Below are positions 1 through 64,000 of a DNA stretch of 64,000 bases, one piece after another; the first letter of the stretch is position 1; every line of letters starts with the position of its first letter. The translations under genes and the position numbers were made by a program. Location of the stretch: NCBI GenBank assembly GCA_030835135.1, contig JAUQWO010000076.1, positions 77,102-141,101 of the forward strand, in the 5' to 3' direction. A model generated the notes under the pieces. The model saw only the letters and a list, made by a program, of their open reading frames with translations. It searched no databases and was not told the origin of the DNA. This stretch comes from Bacteroidota bacterium. Lineage in GTDB: Bacteria; Bacteroidota; Ignavibacteria; UBA10030; UBA6906.

Positions 1-624
1 TTCCGGGAGATCTACGGCCTGGACCTCGTGGCCACAGACCTGGACAGATCACTGCTCGCCCATGGCGTGCAGCCCGGCGACGTGACCGACGTCGTCCTGA
101 CCCATCTGCATTTCGACCATGCCGGCGGGGCCACACGGCGCACCGCCCGGGGACTGGAACCGTCGTTCCCCCATGCGCGGTACCACGTGCAACGCGACCA
201 TCTTGCGGCTGCGCTTGCGCCGAGCGAACGCGACCGCGCGAGTTTCCTGCATGACGATTTCCAACCGCTGATCCATGCACACCAGCTCGTCCAGGTGGAA
301 GGTGAACGGGAGTTGTTCCCCGGGTTCCGCGTGATCACGATGTCCGGGCACACGACGGCGCTCCAGTGCCCTCTCATCAGCGACGGGCAGACAACGCTGC
401 TGTATTGTGCGGACCTGATCCCCCTGCACAGCCATTGTCAGCTCCCCTGGATCATGGGGTATGACCTGCGACCGCTGGTGACGCTGGAAGAAAAGAGGAA
501 GGTGTTGACACGGGCCGCGGAGGAACAATGGGTGTTGTTCTTCGAACACGATCCAGCCATCGCGGCCGGCCGCGTGGAACGGACCGACAGGGGGTTCAGG
601 TTCGGCGAACAGATCGCATTGTGA
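1..624 (+). CDS. MBL-fold metallo-hydrolase, 5' partial (runs off the window start)
   Basis: The ORF stays open in frame from nt 1. It carries the metallo-beta-lactamase-fold motif THLHFDHAGG (HxHxDH). Confidence 0.7.
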   Translation, partial: FREIYGLDLVATDLDRSLLAHGVQPGDVTDVVLTHLHFDHAGGATRRTARGLEPSFPHARYHVQRDHLAAALAPSERDRASFLHDDFQPLIHAHQLVQVEGERELFPGFRVITMSGHTTALQCPLISDGQTTLLYCADLIPLHSHCQLPWIMGYDLRPLVTLEEKRKVLTRAAEEQWVLFFEHDPAIAAGRVERTDRGFRFGEQIAL

Positions 625-631
625 GGAACCG

Positions 632-958
632 ATGGCAGGACAGCTGGTCAAGGTCGCGACACTCGAAGATTTTCCGCTACGCCGGGCCGTTCGTGTGGTC
701 CTGCCGGACGATGAGGTCGCCGTATGGAAGGTGGACGGGTGCTACTATGCCGTGAGTGCGATCTGCCGGCACCATCATGTGCCCACATTGCACGAGGGGA
801 TGCGCGATGGGCTCGAGGTGATGTGTCCGTTGCACGGGTGGACGTATTCGATCGTGACCGGCGAAGCCACAGGGGGCGGGGGCAAAGTGCGCGTGTATCC
901 GACGTCCGTGAAGGACGGGGCGGTGTGGATCATGGTGCCGGAGGAGTCCGGTGACTGA
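632..958 (+). CDS. Rieske [2Fe-2S] domain protein (NirD-like small subunit)
   Basis: 108 aa. CRHHH ... CPLHGW gives the CxH / CxxH Rieske ligand pair. The stop overlaps the queG GTG start. Confidence 0.7.
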   Translation: MAGQLVKVATLEDFPLRRAVRVVLPDDEVAVWKVDGCYYAVSAICRHHHVPTLHEGMRDGLEVMCPLHGWTYSIVTGEATGGGGKVRVYPTSVKDGAVWIMVPEESGD

Positions 959-1892
959 CGTCCGGGAGAGGACGGCGGCGGTCAAGCACCGCGCACGCGC
1001 TCTGGGGTTCTCCGCCGTTGGCATCGCGGATGCGCAGGACCGCGGTGAGGATGCCGTACGGCTGCGGCAGTGGCTCGATCGCGGGTATGCGGCGTCGATG
1101 CGGTGGATGGAACGGCGCACGACCGAACGCGGCGATCCCTCTGTTCTGCTCCCGGGCATCCGTTCCATCATCGTCGTGTCGATGAATTACTTCGAGCCCA
1201 CGCCGGTGCCCGACGATGGCCCGAAGATCTCGCGGTATGCGCGCGGGGACGACTACCATGGGGTGATGGGCAACCGCATGACGGAGTTCGTGCGCTGGTT
1301 GGAAGAGGTGGTGCCGGGCACGACCTCGAAATGGTATGTCGATACCGGCCCCGTGATGGAGAAGCCCTGGGCGCAGCGGGCGGGGATCGGGTGGATCGGG
1401 AAGCACACCACGCTCATCGCTCATGAGGATGGCTCCTGGGTGTTCCTCGGTGTGGTGCTGACCACCGCGGAGCTCGCGCCCGATGAGCCGGCAGTGGACC
1501 GCTGCGGCAGCTGCACGGCATGCATCGATGCATGTCCGACCGGCGCGATCGTTGAACCGTATGTACTGGATGCGGGAAAATGCATTGCGTATCTTACGAT
1601 CGAGCACCGTGGGCCGTTCGATCCGGACAGTGAAGCCTCGCTCGACGGTTGGATCTTCGGGTGTGATGTCTGTCAGGACGTGTGTCCGTGGAATGCGAAA
1701 CGTGCCCATCCGACCGCGGAGGCAGCATTCGCGCCGCGCAGCGTAACGGTCGCGCCGGACGCTGAGTTCCTCTCCGGACTCGACGAACAGCACTTTGCGG
1801 AGCTCTTTGCCGGAACGCCCGTGCTGCGGGCGAAGGCCGCCGGCATGCAGCGCAACTGTCTCGCCTATCGGCGCGGTCTGCGGCCGCGCTGA
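951..1892 (+). CDS. queG: tRNA epoxyqueuosine(34) reductase
   Basis: GTG start. Two 4Fe-4S ferredoxin motifs (CGSCTACIDACP and CDVCQDVCPWN). Full-length QueG-like architecture, 313 aa. Confidence 0.85.
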   Translation: MTDVRERTAAVKHRARALGFSAVGIADAQDRGEDAVRLRQWLDRGYAASMRWMERRTTERGDPSVLLPGIRSIIVVSMNYFEPTPVPDDGPKISRYARGDDYHGVMGNRMTEFVRWLEEVVPGTTSKWYVDTGPVMEKPWAQRAGIGWIGKHTTLIAHEDGSWVFLGVVLTTAELAPDEPAVDRCGSCTACIDACPTGAIVEPYVLDAGKCIAYLTIEHRGPFDPDSEASLDGWIFGCDVCQDVCPWNAKRAHPTAEAAFAPRSVTVAPDAEFLSGLDEQHFAELFAGTPVLRAKAAGMQRNCLAYRRGLRPR

Positions 1893-1948
1893 CCCGAAGG
1901 GGCGATCGCACGCATCCTATCCATACTGAGACCATCCCGGAGATTTCC

Positions 1949-2893
1949 ATGGCAACGCATCAGAAAGTCATCATCGTCGGTTCCGGCCCGGCCGGGCTCA
2001 CCGCCGCGCTGTATACCGCGCGGGCGAACCTGAGTCCTGTGGTCTTCGAAGGGATCCAACCCGGCGGACAGCTGACCATCACCACGGAAGTAGAGAACTA
2101 TCCCGGCTTTCCCGGCGGTATCATGGGACCCGAGCTGATGGAGCACATGCGGAACCAGGCGCAGAAGTTCGGTGCACAGTCGGTCTTCAAGAACATCACG
2201 AAGGTGGACCTGGGTGTGCGTCCGTTCCGTCTCTGGGCCGACAGCGAGGAGTTCACGGCTGATGCCGTGATCGTGGCGACCGGCGCATCGGCAAAACTGC
2301 TTGGCCTGCCGTCGGAGAAGGAGTACATGGGATACGGGGTATCGGCCTGTGCGACGTGCGACGGGTTCTTCTATCGCGGGCTCGAAGTCGTGGTGGTCGG
2401 GGGCGGCGATACGGCGGTGGAGGAAGCAACGTTCCTGACCCGTTTTGCGACGAAGGTGACGATCATTCATCGGCGTGACACGTTGCGGGCATCGAAGGTG
2501 ATGCAGGAGAAGGCCGCGAAGAATCCGAAGATCGCTTTCGCATGGGATTCGGTGATCGATGAGATCCTCGGAAAGTCGGAGAACGGCAAGAAAGTCGTGA
2601 CCGGCATACGGCTCCGGAACATCAAGACCGGCGCGGTAACGGAGATGAAGACCGATGGTGTGTTCATGGGGATCGGTCATCAGCCGAATACGGGTCTCTT
2701 TTCGGGGCAGTTGGACATGGATAGTGTGGGGTATCTTGTGACGAAGGAGAGGTCGACACGGACCAATATCCCCGGGGTCTTCGCTGCGGGGGATGTTGCC
2801 GATAGCGTGTATCGCCAGGCGATCACCGCGGCCGGGTCGGGATGCCAGGCAGCGCTCGATGCGGAACGGTGGCTGGAAGAGCAGCATACGTGA
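1949..2893 (+). CDS. trxB: thioredoxin-disulfide reductase
   Basis: GSGPAG FAD-binding motif, redox-active CATC, a second GGGDTA NADPH motif, 314 aa. Confidence 0.9.
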   Translation: MATHQKVIIVGSGPAGLTAALYTARANLSPVVFEGIQPGGQLTITTEVENYPGFPGGIMGPELMEHMRNQAQKFGAQSVFKNITKVDLGVRPFRLWADSEEFTADAVIVATGASAKLLGLPSEKEYMGYGVSACATCDGFFYRGLEVVVVGGGDTAVEEATFLTRFATKVTIIHRRDTLRASKVMQEKAAKNPKIAFAWDSVIDEILGKSENGKKVVTGIRLRNIKTGAVTEMKTDGVFMGIGHQPNTGLFSGQLDMDSVGYLVTKERSTRTNIPGVFAAGDVADSVYRQAITAAGSGCQAALDAERWLEEQHT

Positions 2894-2920
2894 GACACAA
2901 GCCAGCCAGGCACAATCGAG

Positions 2921-2956
2921 GGTGGGCGCAAGGATGCGCCCACCCTTTCTTTTTTG
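2921..2956 (+). terminator. rho-independent terminator after trxB
   Basis: Stem GGTGGGCGC / GCGCCCACC with loop AAGGAT, followed by CTTTCTTTTTTG. Confidence 0.6.
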
Positions 2957-2960
2957 TGCA

Positions 2961-2998
2961 TGCGCCAATTTGACGCTATTGAGTGCCGTATTGGCGCA
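2961..2998. promoter_or_regulatory. perfect 9-bp inverted repeat TGCGCCAAT-N20-ATTGGCGCA upstream of the sHSP cluster
   Basis: Read directly in the AT-rich intergenic region 5' of the first Hsp20 gene. Candidate operator. Confidence 0.3.
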
Positions 2999-3032
2999 TG
3001 AACTGCCATGCAGTCAGGTTAGTGGTGTCTAA

Positions 3033-3052
3033 ATGGCATGACAATATGCCAT
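3033..3052. promoter_or_regulatory. perfect inverted repeat ATGGCAT-GACAAT-ATGCCAT upstream of the sHSP cluster
   Basis: 7-6-7 palindrome about 150 bp upstream of the Hsp20 start. Candidate repressor site. It is not a CIRCE element. Confidence 0.3.
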
Positions 3053-3199
3053 AATGACGCACAAATTCTTGTGGTCTTCGCTCGGCAACTGTTAATTCAT
3101 TGATAGCAAATGAGTTAAAAAAATGGCACGCCGATTGAATTATCAGTGTCAGAGCTGAGACAACAACACAACCACTACTTGTTCACAGGAGATACAACA

Positions 3200-3646
3200 A
3201 TGATGATGCGCATCGAGCGTTTCCCGGTCATTCGTCCGGCACTCCACAATATCCTGAATCTCGAGAAGGAGCTGGAATCCTTGTTCGGCACAGACACCTA
3301 TCCTGTTGCACCCGCGGCCCGTCACCGTTCTCCGCTGATCAATGTCGCCGAGAGCGAGAAAGAAACGGTCGTGACGATGGAGCTTCCGGGTGTGTCCCGG
3401 GAGGACATCAAGATCGCGTTCGAGGGTGGCGTTCTCTCGATCAGCGGTGAGCGCAAGGAGCGTCAGCTTCCGGAGGGTGCGCGGTGGGTGCGCAATGAGT
3501 CCTTTGCGGGCACGTTCCGGCGCGATCTGCGTCTGGCGAAGCCTGTCAACGCCGGCGCGATCAGTGCAGAGCTGAAGAATGGCGTGCTGCAGATCGTCGT
3601 CCCCACCGCGGAAGAAGCCCGTCCGCGTGAGATCTCGATCCGATAA
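3200..3646 (+). CDS. Hsp20/alpha-crystallin family small heat-shock protein (copy 1)
   Basis: Alpha-crystallin domain (ELPGV..DI.I....L.I.GE). Start taken at the ATG that follows GGAGA. The ORF track begins at 3146. Confidence 0.8.
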   Translation: MMMRIERFPVIRPALHNILNLEKELESLFGTDTYPVAPAARHRSPLINVAESEKETVVTMELPGVSREDIKIAFEGGVLSISGERKERQLPEGARWVRNESFAGTFRRDLRLAKPVNAGAISAELKNGVLQIVVPTAEEARPREISIR

Positions 3647-3655
3647 CCAGGGAGA

Positions 3656-4045
3656 ATGACCATCATGGAAAAGTCCATCGACGTACGCGATCAACAGACG
3701 AACAGCGACACCGCCTATGACCGTTGCCGGATCCCCGCGGCGGATGTGTATGAAACGAGCGACGCCTTCGTGCTGATGCTCGATCTGCCGGGCGTGGTCA
3801 AGGAAGGGATCTCGCTGATTCACGAGAAAGGCGAATTGAAGGTCCGCGCGGTTGCCGCGGCCGGTCAGCCATCCGACATGAAGGTGCTGGTCCGCGAGGT
3901 GCGTCCGGCCACCTACTCCCGGACCTTCACGCTGGGAGACGGCATCGATACGGAGAGCATCGATGCGCGGTTCGACTCGGGTGTTTTGACCGTGAAATTG
4001 CTGAAGAGTGCGGCCTCCAGGTCGCGCGAGATCACCATCAATTAA
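3656..4045 (+). CDS. Hsp20 family small heat-shock protein (copy 2)
   Basis: DLPGV...GELKV alpha-crystallin core. Own ribosome-binding site (RBS). Confidence 0.8.
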   Translation: MTIMEKSIDVRDQQTNSDTAYDRCRIPAADVYETSDAFVLMLDLPGVVKEGISLIHEKGELKVRAVAAAGQPSDMKVLVREVRPATYSRTFTLGDGIDTESIDARFDSGVLTVKLLKSAASRSREITIN

Positions 4046-4075
4046 TACATACGTGAGAGAGAGGAGGAACCACCG

Positions 4076-4543
4076 ATGACACTGATGCGCTGGACACCAG
4101 CACGTGAACTTCCGACATTGCCGTCGGAGGTGTGGTCGATGCAGAGGGAGATCAACCGGATGTTCGACAACTTCTTCCGCGGCAACGCAGGAGAGGAAGC
4201 ACTGCAGATGCCGTCGTGGGACCCGGCCGTGGATGTGGCCGAGAACGACGATGCCTACGTGGTGAAAGTCGAACTCCCCGGTGTGAACCGGAACGATGTC
4301 AAGATCGTCGTTCAGGACCGCCAGCTCACCATCCGCGGGGAGAAGAAGCAGGAGAAGGATGCCCGGGAGGCGAACTACCACCGGATCGAGCGGAGTTATG
4401 GCGCCTTCCAGCGGACCTTCACGCTGCCGTCGGGTGTCAAATCCGACAAGATCGAAGCCGCTTACACCGATGGGATCCTGGCGGTCACCCTGCCCAAGGC
4501 CGAAGAAGCCAGAGCAAAGGAGATCGAGGTCCGGGTGAAGTGA
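4076..4543 (+). CDS. Hsp20 family small heat-shock protein (copy 3)
   Basis: VELPGVNRNDVKIVVQDRQLTIRGEKK with C-terminal I-x-V. RBS GAGAGGAGG. Confidence 0.85.
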   Translation: MTLMRWTPARELPTLPSEVWSMQREINRMFDNFFRGNAGEEALQMPSWDPAVDVAENDDAYVVKVELPGVNRNDVKIVVQDRQLTIRGEKKQEKDAREANYHRIERSYGAFQRTFTLPSGVKSDKIEAAYTDGILAVTLPKAEEARAKEIEVRVK

Positions 4544-4570
4544 CCCGGCAGTACCCCTCCGTTTCACCAG

Positions 4571-4610
4571 TGCAACAGGGCCCGCTCCGGCGGGCCCTGT
4601 TGCATTTCCG
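4571..4610 (+). terminator. rho-independent terminator after the sHSP cluster
   Basis: 15-bp perfect stem TGCAACAGGGCCCGC / GCGGGCCCTGTTGCA with loop TCCG, then a T-rich tail. Confidence 0.6.
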
Positions 4611-4690
4611 CACGTTTGTTGACTCTTTCTCGTTGTTTTATTATTATATTGTAAATCAACAACTTACAGCACCCTCCCGGGTCGGTCCCC

Positions 4691-5599
4691 ATGTCGAAAT
4701 CCACGAAGTGGTTCCTTGTCATCCTGGGCATTGTTCTCGTCACCGGCCTTCTCATCACCGTCGTTTTCGTCTCGATGCTCGGCACCATCGGGAGCGGCGG
4801 CACTGAGACGGTCACGACGGGATCGGGCGACAAGATCGGCGTGGTCGAACTCCAGGGCGTGATCACCTCGTCGGAGGAATTCGTCCGCCAGGTGAAGAAG
4901 TTCCGTGAGCAGTCCTCCATCCGCGCGATCCTCATCCGCATCGATTCGCCGGGTGGCGGAGTGGTGGCGAGTCAGGAAATGTATGAAGAAGTGCGCAAGA
5001 CCCGCGAGAGCGGCAAGCCCGTGGTGGTGTCGATGGGCTCTCTCGCGGCGAGTGGCGGGTACTATGTTGCCTGTGGCGCATCGCGGCTCGTGGCGAACCG
5101 CGGGACGCTCACCGGCAGCATCGGCGTGATCTCCGAGTTCCTGCAGATGCATGAATTGCTCGGGAAGGTCGGCGTGGACTTCAAGACGATCAAGTCGGGT
5201 GCCCTGAAGGACGCCGGTTCGTCCACGCGTCCGATGACGGAGAGAGACCAGCGGTATTTCCAGGCGCTCATGGACGACGTGCACCGGCAGTTCATGACGG
5301 TCGTTGCGGATGAGCGCGGGTTCGATTCGGCGTATGTCCGTGAACTGGCCGATGGCCGCGTGTACACGGGAGAGCAGGCGGTGGAGGTGGGGTTGGTGGA
5401 CACGATCGGGACCTATGAGGATGCGATCCAGATCACGGCGGAGATCGCGGGCATCGACGGTGAGCCGTCGCTGGTCCGGGAGAAGAAACGCCGCACATGG
5501 TTGGAGTCGATGACGGGTGATGTGACGGAGCAGGTGCGTGCCGCGACGCAGGAGATGTTGTCGTGGCCGGTGATGTCGTTCAGGTTCACGGGCCGGTAG
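4691..5599 (+). CDS. sppA: signal peptide peptidase SppA (36K type)
   Basis: N-terminal transmembrane (TM) helix, ClpP/crotonase-fold S49 peptidase. Includes IDSPGGGV and SLAASGGYY segments. Confidence 0.85.
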   Translation: MSKSTKWFLVILGIVLVTGLLITVVFVSMLGTIGSGGTETVTTGSGDKIGVVELQGVITSSEEFVRQVKKFREQSSIRAILIRIDSPGGGVVASQEMYEEVRKTRESGKPVVVSMGSLAASGGYYVACGASRLVANRGTLTGSIGVISEFLQMHELLGKVGVDFKTIKSGALKDAGSSTRPMTERDQRYFQALMDDVHRQFMTVVADERGFDSAYVRELADGRVYTGEQAVEVGLVDTIGTYEDAIQITAEIAGIDGEPSLVREKKRRTWLESMTGDVTEQVRAATQEMLSWPVMSFRFTGR

Positions 5600-5648
5600 G
5601 GAGCCCCGGGGTACGCGGGACAGACCAATCACTTCAGGAGGATCGGCG

Positions 5649-5948
5649 GTGACAAAAGCGGACATTGTGGATACGATTGCGACTGCCACCGGACTAACGA
5701 AGGTTGAGACCGAGGCGGTGGTGGACGGCTTCATTTCCACGGTCATCAATGCGCTGAAGGAAGGGAAGAACATCGAGATCCGCGGCTTCGGGAGTTACAA
5801 GGTGAAGAAGCGGAAGGGTCGTGTCGCGCGCAATCCGCGCACCGGCGAGCAGGTGATGGTGGACGAGCACTGGGTGCCATTGTTCAAGGTGTCCAAGGAA
5901 GTGAAGACGCTCGTCAATGAGAACATGAAGAAATCAGCACAGCCGTAA
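5649..5948 (+). CDS. HU family DNA-binding protein
   Basis: GTG start after GGAGGA. RGFGSYKVKKRKGRVARNPRTGE is the HU/IHF arm signature. 99 aa. Confidence 0.85.
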   Translation: MTKADIVDTIATATGLTKVETEAVVDGFISTVINALKEGKNIEIRGFGSYKVKKRKGRVARNPRTGEQVMVDEHWVPLFKVSKEVKTLVNENMKKSAQP

Positions 5949-5959
5949 GGGACGGGACG

Positions 5960-6817
5960 ATGGCGGAGGCGAAAGCGATCTGTGGCTCCTGTGGAGCCGG
6001 TGTCACATTCGGTGCGGAGCGGTGTTCTGCGTGCGGCGAGCGGTTGTCGTGGAGCGGCGGGGCACCGGCAGCGGGTGCCGGCAGGGCGTGCCTGACATGC
6101 GGCCAGTTGAATGAGCCGGGAGCGGCGACGTGTTCATCCTGCGGGGCGAAGCTCGGTGCGGCACACGGGCAACGGGGCGGTCAGCAGAAGAAGCAGGCCG
6201 CGCGTGAGGCGAAGCCGAAGCGTACGATCGAGCCATGGCAGATCATTGCGGTCGTGGCGATCCTTGCGCTGGTTGGCGTGCTTGCCTACGTGGAACTCGC
6301 GCGCGATCATGCCCCGGCGGCAGCGCCCGCGCAGGCCGCCGGTCCGATGACCATGCCGCCGATGATGCAGCAGCAGCCGGTGGTGGATATTGCCGCACTG
6401 GAAGCGGCCGTCAAGGCGAGTCCGAACGACCCGCAAGCCGTTCTGGCCCTGGCCAACGGTCTGCACGACAACGCCGACTATCTGCGCGCCGTGGAGGTGT
6501 ACGCGAAGTATTTGAAGACGCATCCCAAGGATCCTGATGCCCGGGTGGATATGGGTGTCTGTTATTATCAGCTCGGGATGCAGGACACCGTGAACACGGC
6601 GCGCTATTTCGCGCTGGCGATCACGGAGATGGAGGCCGCGGTGCGCGGCACGCCGACGCATCAGCCGGCGGCCTTCAATCTGGGTGTGGTCAACCTGCAG
6701 AAGGGCGATCTCGACGTATCGAACCGGTGGTTCCGCAAGGCGGTGGAGCTGGGTCCGACGACGGATCTCGGCACGAGGGCCCAGCGGATGCTGCAGCAAC
6801 ATTCATCTATTCCCTAA
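5960..6817 (+). CDS. membrane protein with an N-terminal double zinc-ribbon and a periplasmic TPR-like domain
   Basis: Two CxxC...CxxC pairs, one TM helix (WQIIAVVAILALVGVLAYV), and a TPR-like C-terminus. Confidence 0.5.
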   Translation: MAEAKAICGSCGAGVTFGAERCSACGERLSWSGGAPAAGAGRACLTCGQLNEPGAATCSSCGAKLGAAHGQRGGQQKKQAAREAKPKRTIEPWQIIAVVAILALVGVLAYVELARDHAPAAAPAQAAGPMTMPPMMQQQPVVDIAALEAAVKASPNDPQAVLALANGLHDNADYLRAVEVYAKYLKTHPKDPDARVDMGVCYYQLGMQDTVNTARYFALAITEMEAAVRGTPTHQPAAFNLGVVNLQKGDLDVSNRWFRKAVELGPTTDLGTRAQRMLQQHSSIP

Positions 6818-6839
6818 GTGAACGAAGAAAGGAGGCATC

Positions 6840-6935
6840 ATGCCCTGCGGTAAGAAGCGCAAGCGCCACAAGATGGCGACCCATAAGCGCAAGAAGCGGC
6901 TGAGAAAACAGCGCCACAAGAAGAAGCTCCGCTAG
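6840..6935 (+). CDS. 31-aa highly basic micro-protein, AURKAIP1/COX24 (mitoribosomal mS38 C-terminal domain)-like
   Basis: MPCGKKRKRHKMATHKRKKRLRKQRHKKKLR. The strong RBS AAAGGAGG sits 6 nt upstream. Absent from the ORF track because it is under 60 aa. A hairpin (7005-7023) follows. Confidence 0.45.
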   Translation: MPCGKKRKRHKMATHKRKKRLRKQRHKKKLR

Positions 6936-7082
6936 CGCCCGTCCGCTGGCTGATCGGCGCTGGACCCGGGCAGATGGTTTGCGCAGGGCGTGAACGGCAG
7001 GCAGGGGTCCCGGACCGGGACCCGCTGTCTGCAGGGTCTTCACGGCACATGCGCACCGCTGCCCGTTGAGGGTCCGGCGGCG

Positions 7083-7111
7083 TTGCATTTCGTTGTGGAT
7101 TGTACTATACT
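7083..7111 (+). promoter_or_regulatory. sigma70-like promoter TTGCAT-N17-TATACT
   Basis: Read directly 38 to 50 nt upstream of the ytxH-like start. Confidence 0.4.
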
Positions 7112-7160
7112 TTTTTTGTTCCCCACTCCACGTCTGTGTTCCATCAGGATGAGGCGTACT

Positions 7161-7556
7161 ATGACGAAGAACGAGGGCATGCTGAAGGGCCTGGTGATCG
7201 GCCTGCTCGCCGGCGGAGCCATCGGTGCCGTGGTCGCATTGCTGTATGCGCCCAAGAGCGGCCGTGAGCTGCGCGCGGACCTGAAGGAGAAGGCCGATGA
7301 GTTCCGTGATGATGCGGAAGAATACCTCACCGTCGCGCGTACGAAGGCCGGCGACATGGTGAGTGAGGCCAAGAAGCGCTCGGAAAGCCTGATCACCGAC
7401 GCGAAGCGGAAAGCCGATACGTTGCTGGTGGATGCAGAAAAAGTGTTGACCGACGCTCGCTCGAAGACCGGCTCGGTGGCGGAAGAAGCGTCGCGCGTGA
7501 AACACGCGATGAAGGCCGGCATGGATGCCTATAAAGAAGAGCGTCGCCGCTCCTGA
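7161..7556 (+). CDS. YtxH domain-containing protein
   Basis: GLLAGGAIGAVVALLYAPKSGRELR is the YtxH signature. Alternative ATG at 7149. The ORF-track N-terminus at 6990 is spurious (it spans the promoter). Confidence 0.6.
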   Translation: MTKNEGMLKGLVIGLLAGGAIGAVVALLYAPKSGRELRADLKEKADEFRDDAEEYLTVARTKAGDMVSEAKKRSESLITDAKRKADTLLVDAEKVLTDARSKTGSVAEEASRVKHAMKAGMDAYKEERRRS

Positions 7557-7586
7557 GCGGCCCCGCATGCGATCAAGGAGGAGTTT

Positions 7587-7973
7587 GTGGAACTCGCACT
7601 CAACCTAGCCCAGATCATCGCTCTGCTCTGTCTGTCTGCCCTCTGTATCTACATGATCGTCGTCCTGCTGCGGCTCCGTGATGTCATCACCAGCCTGGAG
7701 AAGGACGTGAAGGAGATCACCACCCGCGCCATCCCTGTTCTCGACAATATGGAGTACATCACCACGCGGGTGAAGAGCATCACCGACAATATCGATGACC
7801 AGGTGGCCGCGGTCCGCGAATCCATCGGGTCCATCAGGGCCATTGCTGACAATGTTGTGGACCTCGAGCGGCGCGTCCAGGAACGCATCGAGGGACCGAT
7901 CCTGGAGACCGTCGGTTTCGTTGCCGCGGTCTTCAAAGGTGTACGGACTTTTTTTGACCGCGTCCGCATCTGA
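7587..7973 (+). CDS. DUF948 domain-containing membrane protein
   Basis: GTG start after AAGGAGGAG. N-terminal TM helix plus coiled-coil, typical of the DUF948 partner of YtxH. Confidence 0.55.
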   Translation: MELALNLAQIIALLCLSALCIYMIVVLLRLRDVITSLEKDVKEITTRAIPVLDNMEYITTRVKSITDNIDDQVAAVRESIGSIRAIADNVVDLERRVQERIEGPILETVGFVAAVFKGVRTFFDRVRI

Positions 7974-8177
7974 CGTGCCGGCGTCCCACGCCGTCTGACC
8001 GGCACACCATGCCTGCGGAGAGCCGCAGTATGCACGGTGGCCGCTCCCGCCCGCGGTAGCGACCAGCGTGTCCCCGTGGTTCCCCTTGCGTGAACACTGT
8101 TCTGTCCCAACCACCGCCGCCACAGTCCCCGCGGACTGTTCTCGCCGGCGTTTCAGACTGGAGGATCCAGAGACCCC

Positions 8178-10271
8178 ATGAAGGAATATACACCCGATCA
8201 CATTCGCAACGTGAGCCTCATCGGCCATGGCGGGGCCGGTAAAACGATGACCGCCGAAGCACTCCTGTTCTCTGCCGGCGCAACGACGCGCCTCGGCCGT
8301 GTCGAGGAAGGGAATACCGTCTCCGATTATCGCGCCGATGAGATCGAACGCCGCATCTCCGTCAGCAGCTCTCTGCTCAACTGCGAATGGAAAGGCACCA
8401 AGATCAATATCCTCGATACGCCCGGGTACACCGACTTCACCGGCGACGTGAAGGCCTCCCTGCGGGTGACCGATACCGCGCTGCTCCTGGTGAAGGCCGT
8501 GGAAGGCGTCGAGGTGGGGACCGAGATCGTGTGGCGGTACACGCAGGAGTACCAGAACAGCGTGGTGCTCATCATGAACAAACTGGACCAGGAGAACGCG
8601 GACTTCGACCGTGTGCTGGCCCAGGCCCGCGAGAATCTCAGCCACGACATCGTGCCGTTGCAGTTCCCGCTGAAACAGGGGCTCGGCTTCGATAGCATCG
8701 TGGACGTGATCCGGATGAAGGTGCTGAAGTATACCCCGGGCGCGAACGGCAAGTTCACCGAGGAAGAGATCCCCGCCGCTGCCCAGGCACGTGCCCAGGA
8801 ATTCCGCCAGCAGGTGCTGGAGGTGATCGCGGAAACGGATGAGAACCTCCTGAACACCTACCTCGAGAAAGGCACCCTGGCACCCGAGGAGATCAAGGCC
8901 GGACTCAAGACCGGTATCCGTCAGCGCAAACTCTTCCCGCTCGTCTGCGTGTCGTCCACGCAGAACATCGGACTGTCCGCCCTGCTCGATGCACTCATCG
9001 ATTTTGCGCCGGGCCCGGTGGAACGCGGACCGGTGGACGCGAAGGAAGGCGACAAGGAGCTGAAGGTCGCGCAGGACCCCGCCGGCCTCCCGTCCCTGTT
9101 CGTGTTCAAAGCCGTGTCCGAATCGCACGTGGGCGAACTCTCCCTCTTCCGGGTGTTCAGCGGCACGGTGGCCCCCGGTCTGGATATGGTCAACGCCCAC
9201 AACGGAAAACCGGAACGCCTTGCGCAGCTGTTCGTGATGTCGGGCAAGGACCGCAAGGAGATCGGTCATCTGATGGCGGGCGATCTGGGCGCGGTGGTGA
9301 AGCTCAAGGATACCCACCCGAACGACACGCTCAGCGGCAAGGCCCACACGCTGACCTATCCGCCGATCGTATTCCCCGAGTCCGTCTTTAATATGGCCGT
9401 CGTCCCCCGGTCGAAGGGAGATGAGGACAAGATCTCGACCGGTCTGCATGCGATGCATCAGGAAGACCCGACGTTCCAGTTCCGCGTGGACGGCGAGCTC
9501 CATCAGACGATCGTGAGCGGTCAGGGCGAAGTGCATCTGGACATGATGGTGAAGCGTCTGAAGGCCCGGTACAACGTCGAGGTGGACCTCGTGGAGCCGC
9601 GTGTGCCGTACCGCGAGACCATCAAGGCGGTGGTGAAGGATGTGGAGTACAAGCACAAGAAGCAGACGGGCGGTCACGGCCAGTACGGCCACGTCCACCT
9701 GCGCATCGAGCCGCTGAAGCGCGGTCAGGGGTTCGAGTTCCTCGACGAGATCGTGGGCGGTGTCGTGCCCAACAAATTCATCCCGGCCGTGGAGAAGGGC
9801 GTTGTCGAGTGCATGAAGGAGGGCGTCGTCGCGGGCTATCCGGTGGTCGATGTGCGCGTGGCGCTGCACTACGGATCGTACCACGACGTGGATTCCTCGG
9901 AAATGGCGTTCAAGCTTGCGGCGTCGCAGGCATTCCGGAAGGGCTTCATGGAAGCCAAGCCGATCCTGCTCGAGCCGATCTATAATATCGAAGTGCGCGT
10001 CCCCGAGGATGCGATGGGTGACGTGATGGGCGATATCTCGTCGCGGCGTGGCAAGATCGCCGGCATGGATTCGGAAGGCCGGTATCAGGTCATCCGCGCC
10101 GCGATCCCGGCGGCGGAGATCCACCGCTACGCCACGGTGCTGCGTTCGATGACCGGCGGGCGTGGCGTGTATCATGCCAGCATGTCGCATTACGAGGAAG
10201 TGCCGCGCGAACAGGCGGAGAAGGTCATCGCTGCCTCGGAGAAGAACAAGCATAAAGAAGCGGAAGCCTGA
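8178..10271 (+). CDS. elongation factor G paralog (EF-G2-like translational GTPase)
   Basis: Five-domain EF-G architecture, 697 aa. Atypical G1 motif GHGGAGKT, as in Thermus EF-G2. Confidence 0.8.
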   Translation: MKEYTPDHIRNVSLIGHGGAGKTMTAEALLFSAGATTRLGRVEEGNTVSDYRADEIERRISVSSSLLNCEWKGTKINILDTPGYTDFTGDVKASLRVTDTALLLVKAVEGVEVGTEIVWRYTQEYQNSVVLIMNKLDQENADFDRVLAQARENLSHDIVPLQFPLKQGLGFDSIVDVIRMKVLKYTPGANGKFTEEEIPAAAQARAQEFRQQVLEVIAETDENLLNTYLEKGTLAPEEIKAGLKTGIRQRKLFPLVCVSSTQNIGLSALLDALIDFAPGPVERGPVDAKEGDKELKVAQDPAGLPSLFVFKAVSESHVGELSLFRVFSGTVAPGLDMVNAHNGKPERLAQLFVMSGKDRKEIGHLMAGDLGAVVKLKDTHPNDTLSGKAHTLTYPPIVFPESVFNMAVVPRSKGDEDKISTGLHAMHQEDPTFQFRVDGELHQTIVSGQGEVHLDMMVKRLKARYNVEVDLVEPRVPYRETIKAVVKDVEYKHKKQTGGHGQYGHVHLRIEPLKRGQGFEFLDEIVGGVVPNKFIPAVEKGVVECMKEGVVAGYPVVDVRVALHYGSYHDVDSSEMAFKLAASQAFRKGFMEAKPILLEPIYNIEVRVPEDAMGDVMGDISSRRGKIAGMDSEGRYQVIRAAIPAAEIHRYATVLRSMTGGRGVYHASMSHYEEVPREQAEKVIAASEKNKHKEAEA

Positions 10272-10278
10272 GCCACCG

Positions 10279-10797
10279 ATGGAGCGCATGTGGTCACCGT
10301 GGCGGTCACAGTACATCGCCACCTTCAAGAAGAAGCCTGCAAAGAAGAAGCGGTCACGCGTCAGCCTCTTTGCGGCAGCCCTGAAGGCGAAGGATGATGA
10401 CCGCCACCTGATCGTATGGCGCGGGAAACGCTGCTTCGTCATTATGAACCGCTATCCGTACAATAGCGGCCACCTCATGGTTGTCCCGAACCGGCAGACA
10501 GCGGATGTGCAGTCGCTGACCGGGGAGGAACTTGCCGAGATCATGCAGACCGTCCAGCGCTCGATCCGGGCGCTGGACGATGTCATGCATCCCCAGGGGT
10601 ACAACTTCGGAACGAACATCGGACGGGTGAGCGGGGCCGGCGTTGCCGACCACATCCATTTTCATGTCGTCCCGCGCTGGAACGGCGATACGAATTTCAT
10701 GCCCGTCCTGGCCGATACCAAAGTGATCTCCGAAGACATGCGGGATACCCTCACAAAGCTTCGAAAATCCTTCGCAAAGACCGCTCGTGGCGGTTAA
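10279..10797 (+). CDS. HIT family hydrolase
   Basis: HIHFHVVPR histidine triad. The ORF-track N-terminus (10162) overlaps EF-G and is spurious. Confidence 0.8.
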   Translation: MERMWSPWRSQYIATFKKKPAKKKRSRVSLFAAALKAKDDDRHLIVWRGKRCFVIMNRYPYNSGHLMVVPNRQTADVQSLTGEELAEIMQTVQRSIRALDDVMHPQGYNFGTNIGRVSGAGVADHIHFHVVPRWNGDTNFMPVLADTKVISEDMRDTLTKLRKSFAKTARGG

Positions 10798-10814
10798 ACG
10801 ACTCTTCGTGCAAG

Positions 10815-11384
10815 GTGTCTAAGGGTATGGAACAGCTCACGGACCTTGACCTGGTGAATGAGGTGCGTGCGGGCGATCGCCGTGCGTACACCGAGCTCAT
10901 GAACCGGTACAAGGAGAAGATCTACTGGGTGGCCCGGCGCATGCTGGGGAACCATGCCGATGCCGACGATGTCGTGCAGGAGGCGTTCCTCAAGGCGTTC
11001 CTGAACCTGGGCGACTTCCGTGGCGATGCCGGGTTCTATACCTGGTTGTACCGGATCGCGGTCAACCTGTCGCTCAATGCCCTGCGGAAGCGCCATGTGA
11101 TGGACTACCTCAGGGAAAGCGAGCTGGCGCAGAAGGTCTTTCCGCCGGCGAAGGATGACCCGCACAAAGAGCTGGAGGTCCGGGAGCTCGAATCCCGGAT
11201 CCAGCAGGCGGTGTCCAGGCTGCCCGACAAGCAGCGCGCGGTGTTCGTACTGCGCTACTATGATGAAATGACGTATGAAGAGATCGCCTTCATCCTGAAG
11301 ACATCCGTGGGAGGATTGAAGGCGAACTATTTCCATGCACTGCGGAAGGTCCAGAGGTCGTTGAAACATGCGCTTACGGTTTGA
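10815..11384 (+). CDS. RNA polymerase ECF-type sigma factor
   Basis: Region 2 and region 4 are present (DDVVQEAFLKAF; YDEMTYEEIAFILKTSVGGLK). Confidence 0.85.
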   Translation: MSKGMEQLTDLDLVNEVRAGDRRAYTELMNRYKEKIYWVARRMLGNHADADDVVQEAFLKAFLNLGDFRGDAGFYTWLYRIAVNLSLNALRKRHVMDYLRESELAQKVFPPAKDDPHKELEVRELESRIQQAVSRLPDKQRAVFVLRYYDEMTYEEIAFILKTSVGGLKANYFHALRKVQRSLKHALTV

Positions 11385-11892
11385 CAAACGTCAGCCGACG
11401 GACGCCGAGGAGGAATCTCTCCAGCGTGCGTTGCAGGCGGAAGTGGCCAACGATCCGCCCTCGCCGGCGCCGACGGCGGCCTACTGGCAGAACCTGCCGG
11501 TCCGCGTGAATGCGGTCATCGATGACGCGACCAGCGGCCGGGCACTCTCGCTGAGCTGGGCGGCACGCGTGGCGATCCCCGGGATCGTGGCGGTGCTCTC
11601 GTTCCTGATCGGGTTGAATTACTATGCTCCGGATCGGGGAGGGGCCGTGCGATCGTTCCGTGACGTGGCGATGGCGATGCCTCCGTCGGCCGTGGATTCG
11701 TTGTACGTGGCTTCCCTGGCTTCCGGGGATACCGCGTTCGTGGGCGGACTGGAGACGGATCTCCTGCGCCTGCCGTCGGATCTGGCGCGCGAGTACTATG
11801 TTGAGAACGGCAGTACCTCGACGCTGGTGGAGGACCTCTCCGACCAGGAGGTGCGCGAGGTCCTCGCCGTCCTGAGTTCGAATATCAAATAG
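11368..11892 (+). CDS. putative anti-sigma factor (single-pass membrane protein)
   Basis: Overlaps the sigma-factor stop. One TM helix. No recognisable catalytic domain. The call rests on position. Confidence 0.4.
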   Translation: MRLRFDKRQPTDAEEESLQRALQAEVANDPPSPAPTAAYWQNLPVRVNAVIDDATSGRALSLSWAARVAIPGIVAVLSFLIGLNYYAPDRGGAVRSFRDVAMAMPPSAVDSLYVASLASGDTAFVGGLETDLLRLPSDLAREYYVENGSTSTLVEDLSDQEVREVLAVLSSNIK

Positions 11893-11906
11893 AGGAGTAT
11901 GCAACC

Positions 11907-12383
11907 ATGCGCACGGGGATGATGATCGCACTGGTGCTGGGACTGCTGGCGGTGCAGGCACAGGCCCAGCCAGGCCGTCCGGGAGATCCGCGGTTCGAGC
12001 GCGTTGAACAGCTGCGCAAGGTGCGGATGATCGACGAGCTCGGGCTGAAAGAGGAACAATCCGTGCGCTTCTTCGCACGGCTCAGCGAGTTTGACAAGCG
12101 GCGCCGTGATCTGATGCATGAGCGGCATGAGATGCTCAACAAGCTCGAGCAGATGATCAAGGACAATGCCGACGAGAAAGAGCTGGAGAAGATGTTCCCC
12201 GTCATGGCCGGCCTCGAGCAGCGCATGGCTGAGGAGAAGGCCAGGTTCTTTGCGAGCCTGTCGGACGTCCTGAGCGTGCAGCAACGTGCGAAACTGCTGA
12301 CGTTCGAGCGCACGTTCGAGAAGGAGTTGCGGGAAGCTGTGCGCGACACCCAGCGGCGGCGGATGCGGACGGAAGAGCAATAA
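11907..12383 (+). CDS. periplasmic Spy/CpxP-like (LTxxQ-type) stress protein
   Basis: Signal peptide ...AQAQA|QPGR. Helical and charged, with repeated E/K/R and LxxxQ-like segments. Third gene of the ECF module. Confidence 0.5.
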   Translation: MRTGMMIALVLGLLAVQAQAQPGRPGDPRFERVEQLRKVRMIDELGLKEEQSVRFFARLSEFDKRRRDLMHERHEMLNKLEQMIKDNADEKELEKMFPVMAGLEQRMAEEKARFFASLSDVLSVQQRAKLLTFERTFEKELREAVRDTQRRRMRTEEQ

Positions 12384-12410
12384 GCCATCATGCGTTTTGT
12401 GCGATTTTGA

Positions 12411-12445
12411 GGGCATTCGGGAGCCATTCCGGGTGCCCTTTTTCT
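12411..12445 (+). terminator. rho-independent terminator after the ECF module
   Basis: GGGCATTCGG / CCGGGTGCCC stem (2 G.U pairs), then TTTTT. Confidence 0.5.
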
Positions 12446-12860
12446 ATATTGGCCCAATTCCCAAATTTGGATGGACATTCCTAATTGTAAAAATCCTTCG
12501 AGCACTTCTGTTGAATATGTCAACATGTGCGATTGACTTCCTGCTGCTCCCCGAATCAGAATCTCAATATTTGGTCCAATTTCGCGGTTTGCTGAGAATA
12601 TTTACAACTGCGACCTTTCGTAGATGTGTGGCACAAGTGTTGACTCATAAAAGACGCTGTAGACAGTTTCACCTCCACGTTCATTTCCATCTCCCTTCGC
12701 ATTCGGACCAGCCGAGAAGACTCAGTCCATGATCCTGCATCATTCGTGTAGCGTACCGTAGGGCGGCTGGGGTAGCATCACGAAGGGGTGAAGAAAGAGT
12801 GTCGGATAGCGTGGATCGGGTCTTCTCATTTCAACTTAACACAACAAGAGAGGTAGCGCC

Positions 12861-15008
12861 ATGAAGCGTTTGATTCCTGTTTTCGGCGTGTTACTCGTAT
12901 TTGCTCTCGTGCTCGCGCCGGTGTTCGACGCGACCGCGCAGGTCAAGGTCAAGAAGATCGGCCGGTCGTTGAATCAGATGACCCTGCCGGTGAAGGGTTC
13001 TCCCGCCCCCGCGTGGAATATCTCCACGGGTCTCCGGGCGGTCGGTACCAAGAGCAGAGCATATTGGACCGTTGATACTGTTGGTTCCGCACAGGTCGGG
13101 ACCCCGACGTGGGCGATCGTCAGCAAGCCGGCCGGTTCGGCCGCGACGCTGGACAGCGCCAACGGCACGTGGATCAACAGCGTAAAGGTTGACACCGTCG
13201 GTGAATACATCGTGAGCGCGCAGGTCGGGACGCAGACCGCGTACGACACCATCTGGGCGAGCACGTACCAGGGTGTTGCCACCGATGCGAACGCTGGCTG
13301 CTTCTGCCATCCAAGCGCCACGACCATCAAGACCGCCTGGGAGAAGTCGGTGCACGGCACGATGTTCTTCCGCGGTATGACCGGTCATGAAGAGATGGAA
13401 CGCGGCAAGGGTGCGTATGCCGCCGGCTGCATCAAGTGCCACGTTACCGGTTGGGATCCGACCGCTGCGAACAACAACTTCGGTATCAAGGTGAAGCAGT
13501 CCGGTTGGGACACCACCTGGTACAAGGGCCTGGAATCCTACGCGGGCGACTACTGGATCACCACGGGTGACAGTGCGAAGTGGAATCTTCTTACCGCAGA
13601 CGAGAAGAAGCTGGCGAACATCGGATGCGAGCAGTGCCACGGACCGGCCCAGGCCCACGCGACATCGGCCCAGGCTAGCCGGATCGGCATGAACAAGTAT
13701 CAGCCGGACATGTGCAACCAGTGCCACGACGGTTCGCGCCGTCATAGCCTGGGTACCTTCTTCGCCAACTCCGGTCACTACCAGATGCACTATGGCGCAG
13801 CTGCTGAAGGTGGCCGCTCGAACTGCCAGCCCTGCCATACCGGCGCCGGCCTTTCGTACTACCTGAACAACAACATGGACACCACCGGCCTCGCGGCCAA
13901 GTGGGTCCTTGCACGCGACGCCAAGACCCCGATCAGCTGCCAGGTCTGCCACGACCCGCACGGCAACGACAACGAGTATGCACTCCGCACGATGTCGCTG
14001 AAGGGCGATTCGCTGAAGGGTGGCTATGTGATCCCGGCCCAGTTCCGTCAGAGCGCCGGTAACATCTGCATGGTGTGCCATGGTGGCCGCTACGCCGTGA
14101 AGGCACGCATCACCACCACCGCACCGTACTACGGCTGGGCAGACCGCTTCTATCCGCACTACAACACGCAGGGCGAAATGTACTTCGGCGCCGGCGCATA
14201 TCAGTACGGTGACGACAGCTTCACGGGCCTCATGACCCACGGTGGTGTGGAAGGTTCCTGCACGGGCTGCCACATGCAGAAGCGCAAGAACCGTCTCGAT
14301 GGCGGCGGGAACATGCTTGCCAACCACTCGTTCAGCATGAGCGATACCATGTTCGCAACGGGTGTGTACAAGCCGACCGACGCGTGCGCCCCGTGCCACG
14401 GCGAGATCGAAGACTTCGATGACATCCGCGCTCTCTACGACTACGACCGCGATGGCGCGATCGAAGGCGTGCAGTCGGAGGTCGATGGTCTGCTCGCAGC
14501 GCTGAAGGCAAAGCTGCCGGTCGATGCAACCACCGGCAACCCGGTCACCATGCGCAAGGACTCCCTGGCGGTGAAGAACCGTCCGGACCTCATCCAGGGC
14601 ATCTGGAACTGGTACTTCGTGTATGAAGACCGGTCGCGTGGCGTCCACAATACGAAGTATGCGGTCCGTATTCTGTACAAGGCCCTCGGCTGGACCCCGC
14701 TCGCGGTCGAAGCGACCGAAGGCATGCCGACCGAGTTCGGTCTGAACCAGAACTACCCGAACCCCTTCAACCCGACCACCAGCATCAGCTTCGCGATGCC
14801 GAAGGACGGCCATGTGCTCCTGCAGGTGTACGATGTGACGGGTGCACTGGTGAAGACGCTCGTCGATCAGACCATGCGCGCCGGCAACATGCAGGCGACG
14901 TGGGATGGCACGAACCTCTCCGGGAACAAGGTTGCCAGCGGCGTGTATCTCTATCGCATGGCGGCAGGCGACTTCGTTGCGGCAAAGAAGATGGTTCTCA
15001 TGAAGTAA
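12861..15008 (+). CDS. octaheme c-type cytochrome with a T9SS (Por) C-terminal sorting domain
   Basis: Signal peptide (cleavage ATA|Q). Eight CxxCH motifs (CIKCH, CEQCH, CNQCH, CQPCH, CQVCH, CMVCH, CTGCH, CAPCH). C-terminal NYPNPFNPTTSISF...GVYLYRM...KK matches the T9SS C-terminal domain (CTD) pattern. Confidence 0.8.
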   Translation: MKRLIPVFGVLLVFALVLAPVFDATAQVKVKKIGRSLNQMTLPVKGSPAPAWNISTGLRAVGTKSRAYWTVDTVGSAQVGTPTWAIVSKPAGSAATLDSANGTWINSVKVDTVGEYIVSAQVGTQTAYDTIWASTYQGVATDANAGCFCHPSATTIKTAWEKSVHGTMFFRGMTGHEEMERGKGAYAAGCIKCHVTGWDPTAANNNFGIKVKQSGWDTTWYKGLESYAGDYWITTGDSAKWNLLTADEKKLANIGCEQCHGPAQAHATSAQASRIGMNKYQPDMCNQCHDGSRRHSLGTFFANSGHYQMHYGAAAEGGRSNCQPCHTGAGLSYYLNNNMDTTGLAAKWVLARDAKTPISCQVCHDPHGNDNEYALRTMSLKGDSLKGGYVIPAQFRQSAGNICMVCHGGRYAVKARITTTAPYYGWADRFYPHYNTQGEMYFGAGAYQYGDDSFTGLMTHGGVEGSCTGCHMQKRKNRLDGGGNMLANHSFSMSDTMFATGVYKPTDACAPCHGEIEDFDDIRALYDYDRDGAIEGVQSEVDGLLAALKAKLPVDATTGNPVTMRKDSLAVKNRPDLIQGIWNWYFVYEDRSRGVHNTKYAVRILYKALGWTPLAVEATEGMPTEFGLNQNYPNPFNPTTSISFAMPKDGHVLLQVYDVTGALVKTLVDQTMRAGNMQATWDGTNLSGNKVASGVYLYRMAAGDFVAAKKMVLMK

Positions 15009-15036
15009 CCTGAGGCATTCGCTCAGGAACCGTACA

Positions 15037-15080
15037 GGCCGGGGCAGGTGACAGCAGTCGCCTGCCCCGGCCCTTTTTGT
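15037..15080 (+). terminator. rho-independent terminator after the cytochrome gene
   Basis: GGCCGGGGCAGG / CCTGCCCCGGCC 12-bp stem, then CTTTTTGT. A smaller hairpin lies at 15009-15027. Confidence 0.6.
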
Positions 15081-15086
15081 GAAAGG

Positions 15087-17216
15087 GTGCCCGTGCCCCT
15101 GTTCTGCCGTGTGATCCTTGTCCTGATGCTCGCCCTGAGCACACTGACCGCTGCTGCGCTCTCTGCGGACCATCCGCACCAGCGGCAATGCGGCACACTC
15201 CCGCCACCCGGGCTTCTCCGCACAGCCGATGCCACCGGCGGCATCTATCTCCCTTCCGCCGGCGTCCTCCGCATCCTGATCGTCTTCGCCAGCTTCCCTG
15301 ACGACACCACTGCCCATGCTTCTTGGCCTGCGCGCCAGGCACCGTTGTTCATGAACAGCTTCATCGATCCCGATACGCTCACGCGTTCGACCGGCCCTTT
15401 CAACCTGACGCACTACTTCCGCCAGATGTCGCTCGGGAAGCTCCACGTCATCGGCGATGCCATCTGGGTGGAATCGCAACACTCGCAGGAGGAGTACCGC
15501 GCGAGCGGTTCGTACGGGGCCGCGAACATGGCGATCATCCCGGAATCCGTCGATCCGGTCGTCGATTTCTCGCACTACGACAATTGGACCCGTACCGGCA
15601 ACTACACGCACGTGAATGCGCCGGACAGCATCGTGGACATGGTGCTGATGGTCTGGCGGACGACGATGTGGGGATATCTCGGCGAGGCATCGCTGGGCTA
15701 CAAGCCCGCGATCGCGGCGGATGGCAAACGCATCGCGATGGGGTACCCCGCATACGTTCCGATGCCGCTCGGCTCCGGGGTGACGTGCGAGTACCCGTAC
15801 GGCGACACTCCTGTGCGTGTGATGCGCACCATGGTCCACGAACTGAGCCACTGGCTCCTCGGCATCTTCCACCCCTACAACGGATCCAAACCAGACGGCA
15901 AGTTCCAGTACTGGGGCATGCTGTGCAACGGCGAACGGATGTCCGGCTGTGCGAATACCTACGACCGCGAGTTGCTCGGGTGGATCACGCCACGCGTGGT
16001 GGAGTCGCCCGCCACGATCACCCTCGGCGACTTCATCACGACCGGCGATGCGGCGAAGTTTCATCCCGCCGGCGGTGCTCCCGACGAATACCTCTATCTC
16101 GAGAACCACCAGGGGATCTCGGTGTTCGACGATGTCACGTCGGAACCCGGAGACCATGGCGTGTGGCTCCTGCACCAGCAGGGGCCGTACATCGAGATGG
16201 ACAACCTCCGGATACTCCCTGCTGATGGTCTGTGGCAGTGGACCGCAGCCTGGCCGGCGACGTCATGCTTCGGCGCTGCGGTGCCGGTCTATGCGCGCGG
16301 GACACCGGATATCATCATCGGTCTGTCGCACCGCGATCAGATCCCGACACCCGCCAGTCTGGTGCAGTGGATGCTTGCGTACAGGAACGGATCGGGCGAT
16401 GTGAGTTGCGGTCTTCACTTCGCGGGATCAGGTTTCCGCGGTGCATTTGATACGGCAGGAGTGCGCGTGTTCTCGGCCTCCAGCAACCCTGCCGCACGCA
16501 CGTGGGCGGGAGGGTCCGCGGGGCTGGCGTTCGAGGTCACCGCATGTTCCGGCAGCTCGGTGACAGTGTCCATTCCTGCTGATCCCCTGGCACTCTCTCC
16601 GGCCCGGCGGCATCTCGGTGTGCCGTCCGGCGATCCCCCCGGTCGCGTGCTGACCCTCGCCTGGGGATCGCAGTGGGCGTCCGGCCCCTCCCTCGAGACC
16701 GATGTCGTGTGGTCGGAACTCCAGCGCATCGTCGGGCCGGGAGATGTCTGGACCACCATCTTTGCCGGCGCCGCGTTCACCTTCGGCGACTCCAGCCTGA
16801 TCTATGACTCCACCGGGACCATCCCTGTGCGCTTCCGGGTGCGCGTGCGCGATGCCGGGGGGAGATACTCGGCCTGGTCGGAAGAACACCGGTCCAGGGC
16901 AGCCAGCATGACCGGTGCAGCCCTCTCAGGCATGCCGGACGATCGTGTAGTACTGTGCAACTATCCCAATCCGTTCAATCCTGCGACCTCGATCGCATTC
17001 TCCGTGCCTGTCGCGGGGTGGACGAGCGTGGTCGTCATGGATGTGCTGGGGAGGGTCGTCAGGGAATTGCAGCATGGCCCTTCGGCGGCCGGACAGCATC
17101 TGCTCCGGTGGGATGGCAAGGATGGTCGGGGAGAACCCGTCGCCGCCGGGGTGTACCTCTGCCGGCTCTCCGCCGGACCCATCGTGCGTACGCACACCAT
17201 GCTGCTGTTGAAATGA
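15087..17216 (+). CDS. secreted HExxH zinc metallopeptidase (M6/immune-inhibitor-A-like?) with a T9SS C-terminal sorting domain
   Basis: Start moved downstream of the terminator (GTG 15087, or 15093/15126). MVHELSHWLLG is the HExxH motif. C-terminus YPNPFNPATSIAF...GVYLCRL matches the T9SS CTD. Confidence 0.6.
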   Translation: MPVPLFCRVILVLMLALSTLTAAALSADHPHQRQCGTLPPPGLLRTADATGGIYLPSAGVLRILIVFASFPDDTTAHASWPARQAPLFMNSFIDPDTLTRSTGPFNLTHYFRQMSLGKLHVIGDAIWVESQHSQEEYRASGSYGAANMAIIPESVDPVVDFSHYDNWTRTGNYTHVNAPDSIVDMVLMVWRTTMWGYLGEASLGYKPAIAADGKRIAMGYPAYVPMPLGSGVTCEYPYGDTPVRVMRTMVHELSHWLLGIFHPYNGSKPDGKFQYWGMLCNGERMSGCANTYDRELLGWITPRVVESPATITLGDFITTGDAAKFHPAGGAPDEYLYLENHQGISVFDDVTSEPGDHGVWLLHQQGPYIEMDNLRILPADGLWQWTAAWPATSCFGAAVPVYARGTPDIIIGLSHRDQIPTPASLVQWMLAYRNGSGDVSCGLHFAGSGFRGAFDTAGVRVFSASSNPAARTWAGGSAGLAFEVTACSGSSVTVSIPADPLALSPARRHLGVPSGDPPGRVLTLAWGSQWASGPSLETDVVWSELQRIVGPGDVWTTIFAGAAFTFGDSSLIYDSTGTIPVRFRVRVRDAGGRYSAWSEEHRSRAASMTGAALSGMPDDRVVLCNYPNPFNPATSIAFSVPVAGWTSVVVMDVLGRVVRELQHGPSAAGQHLLRWDGKDGRGEPVAAGVYLCRLSAGPIVRTHTMLLLK

Positions 17217-17273
17217 CGGTGCAGGAACCGGCGTTCCGTGGTTGGTGTTCGAATTTGTGGAGGAGCAAGGTCC

Positions 17274-18422
17274 ATGCAGCATATCTATCTTGATCACGCC
17301 GCGACCACGCCGCTCGATCCCCGCGTCCGTGAGGTCATGGAACCATATCTGGGTTCCATGTTCGCGAATGCGTCGTCGGTACACTGGCATGGCCGGCAGA
17401 CCAAGGCCGCGCTCGAGGCGGCCCGTGCAACGGTCGCGCAGGCGATCGGCGCCCACCCGTCCGAGGTCTTCTTCACCAGTGGCGGAACGGAAGCTGACAA
17501 CCTCGCAGTCCTCGGCACCGCGGCCGCGCGGCAGGGAAGGGTCATCACCGCGGCGTCAGAACACCATGCGGTACTGGATGCATGCCTGTATCTCCGTTCC
17601 CGCGGCGCGTCCGTCCACGTTCTTCCGGTGAATGGTGAAGGCACTGTCGATCCCGCCATCGTCGAACGGGAACTTCAGCACGGAGCCGCATGCATATCCG
17701 TGATGCATGCCAACAACGAGGTCGGCACGGTCCAGCCTGTGCGGGAGATCGCTGACCTGGCCGCGGCGTATGGAGCGATCGTCCACACCGATGCCGTCCA
17801 GTCGGTCGGGAAGATCCCTGTTTCCGTGGATGACCTCGGCGTCCATTTGCTCTCGCTCAGTGCCCACAAGTTCTACGGCCCGAAGGGCATCGGTGTTCTG
17901 TATATCCGGCGGGGGGTGGAGGTGGAACCCCTGGTGCATGGGGGCGGACAGGAACGTGGGAAGAGGCCCGGGACCGAGAATGTGGCGATGGCTGTGGGTT
18001 GCGCGGAGGCCCTGCGCCTGGCCGTCGCGGAACGGGAGGAGAGCATGGCACGCCTCGTCCTGTTACGCGACAGACTCGAGCAGGCGCTCACCGGGACGTT
18101 CCCCGCTGCGGTGGTGAACGGGAGCCGGACGAACCGGCTGCCTCAACTTCTCAGCGTTTCGTTCGACGCTGCGCGCGCACCGATGGAAGGTGAGATGCTC
18201 GTGACGAACCTCGACCTCGAGGGGATCTCTGTTTCGAGCGGCTCGGCATGCACCTCCGGCAGTGTGCAGCCGTCGCACGTCCTGCTGGCCATGGGCCGTG
18301 ATCAGGCGACGGCCAAAGCGACCGTGCGGTTCTCGTTCGGCAGCGCGAGTACAGCGGAGGATGTCGACACCGTTCTCAGTGTCATGCAGCGGGTCATCGG
18401 GCGGATGGTCAGGCCCCGCTGA
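17274..18422 (+). CDS. cysteine desulfurase (NifS/IscS family)
   Basis: Class-V aminotransferase. SAHKFYGPKG PLP-lysine motif and SSGSACTS active-site Cys loop. RBS GGAGG. Confidence 0.85.
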   Translation: MQHIYLDHAATTPLDPRVREVMEPYLGSMFANASSVHWHGRQTKAALEAARATVAQAIGAHPSEVFFTSGGTEADNLAVLGTAAARQGRVITAASEHHAVLDACLYLRSRGASVHVLPVNGEGTVDPAIVERELQHGAACISVMHANNEVGTVQPVREIADLAAAYGAIVHTDAVQSVGKIPVSVDDLGVHLLSLSAHKFYGPKGIGVLYIRRGVEVEPLVHGGGQERGKRPGTENVAMAVGCAEALRLAVAEREESMARLVLLRDRLEQALTGTFPAAVVNGSRTNRLPQLLSVSFDAARAPMEGEMLVTNLDLEGISVSSGSACTSGSVQPSHVLLAMGRDQATAKATVRFSFGSASTAEDVDTVLSVMQRVIGRMVRPR

Positions 18423-19323
18423 CCGCGTTGAGCAGGGCGCCATACCGTAACCCACGAACACTCACCTGTACCCGGCTCAGCCCGAAGTGGTCCATCACGG
18501 AACCCAGGATGAGGGTTCCGGCAGCGATCACATCTTCCCGCCCCTCGAAGTACGTTCCCAGTGCCCGTATCTCCTGCGGGGTCATGCCGGCCAGCTGCCG
18601 GAGTGCTCCGGCAACGGCGCGTCGGGTCAGAATGTAGCCGTCCACGATGGTGCGGTCCGCGGTGCGTGACCCGGAGAGATGGGCGGCGAGGGTCGTGGGC
18701 GTCCCTGCAACCGCGTAGGCGGTCCCCTGCGCAAAGTGTTCGGCCGGGATCGTGGCAAGGTGTGACAGGATCTCCGCCTCGGCATCGGCCAGTTCTTCAA
18801 GCCGGGGTGGGGATGAGCGCAGGATCCGTTCGGTGAGCCGCACCGCTCCCACGTCGAGGCTTGTGTGGAACGATGGACTGGTGCCCGCCCCGATGCTCAA
18901 CTCCGTGCTCCCTCCGCCGATATCAATGACCAGCGCGGTCCCTGCCTGCGGTGTTCCGATTACCGTCCCCGCGAACGTCCATGCCGCTTCCTCATTCCCG
19001 CTCAGGACCCGCACGGCCAGTCCGGTCCTGTTCCTGACGGCGTCGATGAACTCCTCCCGGTTCCGTGCATCCCGCACTGCGCTTGTCGCTGTAACGATCG
19101 TCCGGTCCGGATGAAATCGTTCCAAGATGGACCGGTAGGTTGAGAGGACTGCGAGCACGCGGTCCATCGAAGCGGGTGCGAGGCGGCGTGCTGCGTCGAC
19201 CCCCTGTCCCAGGCGGGGTGCCTGCACTTCATCATGGAGGACGTCGATGCGTCCATTGGCGGCGATGGACCCGATCAGCAGGAGGACGGTATTGGTCCCG
19301 ATATCGATCGATGCGACGGTCAT
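18409..19323 (-). CDS. ppx: Ppx/GppA family exopolyphosphatase / guanosine pentaphosphate phosphohydrolase
   Basis: ASIDIGTNTVLLLI N-terminal actin-like motif. 304 aa. Confidence 0.8.
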   Translation of the reverse strand: MTVASIDIGTNTVLLLIGSIAANGRIDVLHDEVQAPRLGQGVDAARRLAPASMDRVLAVLSTYRSILERFHPDRTIVTATSAVRDARNREEFIDAVRNRTGLAVRVLSGNEEAAWTFAGTVIGTPQAGTALVIDIGGGSTELSIGAGTSPSFHTSLDVGAVRLTERILRSSPPRLEELADAEAEILSHLATIPAEHFAQGTAYAVAGTPTTLAAHLSGSRTADRTIVDGYILTRRAVAGALRQLAGMTPQEIRALGTYFEGREDVIAAGTLILGSVMDHFGLSRVQVSVRGLRYGALLNAVSGA

Positions 19324-19333
19324 GGTGTGGCGC

Positions 19334-20176
19334 TCAGCGTGTGGCAGCGAGTGCGATCCATTCGTTCTCGGTGCGCTCCTGGAGGACCGTGAATCCGTGC
19401 GCGTGCAGCGCCGCTGTCATTTCTTCGCGGTCGGTGGTGAGAAGTCCGGCCAGCAGGAGCGTGCCGCCCGTGGCCAGACGAGACCGCATGGCGGGGAGGA
19501 GCGGGATGAGCACATTCCGCTGGATGTTGGCGATGACGAGATCATGCGGTCGGTCCGGCGTGACCGTGATATCGCCTTCGAGGATGGTGATGTGTTCAGC
19601 GACGCCGTTCAGCGCGGCGTTCTCGATCGCATTGTCGTAGGACCATTCGTCGATGTCGCATGCCACGGCGCGGGCCGCCCCGAGCCGGATGGCAGCGATG
19701 GCAAGCACGCCGGTACCGGTGCCGACGTCGAGCACCGTCATGCCCGCACGGGTGTAGTGTTCCACCAGACCGAGGATGAGCCGGGTGCTTTCGTGGTATC
19801 CGGTGCCGAACGACATCTTCGGATCGATCGTCAGGACCAACTCACCCGGGGCGGCCGCGTACACGTGCCACGAAGGTGTGATCACGATGCGGGGGGTGAC
19901 GTGGATGGGCTGGATGGTCTTCTCCCATTCCGCGTTCCAGTTCCGTTCCGCCAGTGCTTGCACATGCATCGGCGGGAGGGGATGGGTGCTGGGGCTGACG
20001 AGCATACCGATGACGGACCGCATCTCTTCCTGGAGCGCCGGTGACCATTTCTGCTCCGGGACGTAACACTTCAGCAGGTCGCCGTCCTCCCAGAATCCTT
20101 CGATCCCCAGCTGCCCGAGCATCGCAATGAGTTGCTGTCGAAGGTCTTCCCCGGCGGGGATCGTGATCTCGATCAT
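19334..20176 (-). CDS. prmA: ribosomal protein L11 methyltransferase
   Basis: VLDVGTGTGVLAIAAIRLGA SAM-binding motif. PrmA N-terminal domain. Confidence 0.85.
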   Translation of the reverse strand: MIEITIPAGEDLRQQLIAMLGQLGIEGFWEDGDLLKCYVPEQKWSPALQEEMRSVIGMLVSPSTHPLPPMHVQALAERNWNAEWEKTIQPIHVTPRIVITPSWHVYAAAPGELVLTIDPKMSFGTGYHESTRLILGLVEHYTRAGMTVLDVGTGTGVLAIAAIRLGAARAVACDIDEWSYDNAIENAALNGVAEHITILEGDITVTPDRPHDLVIANIQRNVLIPLLPAMRSRLATGGTLLLAGLLTTDREEMTAALHAHGFTVLQERTENEWIALAATR

Positions 20177-20177
20177 G

Positions 20178-21143
20178 TCATTTCTTCTGCTTGTAGACGA
20201 CGTGTGTCAGAACGGTTCCCACGGCACCGAGGCTCTCTGCGCTGCAATGCTCGGGGGTGTCCTCATGCGTGTGCCAGTACCGGTGCGTCTGGTCGGGAAA
20301 GTTGAAGTCGATGATGTCGATCGTCTTGATACCCGCTTCGTTCAGAGGGACGTGATCGTCGAGGATCTCGTCGCCGTTCTCATCCACGAACTGGGTGACC
20401 CCGAGCTCGCGGGCGGTACGCCAGACCATGGAGACGATATCGGGGGCATACCGGAAGGAATTCATCTCCCGGGGGATCTCCAGCTGTGCATCGCCCACCA
20501 TGTCCAGGAGGATGCCGAACCGGGGCAGGTAGTCCGCGGGTTTGGTCCTCGCGAAATGCCGGGACCCGAGGAGGTAGAGGTTGTGGTCCGCTTCCTTGCC
20601 ATAGTCTTCGCCGTCCAGGAGCACGATGTCCACCCCGATCTCCGGGGGGGTGGCGTGCAGGAGGGACGCGAGCTCGAGCAGCACTGCGACGCCGCTTGCG
20701 GCATCGTTCGCTCCGAGGATGGGCAGATCGCGTTTCTTCGGATCCTCATCGCGTTCCGCCCGCGGACGCGTGTCCCAGTGCGCGCACAGGAGGATGCGGT
20801 CGCGTTCCTGTGGCCGGAATGAGGCGATGATATTCGTGAGGCGGAGCTTCTCCCTGTTGTACCCGGTCTCCGTGAATTCCTGCAGCCGCACATCGTCCGC
20901 GCTCGCGCGGAGGGTGGCGATGAAGTAGTTCTTGCATGCTTCGTGCCCGGACGAATTGGGGTTCCGGGGGCCAAAGGATGTCTGTTTGAGGAGGTAGGCA
21001 AAGGCCCGTTCTGCATTGAATGCGGGGACTGCGGGTACGGGTGCGTGAGACTGTTGTTGTGTCATCTCGGTACGTTCCTCAGTTCCCGGTCGGGAGCAGG
21101 CCGCGATGCAGCAGAACAGAAGAAGAGGCAGGGATTTCCACAT
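20178..21143 (-). CDS. M28 family peptidase / glutaminyl-peptide cyclotransferase-like lipoprotein
   Basis: Signal and lipobox-like N-terminus (LLLFCCIAAC). M28 metal-ligand pattern (HWDTR...D.ASG...DGED...). Alternative upstream ATG at 21206. Confidence 0.55.
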   Translation of the reverse strand: MWKSLPLLLFCCIAACSRPGTEERTEMTQQQSHAPVPAVPAFNAERAFAYLLKQTSFGPRNPNSSGHEACKNYFIATLRASADDVRLQEFTETGYNREKLRLTNIIASFRPQERDRILLCAHWDTRPRAERDEDPKKRDLPILGANDAASGVAVLLELASLLHATPPEIGVDIVLLDGEDYGKEADHNLYLLGSRHFARTKPADYLPRFGILLDMVGDAQLEIPREMNSFRYAPDIVSMVWRTARELGVTQFVDENGDEILDDHVPLNEAGIKTIDIIDFNFPDQTHRYWHTHEDTPEHCSAESLGAVGTVLTHVVYKQKK

Positions 21144-21294
21144 AGGATTCCATTCGATGGTACGCGTGGGATGCGTCAAAGTACAGAAAACACCCCCGAA
21201 AAGCAAAGCGATGCCGCAACCTTTCCGCGGCGGTCAGCGTCTAAGTGATAAGAGCCCACACCCCAAGAAGCCGTCACATCCAGGAGCGATCCCC

Positions 21295-22203
21295 ATGCAC
21301 AGGATCTTCGCTGTATCCGCTGTTGCCCTCATCATCGGAGTGGCCTGCAGCACAGGCGTTGCGGAAGTCAAGACATTCGAGAAGAAATTCCAGGTCGGGG
21401 CTGGCGGGATGCTCGCCGTCGCAACGGAATCAGGATCGGTCTCGGTGATCGGCGGGTCCGGGTCCGAGGTCGTTGTGTCCGCGCGGATCGAAGGGCGGAG
21501 CAGCGACGTGGCCAAGTTCGTCGTCGATGCCACACAGAACGGCAGCACGGTGGATGTCACGGGAAGGGCTCCCAAGGATTTCTGGCGTTTCCTCCGCGGG
21601 CATGACCTCGATGTACGCTTCACCGTGACGGTGCCCCGTTCGTTCAATGTCCGTCTGCAGACCTCCGGCGGGGACATCACGGTGTCCAGTCTCACCGGCA
21701 AGGTGGAAGGCGAGACCTCCGGTGGCAATGTGTCGATCGATCACGTTGAAGGGTTCTCGAATCTCGGAACGTCCGGAGGGGATATTCGTGTGGAGGCGGT
21801 GAAGGGTGACGTGAAGGCAGAGACGTCGGGCGGCAACGTGAAGGTGAAGAACGTGGTCGGCAATGTGGACGGTGAGACGTCCGGCGGCAATTGTGTCGCC
21901 GAGGATGTCGATGGACGGGTCCATCTCGAAACCTCCGGCGGCAATGTGACGATCAAAGTGCGCGGAGCGAACAAGGGAATCCATGCGGAGACGTCCGGTG
22001 GCAACGTGACGATCATGATCAGCAAGGGTGTCGGAGCGGTGATCGATGCGGGGACGAGCGGTGGTGAGGTGGTCTGCGACCTGCCGGTGATGGTATCCGG
22101 CAAGATCGCAGAGGACCGTGTGAAGGGGACCGTGAACGGGGGCGGTGAAGTGATCTACGCCCATACCTCCGGCGGGAACGTGCAGATCAAGCCGCTGGAT
22201 TGA
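21295..22203 (+). CDS. DUF4097-type beta-strand repeat protein (putative adhesin-like)
   Basis: Signal peptide. At least 8 tandem 'ETSGGN/DV' repeats of about 20 aa. The ORF-track N-terminus (21106) is spurious. Confidence 0.55.
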   Translation: MHRIFAVSAVALIIGVACSTGVAEVKTFEKKFQVGAGGMLAVATESGSVSVIGGSGSEVVVSARIEGRSSDVAKFVVDATQNGSTVDVTGRAPKDFWRFLRGHDLDVRFTVTVPRSFNVRLQTSGGDITVSSLTGKVEGETSGGNVSIDHVEGFSNLGTSGGDIRVEAVKGDVKAETSGGNVKVKNVVGNVDGETSGGNCVAEDVDGRVHLETSGGNVTIKVRGANKGIHAETSGGNVTIMISKGVGAVIDAGTSGGEVVCDLPVMVSGKIAEDRVKGTVNGGGEVIYAHTSGGNVQIKPLD

Positions 22204-22411
22204 ATCACCCATCCGTTGGTTGTGTGTCGTGCCCGGTTCCGTCCCGCAGAGCGGGCCGGGGCCGGGCACGCGCGTGTCCGGGCGGAGAACGAGCGTCGGA
22301 TCGTGAGCAGGGTATCCCGTGGTCGCATCGGGACCTCTGGTTGTCCCTTCCCGTCGTCCACCCGCGCTTGATTGCCGTGCGGATGTTTGTTAGCTTCCAT
22401 CAGCATCCACA

Positions 22412-22768
22412 ATGCGGGAGGTCATCATGTTCTGTCCCGAGTGCAAAGCCGAGTATGTTGATGGCGTCACCACCTGCGCGGGATGCGGTGTCCCGCTCGT
22501 TGCCACGCTTCCTGCGGAACCCGACCATTCCGGTGAGGGCATGGTCCGCGTCCTCACCACCTTCAATGCCGGCGATATCGCCATCGTGGAATCGATCCTC
22601 GACGGGACCGACATCGAGTACTTCATTCACGGCAAGAATTTCAATCAACTGGAACCTCTGGTGCAGCCGGCGCATCTCTACGTTGCGCGGCATCAGGTGA
22701 ATGCGGTCAAGGAGCTTCTGGAACCCGTGCAACTCCGGTTCCTGGGCGTCACGCAGGCCGAGGAGTAA
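22412..22768 (+). CDS. zinc-ribbon plus DUF2007-like (PII-fold) small protein
   Basis: CPECK...CAGCG zinc ribbon, then a roughly 70-aa alpha/beta domain. Confidence 0.35.
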   Translation: MREVIMFCPECKAEYVDGVTTCAGCGVPLVATLPAEPDHSGEGMVRVLTTFNAGDIAIVESILDGTDIEYFIHGKNFNQLEPLVQPAHLYVARHQVNAVKELLEPVQLRFLGVTQAEE

Positions 22769-22777
22769 CAGCTGGGA

Positions 22778-24019
22778 GTGAACGTCCCCCTCGGTGTCCT
22801 GATCGCCGTCTTCCTCCTCATCATGGTCCGCCAGATCGGCCCCGTCCGGTTGCAGATCTGGCAGATCATGGCAGGGGGGGCTTTCGTGGTGCTGTTCTCC
22901 GGATCGATCGGCCCCGTGGATGCGGCCCGCGCGATCGACCTCGATGTGATGCTCTTTCTGTTCGGCATGTTCGTGGTCGGACAGGCACTCGAAGAGAGCG
23001 GGTACCTTGCGCATGTCTCCTACAAGGTGTTCCGGCGGGCCGCGACGAGGGACGCGCTGGTCCTGATGATCGTGACCGGAGCAGGGCTTGCCTCCGCCGT
23101 GCTCATGAACGATACCCTCGCGATCATCGGTACGCCGGTCGTCCTCCTGCTGGCGCGCAAACACGGGATGCGGCCGGCCTTGCTCCTCCTGGCCCTCGCC
23201 TTCGCGGTGACCACGGGCAGCGTGATGAGTCCCATTGGCAACCCGCAGAACCTGTTGGTGGCGGTGCATGGCGGCATTCCCCAGCCGTTCGTGACCTTCC
23301 TTCGATGGTTGCTCCTTCCCACCCTGATCAGTCTCGGTCTCACCGTGGTCATCCTGCGCCGGCTCTATCCGGATGATTTTCACACCGCGGAACTGAAGCA
23401 CTCGCAGGAGCCGATCCATGATCATGATCTTGCCGTGCTCTCCCGCATCTCTCTGGTCAGCGTGGTGGTGCTCATCATGGTGAAGGTCGTCGCGGGTGTC
23501 GTCGGCAAGGGTGATGTCCTCCTCCTGCCGCACATCGCGCTGGGTGCGGCGTTGCCGGTGCTGGTGGGGAGTCCGAAGCGGTGGGGGATCCTGCGCCGGA
23601 TCGACTGGCAGACGCTGGTGTTCTTTGCCGCGATGTTCGTGGTGATGGAGAGTGTGTGGCGGACGGGCTTCTTTCAGGGGCTGCTGGCACAGGCGGAGGT
23701 GGACCTCCGGTCAACGGCGATGATCCTCGGGGTCGGGGTCCTGCTCAGTCAACTGATCTCGAACGTGCCGCTCGTTGCTCTGTTTCAGCCGCTGATGCTG
23801 CATACGGGGGCCGGGGTGCCGGAACTGATGGCCCTGGCGGCAGGGAGTACCCTCGCCGGGAACCTGTTCATCCTCGGGGCGGCGAGCAACGTGATCATCA
23901 TTCAGAACGCGGAAAAGCGTTCCGGCGCCACGCTCACCTTCCTGGAGTTCGCGCGCGCCGGGATCCCGCTCACTGTCGTTCAGACCCTCGTGTACTGGCT
24001 GTGTTTGCGGTTCCTGTGA
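22778..24019 (+). CDS. ArsB/NhaD/SLC13 (CitMHS) superfamily anion permease
   Basis: GTG start. About 12 TM helices with an internal repeat. Confidence 0.6.
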   Translation: MNVPLGVLIAVFLLIMVRQIGPVRLQIWQIMAGGAFVVLFSGSIGPVDAARAIDLDVMLFLFGMFVVGQALEESGYLAHVSYKVFRRAATRDALVLMIVTGAGLASAVLMNDTLAIIGTPVVLLLARKHGMRPALLLLALAFAVTTGSVMSPIGNPQNLLVAVHGGIPQPFVTFLRWLLLPTLISLGLTVVILRRLYPDDFHTAELKHSQEPIHDHDLAVLSRISLVSVVVLIMVKVVAGVVGKGDVLLLPHIALGAALPVLVGSPKRWGILRRIDWQTLVFFAAMFVVMESVWRTGFFQGLLAQAEVDLRSTAMILGVGVLLSQLISNVPLVALFQPLMLHTGAGVPELMALAAGSTLAGNLFILGAASNVIIIQNAEKRSGATLTFLEFARAGIPLTVVQTLVYWLCLRFL

Positions 24020-24031
24020 CCGCCGCACACT

Positions 24032-25498
24032 TCAGTCGATCTTCCGCAATCCCGCAAGAAGGGCACCGATGGCGTCCTGCACGGCGCGATACTCGCGTGA
24101 ACTCCCCGCATAGTTCTGCATCATGATCGAGAATGCGAGCCACTCGCCGTCGAGGGTCTTCACGTACCCGGACAGCGCCGTCACGCCACTCAGGGTACCG
24201 GTCTTCGCATGCAGATTTCCCGCCGCGAGGGTCCCCCGCATCCGTCGCCCGATCGTACCATCCACGCCGGCGATCGGCAGTGTACGATAGAAGAGTGGGA
24301 AGTGGACGGTGTCCGCATACATCTTCTGCAGGAGTGTGATCGTCGCTGCCGGAGTCGTGAGGTCGTAGCGCGAAAGCCCCGACCCGTCAGCGATCGCGAT
24401 GAGGTTCGTATCGATCCCGGCGGTGGCAAGGAATTGATTCACGACGCGAGCCCCATTTTCGGCGGATCCCGGCACACCGACCGTGCGCGCGGCCAGCACC
24501 TTGAGCATGGTCTCAGCGGTGAGATTGTCGCTCACCTTGTTCATGAACGTGAGCACGGTGTCGATGCGGTGCTCGAAGGTGAAGAGTGGAGGAACTGCCC
24601 CGGCGGCAGAAGAGTCCAGCACGACCCGGCCGGTGGTGGTCACCCCTTGTCTTTGCAGAAGTTCACTGAACACCGTGCCCGCGTAGATCTCGGGCTTCCA
24701 GACGCTGAGCACATCGACGCGTGTACGATCCCTGGGTCCCACCATGCCGGTGACAAGGATCGTGTTGGAACGTTCCATCCAGTTGCGTGTGACCCGGACG
24801 GGGTGGGTGATACTGTCGGCGGTCGTCAGAGCGGTATTCACGACCGGTGTGTACGTGCTCGGGGGGTCGACGGATACGAAGGGCGCCGTGCCGGGGGTGG
24901 GCGATGGCGTGACCTTGACCGTAACGGTATTGAGGTTCAGCATGAGCGGCGACAGGAACATCCCGTACTCCGAGGGTTCCTCGTCCCAGGTCCACCCTGC
25001 ACCCCAGTACAGACTGTCGAACAGCCGCACATTCACTCCGACATCCCAGGAGGAGCCGGGGGGGATAGCTGCTGCGCACATCTTCGCGATCGAGTCCAGA
25101 TCGGCGGTGGAGAGGATCGGATCGCCCCCGCCGGTGATGATGATGCGCTTGCGTGCCGTGTCGGCCGTGACCATCGTGGGGAACGTAGCATCCGTACCCA
25201 GAAGGGTGAGCGCCGCGGCCGAGGTGTAGAGTTTCTGATTGGATGCCGGATTGAACAGCATACGTTCATTCAGGGAGTACAGCTCACGGTTGTTGGTCAG
25301 GGAGACGATCTTCACCCCGACATTGGCCGGGGGGAAGAGTGAATCCGCGAACAACGGGTCCAGTTGCTGTTTCAGGGAAGGCGACGACGCGACGCTCAGA
25401 GAGCTCAACCGCGGTGGCGGTTCCAACGTACTACGGTATGCACCTGTGCAGCCGGCAAGGAGGACCGCGATGAGGAGGACGGAGAGCGGGCGGATCAT
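24032..25498 (-). CDS. dacB: D-alanyl-D-alanine carboxypeptidase/endopeptidase (PBP4, peptidase S13)
   Basis: Lipoprotein signal (LLAGC). SNQK active-site SxxK, SDN and KTG triad motifs. Confidence 0.8.
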   Translation of the reverse strand: MIRPLSVLLIAVLLAGCTGAYRSTLEPPPRLSSLSVASSPSLKQQLDPLFADSLFPPANVGVKIVSLTNNRELYSLNERMLFNPASNQKLYTSAAALTLLGTDATFPTMVTADTARKRIIITGGGDPILSTADLDSIAKMCAAAIPPGSSWDVGVNVRLFDSLYWGAGWTWDEEPSEYGMFLSPLMLNLNTVTVKVTPSPTPGTAPFVSVDPPSTYTPVVNTALTTADSITHPVRVTRNWMERSNTILVTGMVGPRDRTRVDVLSVWKPEIYAGTVFSELLQRQGVTTTGRVVLDSSAAGAVPPLFTFEHRIDTVLTFMNKVSDNLTAETMLKVLAARTVGVPGSAENGARVVNQFLATAGIDTNLIAIADGSGLSRYDLTTPAATITLLQKMYADTVHFPLFYRTLPIAGVDGTIGRRMRGTLAAGNLHAKTGTLSGVTALSGYVKTLDGEWLAFSIMMQNYAGSSREYRAVQDAIGALLAGLRKID

Positions 25499-25630
25499 GG
25501 TACCCTCAGTATCGTTGAAATAGGCGGTGGAATCACAAATTCAGCAACTTTTGGCCGAAATGCAACAGATTGCTTGGCAGTACGAATGTCGTTATATTAC
25601 TCTTCTGCAATCATAACTGTGGTGACGACG

Positions 25631-30040
<4,410 letters not shown>

Positions 30041-31543
30041 CTACCACCCCAGCCGTGCCTGGAGGAAGTACGACCGCGCCTGCACGTAGCTGTCGTGTGC
30101 GTACGCACCGTCGATCTGCAGCACGCGACCGAGGTTCAGCCCCAGCCCCAGCGTCCACTGGCGGTCCGCCATGCCGAGCCGTCCGGCGATCCCGAGCCAC
30201 TGCGCGAATGCATGGAGCCGGTATTCCGTGCCTACCCGCACCCTGTCCACATAGTTATCGTACCGCAGGTCCTGCTTTGCCACATCATGCACATCCAGCG
30301 CGACGTCCCAATCGGGCGTGATCGGGTGGCGTGCGCCGATGCTCACGATGATCGGCATCTGCAATTCGAACGGGGCGTCCACCGTCACCTGCTGCTCGAG
30401 TCCCACCAGCGCCGTGTCCCCGGCAGCGTTCAGGATGACCTGCCCCAGGCCGTCGCGATCGTAGTCGGTTCCGGATGCGGTGAATTTCGCGTTCATGGAT
30501 GAGCGGATCGCGCGGATGGGGAGGAGATTCTGGACCGACAGACCGAGCTCCGTGCCGGTGCGGGGGAGCCGGTACAGTGCGCCGATGTCCACCGTCACGC
30601 CCGTCACGTTTTCCGTGAAGTCCTTCCGCACCTCTCCCAGCAGGTCGTCAAACGTATCGGACGCCACGCGTTTCGTGGAGAAGCGCCGGTTCACGATCTT
30701 CAATGACGCGCCGACACTCAGGTTCTTGTTCAGCTCCATCCCGTAGCCCGCGGACCCGACGATGTCCATGTAGGAGACCGCGAATGCTTTGGGCATGGCC
30801 TCGTCAACGACGATCTCGCCGTCCGGGGTAAGGACGGCATCCAGCACCGTGGACAGCGCGGCGATGCCGCGGGTGATGGCAACGATATCGTCCAGCGTCG
30901 CGGGGAGTTGCACATCGGCGAGTTGTTCCAGAGTGGAACTCTGGAGGACCTGGAAGCCGGACTGGAGTGAGCCATACACCGAGAACCCCCAGTTGCCGAC
31001 CTGCGCGGTGATGGAGGGGATCACGAGCACCCCGTGGGTCTTCGGACTGTTGCTCGGGCCGATCACCGTCTGGAGGAGCTCGCGCGGGAAGCGGAGCCCT
31101 TCCTGGATCCTGCCAAGCGCTGCCAGGCGCGCCGTGTTGGTCGTGGCGGCCTTGTAGGCGTCCACGCCGGCCTTCACATCCTTGAGGAAGAGCGCGTCCT
31201 TGAACTCCCCCATGTGGTCCTTCATGAAGAATAACGCATCGTAGGTCTCCGTCGGCAGGCTGGCCTGAACGCTCGGCACCTCCAGCGCGAAGCGCTTGCG
31301 TGCAAGAAGGGCGGGGTTGTATGACAGCGCGGTGAACGTGGTGCCCATTGCCACCTGTGCGCGGCCCATACCGATCGCTTTCACATCCTCGCGATTCACA
31401 TCGATGGGCATGTTCGTGACGGGTGCCCAGACCGTTCTCGGGCTGAGCTCGACCGTGCGGCTCTGGTAGTAGCCCCCCTGGCTGAAGGCAGGTATGGAAA
31501 GCAGAATGGTGATCCCCCCCACACCGAAGATGGAACGAAGCAT
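30041..31543 (-). CDS. putative outer-membrane beta-barrel protein (unknown family)
   Basis: Signal peptide MLRSIFGVGGITILLSIPAFS|Q. Alternating amphipathic strands. C-terminal ...ARLGW aromatic terminus. The ORF-track N-terminal extension to 31798 is unlikely. Confidence 0.45.
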   Translation of the reverse strand: MLRSIFGVGGITILLSIPAFSQGGYYQSRTVELSPRTVWAPVTNMPIDVNREDVKAIGMGRAQVAMGTTFTALSYNPALLARKRFALEVPSVQASLPTETYDALFFMKDHMGEFKDALFLKDVKAGVDAYKAATTNTARLAALGRIQEGLRFPRELLQTVIGPSNSPKTHGVLVIPSITAQVGNWGFSVYGSLQSGFQVLQSSTLEQLADVQLPATLDDIVAITRGIAALSTVLDAVLTPDGEIVVDEAMPKAFAVSYMDIVGSAGYGMELNKNLSVGASLKIVNRRFSTKRVASDTFDDLLGEVRKDFTENVTGVTVDIGALYRLPRTGTELGLSVQNLLPIRAIRSSMNAKFTASGTDYDRDGLGQVILNAAGDTALVGLEQQVTVDAPFELQMPIIVSIGARHPITPDWDVALDVHDVAKQDLRYDNYVDRVRVGTEYRLHAFAQWLGIAGRLGMADRQWTLGLGLNLGRVLQIDGAYAHDSYVQARSYFLQARLGW

Positions 31544-31637
31544 CGGTCCTCGCGACATGGTTCCTTTCAACCAGCGAAAAATCCGCGACAACTGCAAGCC
31601 GCATCCCTTCTTTGGAGGGAAATCGGTATATTCCCTC

Positions 31638-32546
31638 ATGAAGCACTCTGAACGTGTCATGATCTGGATCGCCTTCGCGATCATCTCCACGGTGTGGGGA
31701 ACCACCTGGCTCGCCATCCGTATCGGGCTGGAGACGGTGCCGCCCTTCCTCTCGGCCGGCATCCGGTGCGTTGCCGCTGCCGTGATCCTGTATGGCATCG
31801 TCCGTGTCCAGGGACTCGCGATCCCGCTGACGCCCAGCGCCTGGAAGGTCTATCTGTCGCTGGGTGTGCTTACCATCGGGATCCCATTCGCTCTCATCTA
31901 CTGGGGACAACAGTACATCCCGACCGGCCTGAGCAGCATCCTCTTCGGCGCATTCCCATTCTGTGTCGCGGTCCTGTCCCACCTGATGCTCCGGGATGAA
32001 CCGATGACCGTCAGCAAGGGTGTGGCGATCGTCCTCGGGTTTGCCGGGGTCGTCATCATTTATTACTCCGAATCGTCCATCGCGGACCCACGGGCATTCC
32101 TCGGGATGTCGGCAGTGCTGGTCAGCGTCATCCTCCAGGCCCTTGCCCTCGTCCTCATCAAGAAACACGGTGAACCGGTCAGCCCGATCTCCATGAACTT
32201 CGTGGGCATGGCGATGGGCGGCATCATGGTGCTCCTGCTCAGCGCGGCGGTGGAAGGCGACCGGACCGTGGTCTGGACGACGCAGGCGATGCTTTCGCTC
32301 GCGTATCTGACGGTGGTCGGGTCGGTCGTAACATTCGTTGCCTACTACTGGCTCCTCAAGCGGATCGATGCGGTGTATGTGTCGTTGTCGAGCTTCATCA
32401 ACCCGATCGTCGCCGTCGTGCTCGGAGCCATCATCCTCGGAGAACGGCTGCCGGCGACAGTCTTCACGGGAGCGGCGTTGGTCATGGCTGGATTGCTCGT
32501 TGCCAATGGGAAGGGACTCTATGCGCGCGTTCGTAAAGACCGGTGA
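31638..32546 (+). CDS. EamA/DMT superfamily transporter
   Basis: 10 TM helices with duplicated EamA halves. Confidence 0.7.
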   Translation: MKHSERVMIWIAFAIISTVWGTTWLAIRIGLETVPPFLSAGIRCVAAAVILYGIVRVQGLAIPLTPSAWKVYLSLGVLTIGIPFALIYWGQQYIPTGLSSILFGAFPFCVAVLSHLMLRDEPMTVSKGVAIVLGFAGVVIIYYSESSIADPRAFLGMSAVLVSVILQALALVLIKKHGEPVSPISMNFVGMAMGGIMVLLLSAAVEGDRTVVWTTQAMLSLAYLTVVGSVVTFVAYYWLLKRIDAVYVSLSSFINPIVAVVLGAIILGERLPATVFTGAALVMAGLLVANGKGLYARVRKDR

Positions 32547-32556
32547 CCGGTGGTTG

Positions 32557-34554
32557 ATGCCCCGCATGGGCGCCGCCGCTCTGTGGTTCCTCGCAGCCGG
32601 GTCATGGCTGACCACCGTGCCGGTGTGTGCACAGGAGCCCGGGGGCTTCAGCAAACAACGGCTTGCGCCGTCGGTCGTTTCTCTTGCGGGTGTGGCATGG
32701 GACGTTGACGCGGTGGATGTGATCCACTATGAACTGAACCTGACGCTGGCGATGACCGAGGAACTGATGGGCGGGACCACTTCCCTCCGTGTCGTTCTGA
32801 AGAACATCGCCGGGGGCATGACGGACAGGGTCGCGCTCCACGCCGCCCGGTTGCAGATCGACTCGGCGCGCGTGAATGGAGTGGCGTGTTCGGTCGCGAC
32901 CGATTCTTATGCGGAGGCGATCGCGCTCATCGCACCCTCCGGTGTGCACTTCATGAGCGGTGAAACGCTCGCCGTCAGCATTGGGTACCGCCGTCTTGCC
33001 GGCGTGACGCGGCCCGGAGGTCGGTGGGGGTACTACTACTTCAGGGATTCCCTCGGCATCCCTGCGCATCTCGGCTACACCATGTCCGAACCGTCGGATG
33101 CGCGGTTCTGGATGCCCTGTCACGATGACCCCTCCGACAAGGCAACGGCGGACATTCGCGTGACCGTGCCGGATGGATACGTGGCAGTGTCGAACGGGAA
33201 GCTTCTCGGTACGGACCACCCGGTTGCCGGCTTCATCCGCTGGCACTGGCGCGAGGACCATCTGATCGCTCCGTACCTGATGGCGATCACGGCCTCCCGA
33301 TTCACGGTATCGTCGATGCCGTTCGTCCGCGCGGCAGGCGACACGATCCCCCTGCAGTACTATGTCTGGGCACCCGATTCGGTCGAGACCGCCGCATATC
33401 TCCCGGTGGTGCACGAAATGACGGCCGGGCTGTCGGAGATCTTTGGCCCGTATCCATTCGACAAATACGGGATGGTGTGTATCGTGCCCTTCAGCTACGG
33501 CGGTATGGAGCATCAGTCGATCACCACCATGAACCGGCATCTGAAAACCGAGGAATGGGTGGTGCTCCATGAACTTGCTCACCAATGGTGGGGCAATCTG
33601 GTGACCTGTGCGACGTGGGCCGACATCTGGCTGAACGAGAGCTTTGCCACCTACAGCGAGGCGCTCTGGCATGAGCTCAAGGGCGGTCCGGACGGACTCC
33701 GCTCCTACATGATGAACTCGCTCCTGCATTTCTACTATGGGTCATGGCAGGGTGCGGCGTACGACCCGGAGGGGCAGGGGTTCCATCTGTTCGATGACGT
33801 GGTGTATAGCAAGGGGGCGTGGATCCTGCACACGCTGCGTGGGGCGGTTGGCGATTCCGTATTCTTCCGCACGCTTCGCGCGTATCGTGCACGGTATGCA
33901 GGCAGTAATGCAACCACCGCGCAGTTCCAGGCCGTGGCCGACTCCGTTGCCGGTTCCTCCACGGCATGGTTCTTCGATGCATGGGTTCATGGTATGGGAT
34001 GGCCGATCTATAATGTGCGGCGGGGTTGGTCCGGCGATACGCTCAAGGTCACGGTCAGCCAATTGCAGAGCGCTTCATGGCCGGTGTTTCCGATGTGGCT
34101 GCAGCTCCGCATCCGGGGAGGCGGGCATGATACGACCGTCACGGTGTGGAATGATGCCCGGTCGGCGACCTATGCATTCCGGCCCGGGTTCGCCGCCGAC
34201 AGTATCGAGCTCGATCCGCAGGATCGGGTACTCAAGCAGGTGACGTATACTGCGACGGCGGTCGAAGAAGTGATACGGGTTCCGGAGCACATGATGCTCG
34301 AGCAGAATTACCCGAATCCTTTCAATGGTACGACGGTCATCCGGTTCTCCGCCGGCGATGCCGCGGGGGCCCGGGTACGGCTCGTCGTGCACGATGTTCT
34401 CGGCCGGGAGGTCGCGGTATTGTATGAGGGGCCCGGGGCCGTGGGGGAGCGCAGTGTGTCATTCGATGCCTCCCGGCTCGCCAGCGGCGTCTACCTGTAC
34501 ACACTCCAGGCCGGTGAACGCCGCAGTACGCGTCCCATGCTGCTGATCCGGTGA
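32557..34554 (+). CDS. M1 family metallopeptidase (aminopeptidase N-like) with a T9SS C-terminal sorting domain
   Basis: Signal peptide VCA|Q. GGMEH exopeptidase motif. HELAHQWWGNLVT...WLNESFATY gives HExxH-X18-E. C-terminus NYPNPFNGTTVIRF...GVYLYTL matches the T9SS CTD. Confidence 0.75.
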   Translation: MPRMGAAALWFLAAGSWLTTVPVCAQEPGGFSKQRLAPSVVSLAGVAWDVDAVDVIHYELNLTLAMTEELMGGTTSLRVVLKNIAGGMTDRVALHAARLQIDSARVNGVACSVATDSYAEAIALIAPSGVHFMSGETLAVSIGYRRLAGVTRPGGRWGYYYFRDSLGIPAHLGYTMSEPSDARFWMPCHDDPSDKATADIRVTVPDGYVAVSNGKLLGTDHPVAGFIRWHWREDHLIAPYLMAITASRFTVSSMPFVRAAGDTIPLQYYVWAPDSVETAAYLPVVHEMTAGLSEIFGPYPFDKYGMVCIVPFSYGGMEHQSITTMNRHLKTEEWVVLHELAHQWWGNLVTCATWADIWLNESFATYSEALWHELKGGPDGLRSYMMNSLLHFYYGSWQGAAYDPEGQGFHLFDDVVYSKGAWILHTLRGAVGDSVFFRTLRAYRARYAGSNATTAQFQAVADSVAGSSTAWFFDAWVHGMGWPIYNVRRGWSGDTLKVTVSQLQSASWPVFPMWLQLRIRGGGHDTTVTVWNDARSATYAFRPGFAADSIELDPQDRVLKQVTYTATAVEEVIRVPEHMMLEQNYPNPFNGTTVIRFSAGDAAGARVRLVVHDVLGREVAVLYEGPGAVGERSVSFDASRLASGVYLYTLQAGERRSTRPMLLIR

Positions 34555-34594
34555 GCGGGGCAACACGGTGACCACAGGAGGATCGGTGCCCGGG

Positions 34595-36472
34595 ATGGAC
34601 CCACAGTCGCTGACGATACGCATCGCGGCGGAAGAGGTCTCGCTGGCGGAGAAGCTGGAATCGTTGCCGACGGGTCCGGGCGTGTATCAGCACAAGGATC
34701 CGACGGGGAAGGTCCTGTATGTCGGGAAAGCGAAGAACCTCCGCAACCGCGTCCGTCAGTACTTCCAGCAGTCGCGCACGATGGACCCGCGCATCGAGCA
34801 GATGCTGGCGAAGGCGACCGACATCGAGATCATCGTGACGGATTCCGAGGTCGAGGCCCTGATCCTCGAATCCAACCTCATCAAGAAACTCCGCCCGCGG
34901 TACAACGTCGTGCTCAAGGATGACAAGAGTTATCCGTACATCGTCATCACCAATGAGCCCTACCCGCGCATCTTCATCACCCGCCACATCCGGCGCGACG
35001 GCTCACGGTATTTCGGTCCGTATACCGACGTCAAGAACGTGCGTGCGGCCCTGAAGGTCATCCGTGATCTGTTCATGGTGCGGAGCTGCAATTTCCGTCT
35101 GGATGCCGAGATCATCGCAAAGAAGAAGGTGAAGCTGTGTCTGGACTATCACATCAAAAAGTGTGAAGGTCCGTGCGAGGGGAAGGTCACAGCGGAGCGA
35201 TACAATGCGATGATCGATCAGGCGGCGGTGTTGTTGAAGGGGAAGACCGAGACGCTCGCCGGGATGATGCGTGAAGAGATGGAGACGCTGGCCGCAGCGA
35301 GGAAGTTCGAAGAGGCCGCGGTGATCCGCGACCGCATCCGCGGGCTGGAGGCGTACGCGGAACGGCAGAAGGCGGTGGACCTGGATGCGTGTGACCGGGA
35401 CATCATGGCGTACGCGGCGGAGAACGATGATGCCTGTGGTGTGATCTTCAAGGTGCGTGATGGCAAGATGATCGGGCGGCAGCACTACTACATGAACTCC
35501 GTCGAGGGGAAACCGCCGGCGGAGATCCTGGCGACGATGGTGCAGCAGCACTATCTCGAGGCCCAGGATGTGCCGCAGGAAGTCCTCGTGTCGGCCACCC
35601 CGGATGACACGCCCGCGGTGGAAGAGTGGCTCACCCGGCGGCGGGGAAGCCCGGTCGCCGTCCGCGTCCCCCATGAAGGCGAGGAGGCGAAGCTGGTGGC
35701 GCTCACCAGAACGAATGCGCAGTTCCTTCTGGATGAGCTGAAGGTCCAGCGGTTGAAACGGGCGGACACGACCCCCTTCGGAGTGCTGTCGCTCCAGCGC
35801 GATCTCCGTCTCGAGGTCCCGCCGCGGCGGATCGAATGCTTCGATATCTCCAACACGGCGGGGACGGATTCCGTTGCTTCACTGGTGGTGTTCATCGATG
35901 GGAAGCCGAAGAAGAGTGAATACCGGAAGTTCAAGATCCGCAGCGTGGACGGTCCGAACGATTTCGCGAGCATGCGGGAAGTCGTCGGCCGCCGGTTCAA
36001 GCGGCTGCTGGAGGAACAGGCAACGCTGCCGGATCTTCTCATGGTGGATGGAGGCAAGGGACAGCTGTCCAGTGCCGTCGATGTCCTGAACGGCCTGGGG
36101 CTGACCGCGCAGCCGGTGATCGGGCTCGCCAAGCAGCTCGAGGAGGTTTTTCTTCCGGGCCGGAGCGATCCGGAACTGATCCCGAAAGCATCCGGGAGTT
36201 TGCGGTTGCTGCAGCAGATCCGGGATGAGGCACACAGGTTCGCCATCACATTCCACCGCTCGCTCCGGGAGAAGCGCACGCTGCAGACCGAGCTGGATCT
36301 CATCGAAGGTGTTGGAAAGAAGCGGGCCAGGGAACTCCTCGAAGCGTTCGGGTCGGTGCAGGGAGTACGCTTCGCCTCGCGAGAGCAGCTCGAGGAGCTG
36401 GTGGGGAGCAAAACGGCCGACAGGATCCAGGAGTACTTCGGCGGGGAACGAGAAGATGGGGCAGGTGGCTAA
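34595..36472 (+). CDS. uvrC: excinuclease ABC subunit C
   Basis: N-terminal GIY-YIG (GVYQHKD...YVGKAKNLRNR). UvrBC-interaction and RNaseH-like/HhH C-terminal regions. Confidence 0.9.
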   Translation: MDPQSLTIRIAAEEVSLAEKLESLPTGPGVYQHKDPTGKVLYVGKAKNLRNRVRQYFQQSRTMDPRIEQMLAKATDIEIIVTDSEVEALILESNLIKKLRPRYNVVLKDDKSYPYIVITNEPYPRIFITRHIRRDGSRYFGPYTDVKNVRAALKVIRDLFMVRSCNFRLDAEIIAKKKVKLCLDYHIKKCEGPCEGKVTAERYNAMIDQAAVLLKGKTETLAGMMREEMETLAAARKFEEAAVIRDRIRGLEAYAERQKAVDLDACDRDIMAYAAENDDACGVIFKVRDGKMIGRQHYYMNSVEGKPPAEILATMVQQHYLEAQDVPQEVLVSATPDDTPAVEEWLTRRRGSPVAVRVPHEGEEAKLVALTRTNAQFLLDELKVQRLKRADTTPFGVLSLQRDLRLEVPPRRIECFDISNTAGTDSVASLVVFIDGKPKKSEYRKFKIRSVDGPNDFASMREVVGRRFKRLLEEQATLPDLLMVDGGKGQLSSAVDVLNGLGLTAQPVIGLAKQLEEVFLPGRSDPELIPKASGSLRLLQQIRDEAHRFAITFHRSLREKRTLQTELDLIEGVGKKRARELLEAFGSVQGVRFASREQLEELVGSKTADRIQEYFGGEREDGAGG

Positions 36473-36653
36473 TATTGTCCTTCGTGGAGGCCCGTGCGGA
36501 GTGGTTCCCATGTCCAGACCCGCTGAATGGAAGCGATTTTCGGTGGTACGGTAGTTGCAGGATCTTTGTCGGTGGAGTGGGGGATGAGTGTGTGTTGGCC
36601 TGTAAGAAAGGGAGCGGATGGGAGAAGCCCGACAGCGTACACCGGGGATAACA

Positions 36654-37322
36654 ATGACCGAGCAGCAGTTCATCGCGATCCTTGATGAGTTGCATGTCAT
36701 CCACGTGACCCGGCCGGATGGCGGCAAGGTCACAGTGGTATGCCGGCGTGACGATCAGTTCGTCACCTGCACGGTCACGGACATCAAGGAAGAGGCGAAC
36801 GCCGTTCTGGCTGAGCTGGAAGACCGGAAAAAGGAGATCGAAGAGAACCAGTTCGCGATGCCTCTGGAGGGTGAGATCGCGACCGCGGGTGATCATCTGC
36901 TGCGCGTCCGGTACGCGAAGCGGAACGACCAGCTGACAGTGGACGAGGTGGCGGAGAAGCAGCGTTTGCTGCGGCAGGTGACCGCGGACATGGCCCATCA
37001 GCGGATGATCATCGGGGGGATGAACTATCTGCAGGTGCACTACCGGGAGTTGCAGCCGCGGCTGATGCAGCGGGCGATCCCGCTGGAGGGGTTGGAGAAG
37101 AAGGATGCGGGGGGGCGGCGGATCTGGACGCGCGGCATCAAATCGGCCGCGCTGTACTGCATCAAGGAAGGGGAAAAGCCCGCCAATGCAGGGCGGCCGG
37201 GGATCGATATCTGCCGGGAGTTCTTCGCGCAGTATTCCCTGGAGGACGAGGACGGGTACACGCCCGAGATGCTGTACAGGAACGTACAGCAGATACTCCG
37301 GTTGGACCGGAGTGAGGGGTAG
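36654..37322 (+). CDS. hypothetical protein (no recognised domain)
   Basis: 222-aa ORF with GC-rich codon usage typical of the window. Not placed in any family. Confidence 0.35.
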   Translation: MTEQQFIAILDELHVIHVTRPDGGKVTVVCRRDDQFVTCTVTDIKEEANAVLAELEDRKKEIEENQFAMPLEGEIATAGDHLLRVRYAKRNDQLTVDEVAEKQRLLRQVTADMAHQRMIIGGMNYLQVHYRELQPRLMQRAIPLEGLEKKDAGGRRIWTRGIKSAALYCIKEGEKPANAGRPGIDICREFFAQYSLEDEDGYTPEMLYRNVQQILRLDRSEG

Positions 37323-37333
37323 GAGGAAAGCAC

Positions 37334-37588
37334 ATGACAATGGAGGGTCACATGCGGCAGTATCGTACAGCGCTCGTGGTGCTGGTGTGCGTGCTTCTGG
37401 CGTTCGTGATCGGCTGGAAGGCGGACGCACAGCAGGGGCGTACAGCAAAACCGCCTGTCTGGGAATACCGGGACGGTGCGAACATGACGATCCAGCAGCT
37501 CAACGCGCTCGGGTCCGAAGGCTGGGAGCTGGTGGTGGTCACGTCGTATGGCAAGGACTACTACTATATCCTGAAGCGTCAGAAGTAG
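37334..37588 (+). CDS. DUF4177-like small secreted protein
   Basis: RBS AGGAGGAAAG. Signal peptide ADA|QQ. GWELVVVTSYG motif. Confidence 0.45.
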   Translation: MTMEGHMRQYRTALVVLVCVLLAFVIGWKADAQQGRTAKPPVWEYRDGANMTIQQLNALGSEGWELVVVTSYGKDYYYILKRQK

Positions 37589-37651
37589 AGCGGTCCGTCG
37601 CCCTGCGACTTGCGTTGACGCCGAGAAATGCGTATATTGGTACAATTCAAA

Positions 37652-37727
37652 GGGCGATTAGCTCAGTTGGTCAGAGCGCACGGTTCACATCCGTGAGGTC
37701 ATAGGTTCAAGTCCTATATCGCCCACC
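37652..37727 (+). tRNA. tRNA-Val (anticodon CAC)
   Basis: Cloverleaf read by hand. Acceptor GGGCGAT / ATCGCCC. D-arm GCTC...GAGC. Anticodon stem CACGG / CCGTG with loop TTCACAT. T-arm ATAGG-TTCAAGT-CCTAT. Discriminator A. Confidence 0.85.
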
Positions 37728-37736
37728 CCTTTAAAT

Positions 37737-37836
37737 CCTGCCCGAGAGGCAGGGAAGGGACAAGGCAATGCAGCATCGCACCACCCCCATCGTGTATCCT
37801 CCGTTCGCTCCGGCGTGCGGAGGATCATTCGTTTTT
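37737..37836 (+). promoter_or_regulatory. pyr attenuator leader: PyrR-binding hairpin plus intrinsic terminator
   Basis: Hairpin CCTGCC-CGAGAG-GGCAGG (37737-37753) carries the PyrR binding-loop consensus (AAUCC...GAGAGGC). The downstream terminator TCCTCCG...CGGAGGA plus TTTTT (37796-37836) lies 45 nt before the pyrR ATG. Confidence 0.5.
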
Positions 37837-37880
37837 GGCCATCCTTCTTCCACCCAGTTCCCCCACACCGAAAGGCTATC

Positions 37881-38429
37881 ATGAGACGCCTCAAAGCGCA
37901 GATCATTGACGGCGACGGGTTCGAGCGGACGATCACCCGTCTGGCTCACGAGATCCTGGAAAAGAACAAAGGCGCCGGCACCATCGTGATCGTCGGCATC
38001 CGCACCCGCGGCGAATTCATCGCACGCCGCATCGCACGGATCATCGAATCGGTCGAGAAGACCACCCTTGCCATCGGGTCGCTGGACATCACGCTGTACC
38101 GGGATGACCTCCATGGGAAGCTCGAACAGCCGCAGCTGAAAGGGACCGACATCCTCTTCGATCTCAATGGCAAGGATGTGATCCTGATCGACGACGTGCT
38201 CTTCTCCGGCCGCACGATCCGCGCGGCCCTCGATGCGCTCAGCGATATCGGGCGTCCGCGCACGATCCAGCTCGCCGTCCTCGTGGACCGCGGGCACCGG
38301 CAGCTGCCGATCCGCGCCGACTATGTCGGCAAGAACATCCCGACCGCCGCGCCCGAATCGATCCGCGTCCACGTGAAAGAGATCGATGGCGAAGATGCGG
38401 TTCTCCTGATGCACCCCGAAGAAGACTGA
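37881..38429 (+). CDS. pyrR: bifunctional pyr operon attenuation protein / uracil phosphoribosyltransferase PyrR
   Basis: PRTase fold with [17 protein letters not shown]-binding motif. 182 aa. Confidence 0.85.
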
Positions 38430-38453
38430 TCCGACCAGCAAAGGACTACGACC

Positions 38454-39374
38454 ATGCCGCTCCATAGCAGACATCTCCTGGGGCTCGACGGGATGCCGCG
38501 CGAGGACATCCAGCTCATCCTGGATACCGCCGTCAGCTTCCGCGAGGTCCTCGACCGACCCATCAAGAAGGTCCCCCCGTTGCAGGGCAAGACCGTCGCC
38601 AACATGTTCTTTGAGAATTCGACCCGGACACGCCTCTCGTTCGAGCTGGCGGAACGCCGGCTCTCGGCCGATGTCCTCGGCTTCGCCGCTTCGGGGAGCA
38701 GTGTGAGCAAAGGCGAGACACTCAAGGATACCGCGCGGAACATCGAGGCAATGAAGGTGGATATGGTGGTGATGCGCCACGCCGCCGCCGGTGCCACCGC
38801 GTACCTCTCGCGCATCATCGAAGCGAACGTCATCAACGCCGGTGACGGTTCCCACGAGCATCCGACGCAGGCGCTGCTCGACATGTTCACGATCCGCGAG
38901 AAACTCTCGCGGCTGCAGGACCTGCACGTCTGCATCGTGGGCGACATCGCCCACAGCCGCGTCGCGCGCTCGAACATCTTCGGGCTGAAGACGATGGGGG
39001 CGCGCGTGTCGGTGTGCGGACCCGCCACGATGATCCCGCGGGATGTGGAGAAACTCGGCGTCGAGGTCTATCACCACATCGACGACGTCCTCCCCACGGT
39101 CGATGCCGTGAATGTGCTGCGCATCCAGCTGGAGCGGGACGCCAGCCGGCTCTTCCCGTCGCTGCGCGAGTATCACAACTTCTACGGCATCACGCGCAAA
39201 CGTCTGGAGAAGGCGGGCCGCACGATCACGATCCTGCATCCCGGACCCATCAACCGCGACGTGGAGATCTCGGCGGATGTGGCCGACAGCGAACACTCGG
39301 TGATCCTCCAGCAGGTGCTCAATGGCGTCGCCATCCGCATGGCGGTGCTCTATCTGCTGTCCTCCAAGAACTGA
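38454..39374 (+). CDS. pyrB: aspartate carbamoyltransferase catalytic subunit
   Basis: STRTR carbamoyl-phosphate motif, HPxQ, HCLP-like region. Confidence 0.9.
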   Translation: MPLHSRHLLGLDGMPREDIQLILDTAVSFREVLDRPIKKVPPLQGKTVANMFFENSTRTRLSFELAERRLSADVLGFAASGSSVSKGETLKDTARNIEAMKVDMVVMRHAAAGATAYLSRIIEANVINAGDGSHEHPTQALLDMFTIREKLSRLQDLHVCIVGDIAHSRVARSNIFGLKTMGARVSVCGPATMIPRDVEKLGVEVYHHIDDVLPTVDAVNVLRIQLERDASRLFPSLREYHNFYGITRKRLEKAGRTITILHPGPINRDVEISADVADSEHSVILQQVLNGVAIRMAVLYLLSSKN

Positions 39375-39401
39375 ACTCCACCCACTGATGAGGTACTGAC
39401 C

Positions 39402-40688
39402 ATGCAACTCCTATTGAAGAACGGCCGTGTGGTGGACCCGGTGACCGGCCGCGATGAAGAGATGGACCTTCTGATCGTGGACGGCCGCATCGAGAAGACC
39501 GGCAAGGGGCTTGCTGCGCCCGGGGCGCAGGCGATCGAACTGCGGGGCAAGGTCGTGGCGCCCGGCTTTCTGGACATGCACGTGCACTTCCGCGAACCGG
39601 GATTCGAATACAAAGAGACGATCGCCAGTGGTTGTGCTTCCGCGGCAGCCGGCGGCTTCACTGCCGTGTGCTGCATGCCGAACACCAATCCGCCGATCGA
39701 CGATGAATCGGTGATCCGCTTCATTCAGAGCAAGGCGAAGGAAGCATTGAACGGACTGGTGGATGTGTATCCGATCGGTGCCGTGACCATGGGGCGGAAA
39801 GGGGAGCACCTGGCTCCGCTGGCGGAACTGGCAACGGCAGGTGCCGTGGCGTTCTCCGATGACGGGTCGCCGGTCTTCGACAGCGAACTCATGCGCCGGG
39901 CACTCGAATACAGCGCGATGTACAAGAAGCCGGTGATCCAGCACGCAGAAGACCCCGCACTGAGCAAGGGCGGCGTGGCGAATGAAGGGTTCGTGTCCAC
40001 CCAGCTCGGACTCCCCGTGATCCCGCGCCTGGCGGAGGAGGTGATGGTCGTGCGTGATATCCGTCTGGCGGAATACACCGGCGGACAATATCATGTGGCG
40101 CATGTCAGCACCGCGGAGGCCGTGGCGGCTGTCCGTGCCGCCAAGGCAAAGGGAGTTCCGGTGACCTGTGAGGTCGCACCGCATCACTTCACGCTCACCG
40201 ACGAGGCGCTGCGCGGCTATGATACGAACACCAAGATGAACCCCCCGTTGCGCACGCACGGGGATATCGAAGCGATCAAGGAAGGGCTGCGCGATGGCAC
40301 GATCGATGCGATCGCGACCGATCATGCGCCGCACTCTTTCGATGAGAAGGAGGTGGAATTCCAGGTCGCCCCGTTCGGGATCGTGGGGCTCGAAACCGCG
40401 ATCGGACTGGCGGTGACGGAGCTGCTCAGGAAGAACGTCCTCACCCTCACGCAGCTCGTGGAGAAGTTCTCCGTGAACCCGCGGCGCATCCTCCACTTGC
40501 CGGAGATCCGCATTGAAGCCGGGGCCATGGCGAATCTGACCATCTTTGATCCCGCGGCCGATTGGGTCGTTCACCCGCAGGCGTTCCGCTCGCAATCGCG
40601 CAACAGTCCGTTCGGTGGATTCAAACTGACCGGCCGGGCCGTGGGGGTACTCAATAACGGTCAAGCGAGCTGGGCGACACCGTCCTGA
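39402..40688 (+). CDS. pyrC: dihydroorotase
   Basis: Amidohydrolase HxH (DMHVHFREPG) and DxHxH-type metal ligands. 428 aa. Confidence 0.85.
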   Translation: MQLLLKNGRVVDPVTGRDEEMDLLIVDGRIEKTGKGLAAPGAQAIELRGKVVAPGFLDMHVHFREPGFEYKETIASGCASAAAGGFTAVCCMPNTNPPIDDESVIRFIQSKAKEALNGLVDVYPIGAVTMGRKGEHLAPLAELATAGAVAFSDDGSPVFDSELMRRALEYSAMYKKPVIQHAEDPALSKGGVANEGFVSTQLGLPVIPRLAEEVMVVRDIRLAEYTGGQYHVAHVSTAEAVAAVRAAKAKGVPVTCEVAPHHFTLTDEALRGYDTNTKMNPPLRTHGDIEAIKEGLRDGTIDAIATDHAPHSFDEKEVEFQVAPFGIVGLETAIGLAVTELLRKNVLTLTQLVEKFSVNPRRILHLPEIRIEAGAMANLTIFDPAADWVVHPQAFRSQSRNSPFGGFKLTGRAVGVLNNGQASWATPS

Positions 40689-40836
40689 TTTGTGGACGGT
40701 TGCATGGTTTCTTCGACAGCAGCCGGTGAAAATCGCCGGAATCGGGCCCATCAGGGCCGGTTCCGGCGATCCTGTCTGTGGCATATGCTTTGCCCTTGAT
40801 GATGGTGTTACCGTACCACATCAACGCGAGGCACCT

Positions 40837-41619
40837 ATGAAAACCATCCTGTCGATCCTCTCCTTCGCCCTCATCGGCCTTGTTGCCCCCGGGTGCCACG
40901 ATCTGCTGCATCATCCGGACAATGACCCGCCTGCTGCACCGACGGGACTGCGGACCGCGACCGGTGACAATTTCATCGAGTTATACTGGCATGACGACCG
41001 TGACCCCGATGTGGCCGGGTACAATGTGTACGTGAGCGACACCTATGGCGGGCGGTATGAATATGTGGGCACCGTGCACAAGGCGTACTACCTCGATGAT
41101 GAAGCGAGGAATGGCGTCCTCTATTATTATGCGGTCTCCGCCTATGATTATGATGGGAATGAAAGCGAACTGAGCAATGATGTCGCGTACGACATCCCCC
41201 GGCCCGAGGGGTATGATGTGCTCCTGTACAATGCGGGCATCGCATCGGCACAGGCCGGTTACGACTTCTCGAAGTACTCCGTGGTGTCCATCGATGATCA
41301 GTATGCGGATATGTACTTCGTGACCGGGACCCCGGGCCCGGTGATGCGCGTGGATGACGACACGGATATCCAGGACCTGGGTGCGACCTCGTCGATCCTG
41401 GACATCAGCCAGGCGCCACTGAACGGGTGGTCCACGGTCCATGAGGTACCCCTTGTCGCCGGACATACCTACGTGGTCTGGACCTGGGACGATCATTACG
41501 CCAAGTTCCGTGTCTCGTCCATCTCGTCAGGGCGGGTGGTCTTTGACTGGGCATACCAGCTCGTGCCGGCCAACCGGCTCCTGAAGAAGACCCCGACAGG
41601 GGAGCGTCACCGCAAGTGA
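40837..41619 (+). CDS. lipoprotein with a fibronectin type III-like domain
   Basis: Lipobox LVAPGC. PTGLRTATGDNFIELYW is Fn3-like. Confidence 0.45.
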   Translation: MKTILSILSFALIGLVAPGCHDLLHHPDNDPPAAPTGLRTATGDNFIELYWHDDRDPDVAGYNVYVSDTYGGRYEYVGTVHKAYYLDDEARNGVLYYYAVSAYDYDGNESELSNDVAYDIPRPEGYDVLLYNAGIASAQAGYDFSKYSVVSIDDQYADMYFVTGTPGPVMRVDDDTDIQDLGATSSILDISQAPLNGWSTVHEVPLVAGHTYVVWTWDDHYAKFRVSSISSGRVVFDWAYQLVPANRLLKKTPTGERHRK

Positions 41620-41692
41620 CGTGGTTGACTTTCAGTCCGGCATGGTGTACTTTTTTGCATCGTCGCAGGAAGGCCGGAACGTGTTCTCGATC

Positions 41693-42178
41693 ATGCTGTA
41701 CATACTGTTGATGGGTGCGTGGAGTCCCGGAGCCCCCCCGGCCGAACAGGCAGAGGGCTCCGGGGCTCTGCCGCAGGGGGCAACCTCACAACTGCGCAGA
41801 TCCCTCCTCCCGTCGCGGGGGAAGGAATCCGTGGCAGCCGGCCCCCGCGAAGTCTTCACTGCCGTGGAGCAGGGGCTCGCCGCTGGCAATGTCGAGCCCG
41901 TGTCCACCCACCTCGATTCCCGCGTCTACATGCAGCTCCGCGGATCCGAAGGCGGCTATCACTCCTCCACACAGGCCTACTACATTCTCTCGGCGTTCCT
42001 GAAGGCCCGCAAGCCCGCGTCAGTTGCCTTCACCACCTACGGGGAGACGGACGGGGCCCCGTATGCCACCGGGGCCGCCTCGTTCATCACGCGCGGCATG
42101 CGTGAAGACCTCCAGATCTACGTCGCGCTGCACCTGTCGGGCGACCGCTGGGTGATCACCCACCTGAACATGTATTAG
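41693..42178 (+). CDS. hypothetical secreted protein (DUF4783-like?)
   Basis: Signal peptide. 160-aa mature domain with no catalytic motif. Confidence 0.35.
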   Translation: MLYILLMGAWSPGAPPAEQAEGSGALPQGATSQLRRSLLPSRGKESVAAGPREVFTAVEQGLAAGNVEPVSTHLDSRVYMQLRGSEGGYHSSTQAYYILSAFLKARKPASVAFTTYGETDGAPYATGAASFITRGMREDLQIYVALHLSGDRWVITHLNMY

Positions 42179-42184
42179 GATCCC

Positions 42185-45100
42185 ATGCCCACTGGCAGTG
42201 TCCCCGGGGTGTCCTGGTTGTCCTCCACCCGCTCGCGGCGTGCGCTTTCCTTCGTCGGCATTGCAACGGTCCTGCTCCTGGGCGCCTGGGGGCTCCGCGC
42301 CTACGAAGCATCCCGCCCGCCCGGTCGGTGGACCGCACTCGCCGAAGAACGGTCGGAGGAACATCTGCAGAGCGCTGCGCGCGCATTCACCGAACTCCAG
42401 CGCGCATCCCGGGAGCTGGCAAGCGATGTCGGCGCGATCCCCGCGGTGATCATGTACCTCAATGGCGAAACCACCGACAGGCGACCGCTCTTCGATGCAG
42501 TGGGCAGGATCGCGGTGTCGTCCGGCACCGGGATCGAGATCTACGATTCACAGGGCGAACTGGTCAGCTGGTGCGGACAGAGTGGAGATGCGGGCCGCCA
42601 CGAGATCGGCCGCGCACTCTCCGGATCCATCGCGTCATTCGTTTCACGCAATGCGGTCTCCTCCCAGATGGTCACCGCCGTCCCGGTGCGCCAGAACGCA
42701 CGCGTCATCGGCGCCATCGTCGTGCGGCAGACGATCGAGGTCGCCTCGCCGCTGCGCAACCGGTTCCTGGGACGGGAAGGGCTGGCCGAGCAGGTATCGG
42801 GTGCACTCGGGGTTCCCGTTGAATATCTCTTTCCCCCCGATACGGTCCGCACACCCGACAGCCTGTGGCGTGCCATGCCGCTGGTGGGGTTGGACAGCGT
42901 CCGTGTTGGTGACGTGCGCGTCGCTGCCACATCCGGGCCAGGGCTCAGCGACCAATGGCTGGGCTTCATTTCCGATGTCATGTGCATCCTGGGTTCGGTC
43001 ATCCTGATCGTTCTCGCACTCGTTACCGTGCGTATGGCGCTGGAACGCGTCTCGCCCCTCCAACGGTTCCTCGGAACGCTCGTGATCCTCTGGGGTGCGC
43101 GCGTTGTGCTCCTGCTACTCGATATGCCGGGGCGCGTCGTGGGGACGCCATTGTTTGACCCGATGGTGTACGCCTCCACCTTCGGCGGGGGGCTCGCCAG
43201 GTCCGCTGGTGATATGATGGTATCGGTTGTGACGTTGCTTCTCACGTTCGTTCTTGGTATCGCACCGGCAACGTGTACGCAGGTCAGGGAAGCCGGAACC
43301 CGGCGGCCGACCGCACTCCGGCTCCTCGTGTCGGTGATCGCCGTGGCGTTGGTGCTCCTGCTTGCGCGCGGTGTCGGTGCATCGGTGCGCAGCATTCTGT
43401 ATGATTCCACGCTGACCTTCGGCGATCCGGCGCTCCTGCTGCCTTTGCCGGTCATGGGCGTGTTGCTCCTCAATGCGATCCTGCTCGCGGCGATGCTGAG
43501 CGTCGTGGCGTTCGAGGCCATGCGTGCAGTGGTGCGATGGATCCGCTGGACCGGGGCCGCCATACTGGGTGGCGCAGGCGTCACGCTCTATGCGCTCCAG
43601 GATGAACCGCTCATCACCGTGCCCGTGCTCGGGGCGTGGCTCCTGGTCATGGCGATGATCCTGCGGATGAGTACTGATGGTGGCGGACGCCAATGGTTGC
43701 TCACCGGACCAACCCGCATCCTGGCGGCCCTCCTGTGTTCCGCCGTCCTGCTCCTTCCTGTTCTCGATCGCCAGGTGGGTGATCGTGACCGTAGCAAGCT
43801 CGAGACCTTTGCGGCGGAGGTCGTACGGCCCGTCGATGGCTGGCTGAAGTTCATTGTCGAGGACGGTCTGCAGCATCTGACAACCGTGGTCGGCACTTCA
43901 CCGAACAACGCCGCCGATCCGGCGGTTGCATTGCGTGCCTGGGCACAGAGTGCTGCATGCCGTGAGGGATACTCCTCGATCTTCGAGGTCGTGGGCCCGG
44001 ATGGAACGCCACTGAGCAGATTCGCGATCGGCGGCCAAACCGGTGTCGCCGAACAGGTCGGAGGGGCCGTGCCCCTGGACACCGTAGGCGTGCTCCGTGT
44101 GAAAAGCATCGGGGATGGGGTCAGCGCTGTCCGCGTCTACGCCGGCTCCGTTCCTGTCCCTGTCGTCCCGGACCCCGACCGGCCACCGGTGCATGTCCGC
44201 GTTACCGTGGCCGCGGGTGAGGAGCAGCTCTTCCGCGGGGCCAACCCGGCCGTCCTTCGTGGTCTCTCCCGCGAAACCCTCGAGTCGTTCTACCGTCCGA
44301 TCACGATCACGGAGTATCGGGACGGACTGTTCCTCCGTTCCACGAACAAGGCATTCCCCTTCACGCATGTCCTGCCGCAGGACCTCCGCGAGTCGCTGCC
44401 TGCACGCGTACCTCCCATGGAATGGCGGAGTGAGGTGATCGGCGGCAGCCCGTATGAATCATTCTATGTGGTCCGGGGTGACGAAGGCCGGAGTGTCGTC
44501 GGGCTCAGCATGGAGGATCAGCCACTCATCATGCGCCTGGTGGGCCTCGTGAAGGTCGTCTTCGTGTATGTGCTCCTGCTTGCGTGCTGGGGCGTGACGA
44601 TCGTGGTGCGCAGGCGGCTGGCCGGAGAGAAGGTGCAGTTCACATTCAGGGACCGGCTGCTGGGGATGATGTTCCTGGTCACCCTGGTGCCACTCGGCGT
44701 CCTCCTCCTGTACAGTCAGCTGGATGTCCGCGACCGAATGATCGAGAGCACAGCATTGCGCCTGGAGGATCAGACCTCGGGCATCGCGCAGGACATCGCA
44801 GGGATCGGAGAGCATGCGGACGCCTCGTCAGAACTGGAGGTACGGCCCGACAGGGTGGAATTGATCGCATCGAATGCCGGCACGGATTTCAATCTGTATG
44901 TGGGGAACGAACTCCGCATCAGCAGCCGTCCGGAGTTGTACACCTCAGGCCTGCTCGATCCGCGGATCAGCGGGAGCGCGTATGCCGAGGTGGTTCTGGG
45001 TGGCAAATGGTTCTGGGTCGAGACGGAGCACATCGGACAGTTTCGGTACGTGGTCGGATACCGTCCGGTGATCGATGCCGCGGGCGGTGTCATCGGTGTG

Positions 45101-46078
45101 GTGTCCGTGCCGACGGTCTTCCGGCAGGATGAACTGGACCGCGGCCTGGTGGCACGTCACGCCGTGTTGTTCGGCGTGTATGCCGTGGTGCTCCTTGCCA
45201 TGCTCATCATCACGCCGGTCCTCGCCCACCGCTTCGCTTCACCGGTTCTGCAGCTTACCTCGCTTGCGCGTGCGGTGGGGAAGGGGGACCTGGACATCAG
45301 CCGCCGTCTGCCCCGGGCCGATGGCGAGATCGGGGAATTGGTGCATGCGTTCGATTCCATGACCCAGGAGATCGCCCGGAGCCGTGATTCCCTGGTGAAG
45401 GTGGAACGCGAACTCGCCTGGAAGGAGATGGCCCGGCAGGTCGCCCATGAGATCCGCAACCCGCTCACGCCGATGAAGCTTTCGATCCAGCACTTGCGCC
45501 GGACGTATCTGGACGGCGCACCGGATTTTCCGGATATCATGGAGCGGGTGACGCGGACGACGATCGCGCAGATCGATGCCCTGGGGCGGATCGCAGCAGA
45601 GTTCGCGTCGTTCGCCCGGATGCCCCGAAGGGTTGTGGTCGCATGCGATCCGGGCGAGATCGTGCGGGAAGCAGTGGCCCTGTTCCGCCAGGACACCGCT
45701 GTGCGGTTCGAGCTCCAGGCCGAGGGACCCCTGCCATCCATCCAGGCCGACCGTGAGGAATTGCGCCGGGCATGCATCAATATCATCCGGAACGGCGTGC
45801 AGGCCATGGGAGGTGCCGGTGTGATGGAGGTGCGCGTGAGTGCAGCCCCGGGTCTCGTGCAGATCTCGTTCACGGACCATGGCACGGGGATCCCCGATGA
45901 GGTGAAACCGAAATTGTTCCAGCCGAAGTTCTCCACGAAGACCGACGGGATGGGGCTGGGCCTCGCCATCGTGAAGAAGACGATCGATGATCTCGGCGGA
46001 ACCATCACCATCGAGAGCACGGTCGGGAAAGGAACGACCGTCGTGATCGGGATCCCTGCCGGTGAGATCCCCGCATGA
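42185..46078 (+). CDS. multi-pass sensor histidine kinase (1297 aa, orphan)
   Basis: At least 10 TM segments plus large extracytoplasmic regions. HAMP domain. HisKA (HEIRNPLTPM) and HATPase_c (G1/G2 boxes DHGTGIP, GMGLGL) at the C-terminus. Confidence 0.8.
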   Translation: MPTGSVPGVSWLSSTRSRRALSFVGIATVLLLGAWGLRAYEASRPPGRWTALAEERSEEHLQSAARAFTELQRASRELASDVGAIPAVIMYLNGETTDRRPLFDAVGRIAVSSGTGIEIYDSQGELVSWCGQSGDAGRHEIGRALSGSIASFVSRNAVSSQMVTAVPVRQNARVIGAIVVRQTIEVASPLRNRFLGREGLAEQVSGALGVPVEYLFPPDTVRTPDSLWRAMPLVGLDSVRVGDVRVAATSGPGLSDQWLGFISDVMCILGSVILIVLALVTVRMALERVSPLQRFLGTLVILWGARVVLLLLDMPGRVVGTPLFDPMVYASTFGGGLARSAGDMMVSVVTLLLTFVLGIAPATCTQVREAGTRRPTALRLLVSVIAVALVLLLARGVGASVRSILYDSTLTFGDPALLLPLPVMGVLLLNAILLAAMLSVVAFEAMRAVVRWIRWTGAAILGGAGVTLYALQDEPLITVPVLGAWLLVMAMILRMSTDGGGRQWLLTGPTRILAALLCSAVLLLPVLDRQVGDRDRSKLETFAAEVVRPVDGWLKFIVEDGLQHLTTVVGTSPNNAADPAVALRAWAQSAACREGYSSIFEVVGPDGTPLSRFAIGGQTGVAEQVGGAVPLDTVGVLRVKSIGDGVSAVRVYAGSVPVPVVPDPDRPPVHVRVTVAAGEEQLFRGANPAVLRGLSRETLESFYRPITITEYRDGLFLRSTNKAFPFTHVLPQDLRESLPARVPPMEWRSEVIGGSPYESFYVVRGDEGRSVVGLSMEDQPLIMRLVGLVKVVFVYVLLLACWGVTIVVRRRLAGEKVQFTFRDRLLGMMFLVTLVPLGVLLLYSQLDVRDRMIESTALRLEDQTSGIAQDIAGIGEHADASSELEVRPDRVELIASNAGTDFNLYVGNELRISSRPELYTSGLLDPRISGSAYAEVVLGGKWFWVETEHIGQFRYVVGYRPVIDAAGGVIGVVSVPTVFRQDELDRGLVARHAVLFGVYAVVLLAMLIITPVLAHRFASPVLQLTSLARAVGKGDLDISRRLPRADGEIGELVHAFDSMTQEIARSRDSLVKVERELAWKEMARQVAHEIRNPLTPMKLSIQHLRRTYLDGAPDFPDIMERVTRTTIAQIDALGRIAAEFASFARMPRRVVVACDPGEIVREAVALFRQDTAVRFELQAEGPLPSIQADREELRRACINIIRNGVQAMGGAGVMEVRVSAAPGLVQISFTDHGTGIPDEVKPKLFQPKFSTKTDGMGLGLAIVKKTIDDLGGTITIESTVGKGTTVVIGIPAGEIPA

Positions 46079-46812
46079 TACTGCACCCGGTGTTTGCCGA
46101 AGGTGATGAACGTCTGGTGTGTGCCCTGAGCACGCGGCTTGGTGGCGTGAGCACCGGTTCCTTCGGCATGAACCTGTCCTTCTCCGTGGGCGACGATCCT
46201 GCCGCGGTTGAGGAGAATCGCCGCCGTTTCTTTGCTGCCGCGGGGGTCCCGCCGGACCGGGTCGTCTTTCAGAGGCAGGTCCATGGCGCAACGGTGCGCC
46301 ATGTGCAGACCCCCGGCGTGGTCGACGCGACGGATGGCATCTACACGGCGACCCCGGGGTTGTACCTGTGCGTCACGGTGGCCGATTGTGTCCCGGTCTT
46401 CCTGTATGATCCCGAGGCCGGGGCGGTCGGCGTGATCCATGCCGGCTGGCGGGGAACGGTGGCGGGGATCGTGGCGGAAGGTGTGGCGGCGATGACCAGG
46501 GAATTGGGAGCACGCCCGGCGAGGATGAAGGCGTACATCGGTCCGTCGGCCGGGGTGTGCTGCTACGTGGTAGGTGACGAGGTCTCATCCCGGCTCCCTG
46601 CATCCTGCGTCGTTGCGACATCCGGGGGACTCGCGGCGGACCTCAAACGTGCGAACGAAGAGATACTGGAAGGAACAGGCATCCCGGCGCGATCGATCGT
46701 CGTCGATCAGGCATGTACGATCTGTGGATCTGCACGATACCATTCCCACAGGCGCGATGGCGCACGATCCGGCCGCATGATGGGGGTGATGGGCCTGCGT
46801 CCGGTTGGTTGA
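46075..46812 (+). CDS. pgeF: peptidoglycan editing factor PgeF (YfiH/laccase-domain, DUF152)
   Basis: Conserved H...C...H triad context (QVHG...ADCVPV...HAGWRG). Confidence 0.8.
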   Translation: MILHPVFAEGDERLVCALSTRLGGVSTGSFGMNLSFSVGDDPAAVEENRRRFFAAAGVPPDRVVFQRQVHGATVRHVQTPGVVDATDGIYTATPGLYLCVTVADCVPVFLYDPEAGAVGVIHAGWRGTVAGIVAEGVAAMTRELGARPARMKAYIGPSAGVCCYVVGDEVSSRLPASCVVATSGGLAADLKRANEEILEGTGIPARSIVVDQACTICGSARYHSHRRDGARSGRMMGVMGLRPVG

Positions 46813-46867
46813 TTTCCGGTACCGAAATACATATGTTTAGGTTTCTCCACGACGCAGGGGGTGACAG

Positions 46868-48706
46868 ATGTGCGGTATTGTCGGCTATATTGGCACCCGG
46901 AATTGCGTTCCGGTCATTCTTGAGGGCCTTCGCCGCCTTGAGTACAGGGGGTACGATTCCGCCGGGATCGCCCTGGTACGGGACAAGGAATTCTTCATTC
47001 AGAAGAAGGCAGGCAAGGTCTCCAATCTGGCAGCCGCGCTCGGTGAGGCCGAAGGAACCGTCTTTGCCACTCTTGGGATGGGTCACACCCGGTGGGCGAC
47101 GCACGGTGAACCCAGCGATATCAATGCCCATCCGCACTGGGACCAGAAGAAGCGGATCGCGCTGGTCCATAATGGGATCGTGGAGAACTACCAGGCGATC
47201 AAGACGAAATTGCTGCGCGACGGGCACACGTTCCTCGGGGCGACGGACACCGAAGTGCTTGCGCATCTCGTGGGTGTGATGTACGATGAATGCCGCGACC
47301 TCCCGACGGCCGTCCGCCTGGCACTGTCGGAGGTGGATGGGACCTACGGCCTGGTGGTGATCGCAAAGGATGATCCGGGCCGGATCGTTGCCGCGCGCAA
47401 GGGGAGCCCGTTGTTGATCGGGGTGGGGGACGGCGAGAATTTCATCGCCTCGGATGCTTCCGCCATCGTGGAGCACACGAGGAAGGTGGTGTATCTGGAT
47501 GATGGGGAGGTGGCGGACATCACCACGTCGGGTGTCCGGACCATGACGATCGATGACGTCACGGTGGAGAAGCCGATCCATCAGGTGACGCTCGAACTGT
47601 CGCAGATCGAGCGCGGCGGGTATGACCACTTCATGCTCAAAGAGATCCATGAGCAGCCCGAGACGATCCTCAATGCCATGCGCGGGCGTTTGCTTGTGGA
47701 AGAAGGGGACGTCAAGCTCGGCGGGCTCCAGAACATCATTGGCCGCCTGCTGAGTGCGCGACGGTTGATCCTGACGGCCTGCGGCACCTCGTGGCATGCC
47801 GCGCTGGTCGGGGAATACATGTTCGAGCAGATCGCGCGCATCCCGACGGAAGTGGAATACGCATCGGAGTTCCGGTACCGGGATCCGATCGTGAACATCG
47901 ACGACGTCGTGTTCCTGATCAGCCAGAGCGGAGAAACGGCGGACACCCTGTCGGCGCTCCGGGATGCGAAGACGAAGGGTGCGACCGTCCTGGGTATCGT
48001 GAACGTTGTCGGCAGCAGTATCGCCCGCGAATCGGACGGTGGCGTGTACGCACATGCCGGTCCGGAGATCGGCGTGGCATCGACGAAGGCGTTCACGTCG
48101 CAATTGACGGTGCTGGCGCTCATCACGATCCTCCTCGCACGCGTGCGGGGGATGTCGCGCGAGCGGGGGCAGGTCCTGGCGCGGGAGCTGGCCACACTGC
48201 CGGACAAGGTGCAGACCATCCTGAAAGAGACCGAGAAGATCAGGAAGATCGCCGAAGAGTTCAAGGACGCGAAGAATTTCCTCTACCTCGGCCGTGGCGC
48301 CAATTTCCCGGTGGCCCTGGAAGGCGCGTTGAAGCTGAAGGAGATCTCGTACATCCACGCCGAGGGGTATCCGGCCGCGGAGATGAAGCACGGACCGATC
48401 GCGCTGATCGACGAGAACATGCCCGTGGTGTTCATCGTGCCGAAGGACGGGATCTACGACAAAGTTGTGAGCAACATCCAGGAGGTGCGTGCCCGGCGCG
48501 GCCGCATCATCGCTGTTGCGAATGAGGATGACACGGACATCGATGAGCTGGCGGAATTCGTGATCCGGGTGCCACGCACGTATGGCTTCTTTGGTCCGAT
48601 CCTGAACATCATCCCGCTGCAGCTGCTGGCATACTATATCGCTGTTGCGCGCGGCACCAACGTGGACCAGCCGCGCAATCTGGCAAAGAGTGTCACGGTA
48701 GAATAG
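46868..48706 (+). CDS. glmS: glutamine--fructose-6-phosphate aminotransferase (isomerizing)
   Basis: N-terminal MCGIVGY nucleophile. Two SIS domains. C-terminal ...KSVTVE. Confidence 0.9.
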   Translation: MCGIVGYIGTRNCVPVILEGLRRLEYRGYDSAGIALVRDKEFFIQKKAGKVSNLAAALGEAEGTVFATLGMGHTRWATHGEPSDINAHPHWDQKKRIALVHNGIVENYQAIKTKLLRDGHTFLGATDTEVLAHLVGVMYDECRDLPTAVRLALSEVDGTYGLVVIAKDDPGRIVAARKGSPLLIGVGDGENFIASDASAIVEHTRKVVYLDDGEVADITTSGVRTMTIDDVTVEKPIHQVTLELSQIERGGYDHFMLKEIHEQPETILNAMRGRLLVEEGDVKLGGLQNIIGRLLSARRLILTACGTSWHAALVGEYMFEQIARIPTEVEYASEFRYRDPIVNIDDVVFLISQSGETADTLSALRDAKTKGATVLGIVNVVGSSIARESDGGVYAHAGPEIGVASTKAFTSQLTVLALITILLARVRGMSRERGQVLARELATLPDKVQTILKETEKIRKIAEEFKDAKNFLYLGRGANFPVALEGALKLKEISYIHAEGYPAAEMKHGPIALIDENMPVVFIVPKDGIYDKVVSNIQEVRARRGRIIAVANEDDTDIDELAEFVIRVPRTYGFFGPILNIIPLQLLAYYIAVARGTNVDQPRNLAKSVTVE

Positions 48707-48726
48707 ATGAACCACAAGGAGAACGC

Positions 48727-49560
48727 ATGAAGCAGGAAACGCATTTCAAACCGAATGAATGGGCGCTGGTGCTTGGCGCATCGAGCGGGTTTGGCGGAGC
48801 GGCGGCGGTGGAATTCGCACGCAACGGCATGAACGTGTTCGGTGTGCACCTGGACCGTCAGGCGACGATGCCGGCAGTGCAGGCGGTGATCAAGGAGATC
48901 AAGCATTACGGCCGCGAAGCGGTGTTCTATAACATGAACGCTGCCGATGCGATCAAACGGAATGAGACGCTGGACGATATCCAGGAGCGCTTCGCTGCCA
49001 ACTCGGGGAACACGGTCAAGGTCCTCCTCCACTCCCTCGCGTTCGGCACGCTGAAGCCGTTCATCGGGAAGAAGGTGGACGATGTCGTCTCCCAGGCGCA
49101 GATGGAAATGACGCTGGATGTGATGGCGAACAGCCTCGTGTACTGGGTGCAGGGGCTGGTGATGCGCAACCTCATGAAGAAGGGCGGCCGGATCTTCGCG
49201 CTGACCAGCTCCGGCGGCCACAGCGTGTTGCCCAGCTACGGCGCTGTGTCTGCCGCCAAGTCCGCGCTCGAATCGCATATCCGTCAGCTCGCGATGGAAC
49301 TGGGACCCCTGGGTATCACCGCGAATGCGATGATGGCCGGCGTGACCGACACCCCGGCCCTGCGCAAGATCCCCGGTGCCGTGAAGATGTTGGAAGTGGC
49401 GCAGGCGAAGAACCCCGGCGGGCGTCTGACCACCCCCGAGGATGTCGCTCAGGCGATGATCCTGTTGTGCCAGATGGGTGGAGCCTGGGTCTCCGGCAAC
49501 GTCATCGGCGTGGACGGCGGGGAGGATATCGTCAGCTACGTCGGACAGAAGAACCACTGA
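48727..49560 (+). CDS. enoyl-[acyl-carrier-protein] reductase-like SDR (FabI/FabL type)
   Basis: Rossmann GASSGFG. Catalytic Y-x6-K (SYGAVSAAK) is FabI-like, not the classical YxxxK. Confidence 0.5.
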   Translation: MKQETHFKPNEWALVLGASSGFGGAAAVEFARNGMNVFGVHLDRQATMPAVQAVIKEIKHYGREAVFYNMNAADAIKRNETLDDIQERFAANSGNTVKVLLHSLAFGTLKPFIGKKVDDVVSQAQMEMTLDVMANSLVYWVQGLVMRNLMKKGGRIFALTSSGGHSVLPSYGAVSAAKSALESHIRQLAMELGPLGITANAMMAGVTDTPALRKIPGAVKMLEVAQAKNPGGRLTTPEDVAQAMILLCQMGGAWVSGNVIGVDGGEDIVSYVGQKNH

Positions 49561-49717
49561 TCTCCCGCCTGGCGGGATGAATGATCGGTGCTGGTTTCCG
49601 GGCGGTGCTGGTGTGCGGGGGATGTCCCTGTGTACCGCACCGCCCTGCCGTTTTGAACGGGTGGTCCTGCCATCCTTCCCCCTCCCGTCGTCTGACACGA
49701 AGGAGTCCAAACTGACC

Positions 49718-50494
49718 ATGTCGATGCCCTTCACCAGAATTGAACGTCCATCCACGCTGAGCCAGGAGATCGTGGACACGATCGAGGGCTCGATCCTGTC
49801 GCACGGGATCGGTCCCGGCCAGAAACTCCCGACGGAACAGGAACTCTGCAAGTCCTTCGCGGTCAGCCGGACGGTTGTGCGCGAGGCGCTCCGCATGCTG
49901 AGCGCCAAAGGACTTGTGAGTATCCGCAAGCGGACCGGCATCTTCGTGAATGAGCTGTCCTCGCGGGATGCGACGGCAGGTGTCGGGATGTATCTCGCCC
50001 TTCATTTCGACAGGGAGTACATCCTCCACGTCTTCAACGTCCGCCAGGCCGTCGAACCGACGGTCGCCCGATGGGCGGCCGCCAACCGGACCGCGGCGAA
50101 CATCTGGGCGATGGAGAAGCACCTGCTTGCGCTGGAGGATTGTGGGGAGGAAGACAGAACGACCGGGTACCGGCTGGACCAGGAGTTCCATCAGATGGTC
50201 GCCGATGCCACCCACAATCCCGTCGTCCCGTTGATGATGCAGCCTGTGTATGCACTGATCCCCCGCATCCGCGGACTGGTGCATGCCCACGCCCCGGAAG
50301 TGCGGGGATCGGAGGTCGAGGACTACCGGCGTATTCTGCAGGCGATACGGCAGCGGGATGAGGATGCCGCATATCACGAAATGCAGTTGCACATCAGCAA
50401 CGCCGCACAGCAGGCGAACGCGGTCGTGGATGTGCTGGATGCTGCCGCCGCCCGGGAGGTACAGGGCGCGGCCCCATCTCCCGGCACGGTGTAG
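49718..50494 (+). CDS. GntR family transcriptional regulator (FadR/FCD subfamily)
   Basis: N-terminal wHTH (LPTEQELCKSFAVSRTVVREAL). C-terminal FCD helical domain. Confidence 0.75.
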   Translation: MSMPFTRIERPSTLSQEIVDTIEGSILSHGIGPGQKLPTEQELCKSFAVSRTVVREALRMLSAKGLVSIRKRTGIFVNELSSRDATAGVGMYLALHFDREYILHVFNVRQAVEPTVARWAAANRTAANIWAMEKHLLALEDCGEEDRTTGYRLDQEFHQMVADATHNPVVPLMMQPVYALIPRIRGLVHAHAPEVRGSEVEDYRRILQAIRQRDEDAAYHEMQLHISNAAQQANAVVDVLDAAAAREVQGAAPSPGTV

Positions 50495-50523
50495 CGCTTC
50501 TCTTTTTCGAACAGGATACCGGT

Positions 50524-51672
50524 ATGATCGTTGTCATCGATAGCAAGAACCCATTTCTCGCGGAAGCGCTCTCCCCGGCATGCGAGGTGCGCGTGCTGCA
50601 TACACCGCTCATCGATGCGGACCATCTCCGTGATGCCGATGCGGTGATCGTCCGGTCGGAAACGCACGTCGGCCCCCGACTGCTGGAAGGGACACGCGTC
50701 CGGTTCGTCGGGACCGCGACGATCGGCACGGACCATGTGAACACAGCGTGGCTGAAGGACGAAGGGATCGGGTTCGCGTCCGCTCCCGGCAGTAACGCCG
50801 ATTCGGTGGCCGAGTACATGGCCGCGGCTCTTCTGGTCTCCGCCGCCAAGACCGGCATCACCCTGCGCGGGTCGACGATCGGTATTGTCGGTGCCGGCAA
50901 TGTCGGCTCGCGCGTGGCCCGGGTCGCCGGTGCCTTCGGCATGAAGGTGATCCTGAACGACCCGCCGCTCGCACGCACGACCCGCGACCCGCGGTACCGT
51001 CCGCTCGAGGAGGTGATGGGTGCGGATATGGTCTCGCTTCATGTGCCTCTGACGGAGAGTGGCGAAGACCCCACGCTGCGTCTCTGGGACGCTGCGCGCA
51101 TCGCCCGCATGAAACGCGGCAGCATGCTCTTCAATACCTCCCGTGGTCCGGTCGTCGATGGTCATGCCCTGCGCGAGGCACTGATCGCCGGTCATCTCCG
51201 GGGCGCCGTCCTGGACGTCTGGGAGCACGAACCGTCGATCGATGTTGGCCTGCTCGGTCATGTCCTTCTTGGTACGCCGCATATCGCCGGGTACTCGCTG
51301 GATGGGAAGATCAATGCGGCGCGGATGATGTTCGAGGCCCTCGTTGCGCACTTCGGGCTGGGACTCACCTGGCCCGAACCACACGGCGTGCCGCCGGCCG
51401 GGAGCGGCGAGGTAACGGTGCACGCCGCTCCGGATGAGCAGGGTGTGCTCCGCGGTGTGGTGACGCGGTGCTACGATATCGAGCAGGACGATGCGCGGTT
51501 ACGCCTGACCGAGTTGCTGGCTCCGGAGGAGAGGGCACAGGCGTTCCGGACGCTGCGTGCGCATTATCCGGTGCGTCGGGAGTTCGCGGCGACGACCGTG
51601 AAGGCGTCCGGTGCGACACCCGGCGTGGTGCAGACGCTGCGGGGTCTCGGGTTCACCGTGACGGAGGCCTGA
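50524..51672 (+). CDS. pdxB: 4-phosphoerythronate dehydrogenase
   Basis: D-2-hydroxyacid dehydrogenase fold plus a PdxB-specific C-terminal dimerisation domain. FVGTATIGTDHV, GIVGAGNVG. Confidence 0.8.
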   Translation: MIVVIDSKNPFLAEALSPACEVRVLHTPLIDADHLRDADAVIVRSETHVGPRLLEGTRVRFVGTATIGTDHVNTAWLKDEGIGFASAPGSNADSVAEYMAAALLVSAAKTGITLRGSTIGIVGAGNVGSRVARVAGAFGMKVILNDPPLARTTRDPRYRPLEEVMGADMVSLHVPLTESGEDPTLRLWDAARIARMKRGSMLFNTSRGPVVDGHALREALIAGHLRGAVLDVWEHEPSIDVGLLGHVLLGTPHIAGYSLDGKINAARMMFEALVAHFGLGLTWPEPHGVPPAGSGEVTVHAAPDEQGVLRGVVTRCYDIEQDDARLRLTELLAPEERAQAFRTLRAHYPVRREFAATTVKASGATPGVVQTLRGLGFTVTEA

Positions 51673-51707
51673 CGTCGGGGCCCCCGCCACGGTGCGCGGC
51701 ATGCGAT

Positions 51708-52850
51708 TCACTTCACTTCGAGCACATCGCGTTCAGGGAGCACCGGGAACGGTGCGTGGGGCTCGGTCTGATACCAGAACGCCACCGACGCGATGTCGTC
51801 CTGGAGCGGGAGATAGCGTCCGCCGGATCGCCATCCGAGCGCCTGGATCGTCACCCGCAGGTCCTTCTCGAACCGGATCGGGTCCATGATATGCCAGCGG
51901 TAGAGGCCGAACCGTTGCTGTGACTGATACAGCCCGTCGGGTCGGATGACCTGGGGAAGCCCGGCATACGCGGTCGTGAATTCCTGATACTGGTGGGTCT
52001 TCTGGTTCTCGAAGTTGTACGATCCACAGAAGTAATCCTCCGTGCCCGTCCCGCAAATGGTCGGGAACTCACCATCGCCATCCATGTAGAACTTGATCTC
52101 GCCTTCGCCCCACCACCCGGTGCTGTTCACACCCCAGGCCATGTACGTTCCGATGTACTGTCCCCAGCCCTTCACGCCATCGAGCAATGTATACACCGAT
52201 TTGTACGGGAGCGGATTCACACGGCGGAACTGGGCATGGAAGTACGCGGCATCGTTCGGCACGTCCGTGAGCGTGTAGTTCACCTGGTAGAATAATGTCA
52301 TCTCCTCGTCGGCGATGTTCTCGGCGGTGATCCGCGCGCGCTTCCGGAAAGGCATCTCCCAGTAGCAATTGAATGCGCTGCCGGGGTTCACGCAGATCGC
52401 GAGGGACGAGATCTGGGCGTAGTGTCCCCAGCCGCACGCGAAGAAATCGCCGATAGGGGCCTCGACGGAGGGCGTTTGTTCATCATCCCAGTAGATGCGG
52501 AGGATGGTGTACCGCCAGTTCCCCGTCGGGGTCATCCAGATCTGCTGGATCGCACCCTCGCCCTGAATGTCCGCCACCGTGAAGGTCTGCTTCGGTTTGA
52601 TGCGGACACACGGCGCGACCTTCCATGTCTTTCCCAGATCGCGGGCTGCCGTGGCGCCCGTCCCCTCCGTGGCCATGCCGCCTTTGCCCTTGTCCCCGTT
52701 GGGGTTCTCGGCACTGATCGACCGTGTCTTGGCGCGCGACAGGCGCGACAGGTTGCCCAGGTTCATCCCGAGCCCGTTGAACTGCTCTTGTGCGTTCATA
52801 CCATCTCCGATGATCATGAGGAGAGCGAGGATGACGACTGTTGATCGCAT
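51708..52850 (-). CDS. GH172 (DUF2961) family glycoside hydrolase
   Basis: Signal peptide MNA|Q. WGEGEIKFYMDGD...PTICGTGTEDYF conserved block of DUF2961. Confidence 0.6.
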   Translation of the reverse strand: MRSTVVILALLMIIGDGMNAQEQFNGLGMNLGNLSRLSRAKTRSISAENPNGDKGKGGMATEGTGATAARDLGKTWKVAPCVRIKPKQTFTVADIQGEGAIQQIWMTPTGNWRYTILRIYWDDEQTPSVEAPIGDFFACGWGHYAQISSLAICVNPGSAFNCYWEMPFRKRARITAENIADEEMTLFYQVNYTLTDVPNDAAYFHAQFRRVNPLPYKSVYTLLDGVKGWGQYIGTYMAWGVNSTGWWGEGEIKFYMDGDGEFPTICGTGTEDYFCGSYNFENQKTHQYQEFTTAYAGLPQVIRPDGLYQSQQRFGLYRWHIMDPIRFEKDLRVTIQALGWRSGGRYLPLQDDIASVAFWYQTEPHAPFPVLPERDVLEVK

Positions 52851-52861
52851 AGGGGACTCCT

Positions 52862-53794
52862 TCAGTTGGACAGCCACTCGCCACCGGTGGCGAGATTGTC
52901 TTTGGTGAAGACCCGTGAGCGCAGGGTGATCTCACGGGGGACCGCTGTGCCGGCGAGGATGAGCAGGGCGTTTTCGATCGCTTCCCGTCCGCCGGTGGGG
53001 TATTCGAAGGACGCCGCGAGGAGTCCCTGTTTCACATACATCTGCCCTTCGTGGGGAAGGGCGTCGATGCCGACGAACTTCATGGACTTCTCCCGTCCCG
53101 CGGCGCGTGCAGCAAGATAGGCGCCATGGGCACCGGGATCGTTGTGTGCGTACACGAGGTCGATGGCAGGGAAGCGGGCGAGTGCGGACTCCATCTCCCT
53201 GCGTGCGTTCGGTTCCAGCCATTTCATGTCCGCTTCGAAGATGATCTGCAGGCCCGATCCCTTGATGCCCTCGCGGAATCCGGCATTCCTGTCCTGACCC
53301 GGTGTCGAGGTCATCAGTCCCTTGAGTTCCACGATCGTTCCTTTGCCGCCGAGGAGCTTCGCGATCCACGCGCCCGCGGCGCGGCCGATGCGCTTGTTAT
53401 CGGCGCCGATGAAACAGGTGTAGTCGTTCCCGAGGACGCGTCGGTCCAGCACGATGACGGGGATGCCTTTCTTGAATGCGGCACGCACGGGCGGGGTCAG
53501 CGGCGCGGCTTCCTTGGGAGAGATGATGATGAGGTCGACGCCTGCGCGGACGAACTCATCGACGTGGGCACCCTGCCGAAGGTTATCGTTCTGGGCATCC
53601 TTGAAGATCACCGTGAGTTCCGGATGCGCATCGGCGGCCTTCTTGATGTCGGCATTCATCTGGACGCGCCATGGTTCGCCGAGGTTGCACTGGCTCATCC
53701 CGATCGTCCACCGGCGCTGTTGGCCTGATGCCGGGAGGGCGATGATCGTGGCCAGAAGCACCGTGAGAAGGATGAAGCGGTGGGGGTGTCTCAT
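52862..53794 (-). CDS. sugar ABC transporter substrate-binding protein (RbsB-like periplasmic binding protein)
   Basis: Signal peptide ASG|QQ. Type-I periplasmic binding protein (PBP) fold motifs. The ORF-track extension to 54013 runs through the repeat region and is spurious. Confidence 0.75.
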   Translation of the reverse strand: MRHPHRFILLTVLLATIIALPASGQQRRWTIGMSQCNLGEPWRVQMNADIKKAADAHPELTVIFKDAQNDNLRQGAHVDEFVRAGVDLIIISPKEAAPLTPPVRAAFKKGIPVIVLDRRVLGNDYTCFIGADNKRIGRAAGAWIAKLLGGKGTIVELKGLMTSTPGQDRNAGFREGIKGSGLQIIFEADMKWLEPNARREMESALARFPAIDLVYAHNDPGAHGAYLAARAAGREKSMKFVGIDALPHEGQMYVKQGLLAASFEYPTGGREAIENALLILAGTAVPREITLRSRVFTKDNLATGGEWLSN

Positions 53795-53908
53795 GTGGGT
53801 CTCCAGGGTGGTGGAATAGTTGCGCAGGTGCCGGGATGTGCACGCGCACATTGTCGATGCCCTGCATGGCCGGGGTGAATCCGCCCCGACACCGGACACG
53901 GGTTGATC

Positions 53909-53968
53909 ATGGAATGCATCCTGATGGAATGCATCGTGGTGGAATGCATCCTGATGGAATGCATCCTG
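53909..53968. repeat. 4 x 15-bp tandem direct repeat (ATGGAATGCATCCTG consensus)
   Basis: Units at 53909, 53924, 53939 and 53954, one or two mismatches each. Each unit contains the palindrome ATGCAT. Confidence 0.9.
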
Positions 53969-54020
53969 GCGGTCCCTTGCACCCGCGCCATGCCCGGTCG
54001 AATGTCTCTGCATTTGTAGG

Positions 54021-54038
54021 GGCGCAGCATGCTGCGCC
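54021..54038. terminator. 18-bp perfect palindrome GGCGCAGCATGCTGCGCC, 10 nt downstream of the permease stop
   Basis: Read directly. Hairpin or operator. No U-tract. Confidence 0.35.
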
Positions 54039-54047
54039 CTGGTATGG

Positions 54048-55019
54048 TCACCGGTTGCGCTGCAGCAGCACCGCGCCCAGGATGATCACGCCGGTGAGCA
54101 TCAGCCGCATCTCTTCGCCGACCGCATTGATGCTCAGGATCTTTTCCAGGTATCCGATGATGAGCACGCCGAGCAGCGTCAGCCAGATCGAACCGCGCCC
54201 ACCCTGCAGGCCGGTACCCCCGATCACGACCATGGCGATGGCACTGAGTTCGTAGGTCGATCCGGCTTCCGGATCGCCCTGGAGTTCCTGGGCCGCCTGA
54301 CAGATGCCGGCCACGGCACAGAAAAGTCCGCTGAGGCCATAGGCGAGGACCTTCGTCGCGCCCACCGGGATGCCGGCGTAGCGGGCTGCTTCTTCGTTCC
54401 CGCCGACCGCGAAGATCTGGCGGCCCCATGTGGTGCGGGCGAGGAGGATACCGCAGACGGCCATGGAGAGCAGCATGACAAGGGTCACGACCGCGATGTT
54501 GTCGCCGGCGATCCGCGCGCCGATCATATCGAACACCGGGGGGATCTCGACGTAGGAGTAGCTGCCATCCGGGATCTGGACCGCCGTCGAGATCTTCTGT
54601 CCACCGGAAATGAACTTCGCCAGGCCGCGCGCGAAGACCATCATGGCCAGCGTGGCGATGAATGGTTGGACGCGGAAGCGGGCGATCACGGACCCGGAGA
54701 CGACACCGCAGGCGGTCCCGAGCAGGAGGGTGAGGGCGATCGCAATGGCGGCGGGGAGGCCCTGGTGAATGGAGAGGAGCGAGAAGACGACGGCACAGGC
54801 GCCGAGGATGCTTCCGACCGACAGGTCGATCCCCCCGGCAATGATGACGAGGGTCATGCCACACGCAAGGATGCCGAACACCGAGACGCCGCGGAGCATA
54901 TCGCGGTGCGTGTCCCATTGAAAGAATGCGCCATCCGCATGGAAGAGCGCTCCTACCGCCAGCACGAGAGCCAGCGAGAGGAGCGCCCGTATCACCGGAT
55001 GGTTACTTGCCGACGCCAC
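54048..55019 (-). CDS. sugar ABC transporter permease (RbsC/branched-chain type)
   Basis: About 9 to 10 TM helices. Conserved permease loop. Confidence 0.8.
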   Translation of the reverse strand: MASASNHPVIRALLSLALVLAVGALFHADGAFFQWDTHRDMLRGVSVFGILACGMTLVIIAGGIDLSVGSILGACAVVFSLLSIHQGLPAAIAIALTLLLGTACGVVSGSVIARFRVQPFIATLAMMVFARGLAKFISGGQKISTAVQIPDGSYSYVEIPPVFDMIGARIAGDNIAVVTLVMLLSMAVCGILLARTTWGRQIFAVGGNEEAARYAGIPVGATKVLAYGLSGLFCAVAGICQAAQELQGDPEAGSTYELSAIAMVVIGGTGLQGGRGSIWLTLLGVLIIGYLEKILSINAVGEEMRLMLTGVIILGAVLLQRNR

Positions 55020-56604
55020 AGAAGTGTACTTTCAGCCCGAGCTCGCGCATGGCCGCTGCCTTGGCGAACATGGCCTTGCGTGCCCCGGCTGCATCGGGTG
55101 CGTACACGACCTGGATGTGGTTCGCCTTGTGCTTGGCCATCATCTGGTCACGTGAGACACCCTTCAGCACGGCGTGCATGATCGGCCACTGGGGTGTGGT
55201 CTGATTCCACCGGTCCCGGGTTTCTTCGAGCGGAAGCGACACCACCTCGCCGAGTCCGAGATCGCACTGCATGCGGTCGTCCTCGACATACACACGGCTC
55301 CACACGATGTGCCCCGGTTTGCTGATGCCTTTGACCGTCGATCCACCCAGCCGGAAGTACATCGGTGGCTGGCGCTCGCCCACTGAACCGGCAAAGCCAT
55401 CGACGAGGTGGGCGGGTGGCACGGCGCCGGAGATCTCCAGCACCCAGACGAATCCGCGGACGTCCCCGTCCTTGTAGGTCCGGCCCCACCGTACATCGTG
55501 CAGGGTGTTCTCCGGCGGATAGCCAAGCTCGCGCCAGAGGCCATAGGTGACAAGACCGTCGAACCCGGCGCATTCATCCACTTCATTGAAGTGGGGGAGC
55601 GCCTCGCCGGCGTACAGCACGGTGCCCGTTTTCTCATGGCGCACCGGCGGCCGGTCGGTGTTGTTCAGGAGTCCTTCGGCAAGATCGGATGCCGGTGCGA
55701 GATCCTTCAACCCCTGCTGATACTGAATGCCGATCGTGGAGCAGCCGAACTCATCGGCGATCCGCACCGCCGCGATGTACATCTTGCACTGCAACAGGAC
55801 CTGTGCTTCGGTCAGATCAGTGGCTTCATCCGGGCCGTAGGTGAACTTCATGCCCTTCGCCAGGATCCAATCGTAGACCTCGCGGGCTTCGGCGTCGGAG
55901 ACGGTCAGCATTTTTGCGTAGAGCGACGATTGACTCAGCCGTTCCTTGAAGACGCCTGCCGTAAAGAGGAGTTCATCCGGGATGATGGCGTTGTACATGC
56001 CCATGCATCCTTCATCGAAGATGCCCATGATCGCCTTCTTCTCGCGGAACGCCTTCGCGAACGAGACGCCGATCTTCTCGGCCTGGTCCGGGATGCGCGC
56101 TTCCTTATACGGAATGGCATGCGAGGTGTCGTGCTTCACTCTGCCCTTCTTCATCCACTGCGAAAGACCCTTGAGGAAGAACCTGTCTGTGAAGTCCTCG
56201 CTCCAGAGTGTGCTGTACTCCACCCCGGCCTTGGTCAGGGAGCCGTTCAAATTGAGCATGCCCACGAGACCCGGCCACTGGCCGCTCCAGTTCGCCACAG
56301 TGAGGATAGGACCCTTGTGCGTGATCAGGCCCGGCAGCACGTGATGCGTATACTGCCACACCGCTTCGGCCACAATGACAGGTGCTTTCGGGGGGATGGA
56401 GCGGAACACTTCCATGCCATATTTCTGGCTGTCGATGAAGCCGTGCTTTTTGACCGGATCGTACGCGTGAGCGCGTGTGACCGACCCGCCGAGTTTTTCG
56501 ACGGCAGCGATGACCTGCTGCTCCATCGCTGCCTGCGCAGCCTCGCATTTCTGGTTGGCGGAAGCACGCAGGTCGCCGCTGGCGACGAGGTAGATGGTTT
56601 TCAT
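55003..56604 (-). CDS. L-fucose isomerase family protein (FucI/AraA-like, COG2407)
   Basis: 533 aa. RBS GGAGA. N-terminal MKTIYLVASGD Rossmann-like domain of FucI-type isomerases. The ORF-track extension to 57234 is spurious. Confidence 0.65.
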   Translation of the reverse strand: MKTIYLVASGDLRASANQKCEAAQAAMEQQVIAAVEKLGGSVTRAHAYDPVKKHGFIDSQKYGMEVFRSIPPKAPVIVAEAVWQYTHHVLPGLITHKGPILTVANWSGQWPGLVGMLNLNGSLTKAGVEYSTLWSEDFTDRFFLKGLSQWMKKGRVKHDTSHAIPYKEARIPDQAEKIGVSFAKAFREKKAIMGIFDEGCMGMYNAIIPDELLFTAGVFKERLSQSSLYAKMLTVSDAEAREVYDWILAKGMKFTYGPDEATDLTEAQVLLQCKMYIAAVRIADEFGCSTIGIQYQQGLKDLAPASDLAEGLLNNTDRPPVRHEKTGTVLYAGEALPHFNEVDECAGFDGLVTYGLWRELGYPPENTLHDVRWGRTYKDGDVRGFVWVLEISGAVPPAHLVDGFAGSVGERQPPMYFRLGGSTVKGISKPGHIVWSRVYVEDDRMQCDLGLGEVVSLPLEETRDRWNQTTPQWPIMHAVLKGVSRDQMMAKHKANHIQVVYAPDAAGARKAMFAKAAAMRELGLKVHFCGVGK

Positions 56605-56642
56605 GGTTCCTTGATCTCCGGGGTGTTCGGCAGTATCCGTTG

Positions 56643-56658
56643 CAGGACCGGGGTCCTG
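56643..56658. promoter_or_regulatory. inverted repeat CAGGACC-GG-GGTCCTG in a divergent promoter region
   Basis: 7-2-7 palindrome between the FucI-like (-) and GHMP kinase (+) starts. Confidence 0.3.
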
Positions 56659-56784
56659 GCGTTCTGTTGGTTGGATTCGGGACGCAGTAGAGTCTGCGGA
56701 GAAAGTACGGAATTCTGGCCGGAAACTCAACTTGAACTTTGGGAATGCTCTGTCTACATTGCATGATACACTCACCTCGAGCTC

Positions 56785-57834
56785 TTGTCCATGAACAGCC
56801 GTACACCTTTGCGGGTCATCAATAGCGTCGCCCCTATCCGGATCGTCGACAACGGGGGGTGGACGGACACCTGGTTTGCCGGCCACGGGAGGATCTTCAA
56901 TATCGGGGTCTATCCGTATGCGGAGGTCCAGGTCGAGGTCTTTCCCGCGGATGGCACGCGCGAGCGGGTGATCATTCAGGCAGAGAATTACGGAGACCGG
57001 TACGCGATGGGGCCGGCGGGGCAGGCCTGGACGAAGCACCCCCTCCTCGAAGCGGCCATTCAGTACATGAAGGTGCCCGAGGAGCTGGCACTCGAGGTCA
57101 CGATCTTCTCGGAGGCACCGGCGGGTGCTTCCACCGGAACATCGGCAGCCGTGTCTGTTGCCTTGCTGGGCGCGCTGGACCGGCTGACGCCCGGGCACAT
57201 GACCCCGCATGAGGTTGCGATGGCAGCCCATCACGTGGAGATGAAGATGCTCGATCTTCAGTGCGGGATCCAGGACCAGCTTTGTTCAGCGTACGGCGGT
57301 ATCAATTATATCGAGATGCAGAAATTCCCGTGGGCCACGGTATCCCAGATCCAGGTCCCGAACAGTATCTGGTGGGAGCTCGAACGCCGCCTTGTCCTGA
57401 TCTTCCTCGGCCGCTCCCATGATTCCACCGACCTCCATAAGAAAGTGATCCGCGAACTGGAGAACGAGGGGCCCGACAGTCCGCGCCTCGAGGCCCTGCG
57501 CGGTACCGCGGGGTTGTCGCGGGATGCCGTGTATGCCGGCGACTTCACCGCGTTCGGCAATGCGATGATCGTGAATACCGAAGCCCAGTCACACCTGCAT
57601 CCGGCCCTCGTGAGTGCGGACGCCCTGAAGGTGATCGAGATCGCAAAGCGTCACGGCGCGATCGGATGGAAGGTGAACGGAGCGGGCGGGGCGGGCGGTT
57701 CGGTGACCCTTCTGGCCGGCGATCTGTCGAGCATGAAACGCAAGATGATCCGCGAGATCGAGGAGGCCGATCCACTGTTCCGGAACATTCCGCTGTATCT
57801 GAGCAGGTACGGCCTCCGGACTTGGGAGGCCTGA
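56785..57834 (+). CDS. GHMP family sugar kinase
   Basis: PAGASTGTSAAVSVALLGAL GHMP motif II. C-terminal GAGGAGGSVTLL motif III. Confidence 0.65.
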   Translation: MSMNSRTPLRVINSVAPIRIVDNGGWTDTWFAGHGRIFNIGVYPYAEVQVEVFPADGTRERVIIQAENYGDRYAMGPAGQAWTKHPLLEAAIQYMKVPEELALEVTIFSEAPAGASTGTSAAVSVALLGALDRLTPGHMTPHEVAMAAHHVEMKMLDLQCGIQDQLCSAYGGINYIEMQKFPWATVSQIQVPNSIWWELERRLVLIFLGRSHDSTDLHKKVIRELENEGPDSPRLEALRGTAGLSRDAVYAGDFTAFGNAMIVNTEAQSHLHPALVSADALKVIEIAKRHGAIGWKVNGAGGAGGSVTLLAGDLSSMKRKMIREIEEADPLFRNIPLYLSRYGLRTWEA

Positions 57835-57842
57835 CGCGCGCG

Positions 57843-58919
57843 ATGCTGACCTCGCTGCTTGCCGTGTCTGCCGTTGTGCCTTCCGCACTCCTCGTATGGT
57901 ACTTCCATGCCCGCGATGCGTATCCTGAACCTCCGCGGGTCCTGTGGACCACCTTCGGGCTCGGCGTGCTTACGGTGATCCCGATCCTGCTGATCGGCTA
58001 CCCGTTGCAGCACGCGGTGGAATTGGTGCCGAACCCCATCGCGTCGAGCCTCATCGGTGCGTTGTTCGTCGCCGCGATCCCCGAAGAGTTCGTGAAACTC
58101 CTGGTCCTTCTCGGCTACAATATGCGCCACCGCGCCTTCGACGAACCGATGGACGGCATCGTCTATGGTGTCGTCGCCTCCCTCGGCTTCGCGACACTGG
58201 AGAATCTCCTGTTCGTCTTCGGGGGAGGAATGAGCGTCGCCGTCTCGCGCGCGTTCACCGCCGTGCCGTTGCATGCCTTCGTGGGTGCGATCATGGGCTA
58301 CTACGTCGGGCAGGCATGGCGAATGCCCGGGGAGCGCACGCGCTATATCCTCCAGGGGTACGGATTCGCCGTGCTCCTGCACACGCTCTACGACTTCCCG
58401 CTGATGGCGATGGCTGACGTGGAGGATGTCAGGACGGTGTTCATCCTGGGTGTCTCCACGCTGATCGTCCTGTTCGTGTGCTGGATGTGGACACTCGGTC
58501 TCGTGCGGCGCCTCCGCAGGGACCAACTTGCCCATCCACCCGTGCCGGCGGTGGAGTCCGCGCCCACCGGGATCCGCGTGTTCGGTGAAGAGGATGATCC
58601 CGAACCCGTAGAGTCTTCCCCGGTTGCGCCGGGCGCAGCGGCCGCCACCCCGGCCTCCCCCCTGGAAATCCCGGAATCAGATGCCGCCCGTATGCGCAGA
58701 CGCATCACGGGGATCGTGGTCATCGTGGTGGGGGGCATCGTTGCGTCCTTCGGTGGGATGGTAACCCTGGGGCTGGCGCTGGCGTTCATGATCGGTGTGG
58801 TACGGCCCGAGCATGTCGTGGATGTCGCGATCGGGGGGATCGTGAGCGGTCTTGCACCGTTGGCGATCGGGGTGGTGGTATTCCGGGGAGGCGTGAAGCA
58901 CTTGAACCGGAGAAGCTGA
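57843..58919 (+). CDS. PrsW family intramembrane metalloprotease
   Basis: EEFVK (EExxK) and FxxxH-type motifs in a multi-TM core. Pro/Ala-rich C-terminal tail with 2 further TM helices. Confidence 0.6.
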   Translation: MLTSLLAVSAVVPSALLVWYFHARDAYPEPPRVLWTTFGLGVLTVIPILLIGYPLQHAVELVPNPIASSLIGALFVAAIPEEFVKLLVLLGYNMRHRAFDEPMDGIVYGVVASLGFATLENLLFVFGGGMSVAVSRAFTAVPLHAFVGAIMGYYVGQAWRMPGERTRYILQGYGFAVLLHTLYDFPLMAMADVEDVRTVFILGVSTLIVLFVCWMWTLGLVRRLRRDQLAHPPVPAVESAPTGIRVFGEEDDPEPVESSPVAPGAAAATPASPLEIPESDAARMRRRITGIVVIVVGGIVASFGGMVTLGLALAFMIGVVRPEHVVDVAIGGIVSGLAPLAIGVVVFRGGVKHLNRRS

Positions 58920-58971
58920 GGAACAGGGGGACGGGGAAGAACCACAAGGCAGAAGACCGAGGGCAAGAATT

Positions 58972-59008
58972 GTCAAAGGGCACAACAGACGCTGGTGTGC
59001 CCTTTGAC
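58972..59008. terminator. bidirectional hairpin terminator between convergent genes
   Basis: 13-bp perfect stem GTCAAAGGGCACA / TGTGCCCTTTGAC with an 11-nt loop. Confidence 0.55.
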
Positions 59009-59021
59009 ATTTGACGCCGGA

Positions 59022-60188
59022 TCATCCCCGTGGCTGGTATCGGCAGTTCCTCGCTTCCTCCGCGAACGCTTCCAGCAAAGGCGTCTTCGCGTCGAAGAAA
59101 TGATCGGACGGACAGAGGATGTACCCGCCGCCGGGACCCGCCGCCTCGAAACAGGCCCGCACCGCCGCGCGCGTTTCTTCGGGCGTGCTCTGCATGAAGT
59201 ACTCCTTCTGATCGAATCCGCCGATGAAACATACACGGTCGCCGATCCTGCGTTTCGCTTCGCGGAGATCGACATCCGCACCCATGCCGGGCGGCGTGAA
59301 CGTTTCCATCGCGTCGGGCTTCATGTCCGCCAACCGCTCCAGAAATGGCATCATCCCCCCGCAGGTGTGATACACGATGCGCTGCCCGGCCGCGTGTGCC
59401 CGTTCGATGAGGGGTGCGTCGTAGGGCGCAACGAACGCATCGAAGATCTTCGGCGAGATCACCGTGGAGGATGCATCGCCGCCGCCGAGTTCGGAGATGT
59501 CGATGTGTGCGCCCCGCATCGAATCGATGAAGACACCCTTCCGGTCCATCAGGATCTTCAGGAAGGCATGGACCCATTCCGGATCGTCATACGTCGCCAT
59601 GATCAGGTCTTCGATACCGTACAGCACAGAGGCGTCCTGCCAGCATCCCGGCTGACCGTAGACATCGAAGCAGATCACCGTCCCCCGGATCATGCCGCGC
59701 TCACCGTATGCCGCCGCCTTCGCATTCACGGCGGCCACGTCACATACCGGCTTGGTTGCGTATGCGGCGATGATGTCGATATCACTCTTTTCCTTGATGA
59801 GTCGCTCCGTCACCCATGACGTATAGTCGTTGCTCTGAAGAACGAGCGTCAGGTTCTTCTTCGGTGTGTGGAAGGTGTAGCGGACGGTCGTGTACTGCGG
59901 ATCGGGGATTTCCTCCGTCGTGATACGCCAGTTGTCGGACGCGATCCGCCTGGGTTCCAGATACCCGGGCCTGTGGTCCGGATCATAATAGTCACGGGTC
60001 CCCGGATCCGGTTTGTGATCGGAGACCCACTGGATAGGATCCATCCCGAACCGGTCAAAGAACGCATCATTCGATATGCCGTTCAGATACTTGTCCAGAT
60101 AGTACGGCATCACATGATGCGTGGTGACCGGCAGACGGTCGGGGACCTGCCGGTTGAGGACAGCGAGGAAACGTTGCTTGGATGTCAT
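59022..60188 (-). CDS. uroporphyrinogen decarboxylase (URO-D) family protein (MtaA/CmuA-like)
   Basis: Full-length URO-D TIM-barrel family similarity. The ORF-track N-terminus (60302) overlaps the next gene. Confidence 0.6.
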   Translation of the reverse strand: MTSKQRFLAVLNRQVPDRLPVTTHHVMPYYLDKYLNGISNDAFFDRFGMDPIQWVSDHKPDPGTRDYYDPDHRPGYLEPRRIASDNWRITTEEIPDPQYTTVRYTFHTPKKNLTLVLQSNDYTSWVTERLIKEKSDIDIIAAYATKPVCDVAAVNAKAAAYGERGMIRGTVICFDVYGQPGCWQDASVLYGIEDLIMATYDDPEWVHAFLKILMDRKGVFIDSMRGAHIDISELGGGDASSTVISPKIFDAFVAPYDAPLIERAHAAGQRIVYHTCGGMMPFLERLADMKPDAMETFTPPGMGADVDLREAKRRIGDRVCFIGGFDQKEYFMQSTPEETRAAVRACFEAAGPGGGYILCPSDHFFDAKTPLLEAFAEEARNCRYQPRG

Positions 60189-60730
60189 TGGTCGATCACC
60201 GGGATTCTCTTGATGGATGGGTCCGTGAAGATGTCGCTTTCGTCGTCGCTCGAGGATGAGAATTCCGAGACGACGGCTCCCCGGGGACCTGCCTGAAACC
60301 AATGCAGGGTATCCGGCTGGAGCGTGTGCTGCTGGCCGGGCGTGAGGACGATCTCATGCCAGACCGTGAACACGTCGCGTTTGCCCGCGGGAACCGTGGC
60401 CTTCGGCCGGCGCGTCGGCGGACCCGCGACATAGAGATAGACCGTGCCCCAGCGGCACCGGAACGTTTCGCGCTTCCCCGGACCTGCATCGCCACGGGGC
60501 GGATGACGGTGCTCGGGACACGTCTGTCCGGGGAACAGCACCAGTTCCTTTGCACAGTAGCGGTCATTGTTCTCGTAGACCACCAGTTCCAGTCCGATGT
60601 GCGCGATGTCGTTCAATCCGAAATCAGCGACCTCGATGTTCCGCGCTTCCCGCGGCGTGATGGGGAGATGCGCCTTCTTCAGGAACCCGAGGGCCCGCGT
60701 CCGGTGCTTGCGTACGTCGGCGAGTTTCAT
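60185..60730 (-). CDS. D-lyxose/D-mannose ketol-isomerase family cupin
   Basis: 181 aa. Cupin metal ligands (EHRH..., H, E). About the right length for D-lyxose isomerase. Confidence 0.55.
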   Translation of the reverse strand: MKLADVRKHRTRALGFLKKAHLPITPREARNIEVADFGLNDIAHIGLELVVYENNDRYCAKELVLFPGQTCPEHRHPPRGDAGPGKRETFRCRWGTVYLYVAGPPTRRPKATVPAGKRDVFTVWHEIVLTPGQQHTLQPDTLHWFQAGPRGAVVSEFSSSSDDESDIFTDPSIKRIPVIDQ

Positions 60731-60778
60731 AGTGATACTCCTTCGTTGAATTCGTTGCTTCCCGTATGACTCATGGCA

Positions 60779-62302
60779 TCATGCCGCAAGGCCCGACATC
60801 AGGCGGAGCAGCTGTTCCTGGTCTGTATCCCCGGCGCGCACCTCGCCCGCGATGCTGCCGGTCCGCATGACCAGGATGCGCGTCGCCAGCTGCAACAATT
60901 CGGGCAGTTCAGAAGAGATCAGCAGGATTCCCGCTCCCTGACGCGCGAGGTCCCTGATCGTTTCGTGCAGCGCGCTCTTTGCTCCGATATCCACCCCCCG
61001 CGTCGGTTCATCCAGGATGAGCATGCGGGCGCCACCGGCCAGCCACCGTGCGAGGACGATCTTCTGTTGATTGCCGCCGCTCAATTGTTCGACCGGCGTC
61101 TCAACGTCCGGGGCCTTGATGGCGAGTGCACGGAATGATCGGTCGAGCATGCACGTCTCCTTCGTCCTGTCGAGAAACAGGAGCCGCCGCAGTGAAGGCA
61201 GCAGCGGGAAGGAGTGGTTCATTCTGCACGAGAGCGCAAGGGCAAGCCCCTGTATCTTCCGGTCCTCCGGAACAAACCCCAGTCCTGCGGCGATCCGCTG
61301 GCGGGTGGAGAGTCCGGAGAGCGACCGCCCATCCAACCGGACATCACCGGTAGCCCGGGGATCGAGTCCCATGATCGCCGCAGCGAGGTCACTCCGCCCG
61401 GCACCAACGAGCCCTGCGATACCGACGATCTCTCCCGGGTGGACGGAGAAGTTCACCTCCTGAAACCGGCCATGAGAGGCCAGATCCCGGACGTCGAGGA
61501 GGGTATCGCCGGAGGCCGGTGCGGGATGGTGCGGAGAGACCGCAGCCAGCTCGCGTCCGATCATCATCGACACGATCCTCTGTTCGTTGGCCTCACCGCG
61601 TCCGAGCGAACCGATGCACCGTCCATCACGCAGCACCGTGACCGTATCGGCCAACGTGAAGACTTCGTTCATCCGGTGCGACACATACACGACCGTGACG
61701 CCCCGGTCGCGGAGACGTCTGATCAGCGCGAACAGGTGGCTGGTCTCCGCGTCAGAGAGCGAGCTGGTCGGTTCATCCAGGATCAGGATCGAAGCGCCCG
61801 TGCCCACGGCGCCCGCGATCTGGATCACCTGGCGCAGGGCGACCGGGAGGGTACCGAGGGTGACCCGGGGGTCGATCGAAGAACCCACATCCGCGAGCAT
61901 CGCCATTGCCCGTGATGTCATGCGTGCCGGATCGATGAACGGCGGTGCCAGAACGGGATACGCGCCGAGGCAGAGATTCTCCGCGACGCTGAGATCGGGG
62001 CAGAGCGCGAGTTCCTGGTGCACCATGGCGATCCCTGCACGCCGCGCCTCGCGTGGAGAGGCGAAGGCGGTGGGTGTCCCATCGAGAAGGACCGACCCGT
62101 GGTCCGGACGGAGGATGCCTGCGAGGATCTTGCCGAGCGTGGATTTTCCCGCACCGTTCTCACCCATGAGCGCATGGACCAGGCCGCGTTCGAGGGAGAA
62201 CGAGACGTCGTCCAGTGCCGTGGTGCCGCCGTAGGTCTTGCTGATGGAAGAAAATGCGATCACGTGTCCGCGGATGCTGATGGCTGTGAAAAAAGGTAGC
62301 AA
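60779..62302 (-). CDS. sugar ABC transporter ATP-binding protein (tandem ABC domains, RbsA/MglA-like)
   Basis: Two Walker A (GENGAGKST; GLVGAGRS), LSGG signatures and Walker B motifs. Confidence 0.85.
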   Translation of the reverse strand: MLPFFTAISIRGHVIAFSSISKTYGGTTALDDVSFSLERGLVHALMGENGAGKSTLGKILAGILRPDHGSVLLDGTPTAFASPREARRAGIAMVHQELALCPDLSVAENLCLGAYPVLAPPFIDPARMTSRAMAMLADVGSSIDPRVTLGTLPVALRQVIQIAGAVGTGASILILDEPTSSLSDAETSHLFALIRRLRDRGVTVVYVSHRMNEVFTLADTVTVLRDGRCIGSLGRGEANEQRIVSMMIGRELAAVSPHHPAPASGDTLLDVRDLASHGRFQEVNFSVHPGEIVGIAGLVGAGRSDLAAAIMGLDPRATGDVRLDGRSLSGLSTRQRIAAGLGFVPEDRKIQGLALALSCRMNHSFPLLPSLRRLLFLDRTKETCMLDRSFRALAIKAPDVETPVEQLSGGNQQKIVLARWLAGGARMLILDEPTRGVDIGAKSALHETIRDLARQGAGILLISSELPELLQLATRILVMRTGSIAGEVRAGDTDQEQLLRLMSGLAA

Positions 62303-62388
62303 GAAGGGACACCAAGAGCAACGCAGAACCTTGCTTCGTTCATTGCCTTTTCGTAGGATACACCCACACCCATTTCAAGGATAGAACC

Positions 62389-64000
62389 ATGTGCCGTTTT
62401 CCAGCGCTCCATGTGCTCCTCACCATTTCATTACTGATGCTCTTCGCTGATGCCGGGGCACAAGTGCTTCCGTTGTCGAATCCCGGGTTCGAGCAAGGCA
62501 AGGATCGTGTGCCCTCGGGATGGTCCGGCGCGATGACCGGATCACGTACCGCGCCGGCATGGGATACCACCGTGGCACACGCAGGCCGGGGCAGCATCGC
62601 CATCGTCCACACGGAAGCAGGGAGCAGCACCGCTGTCTCCGGTCCGGTCGGCCTGACCGTGGGACATCTCTACCGGTTGTCGGTGTGGATTCGGACCTCC
62701 GGGGTGGAGGCTGATCCGATGTCCCGCTATCCGACCGCCCTCGCGGCGACCGCGACAATGGAGTCGTTCCCCTTCACCATGCATGCACCTTCGGTCGCCG
62801 GAACGCGTGAGTGGGATCGGGTGGAGATCCTGTTCTTTGCCACCCGTGCGACCGACAGGGTCATGCTGCGTCTCGGTCACAACGGAACGGCAACCGGGAC
62901 GGCATGGTTCGACGATGTCCGGGTCGAGGAGGTCAACGATATCGGCGCGTACATCCCTCCGGAGACCGTGCAGTGGTTCGGACCGGCGTTCCGGTACACG
63001 GACAAAGGGTGGATCAATGTGCACATCGAGGGGAAACCGTACGAGCGTGGCTATCAGTACGGCTCGTTGCTTGCACCGGAGATCGTGGCCTACATGGACA
63101 AACTTGCCGTGCGGCAGAACGGTGACAATCCGCGTGGAGGATGGAACGAACTGCGCACCCTGACCGATGCGCTCATGTTGCGTCAGTACGACCAGGAGTA
63201 TCTCGAGGAGATGCAGGGGATCGCGGACGGTGCGGCTGCTGCCAGCGCGAAGATCCATGGCCGGACCCTGAATCTTCTGGATATCGTGACCATCAATTCC
63301 GCGGTGGACCTCAGTCAGCTCGGGAGTGCGCTGACCGAGACCGCCCATCCACTCTCCGGCCGGAGCTTCCGGAAGGATGAGGAGGAAGCCCGCGCCGCGG
63401 AGCGTCTGCACAAATGCTCTTCCTTCCTTGCGAATGGGAACGCATCGCGCGATGGCAGGATCGTGTTCGGGCAGTTGTTCATGTGGAGCGGGTACACGGG
63501 CATCCATTGGGATGTCATTTGCGATGTGCAGCCGGCCCGGGGACACCGCCTGGTGTATCAGACGTTCCCCGGCGGGATCCATTCCGGTTCGGACTTCTAC
63601 ATCAACGATGCCGGTATCATGATCGGCGAGACCACGGTGATGCAGACGCCGTTCAACATCAAGGGCGAACCGCAATCTTCCCGGATCCGCAAAGCGGCCC
63701 AGTATGCGTCGAGCATCGATGATGTGGCGCGGATCCTGACCACGGGGAACAATGGCCTGTATACGAACGACTGGCTCATCGGCGACACGAAGACCGATGA
63801 GACCGCGATCCTGCTGCTCGGCACGGCGACCCATAAGCTCTGGAGGAGTTCGAAGAAGGATTTCCCCGGCGCAACCGATGGCTTCTACTGGAGCGTGAAC
63901 AACGCCAAGGATCCCGTGGTGCGGCGAGAATATATCCCCGACCCGTCCAATGCGCCGTTCGATGTGGTGTACGGCAACAGCAACCGTGACCTCGCCTTCT
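62389..64000 (+). CDS. secreted protein, 3' partial: CBM-like N-terminal domain plus Ntn-hydrolase (C45-like) domain?
   Basis: Not in the ORF track (no stop inside the window), but an ORF of more than 1.6 kb with window-typical GC3 codon bias. Signal peptide AGA|Q. An internal 'CSSF' follows a Gly-rich region, consistent with an autoproteolytic Ntn Cys. Confidence 0.4.
   Translation, partial: MCRFPALHVLLTISLLMLFADAGAQVLPLSNPGFEQGKDRVPSGWSGAMTGSRTAPAWDTTVAHAGRGSIAIVHTEAGSSTAVSGPVGLTVGHLYRLSVWIRTSGVEADPMSRYPTALAATATMESFPFTMHAPSVAGTREWDRVEILFFATRATDRVMLRLGHNGTATGTAWFDDVRVEEVNDIGAYIPPETVQWFGPAFRYTDKGWINVHIEGKPYERGYQYGSLLAPEIVAYMDKLAVRQNGDNPRGGWNELRTLTDALMLRQYDQEYLEEMQGIADGAAAASAKIHGRTLNLLDIVTINSAVDLSQLGSALTETAHPLSGRSFRKDEEEARAAERLHKCSSFLANGNASRDGRIVFGQLFMWSGYTGIHWDVICDVQPARGHRLVYQTFPGGIHSGSDFYINDAGIMIGETTVMQTPFNIKGEPQSSRIRKAAQYASSIDDVARILTTGNNGLYTNDWLIGDTKTDETAILLLGTATHKLWRSSKKDFPGATDGFYWSVNNAKDPVVRREYIPDPSNAPFDVVYGNSNRDLAF

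Follow-up and report, generated by a model that had tools for sequence, protein, structure and literature searches.

A putative type IX secretion cargo with a predicted nonahaem, OcwA/OmhA-type domain in Ignavibacteria-like bacteria

Introduction

Most of what is understood about the mechanism of extracellular electron transfer comes from Shewanella, Geobacter and a handful of Gram-positive bacteria. In Shewanella, the outer-surface decahaem lipoproteins MtrC and OmcA, which have a staggered-cross fold, are placed by type II secretion. Among Gram-positive organisms, the closest described systems to the protein considered here are OmhA of Carboxydothermus ferrireducens (PDB 6QVM), an S-layer cytochrome that is undecahaem because of an N-terminal two-haem extension, and OcwA of Thermincola potens JR (PDB 6I5B), an experimentally characterised nonahaem terminal reductase of the cell surface (PMC6703420). 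Proteins of the OcwA/OmhA type, which form clade 3 of the NrfA/c554 superfamily, combine a cytochrome c554-like module that carries four haems with an NrfA-like one that carries five, and they have a short bundle of helices in addition.

In genome-resolved studies, Ignavibacteria are among the abundant organisms of anode biofilms, with many multihaem cytochromes as well as porin-cytochrome-like clusters (PMC7399161). Type IX secretion system (T9SS) genes are possibly present in Ignavibacteriota (PMC11285876). Our full-text literature searches returned no description of a T9SS-sorted multihaem or c-type cytochrome, in line with an earlier sequence-only reading of this locus, which had considered such proteins essentially uncharacterised; nor are secretion and sorting mentioned in the paper on Melioribacter respiration. 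Classical type-A cargo of the T9SS (e.g. mirolase, RgpB and NucA) is known to consist mainly of hydrolases, proteases and adhesins, whereas the candidate cargo described here is a multihaem protein that is predicted to be loaded with its cofactors. Here we report on the gene for this protein and its surroundings in a 64-kb stretch of DNA, referred to below as the window.

Results

Architecture of the protein and its haem sites

The cytochrome gene (12861..15008, on the plus strand, as are all features below that are given as start..end) starts at an ATG with the ribosome-binding site AAGAGAGG 7 nt 5' of it and encodes a protein of 715 aa. By inspection of the sequence, residues 1-26 (12861..12938) were assigned as a Sec signal peptide, in which MKR is followed by a hydrophobic stretch and by a predicted cleavage site between ATA and Q. 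Its consensus, DAxAQ, is kept in an alignment of 51 homologues with A26 near-invariant, and the N-terminal Gln that cleavage would leave agrees with the Q-rule that has been reported from Ignavibacterium album (PMC5837995). Residues 29-134 (12945..13262) form a predicted beta-sandwich domain of the Ig/PKD-like kind, with strands only in the AF2 model (pLDDT 73-96 per 10-residue block), and at the position of this domain relatives match a K319L-like PKD model. The multihaem domain follows at residues 140-615 (13278..14705), comprising a c554-like module, an NrfA-like module and short C-terminal helices.

The signal peptide, the eight CxxCH motifs and the single CFCH that the sequence-only reading had listed are all present in the open reading frame, as judged by inspection and motif count. 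The eight canonical motifs (residues 190, 256, 285, 322, 360, 403, 467 and 509) occupy the block 13428..14399, with first bases at 13428 (CIKCH, site 2), 13626 (CEQCH, site 3), 13713 (CNQCH, site 4), 13824 (CQPCH, site 5), 13938 (CQVCH, site 6), 14067 (CMVCH, site 7), 14259 (CTGCH, site 8) and 14385 (CAPCH, site 9). All 18 cysteines of the protein lie within the haem motifs, and since shuffled sequences contained on average 0.0125 CxxCH, with a maximum of 1, the pattern is far above chance. Sites 2-9 were invariant across the 51-homologue alignment.

Site 1 is the contracted motif CFCH (residues 147-150; 13299..13310), and its C147, C149 and H150 were likewise invariant among the 51 homologues. 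Across the family, the corresponding columns of homologues read CxCH, CxxCH, Cx3CH, Cx4CH, Cx5CH or Cx7CH. It thus has both of the properties that we took to define a contracted motif, namely a conserved C-x-C-H and, in homologues, a canonical site at the equivalent position. In more distant members of the family all nine motifs are canonical CxxCH. The confidence of the AF2 model at this site was only ~68. Given this conservation, the motif most likely represents a ninth site, with predicted haem occupancy, and for that reason the cytochrome is probably better called nonahaem than octahaem, the latter being the label that it had been given before. In 2019 Ferousi and co-workers reportedly described a contracted CXCH haem-binding motif in a tetrahaem cytochrome of Kuenenia stuttgartiensis (J Biol Chem 294:16953). 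That protein is unrelated to the present one, but in both cases a C-x-C-H occurs in a multihaem protein at a place where relatives have a normal site; the series of spacings at a single site (Cx1, Cx2, Cx3, Cx4, Cx5 and Cx7), compared with the Kuenenia motif, is a feature of the present family. A contracted motif that is functional in haem binding is reported in work cited in PMC11492766.

Assignment of the haem domain to the OcwA/OmhA type

Both by predicted fold and by profile, the top matches of the haem domain were OcwA and OmhA, and its similarity to this type exceeded that to the other clades of the superfamily. From profile and model comparisons, we therefore assign the protein as a cytochrome of the OcwA/OmhA type with nine predicted haem sites. 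In the profile alignment, eight of the nine sites matched OcwA motifs in the same order: seven of the eight CxxCH align to OcwA motifs, the exception being CIKCH (site 2), which the aligned stretches do not cover, and site 1 has a weak match (1.6 bits) to the haem-1 motif of OcwA, while its region also aligns to residues 8-71 of cytochrome c554. The nine sites thus appear collinear with those of OcwA. The histidine of the distal pocket at haem 2 of OcwA corresponds to H295, which is kept in 50 of 51 sequences (pocket R/K/H294-H295).

OcwA belongs to a Gram-positive host, where it is located on the cell wall, shares only ~25% sequence identity with the present protein, has a canonical CKTCH at site 1 in place of CxCH, and lacks both the N-terminal Ig/PKD domain and the C-terminal sorting domain found here. 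In OcwA, moreover, a His-His pair lies above each of the five-coordinate haems 2 and 5, whereas the haem-5 pair aligns here to F430-Y/G431, that is Phe-Tyr/Gly, and the two proteins may therefore have different ligand sets. OmhA, also from a Gram-positive cell, likewise has no sorting domain.

A comparison with the octahaem families had been proposed for this protein. The nine-site fold and profile of the OcwA/OmhA type rule out an octahaem identity of the HAO, ONR or Otr kind, and the diagnostic motifs of ONR (CxxCK at haem 4) and MccA (CX15CH at haem 8) were not found. The pentahaem NrfA and the octahaem ONR are, in addition, periplasmic enzymes with other haem numbers and without a sorting domain. 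There is a Pfam Cytochrom_C552 match at residues 459-613, but an identity as NrfA was rejected: a motif search of the whole protein found no CxxCK, with CWNCK of NrfA aligning to CQPCH; the NrfA segment CHVEYY, which follows haem 3 and carries Ca/Tyr active-site residues, is replaced by CHGGRY (family consensus CHxSRY); and OcwA and OmhA outranked both NrfA and ONR. Many members of the family are to be found under annotations that hide them, such as 'T9SS type A sorting domain-containing protein', 'hypothetical protein' or the misleading 'nitrite reductase', and NCBI names some homologues 'ammonia-forming cytochrome c nitrite reductase'.

The C-terminal sorting domain and its distribution

Residues 630-715 (14748..15005; NYPNPFNP ... 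GVYLYR ... KKMVLMK-COOH) were assigned as a T9SS type-A C-terminal sorting domain (CTD), as the sequence-only reading had proposed. Residues 632-712 scored above the cutoffs of both TIGR04183 (31.3 bits; cutoff 23) and PF18962 (28.2 bits; cutoff 27), and the predicted fold, an Ig-like beta-sandwich, matches the solved structures of T9SS CTDs, one of them in its translocon-bound state. Within the homologue alignment the domain is strictly C-terminal, ends in a conserved KKMxLLK-COOH and has invariant NYPNPF, GxY and K motifs. It could have been an annotation artefact if close homologues lacked it; since 118 of 120 homologues carry it, at identities down to 39%, it is not. On the same residues, however, the FlgD_ig model PF13860 outscores the CTD models (39 bits versus 28 for PF18962), and FlgD structures fit the predicted fold about as well as CTDs do. 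Taken together, the profile matches, conservation and predicted fold identify the domain as a bona fide type-A sorting domain.

A search with the haem module yielded 1314 cluster representatives at E<=1e-3. Among the best 150 of these (about E<=1e-30), a CTD is present in roughly half, and 6 of 10 representatives scanned from the rest of the 150 have TSP3, PKD or CarboxypepD_reg, domains that we regard as typical of extracellular proteins. Peptidases encoded in the window have the same C-terminal tail, which a pattern match also located in many genomes of the FCB group. Close relatives are represented by the assemblies GCA_016707525.1 (91% identity) and GCA_026129445.1. A scan of genome contigs, dominated by QNYPNPFN, returned mostly unrelated CTD proteins, and only three of the loci (L001-L003) were true relatives.

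Transcription signals upstream of the gene

Upstream lies an operon consisting of an ECF sigma gene (10815-11384), an overlapping open reading frame in the anti-sigma position (11368-11892; no family match) and a gene for a Spy/CpxP-like protein (11907-12383). It is closed by a terminator-like hairpin with a T-run (12409..12440; a 14-bp stem followed by TTTCTATATT) located 26 nt after the stop of the last of these genes. The 477-bp intergenic region that contains the hairpin (12384-12860) has a GC content of 47.6%, compared with 62.3% for the window.

Within this region there is a sigma-54-like -24/-12 element, TGGCAC-N5-TTG (12629..12642), with a predicted transcription start near 12655. The pattern TGGCA(C/T)-N5-TTG was invariant in all eight upstream regions compared from the clade (those of the window, of six relatives' loci and of a second tandem paralogue in locus L086), in which ~0.02 chance matches would be expected as estimated from the measured match rate. 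The base that follows TTG can be A, G or C, and because the canonical conserved C at -12 is missing, the assignment to sigma-54 is one that we infer. Further upstream are two direct repeats, TTCCCAAATTTGGA and TTCCTAATTGTAAAA, ~21 bp apart (12458..12493), that could act as an enhancer (UAS) for an activator of sigma-54. They form invariant columns in an alignment of seven orthologous upstream regions, in all of which 160-172 bp separate the first repeat from the TGGCAC downstream of it (171-172 bp in five), while the distance from promoter to ATG varies from 124 to 243 bp; no other tandem motif of this kind occurs in the window. A second site of the TGGCA(C/T)-N5-TTG type precedes HSP20 genes, and no gene for rpoN or a sigma-54 activator was found in the 64 kb. 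Judged from these conserved elements, the cytochrome gene appears to be transcribed from its own sigma-54-like promoter, with the enhancer-like repeat lying upstream.

The transcript may also have a structured 5' leader (12711..12830), for which RNAalifold, with four sequences only, predicted a long closing helix formed by GCCGAGAAGACTC and GGGTCTTCTC, in which column pairs 84/190 and 92/182 show compensatory changes. L083, L086 and L088 have lost the element through deletion, and no Rfam family matched it, a speF hit of 13 bits falling below the gathering score of 37.

The ECF module adjoins the cytochrome gene at eight of nine places in the clade (the window and seven relatives), the exception being L083. 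It had earlier been suggested that the block is an ECF-regulated surface-redox unit. With a terminator-like hairpin in between and a sigma-54-like promoter that is conserved at the cytochrome gene, control by the ECF sigma factor was rejected as the primary reading and is held to be improbable, and the suggestion is not supported in spite of this adjacency.

The downstream peptidase and the wider surroundings

Directly 3' of the cytochrome stop is a strong intrinsic terminator or attenuator (15037..15072), with a 16-bp stem containing 13 G-C pairs followed by CTTTTTG and a folding energy of -50 kcal/mol (z -5.7). An equivalent hairpin follows the cytochrome gene in all seven related loci. The next gene (15093..17216) encodes a zinc metallopeptidase of the M6/InhA-like kind, having both the HExxH zinc site and the InhA-like fold together with FN3-like domains and a CTD of the T9SS type, and it stays adjacent to the cytochrome gene across the clade, which bears out the earlier description of a T9SS metalloprotease at this position. 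The longest open reading frame would start at GTG 15048; this start was rejected because it lies inside the terminator stem, and 15093 matches a deposited protein of 707 aa.

Besides the cytochrome, two further CTD proteins are encoded in the window. No T9SS machinery gene was identified there, the match of a barrel protein (30041-31798, minus strand) to PorV/PorQ being 42 bits and below the cutoff of 90. Neither the window nor the genes adjoining close orthologues include another cytochrome or a conduit, there is no nrfH-like partner adjoining the cytochrome gene, and the surrounding genes in the window have housekeeping functions that give no hint of a substrate. One related locus is of a different kind: in L003, a CTD-bearing homologue with 30% identity is part of a porin-cytochrome-like cluster, together with a barrel-like protein of ~395 aa, cytochromes with 12 and 14 haems and a membrane-anchored NapC/NirT-like cytochrome.

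Discussion

The reading that we favour, by a little over even chances, is that the protein is a nine-haem cytochrome of the OcwA/OmhA type that is exported by the T9SS and acts as an extracellular terminal redox protein. Transcription would start at the dedicated sigma-54-like promoter and mostly stop at the strong terminator after the cytochrome gene, with read-through supplying the downstream M6/InhA-like peptidase. The protein would be exported by Sec and cut by signal peptidase I between ATA and Q, and in the periplasm nine haems would be attached, the first of them to the contracted CFCH. The T9SS translocon would then recognise the folded holoprotein through its CTD and move it across the outer membrane, where the CTD would be removed and the cytochrome either anchored at the surface or released. 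Outside the cell it may exchange electrons with extracellular or insoluble substrates, for which Fe(III)/Mn(IV) minerals, humics, flavins and electrodes are candidates, with soluble N-oxides as possible side substrates, as for OcwA. Electrons would reach it through a separate outer-membrane conduit encoded elsewhere than in the window. Both surface export and extracellular electron transfer are steps that we infer from the domains present.

An unlikely possibility is that the protein is a secreted or surface enzyme that serves detoxification or respiration of a soluble substrate, such as nitrite, hydroxylamine, NO, sulfite, tetrathionate or peroxide, and is not an electron outlet to solids. 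Its fold within the NrfA/ONR superfamily, the Cytochrom_C552 match, the nitrite reductase names of some homologues and the conserved distal histidine at haem 2 are all consistent with such an enzyme, as are the slow reduction of nitrite and hydroxylamine by OcwA and the control of NO and nitrogen responses by known sigma-54 activators; against it are the two NrfA motifs that are missing or altered, the ranking of OcwA and OmhA above NrfA and ONR, and the lack of an adjacent nrfH-like partner. As an enzyme beyond the outer membrane would still need a supply of electrons, this explanation overlaps with that of an extracellular terminal redox protein. Considerably less probable is an ordinary periplasmic electron carrier or reductase whose C-terminal domain is merely an Ig-like, FlgD-type module with a structural or adhesive role. 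The higher score of PF13860, the fit of FlgD structures and the failure to identify a T9SS core gene among those of the window would agree with this. The same domain, however, exceeds the curated cutoffs of two CTD models, keeps a strictly C-terminal position with its invariant motifs and conserved end, and recurs on the window's peptidases and across many FCB-group genomes, and CTD-less relatives carry other domains of the extracellular kind.

We give a similarly small chance to electron flow in the reverse direction, in which the extracellular donor would be Fe(II), a cathode or another cell acting as partner, or to a reduction of Fe(III) for iron acquisition only. Multihaem chains are reversible in principle, OcwA both oxidises and reduces hydroxylamine, and nothing in the window fixes the direction, but OcwA and OmhA, which among characterised proteins are its nearest relatives, come from Fe(III) reducers and have been described as reductases.

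For the favoured reading of T9SS export to the outside of the cell, MtrC and OmcA offer a parallel in logic, in that a holo-cytochrome folded in the periplasm uses a general secretion system to cross the outer membrane and is fed by a conduit, the latter being proposed here. Their fold is unrelated to that of the present protein, relatives of which gave only weak matches to Pfam MtrC/MtrF domains, and they are lipoproteins delivered by type II secretion, in contrast to the T9SS proposed here. The sequence-only reading had argued for a mechanism of electron transfer unlike that of the Mtr/Omc/Pil conduits. The haem module is of the OcwA/OmhA type, known from Gram-positive surface reductases, and is therefore not a new mechanism; what differs is the proposed delivery route. 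The fusion of an OcwA-type haem protein to a T9SS tag suggests an externalisation route in Ignavibacteria-like bacteria that has not been described. A bolder version, which we hold tentatively and at somewhat less than even chances, is that the T9SS is a dedicated route for installing an OcwA-type nonahaem terminal reductase on the surface of a large Ignavibacteria-like clade of the FCB group, with covalent anchoring to a surface glycolipid after CTD cleavage, a feed from a porin-cytochrome conduit and processing or release by the M6 peptidase all being possible.

For research on haem maturation, the family provides a single predicted attachment site that spans CxCH to Cx7CH. If export of the cytochrome by the T9SS is true, it would be a third independent way to externalise respiratory cytochromes, after type II-secreted lipoproteins and Gram-positive wall or S-layer anchoring, and it would extend the known range of T9SS cargo to a cofactor-loaded respiratory protein. 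The surface redox proteins of Ignavibacteria are uncharacterised, and this family is a concrete and testable candidate for their missing outer component.

The cytochrome gene and its haem-binding sites

The open reading frame at 12861-15008 (+), with a GC3 of 0.81 that is typical for genes of this 62% GC window, encodes a 715-aa cytochrome with CxxCH motifs at residues 190, 256, 285, 322, 360, 403, 467 and 509 and a CFCH motif at residue 147 (window 13299-13310, +). All 18 cysteines of the protein fall inside these nine haem motifs, and CxxCH arose by chance at a mean of 0.0125 in shuffles of the same protein. By inspection, the N-terminus (MKR, a hydrophobic core and ATA/Q) appears to be a signal peptidase I substrate, and cleavage would expose a Gln, in keeping with the Q-rule described for Ignavibacterium album (PMC5837995).

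The sequence-only reading had described an octahaem cytochrome carrying a T9SS sorting domain (CTD). The reading frame, the eight CxxCH motifs, the CFCH motif and the CTD were all borne out, but the count of eight haems probably was not, since nine haems are the most likely number. In an alignment of 51 homologues, C147, C149 and H150 were invariant. Across 120 homologues, the closer relatives carried CxCH at site 1, where x can be F, I, M, V, G, A, Y, S or L, and many of the more distant ones carried canonical CxxCH and therefore have nine CxxCH motifs; further homologues had Cx3CH, Cx4CH, Cx5CH or Cx7CH at the corresponding columns. Ferousi and colleagues reportedly described, in 2019, a contracted but functional haem-binding motif in a Kuenenia multihaem cytochrome (cited in PMC11492766). 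When compared with OcwA, the nonahaem surface reductase of Thermincola, seven of the eight CxxCH motifs aligned with OcwA motifs in conserved order, CIKCH (site 2) lay outside the aligned stretches, and the alignment of site 1 with the first OcwA motif (CKTCH) was weak on its own (1.6 bits). The family also provides, at one attachment site around residue 147, a natural series of Cys-Cys spacings of 1, 2, 3, 4, 5 or 7 residues in which Cys, Cys and His stay constant.

Relationship of the haem domain to known cytochromes

The best matches to a profile of the 51 homologues were OcwA of Thermincola potens (6I5B, E 1.7e-16) and OmhA, the undecahaem S-layer cytochrome of Carboxydothermus ferrireducens (6QVM, E 2.8e-14), with NrfA ranking below them (2e-12) and octahaem nitrite reductases at 1e-4 to 1e-5. 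In the N-terminal haem part, query residues 142-200 aligned to residues 8-71 of cytochrome c554. OcwA is found on the surface of a Gram-positive bacterium that reduces electrodes and iron. By superposition, haems 1-4 of OcwA match those of c554 and haems 5-9 those of NrfA, and the protein also has slow activity on nitrite and hydroxylamine (PMC6703420). Within clade 3 of the superfamily shared with NrfA and c554, OcwA and OmhA make up the "cell-surface" pair (PMC9250108).

Some of the homologues bear the database name "nitrite reductase c552". A search of the protein for CxxCK found none, and CHGGRY stands where NrfA has CHVEYY, so that the protein lacks both of these NrfA features and we regard the names as over-annotations. 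The His overlying the open haem 2 of OcwA corresponds to H295, which is kept in 50 of the 51 sequences (the adjoining position 294 is His in 11), and the His-His pair overlying haem 5 of OcwA aligns to Phe-Tyr/Gly in this family.

The T9SS sorting domain

Residues 632-712 scored 31.3 bits against TIGR04183 (cutoff 23) and 28.2 bits against PF18962 (cutoff 27), placing the proposed CTD above both thresholds. N631, P633, N634, P635, F636, G694, Y696, Y698, K710 and K715 were invariant in the 51-sequence alignment. The domain is not an annotation artefact absent from close homologues: 114 of the 120 passed a strict motif test, four more missed on regex detail only, and the tail was missing from two, apparently by truncation, one stopping mid-domain and the other having an unrelated C-terminus. 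The same residues scored higher on PF13860 (FlgD_ig) than on the CTD models. Given that the domain stands strictly at the C-terminus and closes with KKMxLLK-COOH, we read this match as an overlap of Ig-like models.

Two further CTD proteins are encoded in the window: an M6-like peptidase (15093-17216, +) and an M1 aminopeptidase with a type-A CTD (32338-34554, +; TIGR04183 31.3 bits). The latter gene is divergent from an adjoining gene (30041-31798, -) for a 585-aa outer-membrane barrel-like protein with sub-threshold PorV/PorQ, PorP/SprF and TraF_2 matches. According to published work, Ignavibacteriota may possess T9SSs (PMC11285876).

Genomic context and candidate promoter

The surroundings pointed out in the sequence-only reading are real. 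An ECF sigma gene (10815-11384), an overlapping ORF in the anti-sigma position without a family match (11368-11892) and a gene for a Spy/CpxP-like periplasmic protein (11907-12383) precede a 477-bp intergenic region of 47.6% GC (window, 62.3%), and the metallopeptidase-like gene with its own CTD follows. The window and seven related places, with cytochromes 43-91% identical to that of the window, have a common gene order of S49 peptidase, HU, TPR protein, YtxH, DUF948, EF-G, HIT, ECF sigma, anti-sigma, Spy-like, cytochrome, M6-like peptidase, NifS, (Ppx), PrmA and M28. Housekeeping genes predominate in this order, which therefore resembles lineage synteny more than a functional cluster. At one locus (L083, cytochrome 59% identical) the upstream genes differ and the M6-like gene still adjoins.

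The proposal that the ECF module drives the block is opposed by three features: a terminator-like hairpin after the Spy-like gene (12409-12440), a sigma-54-like element of the cytochrome gene's own (12629-12642) and repeats upstream of that element. The element, TGGCA(C/T)-N5-TTG, is invariant in the upstream alignment, being found before the cytochrome gene in the window, at six related loci and at the second tandem paralogue of locus L086, and fits the sigma-54 -24/-12 consensus save for a variable C at -12. Its chance rate was ~0.77 matches per 64-kb window on both strands, and therefore an estimated ~0.02 would be expected in the eight upstream regions. Upstream of it are two direct repeats (TTCYCA...) ~21 bp apart, a tandem motif with a single occurrence in the window. 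The first repeat lies 160-172 bp from the TGGCAC element in 7/7 regions (171-172 bp in five), a near constant spacing, while the promoter-to-ATG distance varies from 124 to 243 bp. Enhancers for sigma-54 activators are laid out in this way, which makes the repeats a candidate enhancer; no rpoN or sigma-54 activator gene was found within the 64-kb window.

Other elements were also noted. The cytochrome leader (12711-12830, +) may form a fold of ~120 nt closed by GCCGAGAAGACTC and GGGTCTTCTC, with compensatory changes in the related loci L084 and L082 (four sequences only); it was absent from L083, L086 and L088 and matched no Rfam family. A second sigma-54-like element, TGGCACGCCGATTGAA (3124-3137, +), lies ~63 nt before an ATG at 3200 that opens three tandem small ORFs (3146-3646, 3656-4045 and 4076-4543), which correspond by synteny to three HSP20 genes of related locus L081, and a palindrome, TGGCATGACAATATGCCA (~3033-3054), lies ~80 bp further upstream. 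Elsewhere, a small ORF (22412-22768, +) had a weak N-terminal match to the "zinc ribbon-containing (seleno)protein DG" model (28.6 bits, cutoff 130), and 42185-46078 (+) encodes a sensor histidine kinase that is very large at 1297 aa. The kinase has single-Cache, HAMP, HisKA and HATPase domains, and no response regulator was found among the adjacent predicted ORFs.

The M6-like neighbour

The cytochrome stop codon is followed by a hairpin that has a G+C-rich stem of 16 bp and a T-run (15037-15072; -50 kcal/mol, z -5.7), and an equivalent hairpin was present 3' of the gene in every related locus examined. The deposited 707-aa neighbour begins with the GTG at 15093, only ~14 nt beyond the T-run, and a promoter apparently has no room there; expression of the peptidase therefore probably depends on read-through or on a promoter within the cytochrome gene. 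HExxHWLLGxxHPY was invariant in 40/40 homologues of the peptidase, and its zinc site therefore looks intact; the protein scored below the TIGR03296 cutoff, and the JGI name for the family is "M6 family metalloprotease-like protein". Thirty cytochrome/M6-like homologue pairs were taken as same-contig by proxy (matching longest-contig sizes), and at L085 and L087, where the cytochrome homologues are more distant, the peptidase was missing. It may process or release the cytochrome, or merely be co-localised cargo.

Distribution and possible function

The closest named relatives are from MAGs labelled "Ignavibacteriae bacterium" or "Bacteroidetes bacterium". When the haem domain alone was scanned against 1.84 billion cluster representatives, 1314 matches were obtained at E<=1e-3, 633 at 1e-10 and 149 at 1e-30. 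Among the best 150 of the 1314, 126 were near full length, of which 64 had the CTD motif, and six of ten Pfam-scanned relatives without a CTD had bacterial TSP3 repeats, PKD domains or an N-terminal CarboxypepD_reg (proteins P0297, P0301, P0314, P0330, P0338 and P0285), domains that in our judgement are characteristic of extracellular proteins. Different lineages thus seem to have joined the nine-haem module to differing extracellular or surface-type domains, which supports an extracellular role for it, short of proof. Many CTD-less relatives also have recurring C-terminal ends, such as ...FYRV... or ...DVPGATLR, and L086 has two tandem paralogues (8001-12882), each with nine CxxCH motifs, a CTD, a sigma-54-like element and a terminator hairpin of its own.

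A possible electron-transfer context was seen at L003, a locus with a 923-aa CTD-bearing homologue (9857-12628; 30% identity, nine CxxCH, PKD-like N-terminus). The cluster (~3100-14202) comprises a protein of ~395 aa that has a signal peptide, ends in ...HITFRW and is barrel-like by inspection (ORF end 4307), a 12-haem cytochrome (4326-5210), a 14-haem cytochrome (5233-6597), three intervening ORFs, the CTD homologue and, directly after it, a membrane-anchored cytochrome (12703-14202) with a NapC/NirT match and two membrane helices predicted by inspection. It resembles a set of quinol oxidase in the inner membrane, conduit of the porin-cytochrome type and cytochrome at the surface, the layout expected if the CTD protein were outermost in an extracellular electron-transfer chain. 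This support is guilt by association from one distant genome, and such cytochrome or conduit neighbours were found neither in the window nor in close relatives.

OcwA-type modules, T9SS CTDs, contracted haem motifs and sigma-54 promoters are each already known, and a full-text literature search found no description of the four together. We are highly confident that the cytochrome is an OcwA/OmhA-type multihaem protein with a genuine type-A CTD, and it is probably exported by a T9SS. As to what it does in the cell's physiology, we consider extracellular electron transfer and soluble-substrate turnover evenly balanced, and the chain as a whole, in which an OcwA/OmhA-type protein with a CTD would be exported by a T9SS and serve extracellular electron transfer, we hold to be slightly favoured.

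Follow-up and report, generated by a model that had tools for sequence, protein, structure and literature searches.

The window analysed here comprises 64,000 nucleotides of a Bacteroidota bacterium (GCA_030835135.1, contig JAUQWO010000076.1, positions 77,102 to 141,101) that GTDB places in Ignavibacteria; UBA10030; UBA6906, and that is termed Ignavibacteriota in this analysis. Each gene that an earlier, sequence-only reading had listed in the region 51708-62302 was recovered, and one gene absent from that list, encoding a PrsW intramembrane protease, lies amid them (Table 1). The protease is probably a bystander; an AI-2E_transport gene takes its place in one related locus (L169). Homology and structure prediction are the basis for the protein families, active sites, export signals and transporter type given below, and for the co-conservation of the genes.

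Table 1. Genes and noncoding features of the locus, in window positions.
Feature	Position	Strand	Length and basis
GH172, secreted exo-alpha-D-arabinofuranosidase (predicted)	51708..52850	-	380 aa, N-terminal signal peptide; DUF2961
Periplasmic sugar-binding protein (SBP), CUT2 (ribose-type) ABC importer	52862..53794	-	310 aa, signal peptide; Peripla_BP_4
15-bp x4 tandem repeat, permease-SBP spacer	53909..53968		TRF
CUT2 ABC permease	54048..55019	-	323 aa; BPD_transp_2
FucIL, remote FucI/AraA isomerase superfamily member	55003..56604	-	533 aa; fold search
Divergent intergenic region, FucIL operon / GHMP-PrsW operon	56605..56790		gene map
GHMP-family sugar kinase	56791..57834	+	347 aa; GHMP_kinases_N
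PrsW-family intramembrane protease	57843..58919	+	358 aa; PrsW-protease, 132 bits
URO-D/MtaA-family TIM-barrel protein (URO-D protein)	59022..60188	-	388 aa; URO-D
Small cupin, D-lyxose/D-mannose isomerase family	60185..60730	-	181 aa; Lyx_isomer
Two-domain CUT2 ABC ATPase	60779..62302	-	ABC_tran x2

The GH172 call, which had been made dependent on HMM thresholds, stands, as DUF2961 reaches 327.7 bits where 27 would suffice. The protein matches the crystallised exo-alpha-D-arabinofuranosidase ExoMA1 (8IC8) at E = 8e-131, with 57% identity over 348 aa, and matches alphaFFase1 far more weakly (E = 1.4e-37). The catalytic glutamates (E223, E225 and E245) are conserved, as is Asn253, a residue that leaves no room for the hydroxymethyl group of fructofuranose; the fructofuranoside-active alphaFFase1 needs Gly at this position (PMC10509167). 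The retained Asn253 should exclude fructofuranosides as the substrate, and on sequence grounds the enzyme is a member of the ExoMA1 exo-alpha-D-arabinofuranosidase clade.

The binding protein (Peripla_BP_4, 157 bits) has as its closest solved relative a fructose binder, not an arabinose binder, namely the fructose-sensing domain of BT1754 (2X7X; E = 5.7e-67, 47% identity), and ribose and galactofuranose binders rank next. Both proteins share the periplasmic binding fold, but BT1754 senses its ligand as part of a hybrid two-component system, whereas the window protein is a free ABC binding protein. Its identity to a fructofuranose sensor suggests a furanose-shaped pocket, and the GH172 and isomerase context points to D-arabinofuranose as the ligand. 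Orthologues 67-83% identical adjoin FucIL in L001, L006, L008, L017, L019 and L082. The permease (BPD_transp_2, 159.7 bits) is RbsC/AraH/YjfF-like and the ATPase AraG/XylG/YtfR-like (500 bits to AraG); each is the only one of its kind in the window, and the ATPase gene, always upstream of the cupin and URO-D genes in window-type loci, encodes the only candidate partner in the window for the permease and binding protein. The transporter parts match ribose, arabinose and galactofuranose systems, and the binding protein shares its fold with YtfQ and other CUT2 furanose binders. Judged by homology, the transporter is of the monosaccharide CUT2 type, with a binding protein resembling a furanose sensor.

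FucIL scores below the Pfam gathering cut-offs (26.7 versus 29.3 and 21.9 versus 28) and has no match in the PDB by sequence or profile. Its AF2 model (pLDDT 89.9) nevertheless has as its top Foldseek match 3A9R, the D-arabinose isomerase from B. pallidus (1e-19), with L-fucose and L-arabinose isomerases ranking next, and the FucI catalytic motifs E337, D361 and H528 correspond to the invariant E341, D370 and H496. The FucI-family assignment is thus upheld by the fold search, although it misses the Pfam cut-offs. As modelled, FucIL is a remote relative of FucI and D-arabinose isomerase, and we propose that it converts D-arabinose to D-ribulose. The E. coli L-fucose regulon (FucI-FucK-FucA), whose FucI is a Mn enzyme, serves D-arabinose use and offers a parallel in its FucI-fold aldose-ketose isomerisation and its recognisable Glu, Asp and His motifs. 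For FucIL, however, the identity in structure-based alignment is only 13-16%, below Pfam thresholds and hhalign significance; the window has neither FucK nor FucA, and loci of sister genomes carry 5-kinase-type pentulose kinases, in contrast to the 1-kinase plus aldolase route of E. coli. In most of the 80 genome loci, members of the FucIL family have no GH172 beside them and instead neighbour a class II aldolase (in 11 loci) and a rhamnulo/fuculokinase-like FGGY kinase. This counts against the D-arabinose assignment, as L-fucose isomerisation may be the main activity of the family.

Taken together, these assignments make it fairly probable that the locus scavenges D-arabinofuranosides and begins the catabolism of D-arabinose. 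The import and catabolism of a D-arabinofuranoside had been anticipated from the sequence, and the GH172 clade, CUT2 importer, FucI relative and co-conservation all agree with it. We infer the order of the pathway, the source glycan and the substrates of the binding protein and isomerase as follows. The secreted GH172 would free D-arabinofuranose in the periplasm from oligosaccharides tipped with alpha-D-Araf, for example those derived from the arabinan that mycolic-acid bacteria make or from further D-Araf glycans. The monosaccharide would then be brought in by the CUT2 importer, split between the FucIL operon (binding protein and permease) and the neighbouring operon of the cupin and URO-D protein (ATPase). 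The FucI-superfamily enzyme would yield D-ribulose, and a pentulose kinase a pentose-phosphate-pathway intermediate. In most sister genomes that kinase would be the product of the in-operon FGGY gene. In the window genome its gene would lie beyond the 64 kb, the GHMP kinase being the less likely candidate.

At least six related loci have the full layout (L001, L082, L118, L148 and L169, plus L083 with an 8-kb insertion), and FucIL occurs with GH172 in other lineages (L002, L079 and L168), joined by GH116 in two cases; the genes are thus kept together in relatives, and sub-modules recur elsewhere. To call the pathway non-canonical was an overstatement, since published D-arabinan loci (PMC10115798, PMC10509167) already pair GH172 with a fucose isomerase. 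The D-arabinan locus of Microbacterium arabinogalactanolyticum encodes ExoMA1 (GH172), ExoMA2 (GH116) and EndoMA1/2 (GH183); its isomerase and kinase have been proposed to convert D-arabinose to D-ribulose-5-P (PMC10509167). It shares with the window a GH172 exo-alpha-D-arabinofuranosidase with the same active-site residues, an ABC importer and the proposed isomerase-then-kinase logic, but the 64-kb window holds no endo-D-arabinanase (GH183 in Microbacterium) and no GH116, which counts against the D-arabinofuranoside reading, as nothing in the window would supply the oligosaccharides. Unlike ExoMA1, which lacks a signal sequence, the window GH172 is secreted, and the importer is of the monosaccharide CUT2 type, whereas oligosaccharide uptake was proposed for Microbacterium (PMC10509167); the cupin, URO-D protein and GHMP kinase are extra in the window. 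[quoted passage not shown] PUL42, a Bacteroidota PUL of SusCD type, includes endo-enzymes, whereas the window locus has an ABC importer and a single exo-enzyme.

The interesting part of the locus is the widespread URO-D protein with its coupled cupin. The two reading frames overlap by 4 nt, and the cupin gene lies directly upstream of the URO-D gene in 43 of 68 evaluable loci. The cupin (Lyx_isomer, 35.8 bits versus 20.8) matches the solved D-lyxose isomerases of Thermofilum (7NZO, E = 3e-72) and B. subtilis (YdaE, 2Y0O, 3e-59) and retains their His-His-Glu-His metal site (H74, H76, E88 and H143). It differs from these small enzymes in its coupling to a URO-D-family protein and its linkage to GH172 or GH116, neither of which was found for characterised D-lyxose isomerases in the literature searched. 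The URO-D protein (URO-D, 86.6 bits versus 23.9) shares its TIM-barrel fold with uroporphyrinogen decarboxylases and MtaA/MT2-type methylcobamide methyltransferases, the only structure matches of its AF2 model (pLDDT 87.7) being UROD and MtaA. Its invariant H274 and C276 align to the HxC zinc motif of MtaA, but the two proteins are only 13% identical, conservation does not extend to the third zinc Cys, and a beta-sheet insertion at about residues 52-128 sets it apart from the MtaA/UROD family.

These features leave room for a second, tentative reading, in which FucIL, permease, binding protein and GH172 serve D-arabinose while the cupin and URO-D protein, possibly with the GHMP kinase, handle a different or modified pentose. 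This second sugar could be of D-lyxose type or methylated and released from the same glycans, so that the two gene sets would have nothing in common but regulation and the transporter ATPase. The nearest relatives of the cupin are specific for D-lyxose, which counts against the D-arabinose reading, as the route from D-arabinose does not pass through D-lyxose. Of the 39 loci that hold the pair and span at least 10 kb, only 4 contain FucIL, and in another lineage genes for a corrinoid protein, a MetH-type reactivation domain and a ribokinase are packed into one operon with the pair, a further likeness to MtaA alongside the kept zinc motif. None of these three partners is encoded in the 64-kb window, however. 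Unlike MtaA and uroporphyrinogen decarboxylases, the URO-D protein is regularly coupled to a sugar-isomerase cupin and found close to glycosidases. The operon of the pair also supplies the sole ATPase for the permease of the FucIL operon, which argues for one co-regulated system, and the pair repeatedly adjoins GH172, the predicted D-arabinose-releasing enzyme (GH172 or GH116 in 13 of the 39 loci, in three architectures). On the main reading, the translationally coupled cupin and Zn-type MtaA-like protein belong genetically to the D-arabinose system.

No pentulose kinase is encoded within the 64 kb, a point against the proposed D-arabinose route. It had been suggested that the GHMP kinase acts instead of an FGGY kinase, in which case it would phosphorylate D-ribulose or D-arabinose. 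We regard this as unlikely. An FGGY kinase is absent from the locus in the window and in L001, every window-type locus has the GHMP gene in its place opposite the FucIL operon and transcribed away from it, even where PrsW gives way to the AI-2E transporter, and the protein is distantly related to fucokinase-type GHMP kinases. Yet its best PDB matches are WcbL/HddA-type anomeric sugar kinases (2e-21; 71.8 bits on the HddA equivalog versus a cut-off of 600), and its nearest solved relatives phosphorylate heptose phosphates at the anomeric position. The position is kept in window-type loci but not elsewhere, and the family, about 70% identical across phyla, has unrelated gene neighbourhoods in Chloroflexota, Latescibacterota and another contig. 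Because four of the six complete sister loci hold both an in-operon FGGY kinase and the GHMP kinase, the two are not alternatives, and the suggested replacement is unsupported. The sister enzymes are a TIGR01315 pentulose kinase (L082 and L118; 616 bits versus 408.7), XylB (L148; 581 versus 380) and an FGGY kinase (L169), all of them pentose/pentulose (or xylulose) kinases and none a fructokinase. In L006 and L008, neither kinase lies near the retained core of FucIL, permease, binding protein and GH172.

It is improbable that the locus serves alpha-D-fructofuranosides, difructose dianhydride or fructose through an alphaFFase1-like GH172, fructose import and a fructose/mannose-interconverting cupin. 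The resemblance of the binding protein to the fructose sensor BT1754 (PMC3404733), the membership of alphaFFase1 in GH172 and the mannose isomerases among Lyx_isomer cupins are consistent with such a route. Against it stand the far closer ExoMA1 match and the Asn where alphaFFase1 needs Gly, and the pentulose/xylulose kinases of the sister loci; a FucI-type aldose isomerase would also have no role on a ketose. The use of L-fucose or L-galactose, with FucIL as the L-fucose isomerase that it probably is in loci of the PVC group and Bacteroidota, is very improbable here even though FucIL elsewhere has the aldolase and kinase neighbours named above and planctomycete fucoidan PULs carry a fucose isomerase, aldolase, kinase, GH116 and GH172 (PMC11685898), as the window lacks a fucosidase, aldolase and fuculokinase, its sole glycosidase is of the ExoMA1 D-arabinofuranosidase type, its binding protein belongs with the furanose binders and the sister loci have pentulose kinases.

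As previously noted, the region contains no LacI/AraC regulator; a GntR/FadR-type regulator gene lies 1.2 kb outside it (49718-50494) and is missing from L001. The idea that repeats substitute as control sites found no support. The tandem repeat (unit CAGGATGCATTCCAT on the - strand; TRF score 106), with 4 matches of its core in the window versus 0.46 expected by chance, is absent from all relatives fetched, and the permease-SBP spacer that holds it shrinks from 253 bp in the window to 73 bp in L001 and to 18 bp in L082. The repeat is probably lineage-specific. The divergent arrangement of FucIL and GHMP is kept in L001, L082, L083, L091, L118 and L169, and in L148 and L169 the FGGY gene lies between the two.

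Scavenging of D-arabinofuranosides is the best-supported explanation of this locus and, in our judgment, a probable one, given the clade of its GH172 glycosidase, its importer class, the fold of its isomerase and the co-conservation of these genes. The sequence-only reading, which had guessed at such a substrate, holds to this extent. The locus comprises three transcription units, whose coordinates are listed in the table together with those of the other features discussed here. Genes of unit 1 overlap or nearly abut, except that 253 bp separate the permease gene from that of the binding protein. Unit 2 is transcribed divergently from unit 1, and the cupin and URO-D genes of unit 3 overlap by 4 nt. 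The gene list first drawn up was correct, with the PrsW gene of unit 2 alone unlisted. Genes sampled elsewhere in the window have housekeeping functions (SecA, UvrC, DacB, M1 peptidase, GlmS, and PdxB), and the 90%-identity clusters of six window proteins also contain proteins from one Ignavibacteriota MAG (MBK72571xx).

Coordinates of the three transcription units at 51708-62302 and of other features mentioned in the text (window positions unless prefixed with the name of a related locus)
Feature	Unit or type	Coordinates	Strand
FucIL, FucI/AraA-superfamily protein	unit 1	56604→55003	-
Permease, CUT2-type (predicted)	unit 1	55019→54048	-
Binding protein (SBP)	unit 1	53794→52862	-
GH172 glycosidase	unit 1	52850→51708	-
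GHMP kinase	unit 2	56791→57834	+
PrsW protease	unit 2	57843→58919	+
ABC ATPase	unit 3	62302→60779	-
Lyx_isomer cupin	unit 3	60730→60185	-
URO-D-family protein (UROD*)	unit 3	60188→59022	-
15-bp repeat array		53909-53968	
GntR/FadR-type regulator		49718-50494	+
Phospholip_B ORF, off window end		62389-64000	+
Long ORF		7605-10442	-
Long ORF		12891-16175	-
Long ORF		30804-32654	-
Long ORF		37731-39407	-
Operon ending in cupin-UROD*	corrinoid type	L098:6913-11164	
Operon ending in cupin-UROD*	corrinoid type	L103:6918-11155	
Operon ending in cupin-UROD*	corrinoid type	L107:4381-8602	
Longer GH172		L126:4286-6247	
Longer GH172		L125:1317-3278	
Longer GH172		L147:7767-9893	
GH2-like malectin protein		L107:14409-18014	

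The GH172 call passes its HMM threshold by a wide margin, with PF11175 (DUF2961) matching over the full-length profile at 327.7 bits versus a cut-off of 27. The protein aligns with ExoMA1, the exo-alpha-D-arabinofuranosidase of Microbacterium arabinogalactanolyticum (8IC8), at E = 8e-131 and 57% identity across 348 residues, and more weakly (1.4e-37) with the difructose-dianhydride enzyme alphaFFase1. ExoMA1 has been shown to be specific for alpha-D-arabinofuranosides, with the side chain of Asn253 blocking the hydroxymethyl group of fructofuranose, a position at which alphaFFase1 has Gly (PMC10509167). The catalytic glutamates E223, E225, and E245 of 8IC8, like N253, are identical in the window enzyme, with Glu conserved in both the GEGE and the TED motif. 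By sequence, the enzyme belongs to the ExoMA1-type exo-alpha-D-arabinofuranosidase clade, and this is its predicted activity. ExoMA1 has no signal peptide, whereas one can be read at the N terminus of the window GH172, in which homology to ExoMA1 begins at residue 31. Its place of action should thus be the periplasm or the outside of the cell. Neither an endo-D-arabinanase (GH183/DUF4185) among the locus genes and ten large ORFs nor GH116 among the locus genes was detected, and GH116 seeds gave no match across the 64-kb window. A complete D-arabinan PUL of the Microbacterium/Dysgonomonas type, with GH183 and GH116 beside GH172, is thus not what this locus encodes.

The Peripla_BP_4 binding protein, the BPD_transp_2 permease, and the fused double ABC ATPase all exceed their Pfam cut-offs and are predicted to form an importer of the ribose-type (CUT2) monosaccharide class. 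Their best NCBIfam relatives are RbsB/YtfQ, RbsC/AraH, and AraG/XylG/YtfR, all scoring below the equivalog cut-offs for any named sugar. The unit 3 ATPase is the sole CUT2 ATPase in the 64 kb, where permease and binding protein likewise occur once each; units 1 and 3 are therefore tied via the transporter. The binding protein is 47% identical to the fructose-sensing domain of BT1754 (2X7X), and its next matches are ribose and galactofuranose binders. D-Fructofuranose is D-arabinofuranose with one additional hydroxymethyl group at the anomeric carbon, the same group that separates the two characterised GH172 activities. Because the two sugars differ by this group only, a fructofuranose-like pocket would fit D-arabinofuranose; by the same token, fructose is a rival ligand. 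For the locus as a whole, use of difructose dianhydrides or other fructofuranosides would agree with the BT1754-like binding protein but not with Asn253 of the GH172 or with the pentulose kinases of sister loci, and its probability is low.

Isomerisation of the imported D-arabinose would fall to FucIL. This protein scores below the Pfam gathering cut-offs (26.7 versus 29.3 for Fucose_iso_C; 21.9 versus 28 for Fucose_iso_N1), has no NCBIfam match and no PDB match, whether searched as a sequence or as a profile of 24 sequences, and does not align significantly with E. coli FucI in hhalign (E = 0.07, probability 0.8%). With nothing significant from sequence, profile, and hhalign searches, it is fold and motifs that tie FucIL to the family. 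All 41 Foldseek matches of the FucIL AF2 model (pLDDT 89.9, pTM 0.90) at E <= 0.001 are D-arabinose, L-fucose, or L-arabinose isomerases; Bacillus pallidus D-arabinose isomerase (3A9R; 1e-19, TM about 0.5) ranks first, followed by L-fucose isomerases and then L-arabinose isomerases, at 9-16% identity. Glu337, Asp361, and His528 of E. coli FucI, which we take to be catalytic and Mn-binding, pair with E341, D370, and H496 of FucIL in local motifs only (ATE337NDS/FNE341VDE, FAD361VRTYW/LHD370VRWG, and GANH528G/KANH496I), and the three FucIL residues are invariant among 24 homologues. The model places FucIL, as a predicted isomerase with the three-domain FucI fold, on a remote branch of the FucI/AraA superfamily. 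The family is very large and very conserved, with at least 8,000 matches and members from several phyla at 64-76% identity. Most of the 80 genome loci inspected pair FucIL with other partners, such as class II aldolase (11 loci) and FGGY kinases (10 loci), and its partners in Bacteroidota are SSF and a DapA-like protein. Given these partners, and given that an aldolase and a kinase accompany the fucose isomerase of planctomycete fucoidan loci (PMC11685898), the family overall may serve as L-fucose/D-arabinose isomerases, like canonical FucI.

The expected co-conservation of these genes is borne out by related loci from other genomes and metagenome contigs. The complete layout recurs in L001, L082, L118, L148, and L169 and, with an 8-kb insertion, in L083, and part of it in L091 and L119; FucIL identity in these window-type loci goes down to about 74%. 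Two other Ignavibacteriota (L006 and L008) have FucIL-permease-SBP-GH172 alone. Beyond this layout, FucIL adjoins the same type of binding protein in Opitutaceae (L017 and L019) and shares a locus with GH116 and GH172 in another Ignavibacteriota MAG (L002) and an Acidobacteriaceae MAG (L079), and with GH172 in a KSB1 MAG (L168).

Sister loci also bear on the phosphorylation step, for which a GHMP kinase had been proposed to act instead of an FGGY kinase. Such replacement is unlikely, as the two co-occur: four of the six complete sister loci have an FGGY kinase within the FucIL operon, at two positions and of differing types (TIGR01315 pentulose kinase in L082 and L118, 616 bits versus a cut-off of 408.7; XylB in L148, 581 versus 380; a 519-aa FGGY kinase in L169), and all four have the GHMP kinase as well. 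The window and L001 contain no FGGY kinase, and neither kinase is found near the genes in L006 and L008. The GHMP protein passes GHMP_kinases_N (44.9 versus 22.3) and scores far below the equivalogs for HddA (71.8 versus 600) and mevalonate kinase (68.7 versus 403), its nearest solved relatives being WcbL/HddA-type anomeric kinases. Its family is about 70% identical across phyla and occurs among unrelated genes in Chloroflexota, in Latescibacterota, and on another contig. Since sister loci hold both kinases and the family has unrelated contexts elsewhere, the GHMP kinase is not established as an FGGY substitute. Within the clade, its position beside the FucIL operon is stable even where PrsW is swapped for another gene; given this stability, an accessory role is possible. 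All kinases found in these loci are of pentose- or pentulose-kinase types (pentulose kinase, xylulokinase, or, in other architectures, ribokinase), in keeping with a D-pentose substrate. A different GHMP kinase accompanies FucIL in Bryobacterales and other Acidobacteriota (L040, L065, L066, L068, and L076), where the genes after FucIL encode a Gfo/Idh/MocA oxidoreductase and a homoserine kinase (ThrB equivalog, 248 bits versus a cut-off of 168).

No LacI/AraC regulator was found at the locus, in agreement with the sequence-only reading, which had looked to tandem repeats as control sites in its place. The array is real, with the 15-bp unit CAGGATGCATTCCAT repeated four times, an ATGCAT palindrome in every copy, and a GC-rich hairpin behind it. 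It sits in the permease-SBP spacer, which is unusually long compared with the 18-73 bp of relatives, and its motif is absent from all relatives fetched, being unique to the window genome among those loci. We reject an operator function because the motif is missing from relatives and their spacers are far shorter. Scans for sigma-70 promoters and terminators gave counts near the shuffled expectation. The sole regulator near the locus is a GntR/FadR-type protein, with NanR, LldR, and UxuR as its nearest named families, encoded ahead of pdxB and converging on the GH172 gene; it was considered as the missing regulator and left unassigned, as it is not kept beside the locus in L001.

The cupin of unit 3, closely related to two characterised D-lyxose isomerases (7NZO, E = 3e-72; 2Y0O, E = 3e-59), exceeds the PF07385 (Lyx_isomer) cut-off (35.8 versus 20.8) and has H74, H76, E88, and H143, presumably the His-His-Glu-His metal ligands; it is a predicted member of the D-lyxose/D-mannose isomerase family. 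In UROD*, the His-x-Cys motif has an invariant His274 and Cys276 that align with the MtaA zinc ligands; conservation does not extend to the third Cys. Uroporphyrinogen decarboxylases and MtaA are the only matches of the UROD* model (pLDDT 87.7), which contains an extra beta-sheet insertion. More than 4,700 family members were detected, at about 65-90% identity. Of the 82 loci surveyed, 80 were metagenome loci found via UROD* and the other two were L082 and L083. The cupin gene immediately precedes UROD* in 43 of the 68 evaluable loci, and GH172 or GH116 occurs inside the locus in a third of those of at least 10 kb (13/39). Clearly, the cupin-UROD* pair belongs with GH172/GH116 furanosidases. 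At least three architectures exist: the window type (ATPase-cupin-UROD*, GHMP kinase on the opposite strand, and FucIL-permease-SBP-GH172); a corrinoid type, in which a corrinoid protein, a MetH-type reactivation domain, ribokinase, cupin, and UROD* form a tight operon; and a divergent type, with a 653-aa GH172 divergent from cupin-UROD*-PhyH and GalT, GH127-like, and ribokinase genes nearby.

Corrinoid-type operons, seen in another lineage of metagenome contigs in L098, L103, and L107 (also L088, L093, and L159), have cupin-UROD* last and specify a B12-binding plus B12-binding_2 corrinoid protein and a Met_synt_B12 reactivation-like protein. Their flanks encode GH116, GH78-like, GH3, GH38, and GH172 proteins, two more URO-D paralogues, and a homocysteine S-methyltransferase. 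The whole resembles a MetH-like system for methyl transfer, split into separate genes and set inside a locus for glycan degradation. A corrinoid protein shares the UROD* operon in 13 other loci. Across the 64-kb window there is no corrinoid protein, B12-reactivation domain, ribokinase, or homocysteine methyltransferase, nor GH78-like, GH3, GH38, or GalT. Longer GH172s (653-708 aa), with a DUF2961 part about 60% identical to the window enzyme, are directly divergent from cupin-UROD* in L126 and L125 and from UROD* alone in L147, with PhyH dioxygenase, GalT, GH127-like, and ribokinase genes nearby.

The translationally coupled cupin and UROD* could be a widespread two-enzyme module for a rare or modified pentose that GH172, GH116, and GH127-like furanosidases set free. 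Because one lineage unites the pair with a corrinoid protein, a MetH-type domain, and ribokinase in a single operon, with further URO-D paralogues and a homocysteine S-methyltransferase next to it, the module might act by corrinoid-dependent demethylation of a methylated sugar, ahead of isomerisation and phosphorylation. We regard this reading as a whole as improbable. Alternatively, the pair may provide a new route from D-arabinose to D-ribose. To our knowledge, corrinoid-dependent demethylation is not a known reaction type for carbohydrates; literature searches returned no paper linking URO-D with lyxose isomerase and nothing relevant on corrinoids and methylated sugars. The 5-methylthio-D-xylose of LAM and the lyxose or O-methyl sugars of mycobacterial glycolipids are no more than speculative candidate substrates of cupin-UROD*.

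Published work on Dysgonomonas gadei and Microbacterium describes GH172 D-arabinofuranosidases and links them with a kinase and a fucose isomerase in the catabolism of D-arabinose (PMC10115798, PMC10509167). The window locus differs from these systems in having no endo-arabinanases or GH116, in exporting its GH172 and using a monosaccharide CUT2 importer, in its remote FucI-superfamily branch and cupin-UROD* pair, and in its occurrence in Ignavibacteriota. Mycobacteria and related bacteria have D-arabinofuranose as a signature sugar of their cell walls. Enzymes that release it were, as far as we know, not identified until 2021-2023, when they were described from Actinomycetota and a single gut species of Bacteroidota. 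The locus suggests that D-arabinose is harvested by free-living Ignavibacteriota as well, and shared modules may extend this capacity to KSB1, Acidobacteriota, and other environmental bacteria; what they use appears to be a minimal "clip, import, isomerise" kit. The locus also gives a testable substrate to three large families without a characterised member, i.e., FucIL, UROD*, and the conserved GHMP kinase. Carbohydrate catabolism would gain a new reaction if UROD* turned out to be a sugar-directed methyltransferase or an enzyme that converts pentoses in a new way. The main weight lies in the widely conserved FucIL and cupin-UROD* families, which are repeatedly linked to D-arabinofuranosidase families.

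Other features of the window and of related loci merit mention. Four long minus-strand ORFs of 558-1094 aa match no Pfam family, and their third-position GC (0.55-0.66) is below that of genes with confirmed status; each could be a shadow ORF of an opposite-strand gene or encode a novel protein. Divergent from the ABC ATPase, an ORF of at least 537 aa encodes a signal peptide and Phospholip_B (41.4 bits versus a cut-off of 27). In L001, L082, L083, and L118, ATPase-cupin-UROD* has a homologue of 978-1083 aa upstream, separated from it by an SSF or GalT gene; this conserved neighbour may be part of the system. Finally, a GH2-like protein of about 1,200 aa with a malectin domain is encoded near FucIL in Pedobacter and Hymenobacter (L031, L033, L037, L038, L039, and L048), in PULs with SusC/D, AraC, SSF, and DapA-like genes. 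A GH2-like malectin protein also lies beside cupin-UROD* in L107, where it is Pfam-confirmed, the Bacteroidota counterpart being labelled by eye. This recurrence hints that the FucIL and cupin-UROD* families target one complex glycan.
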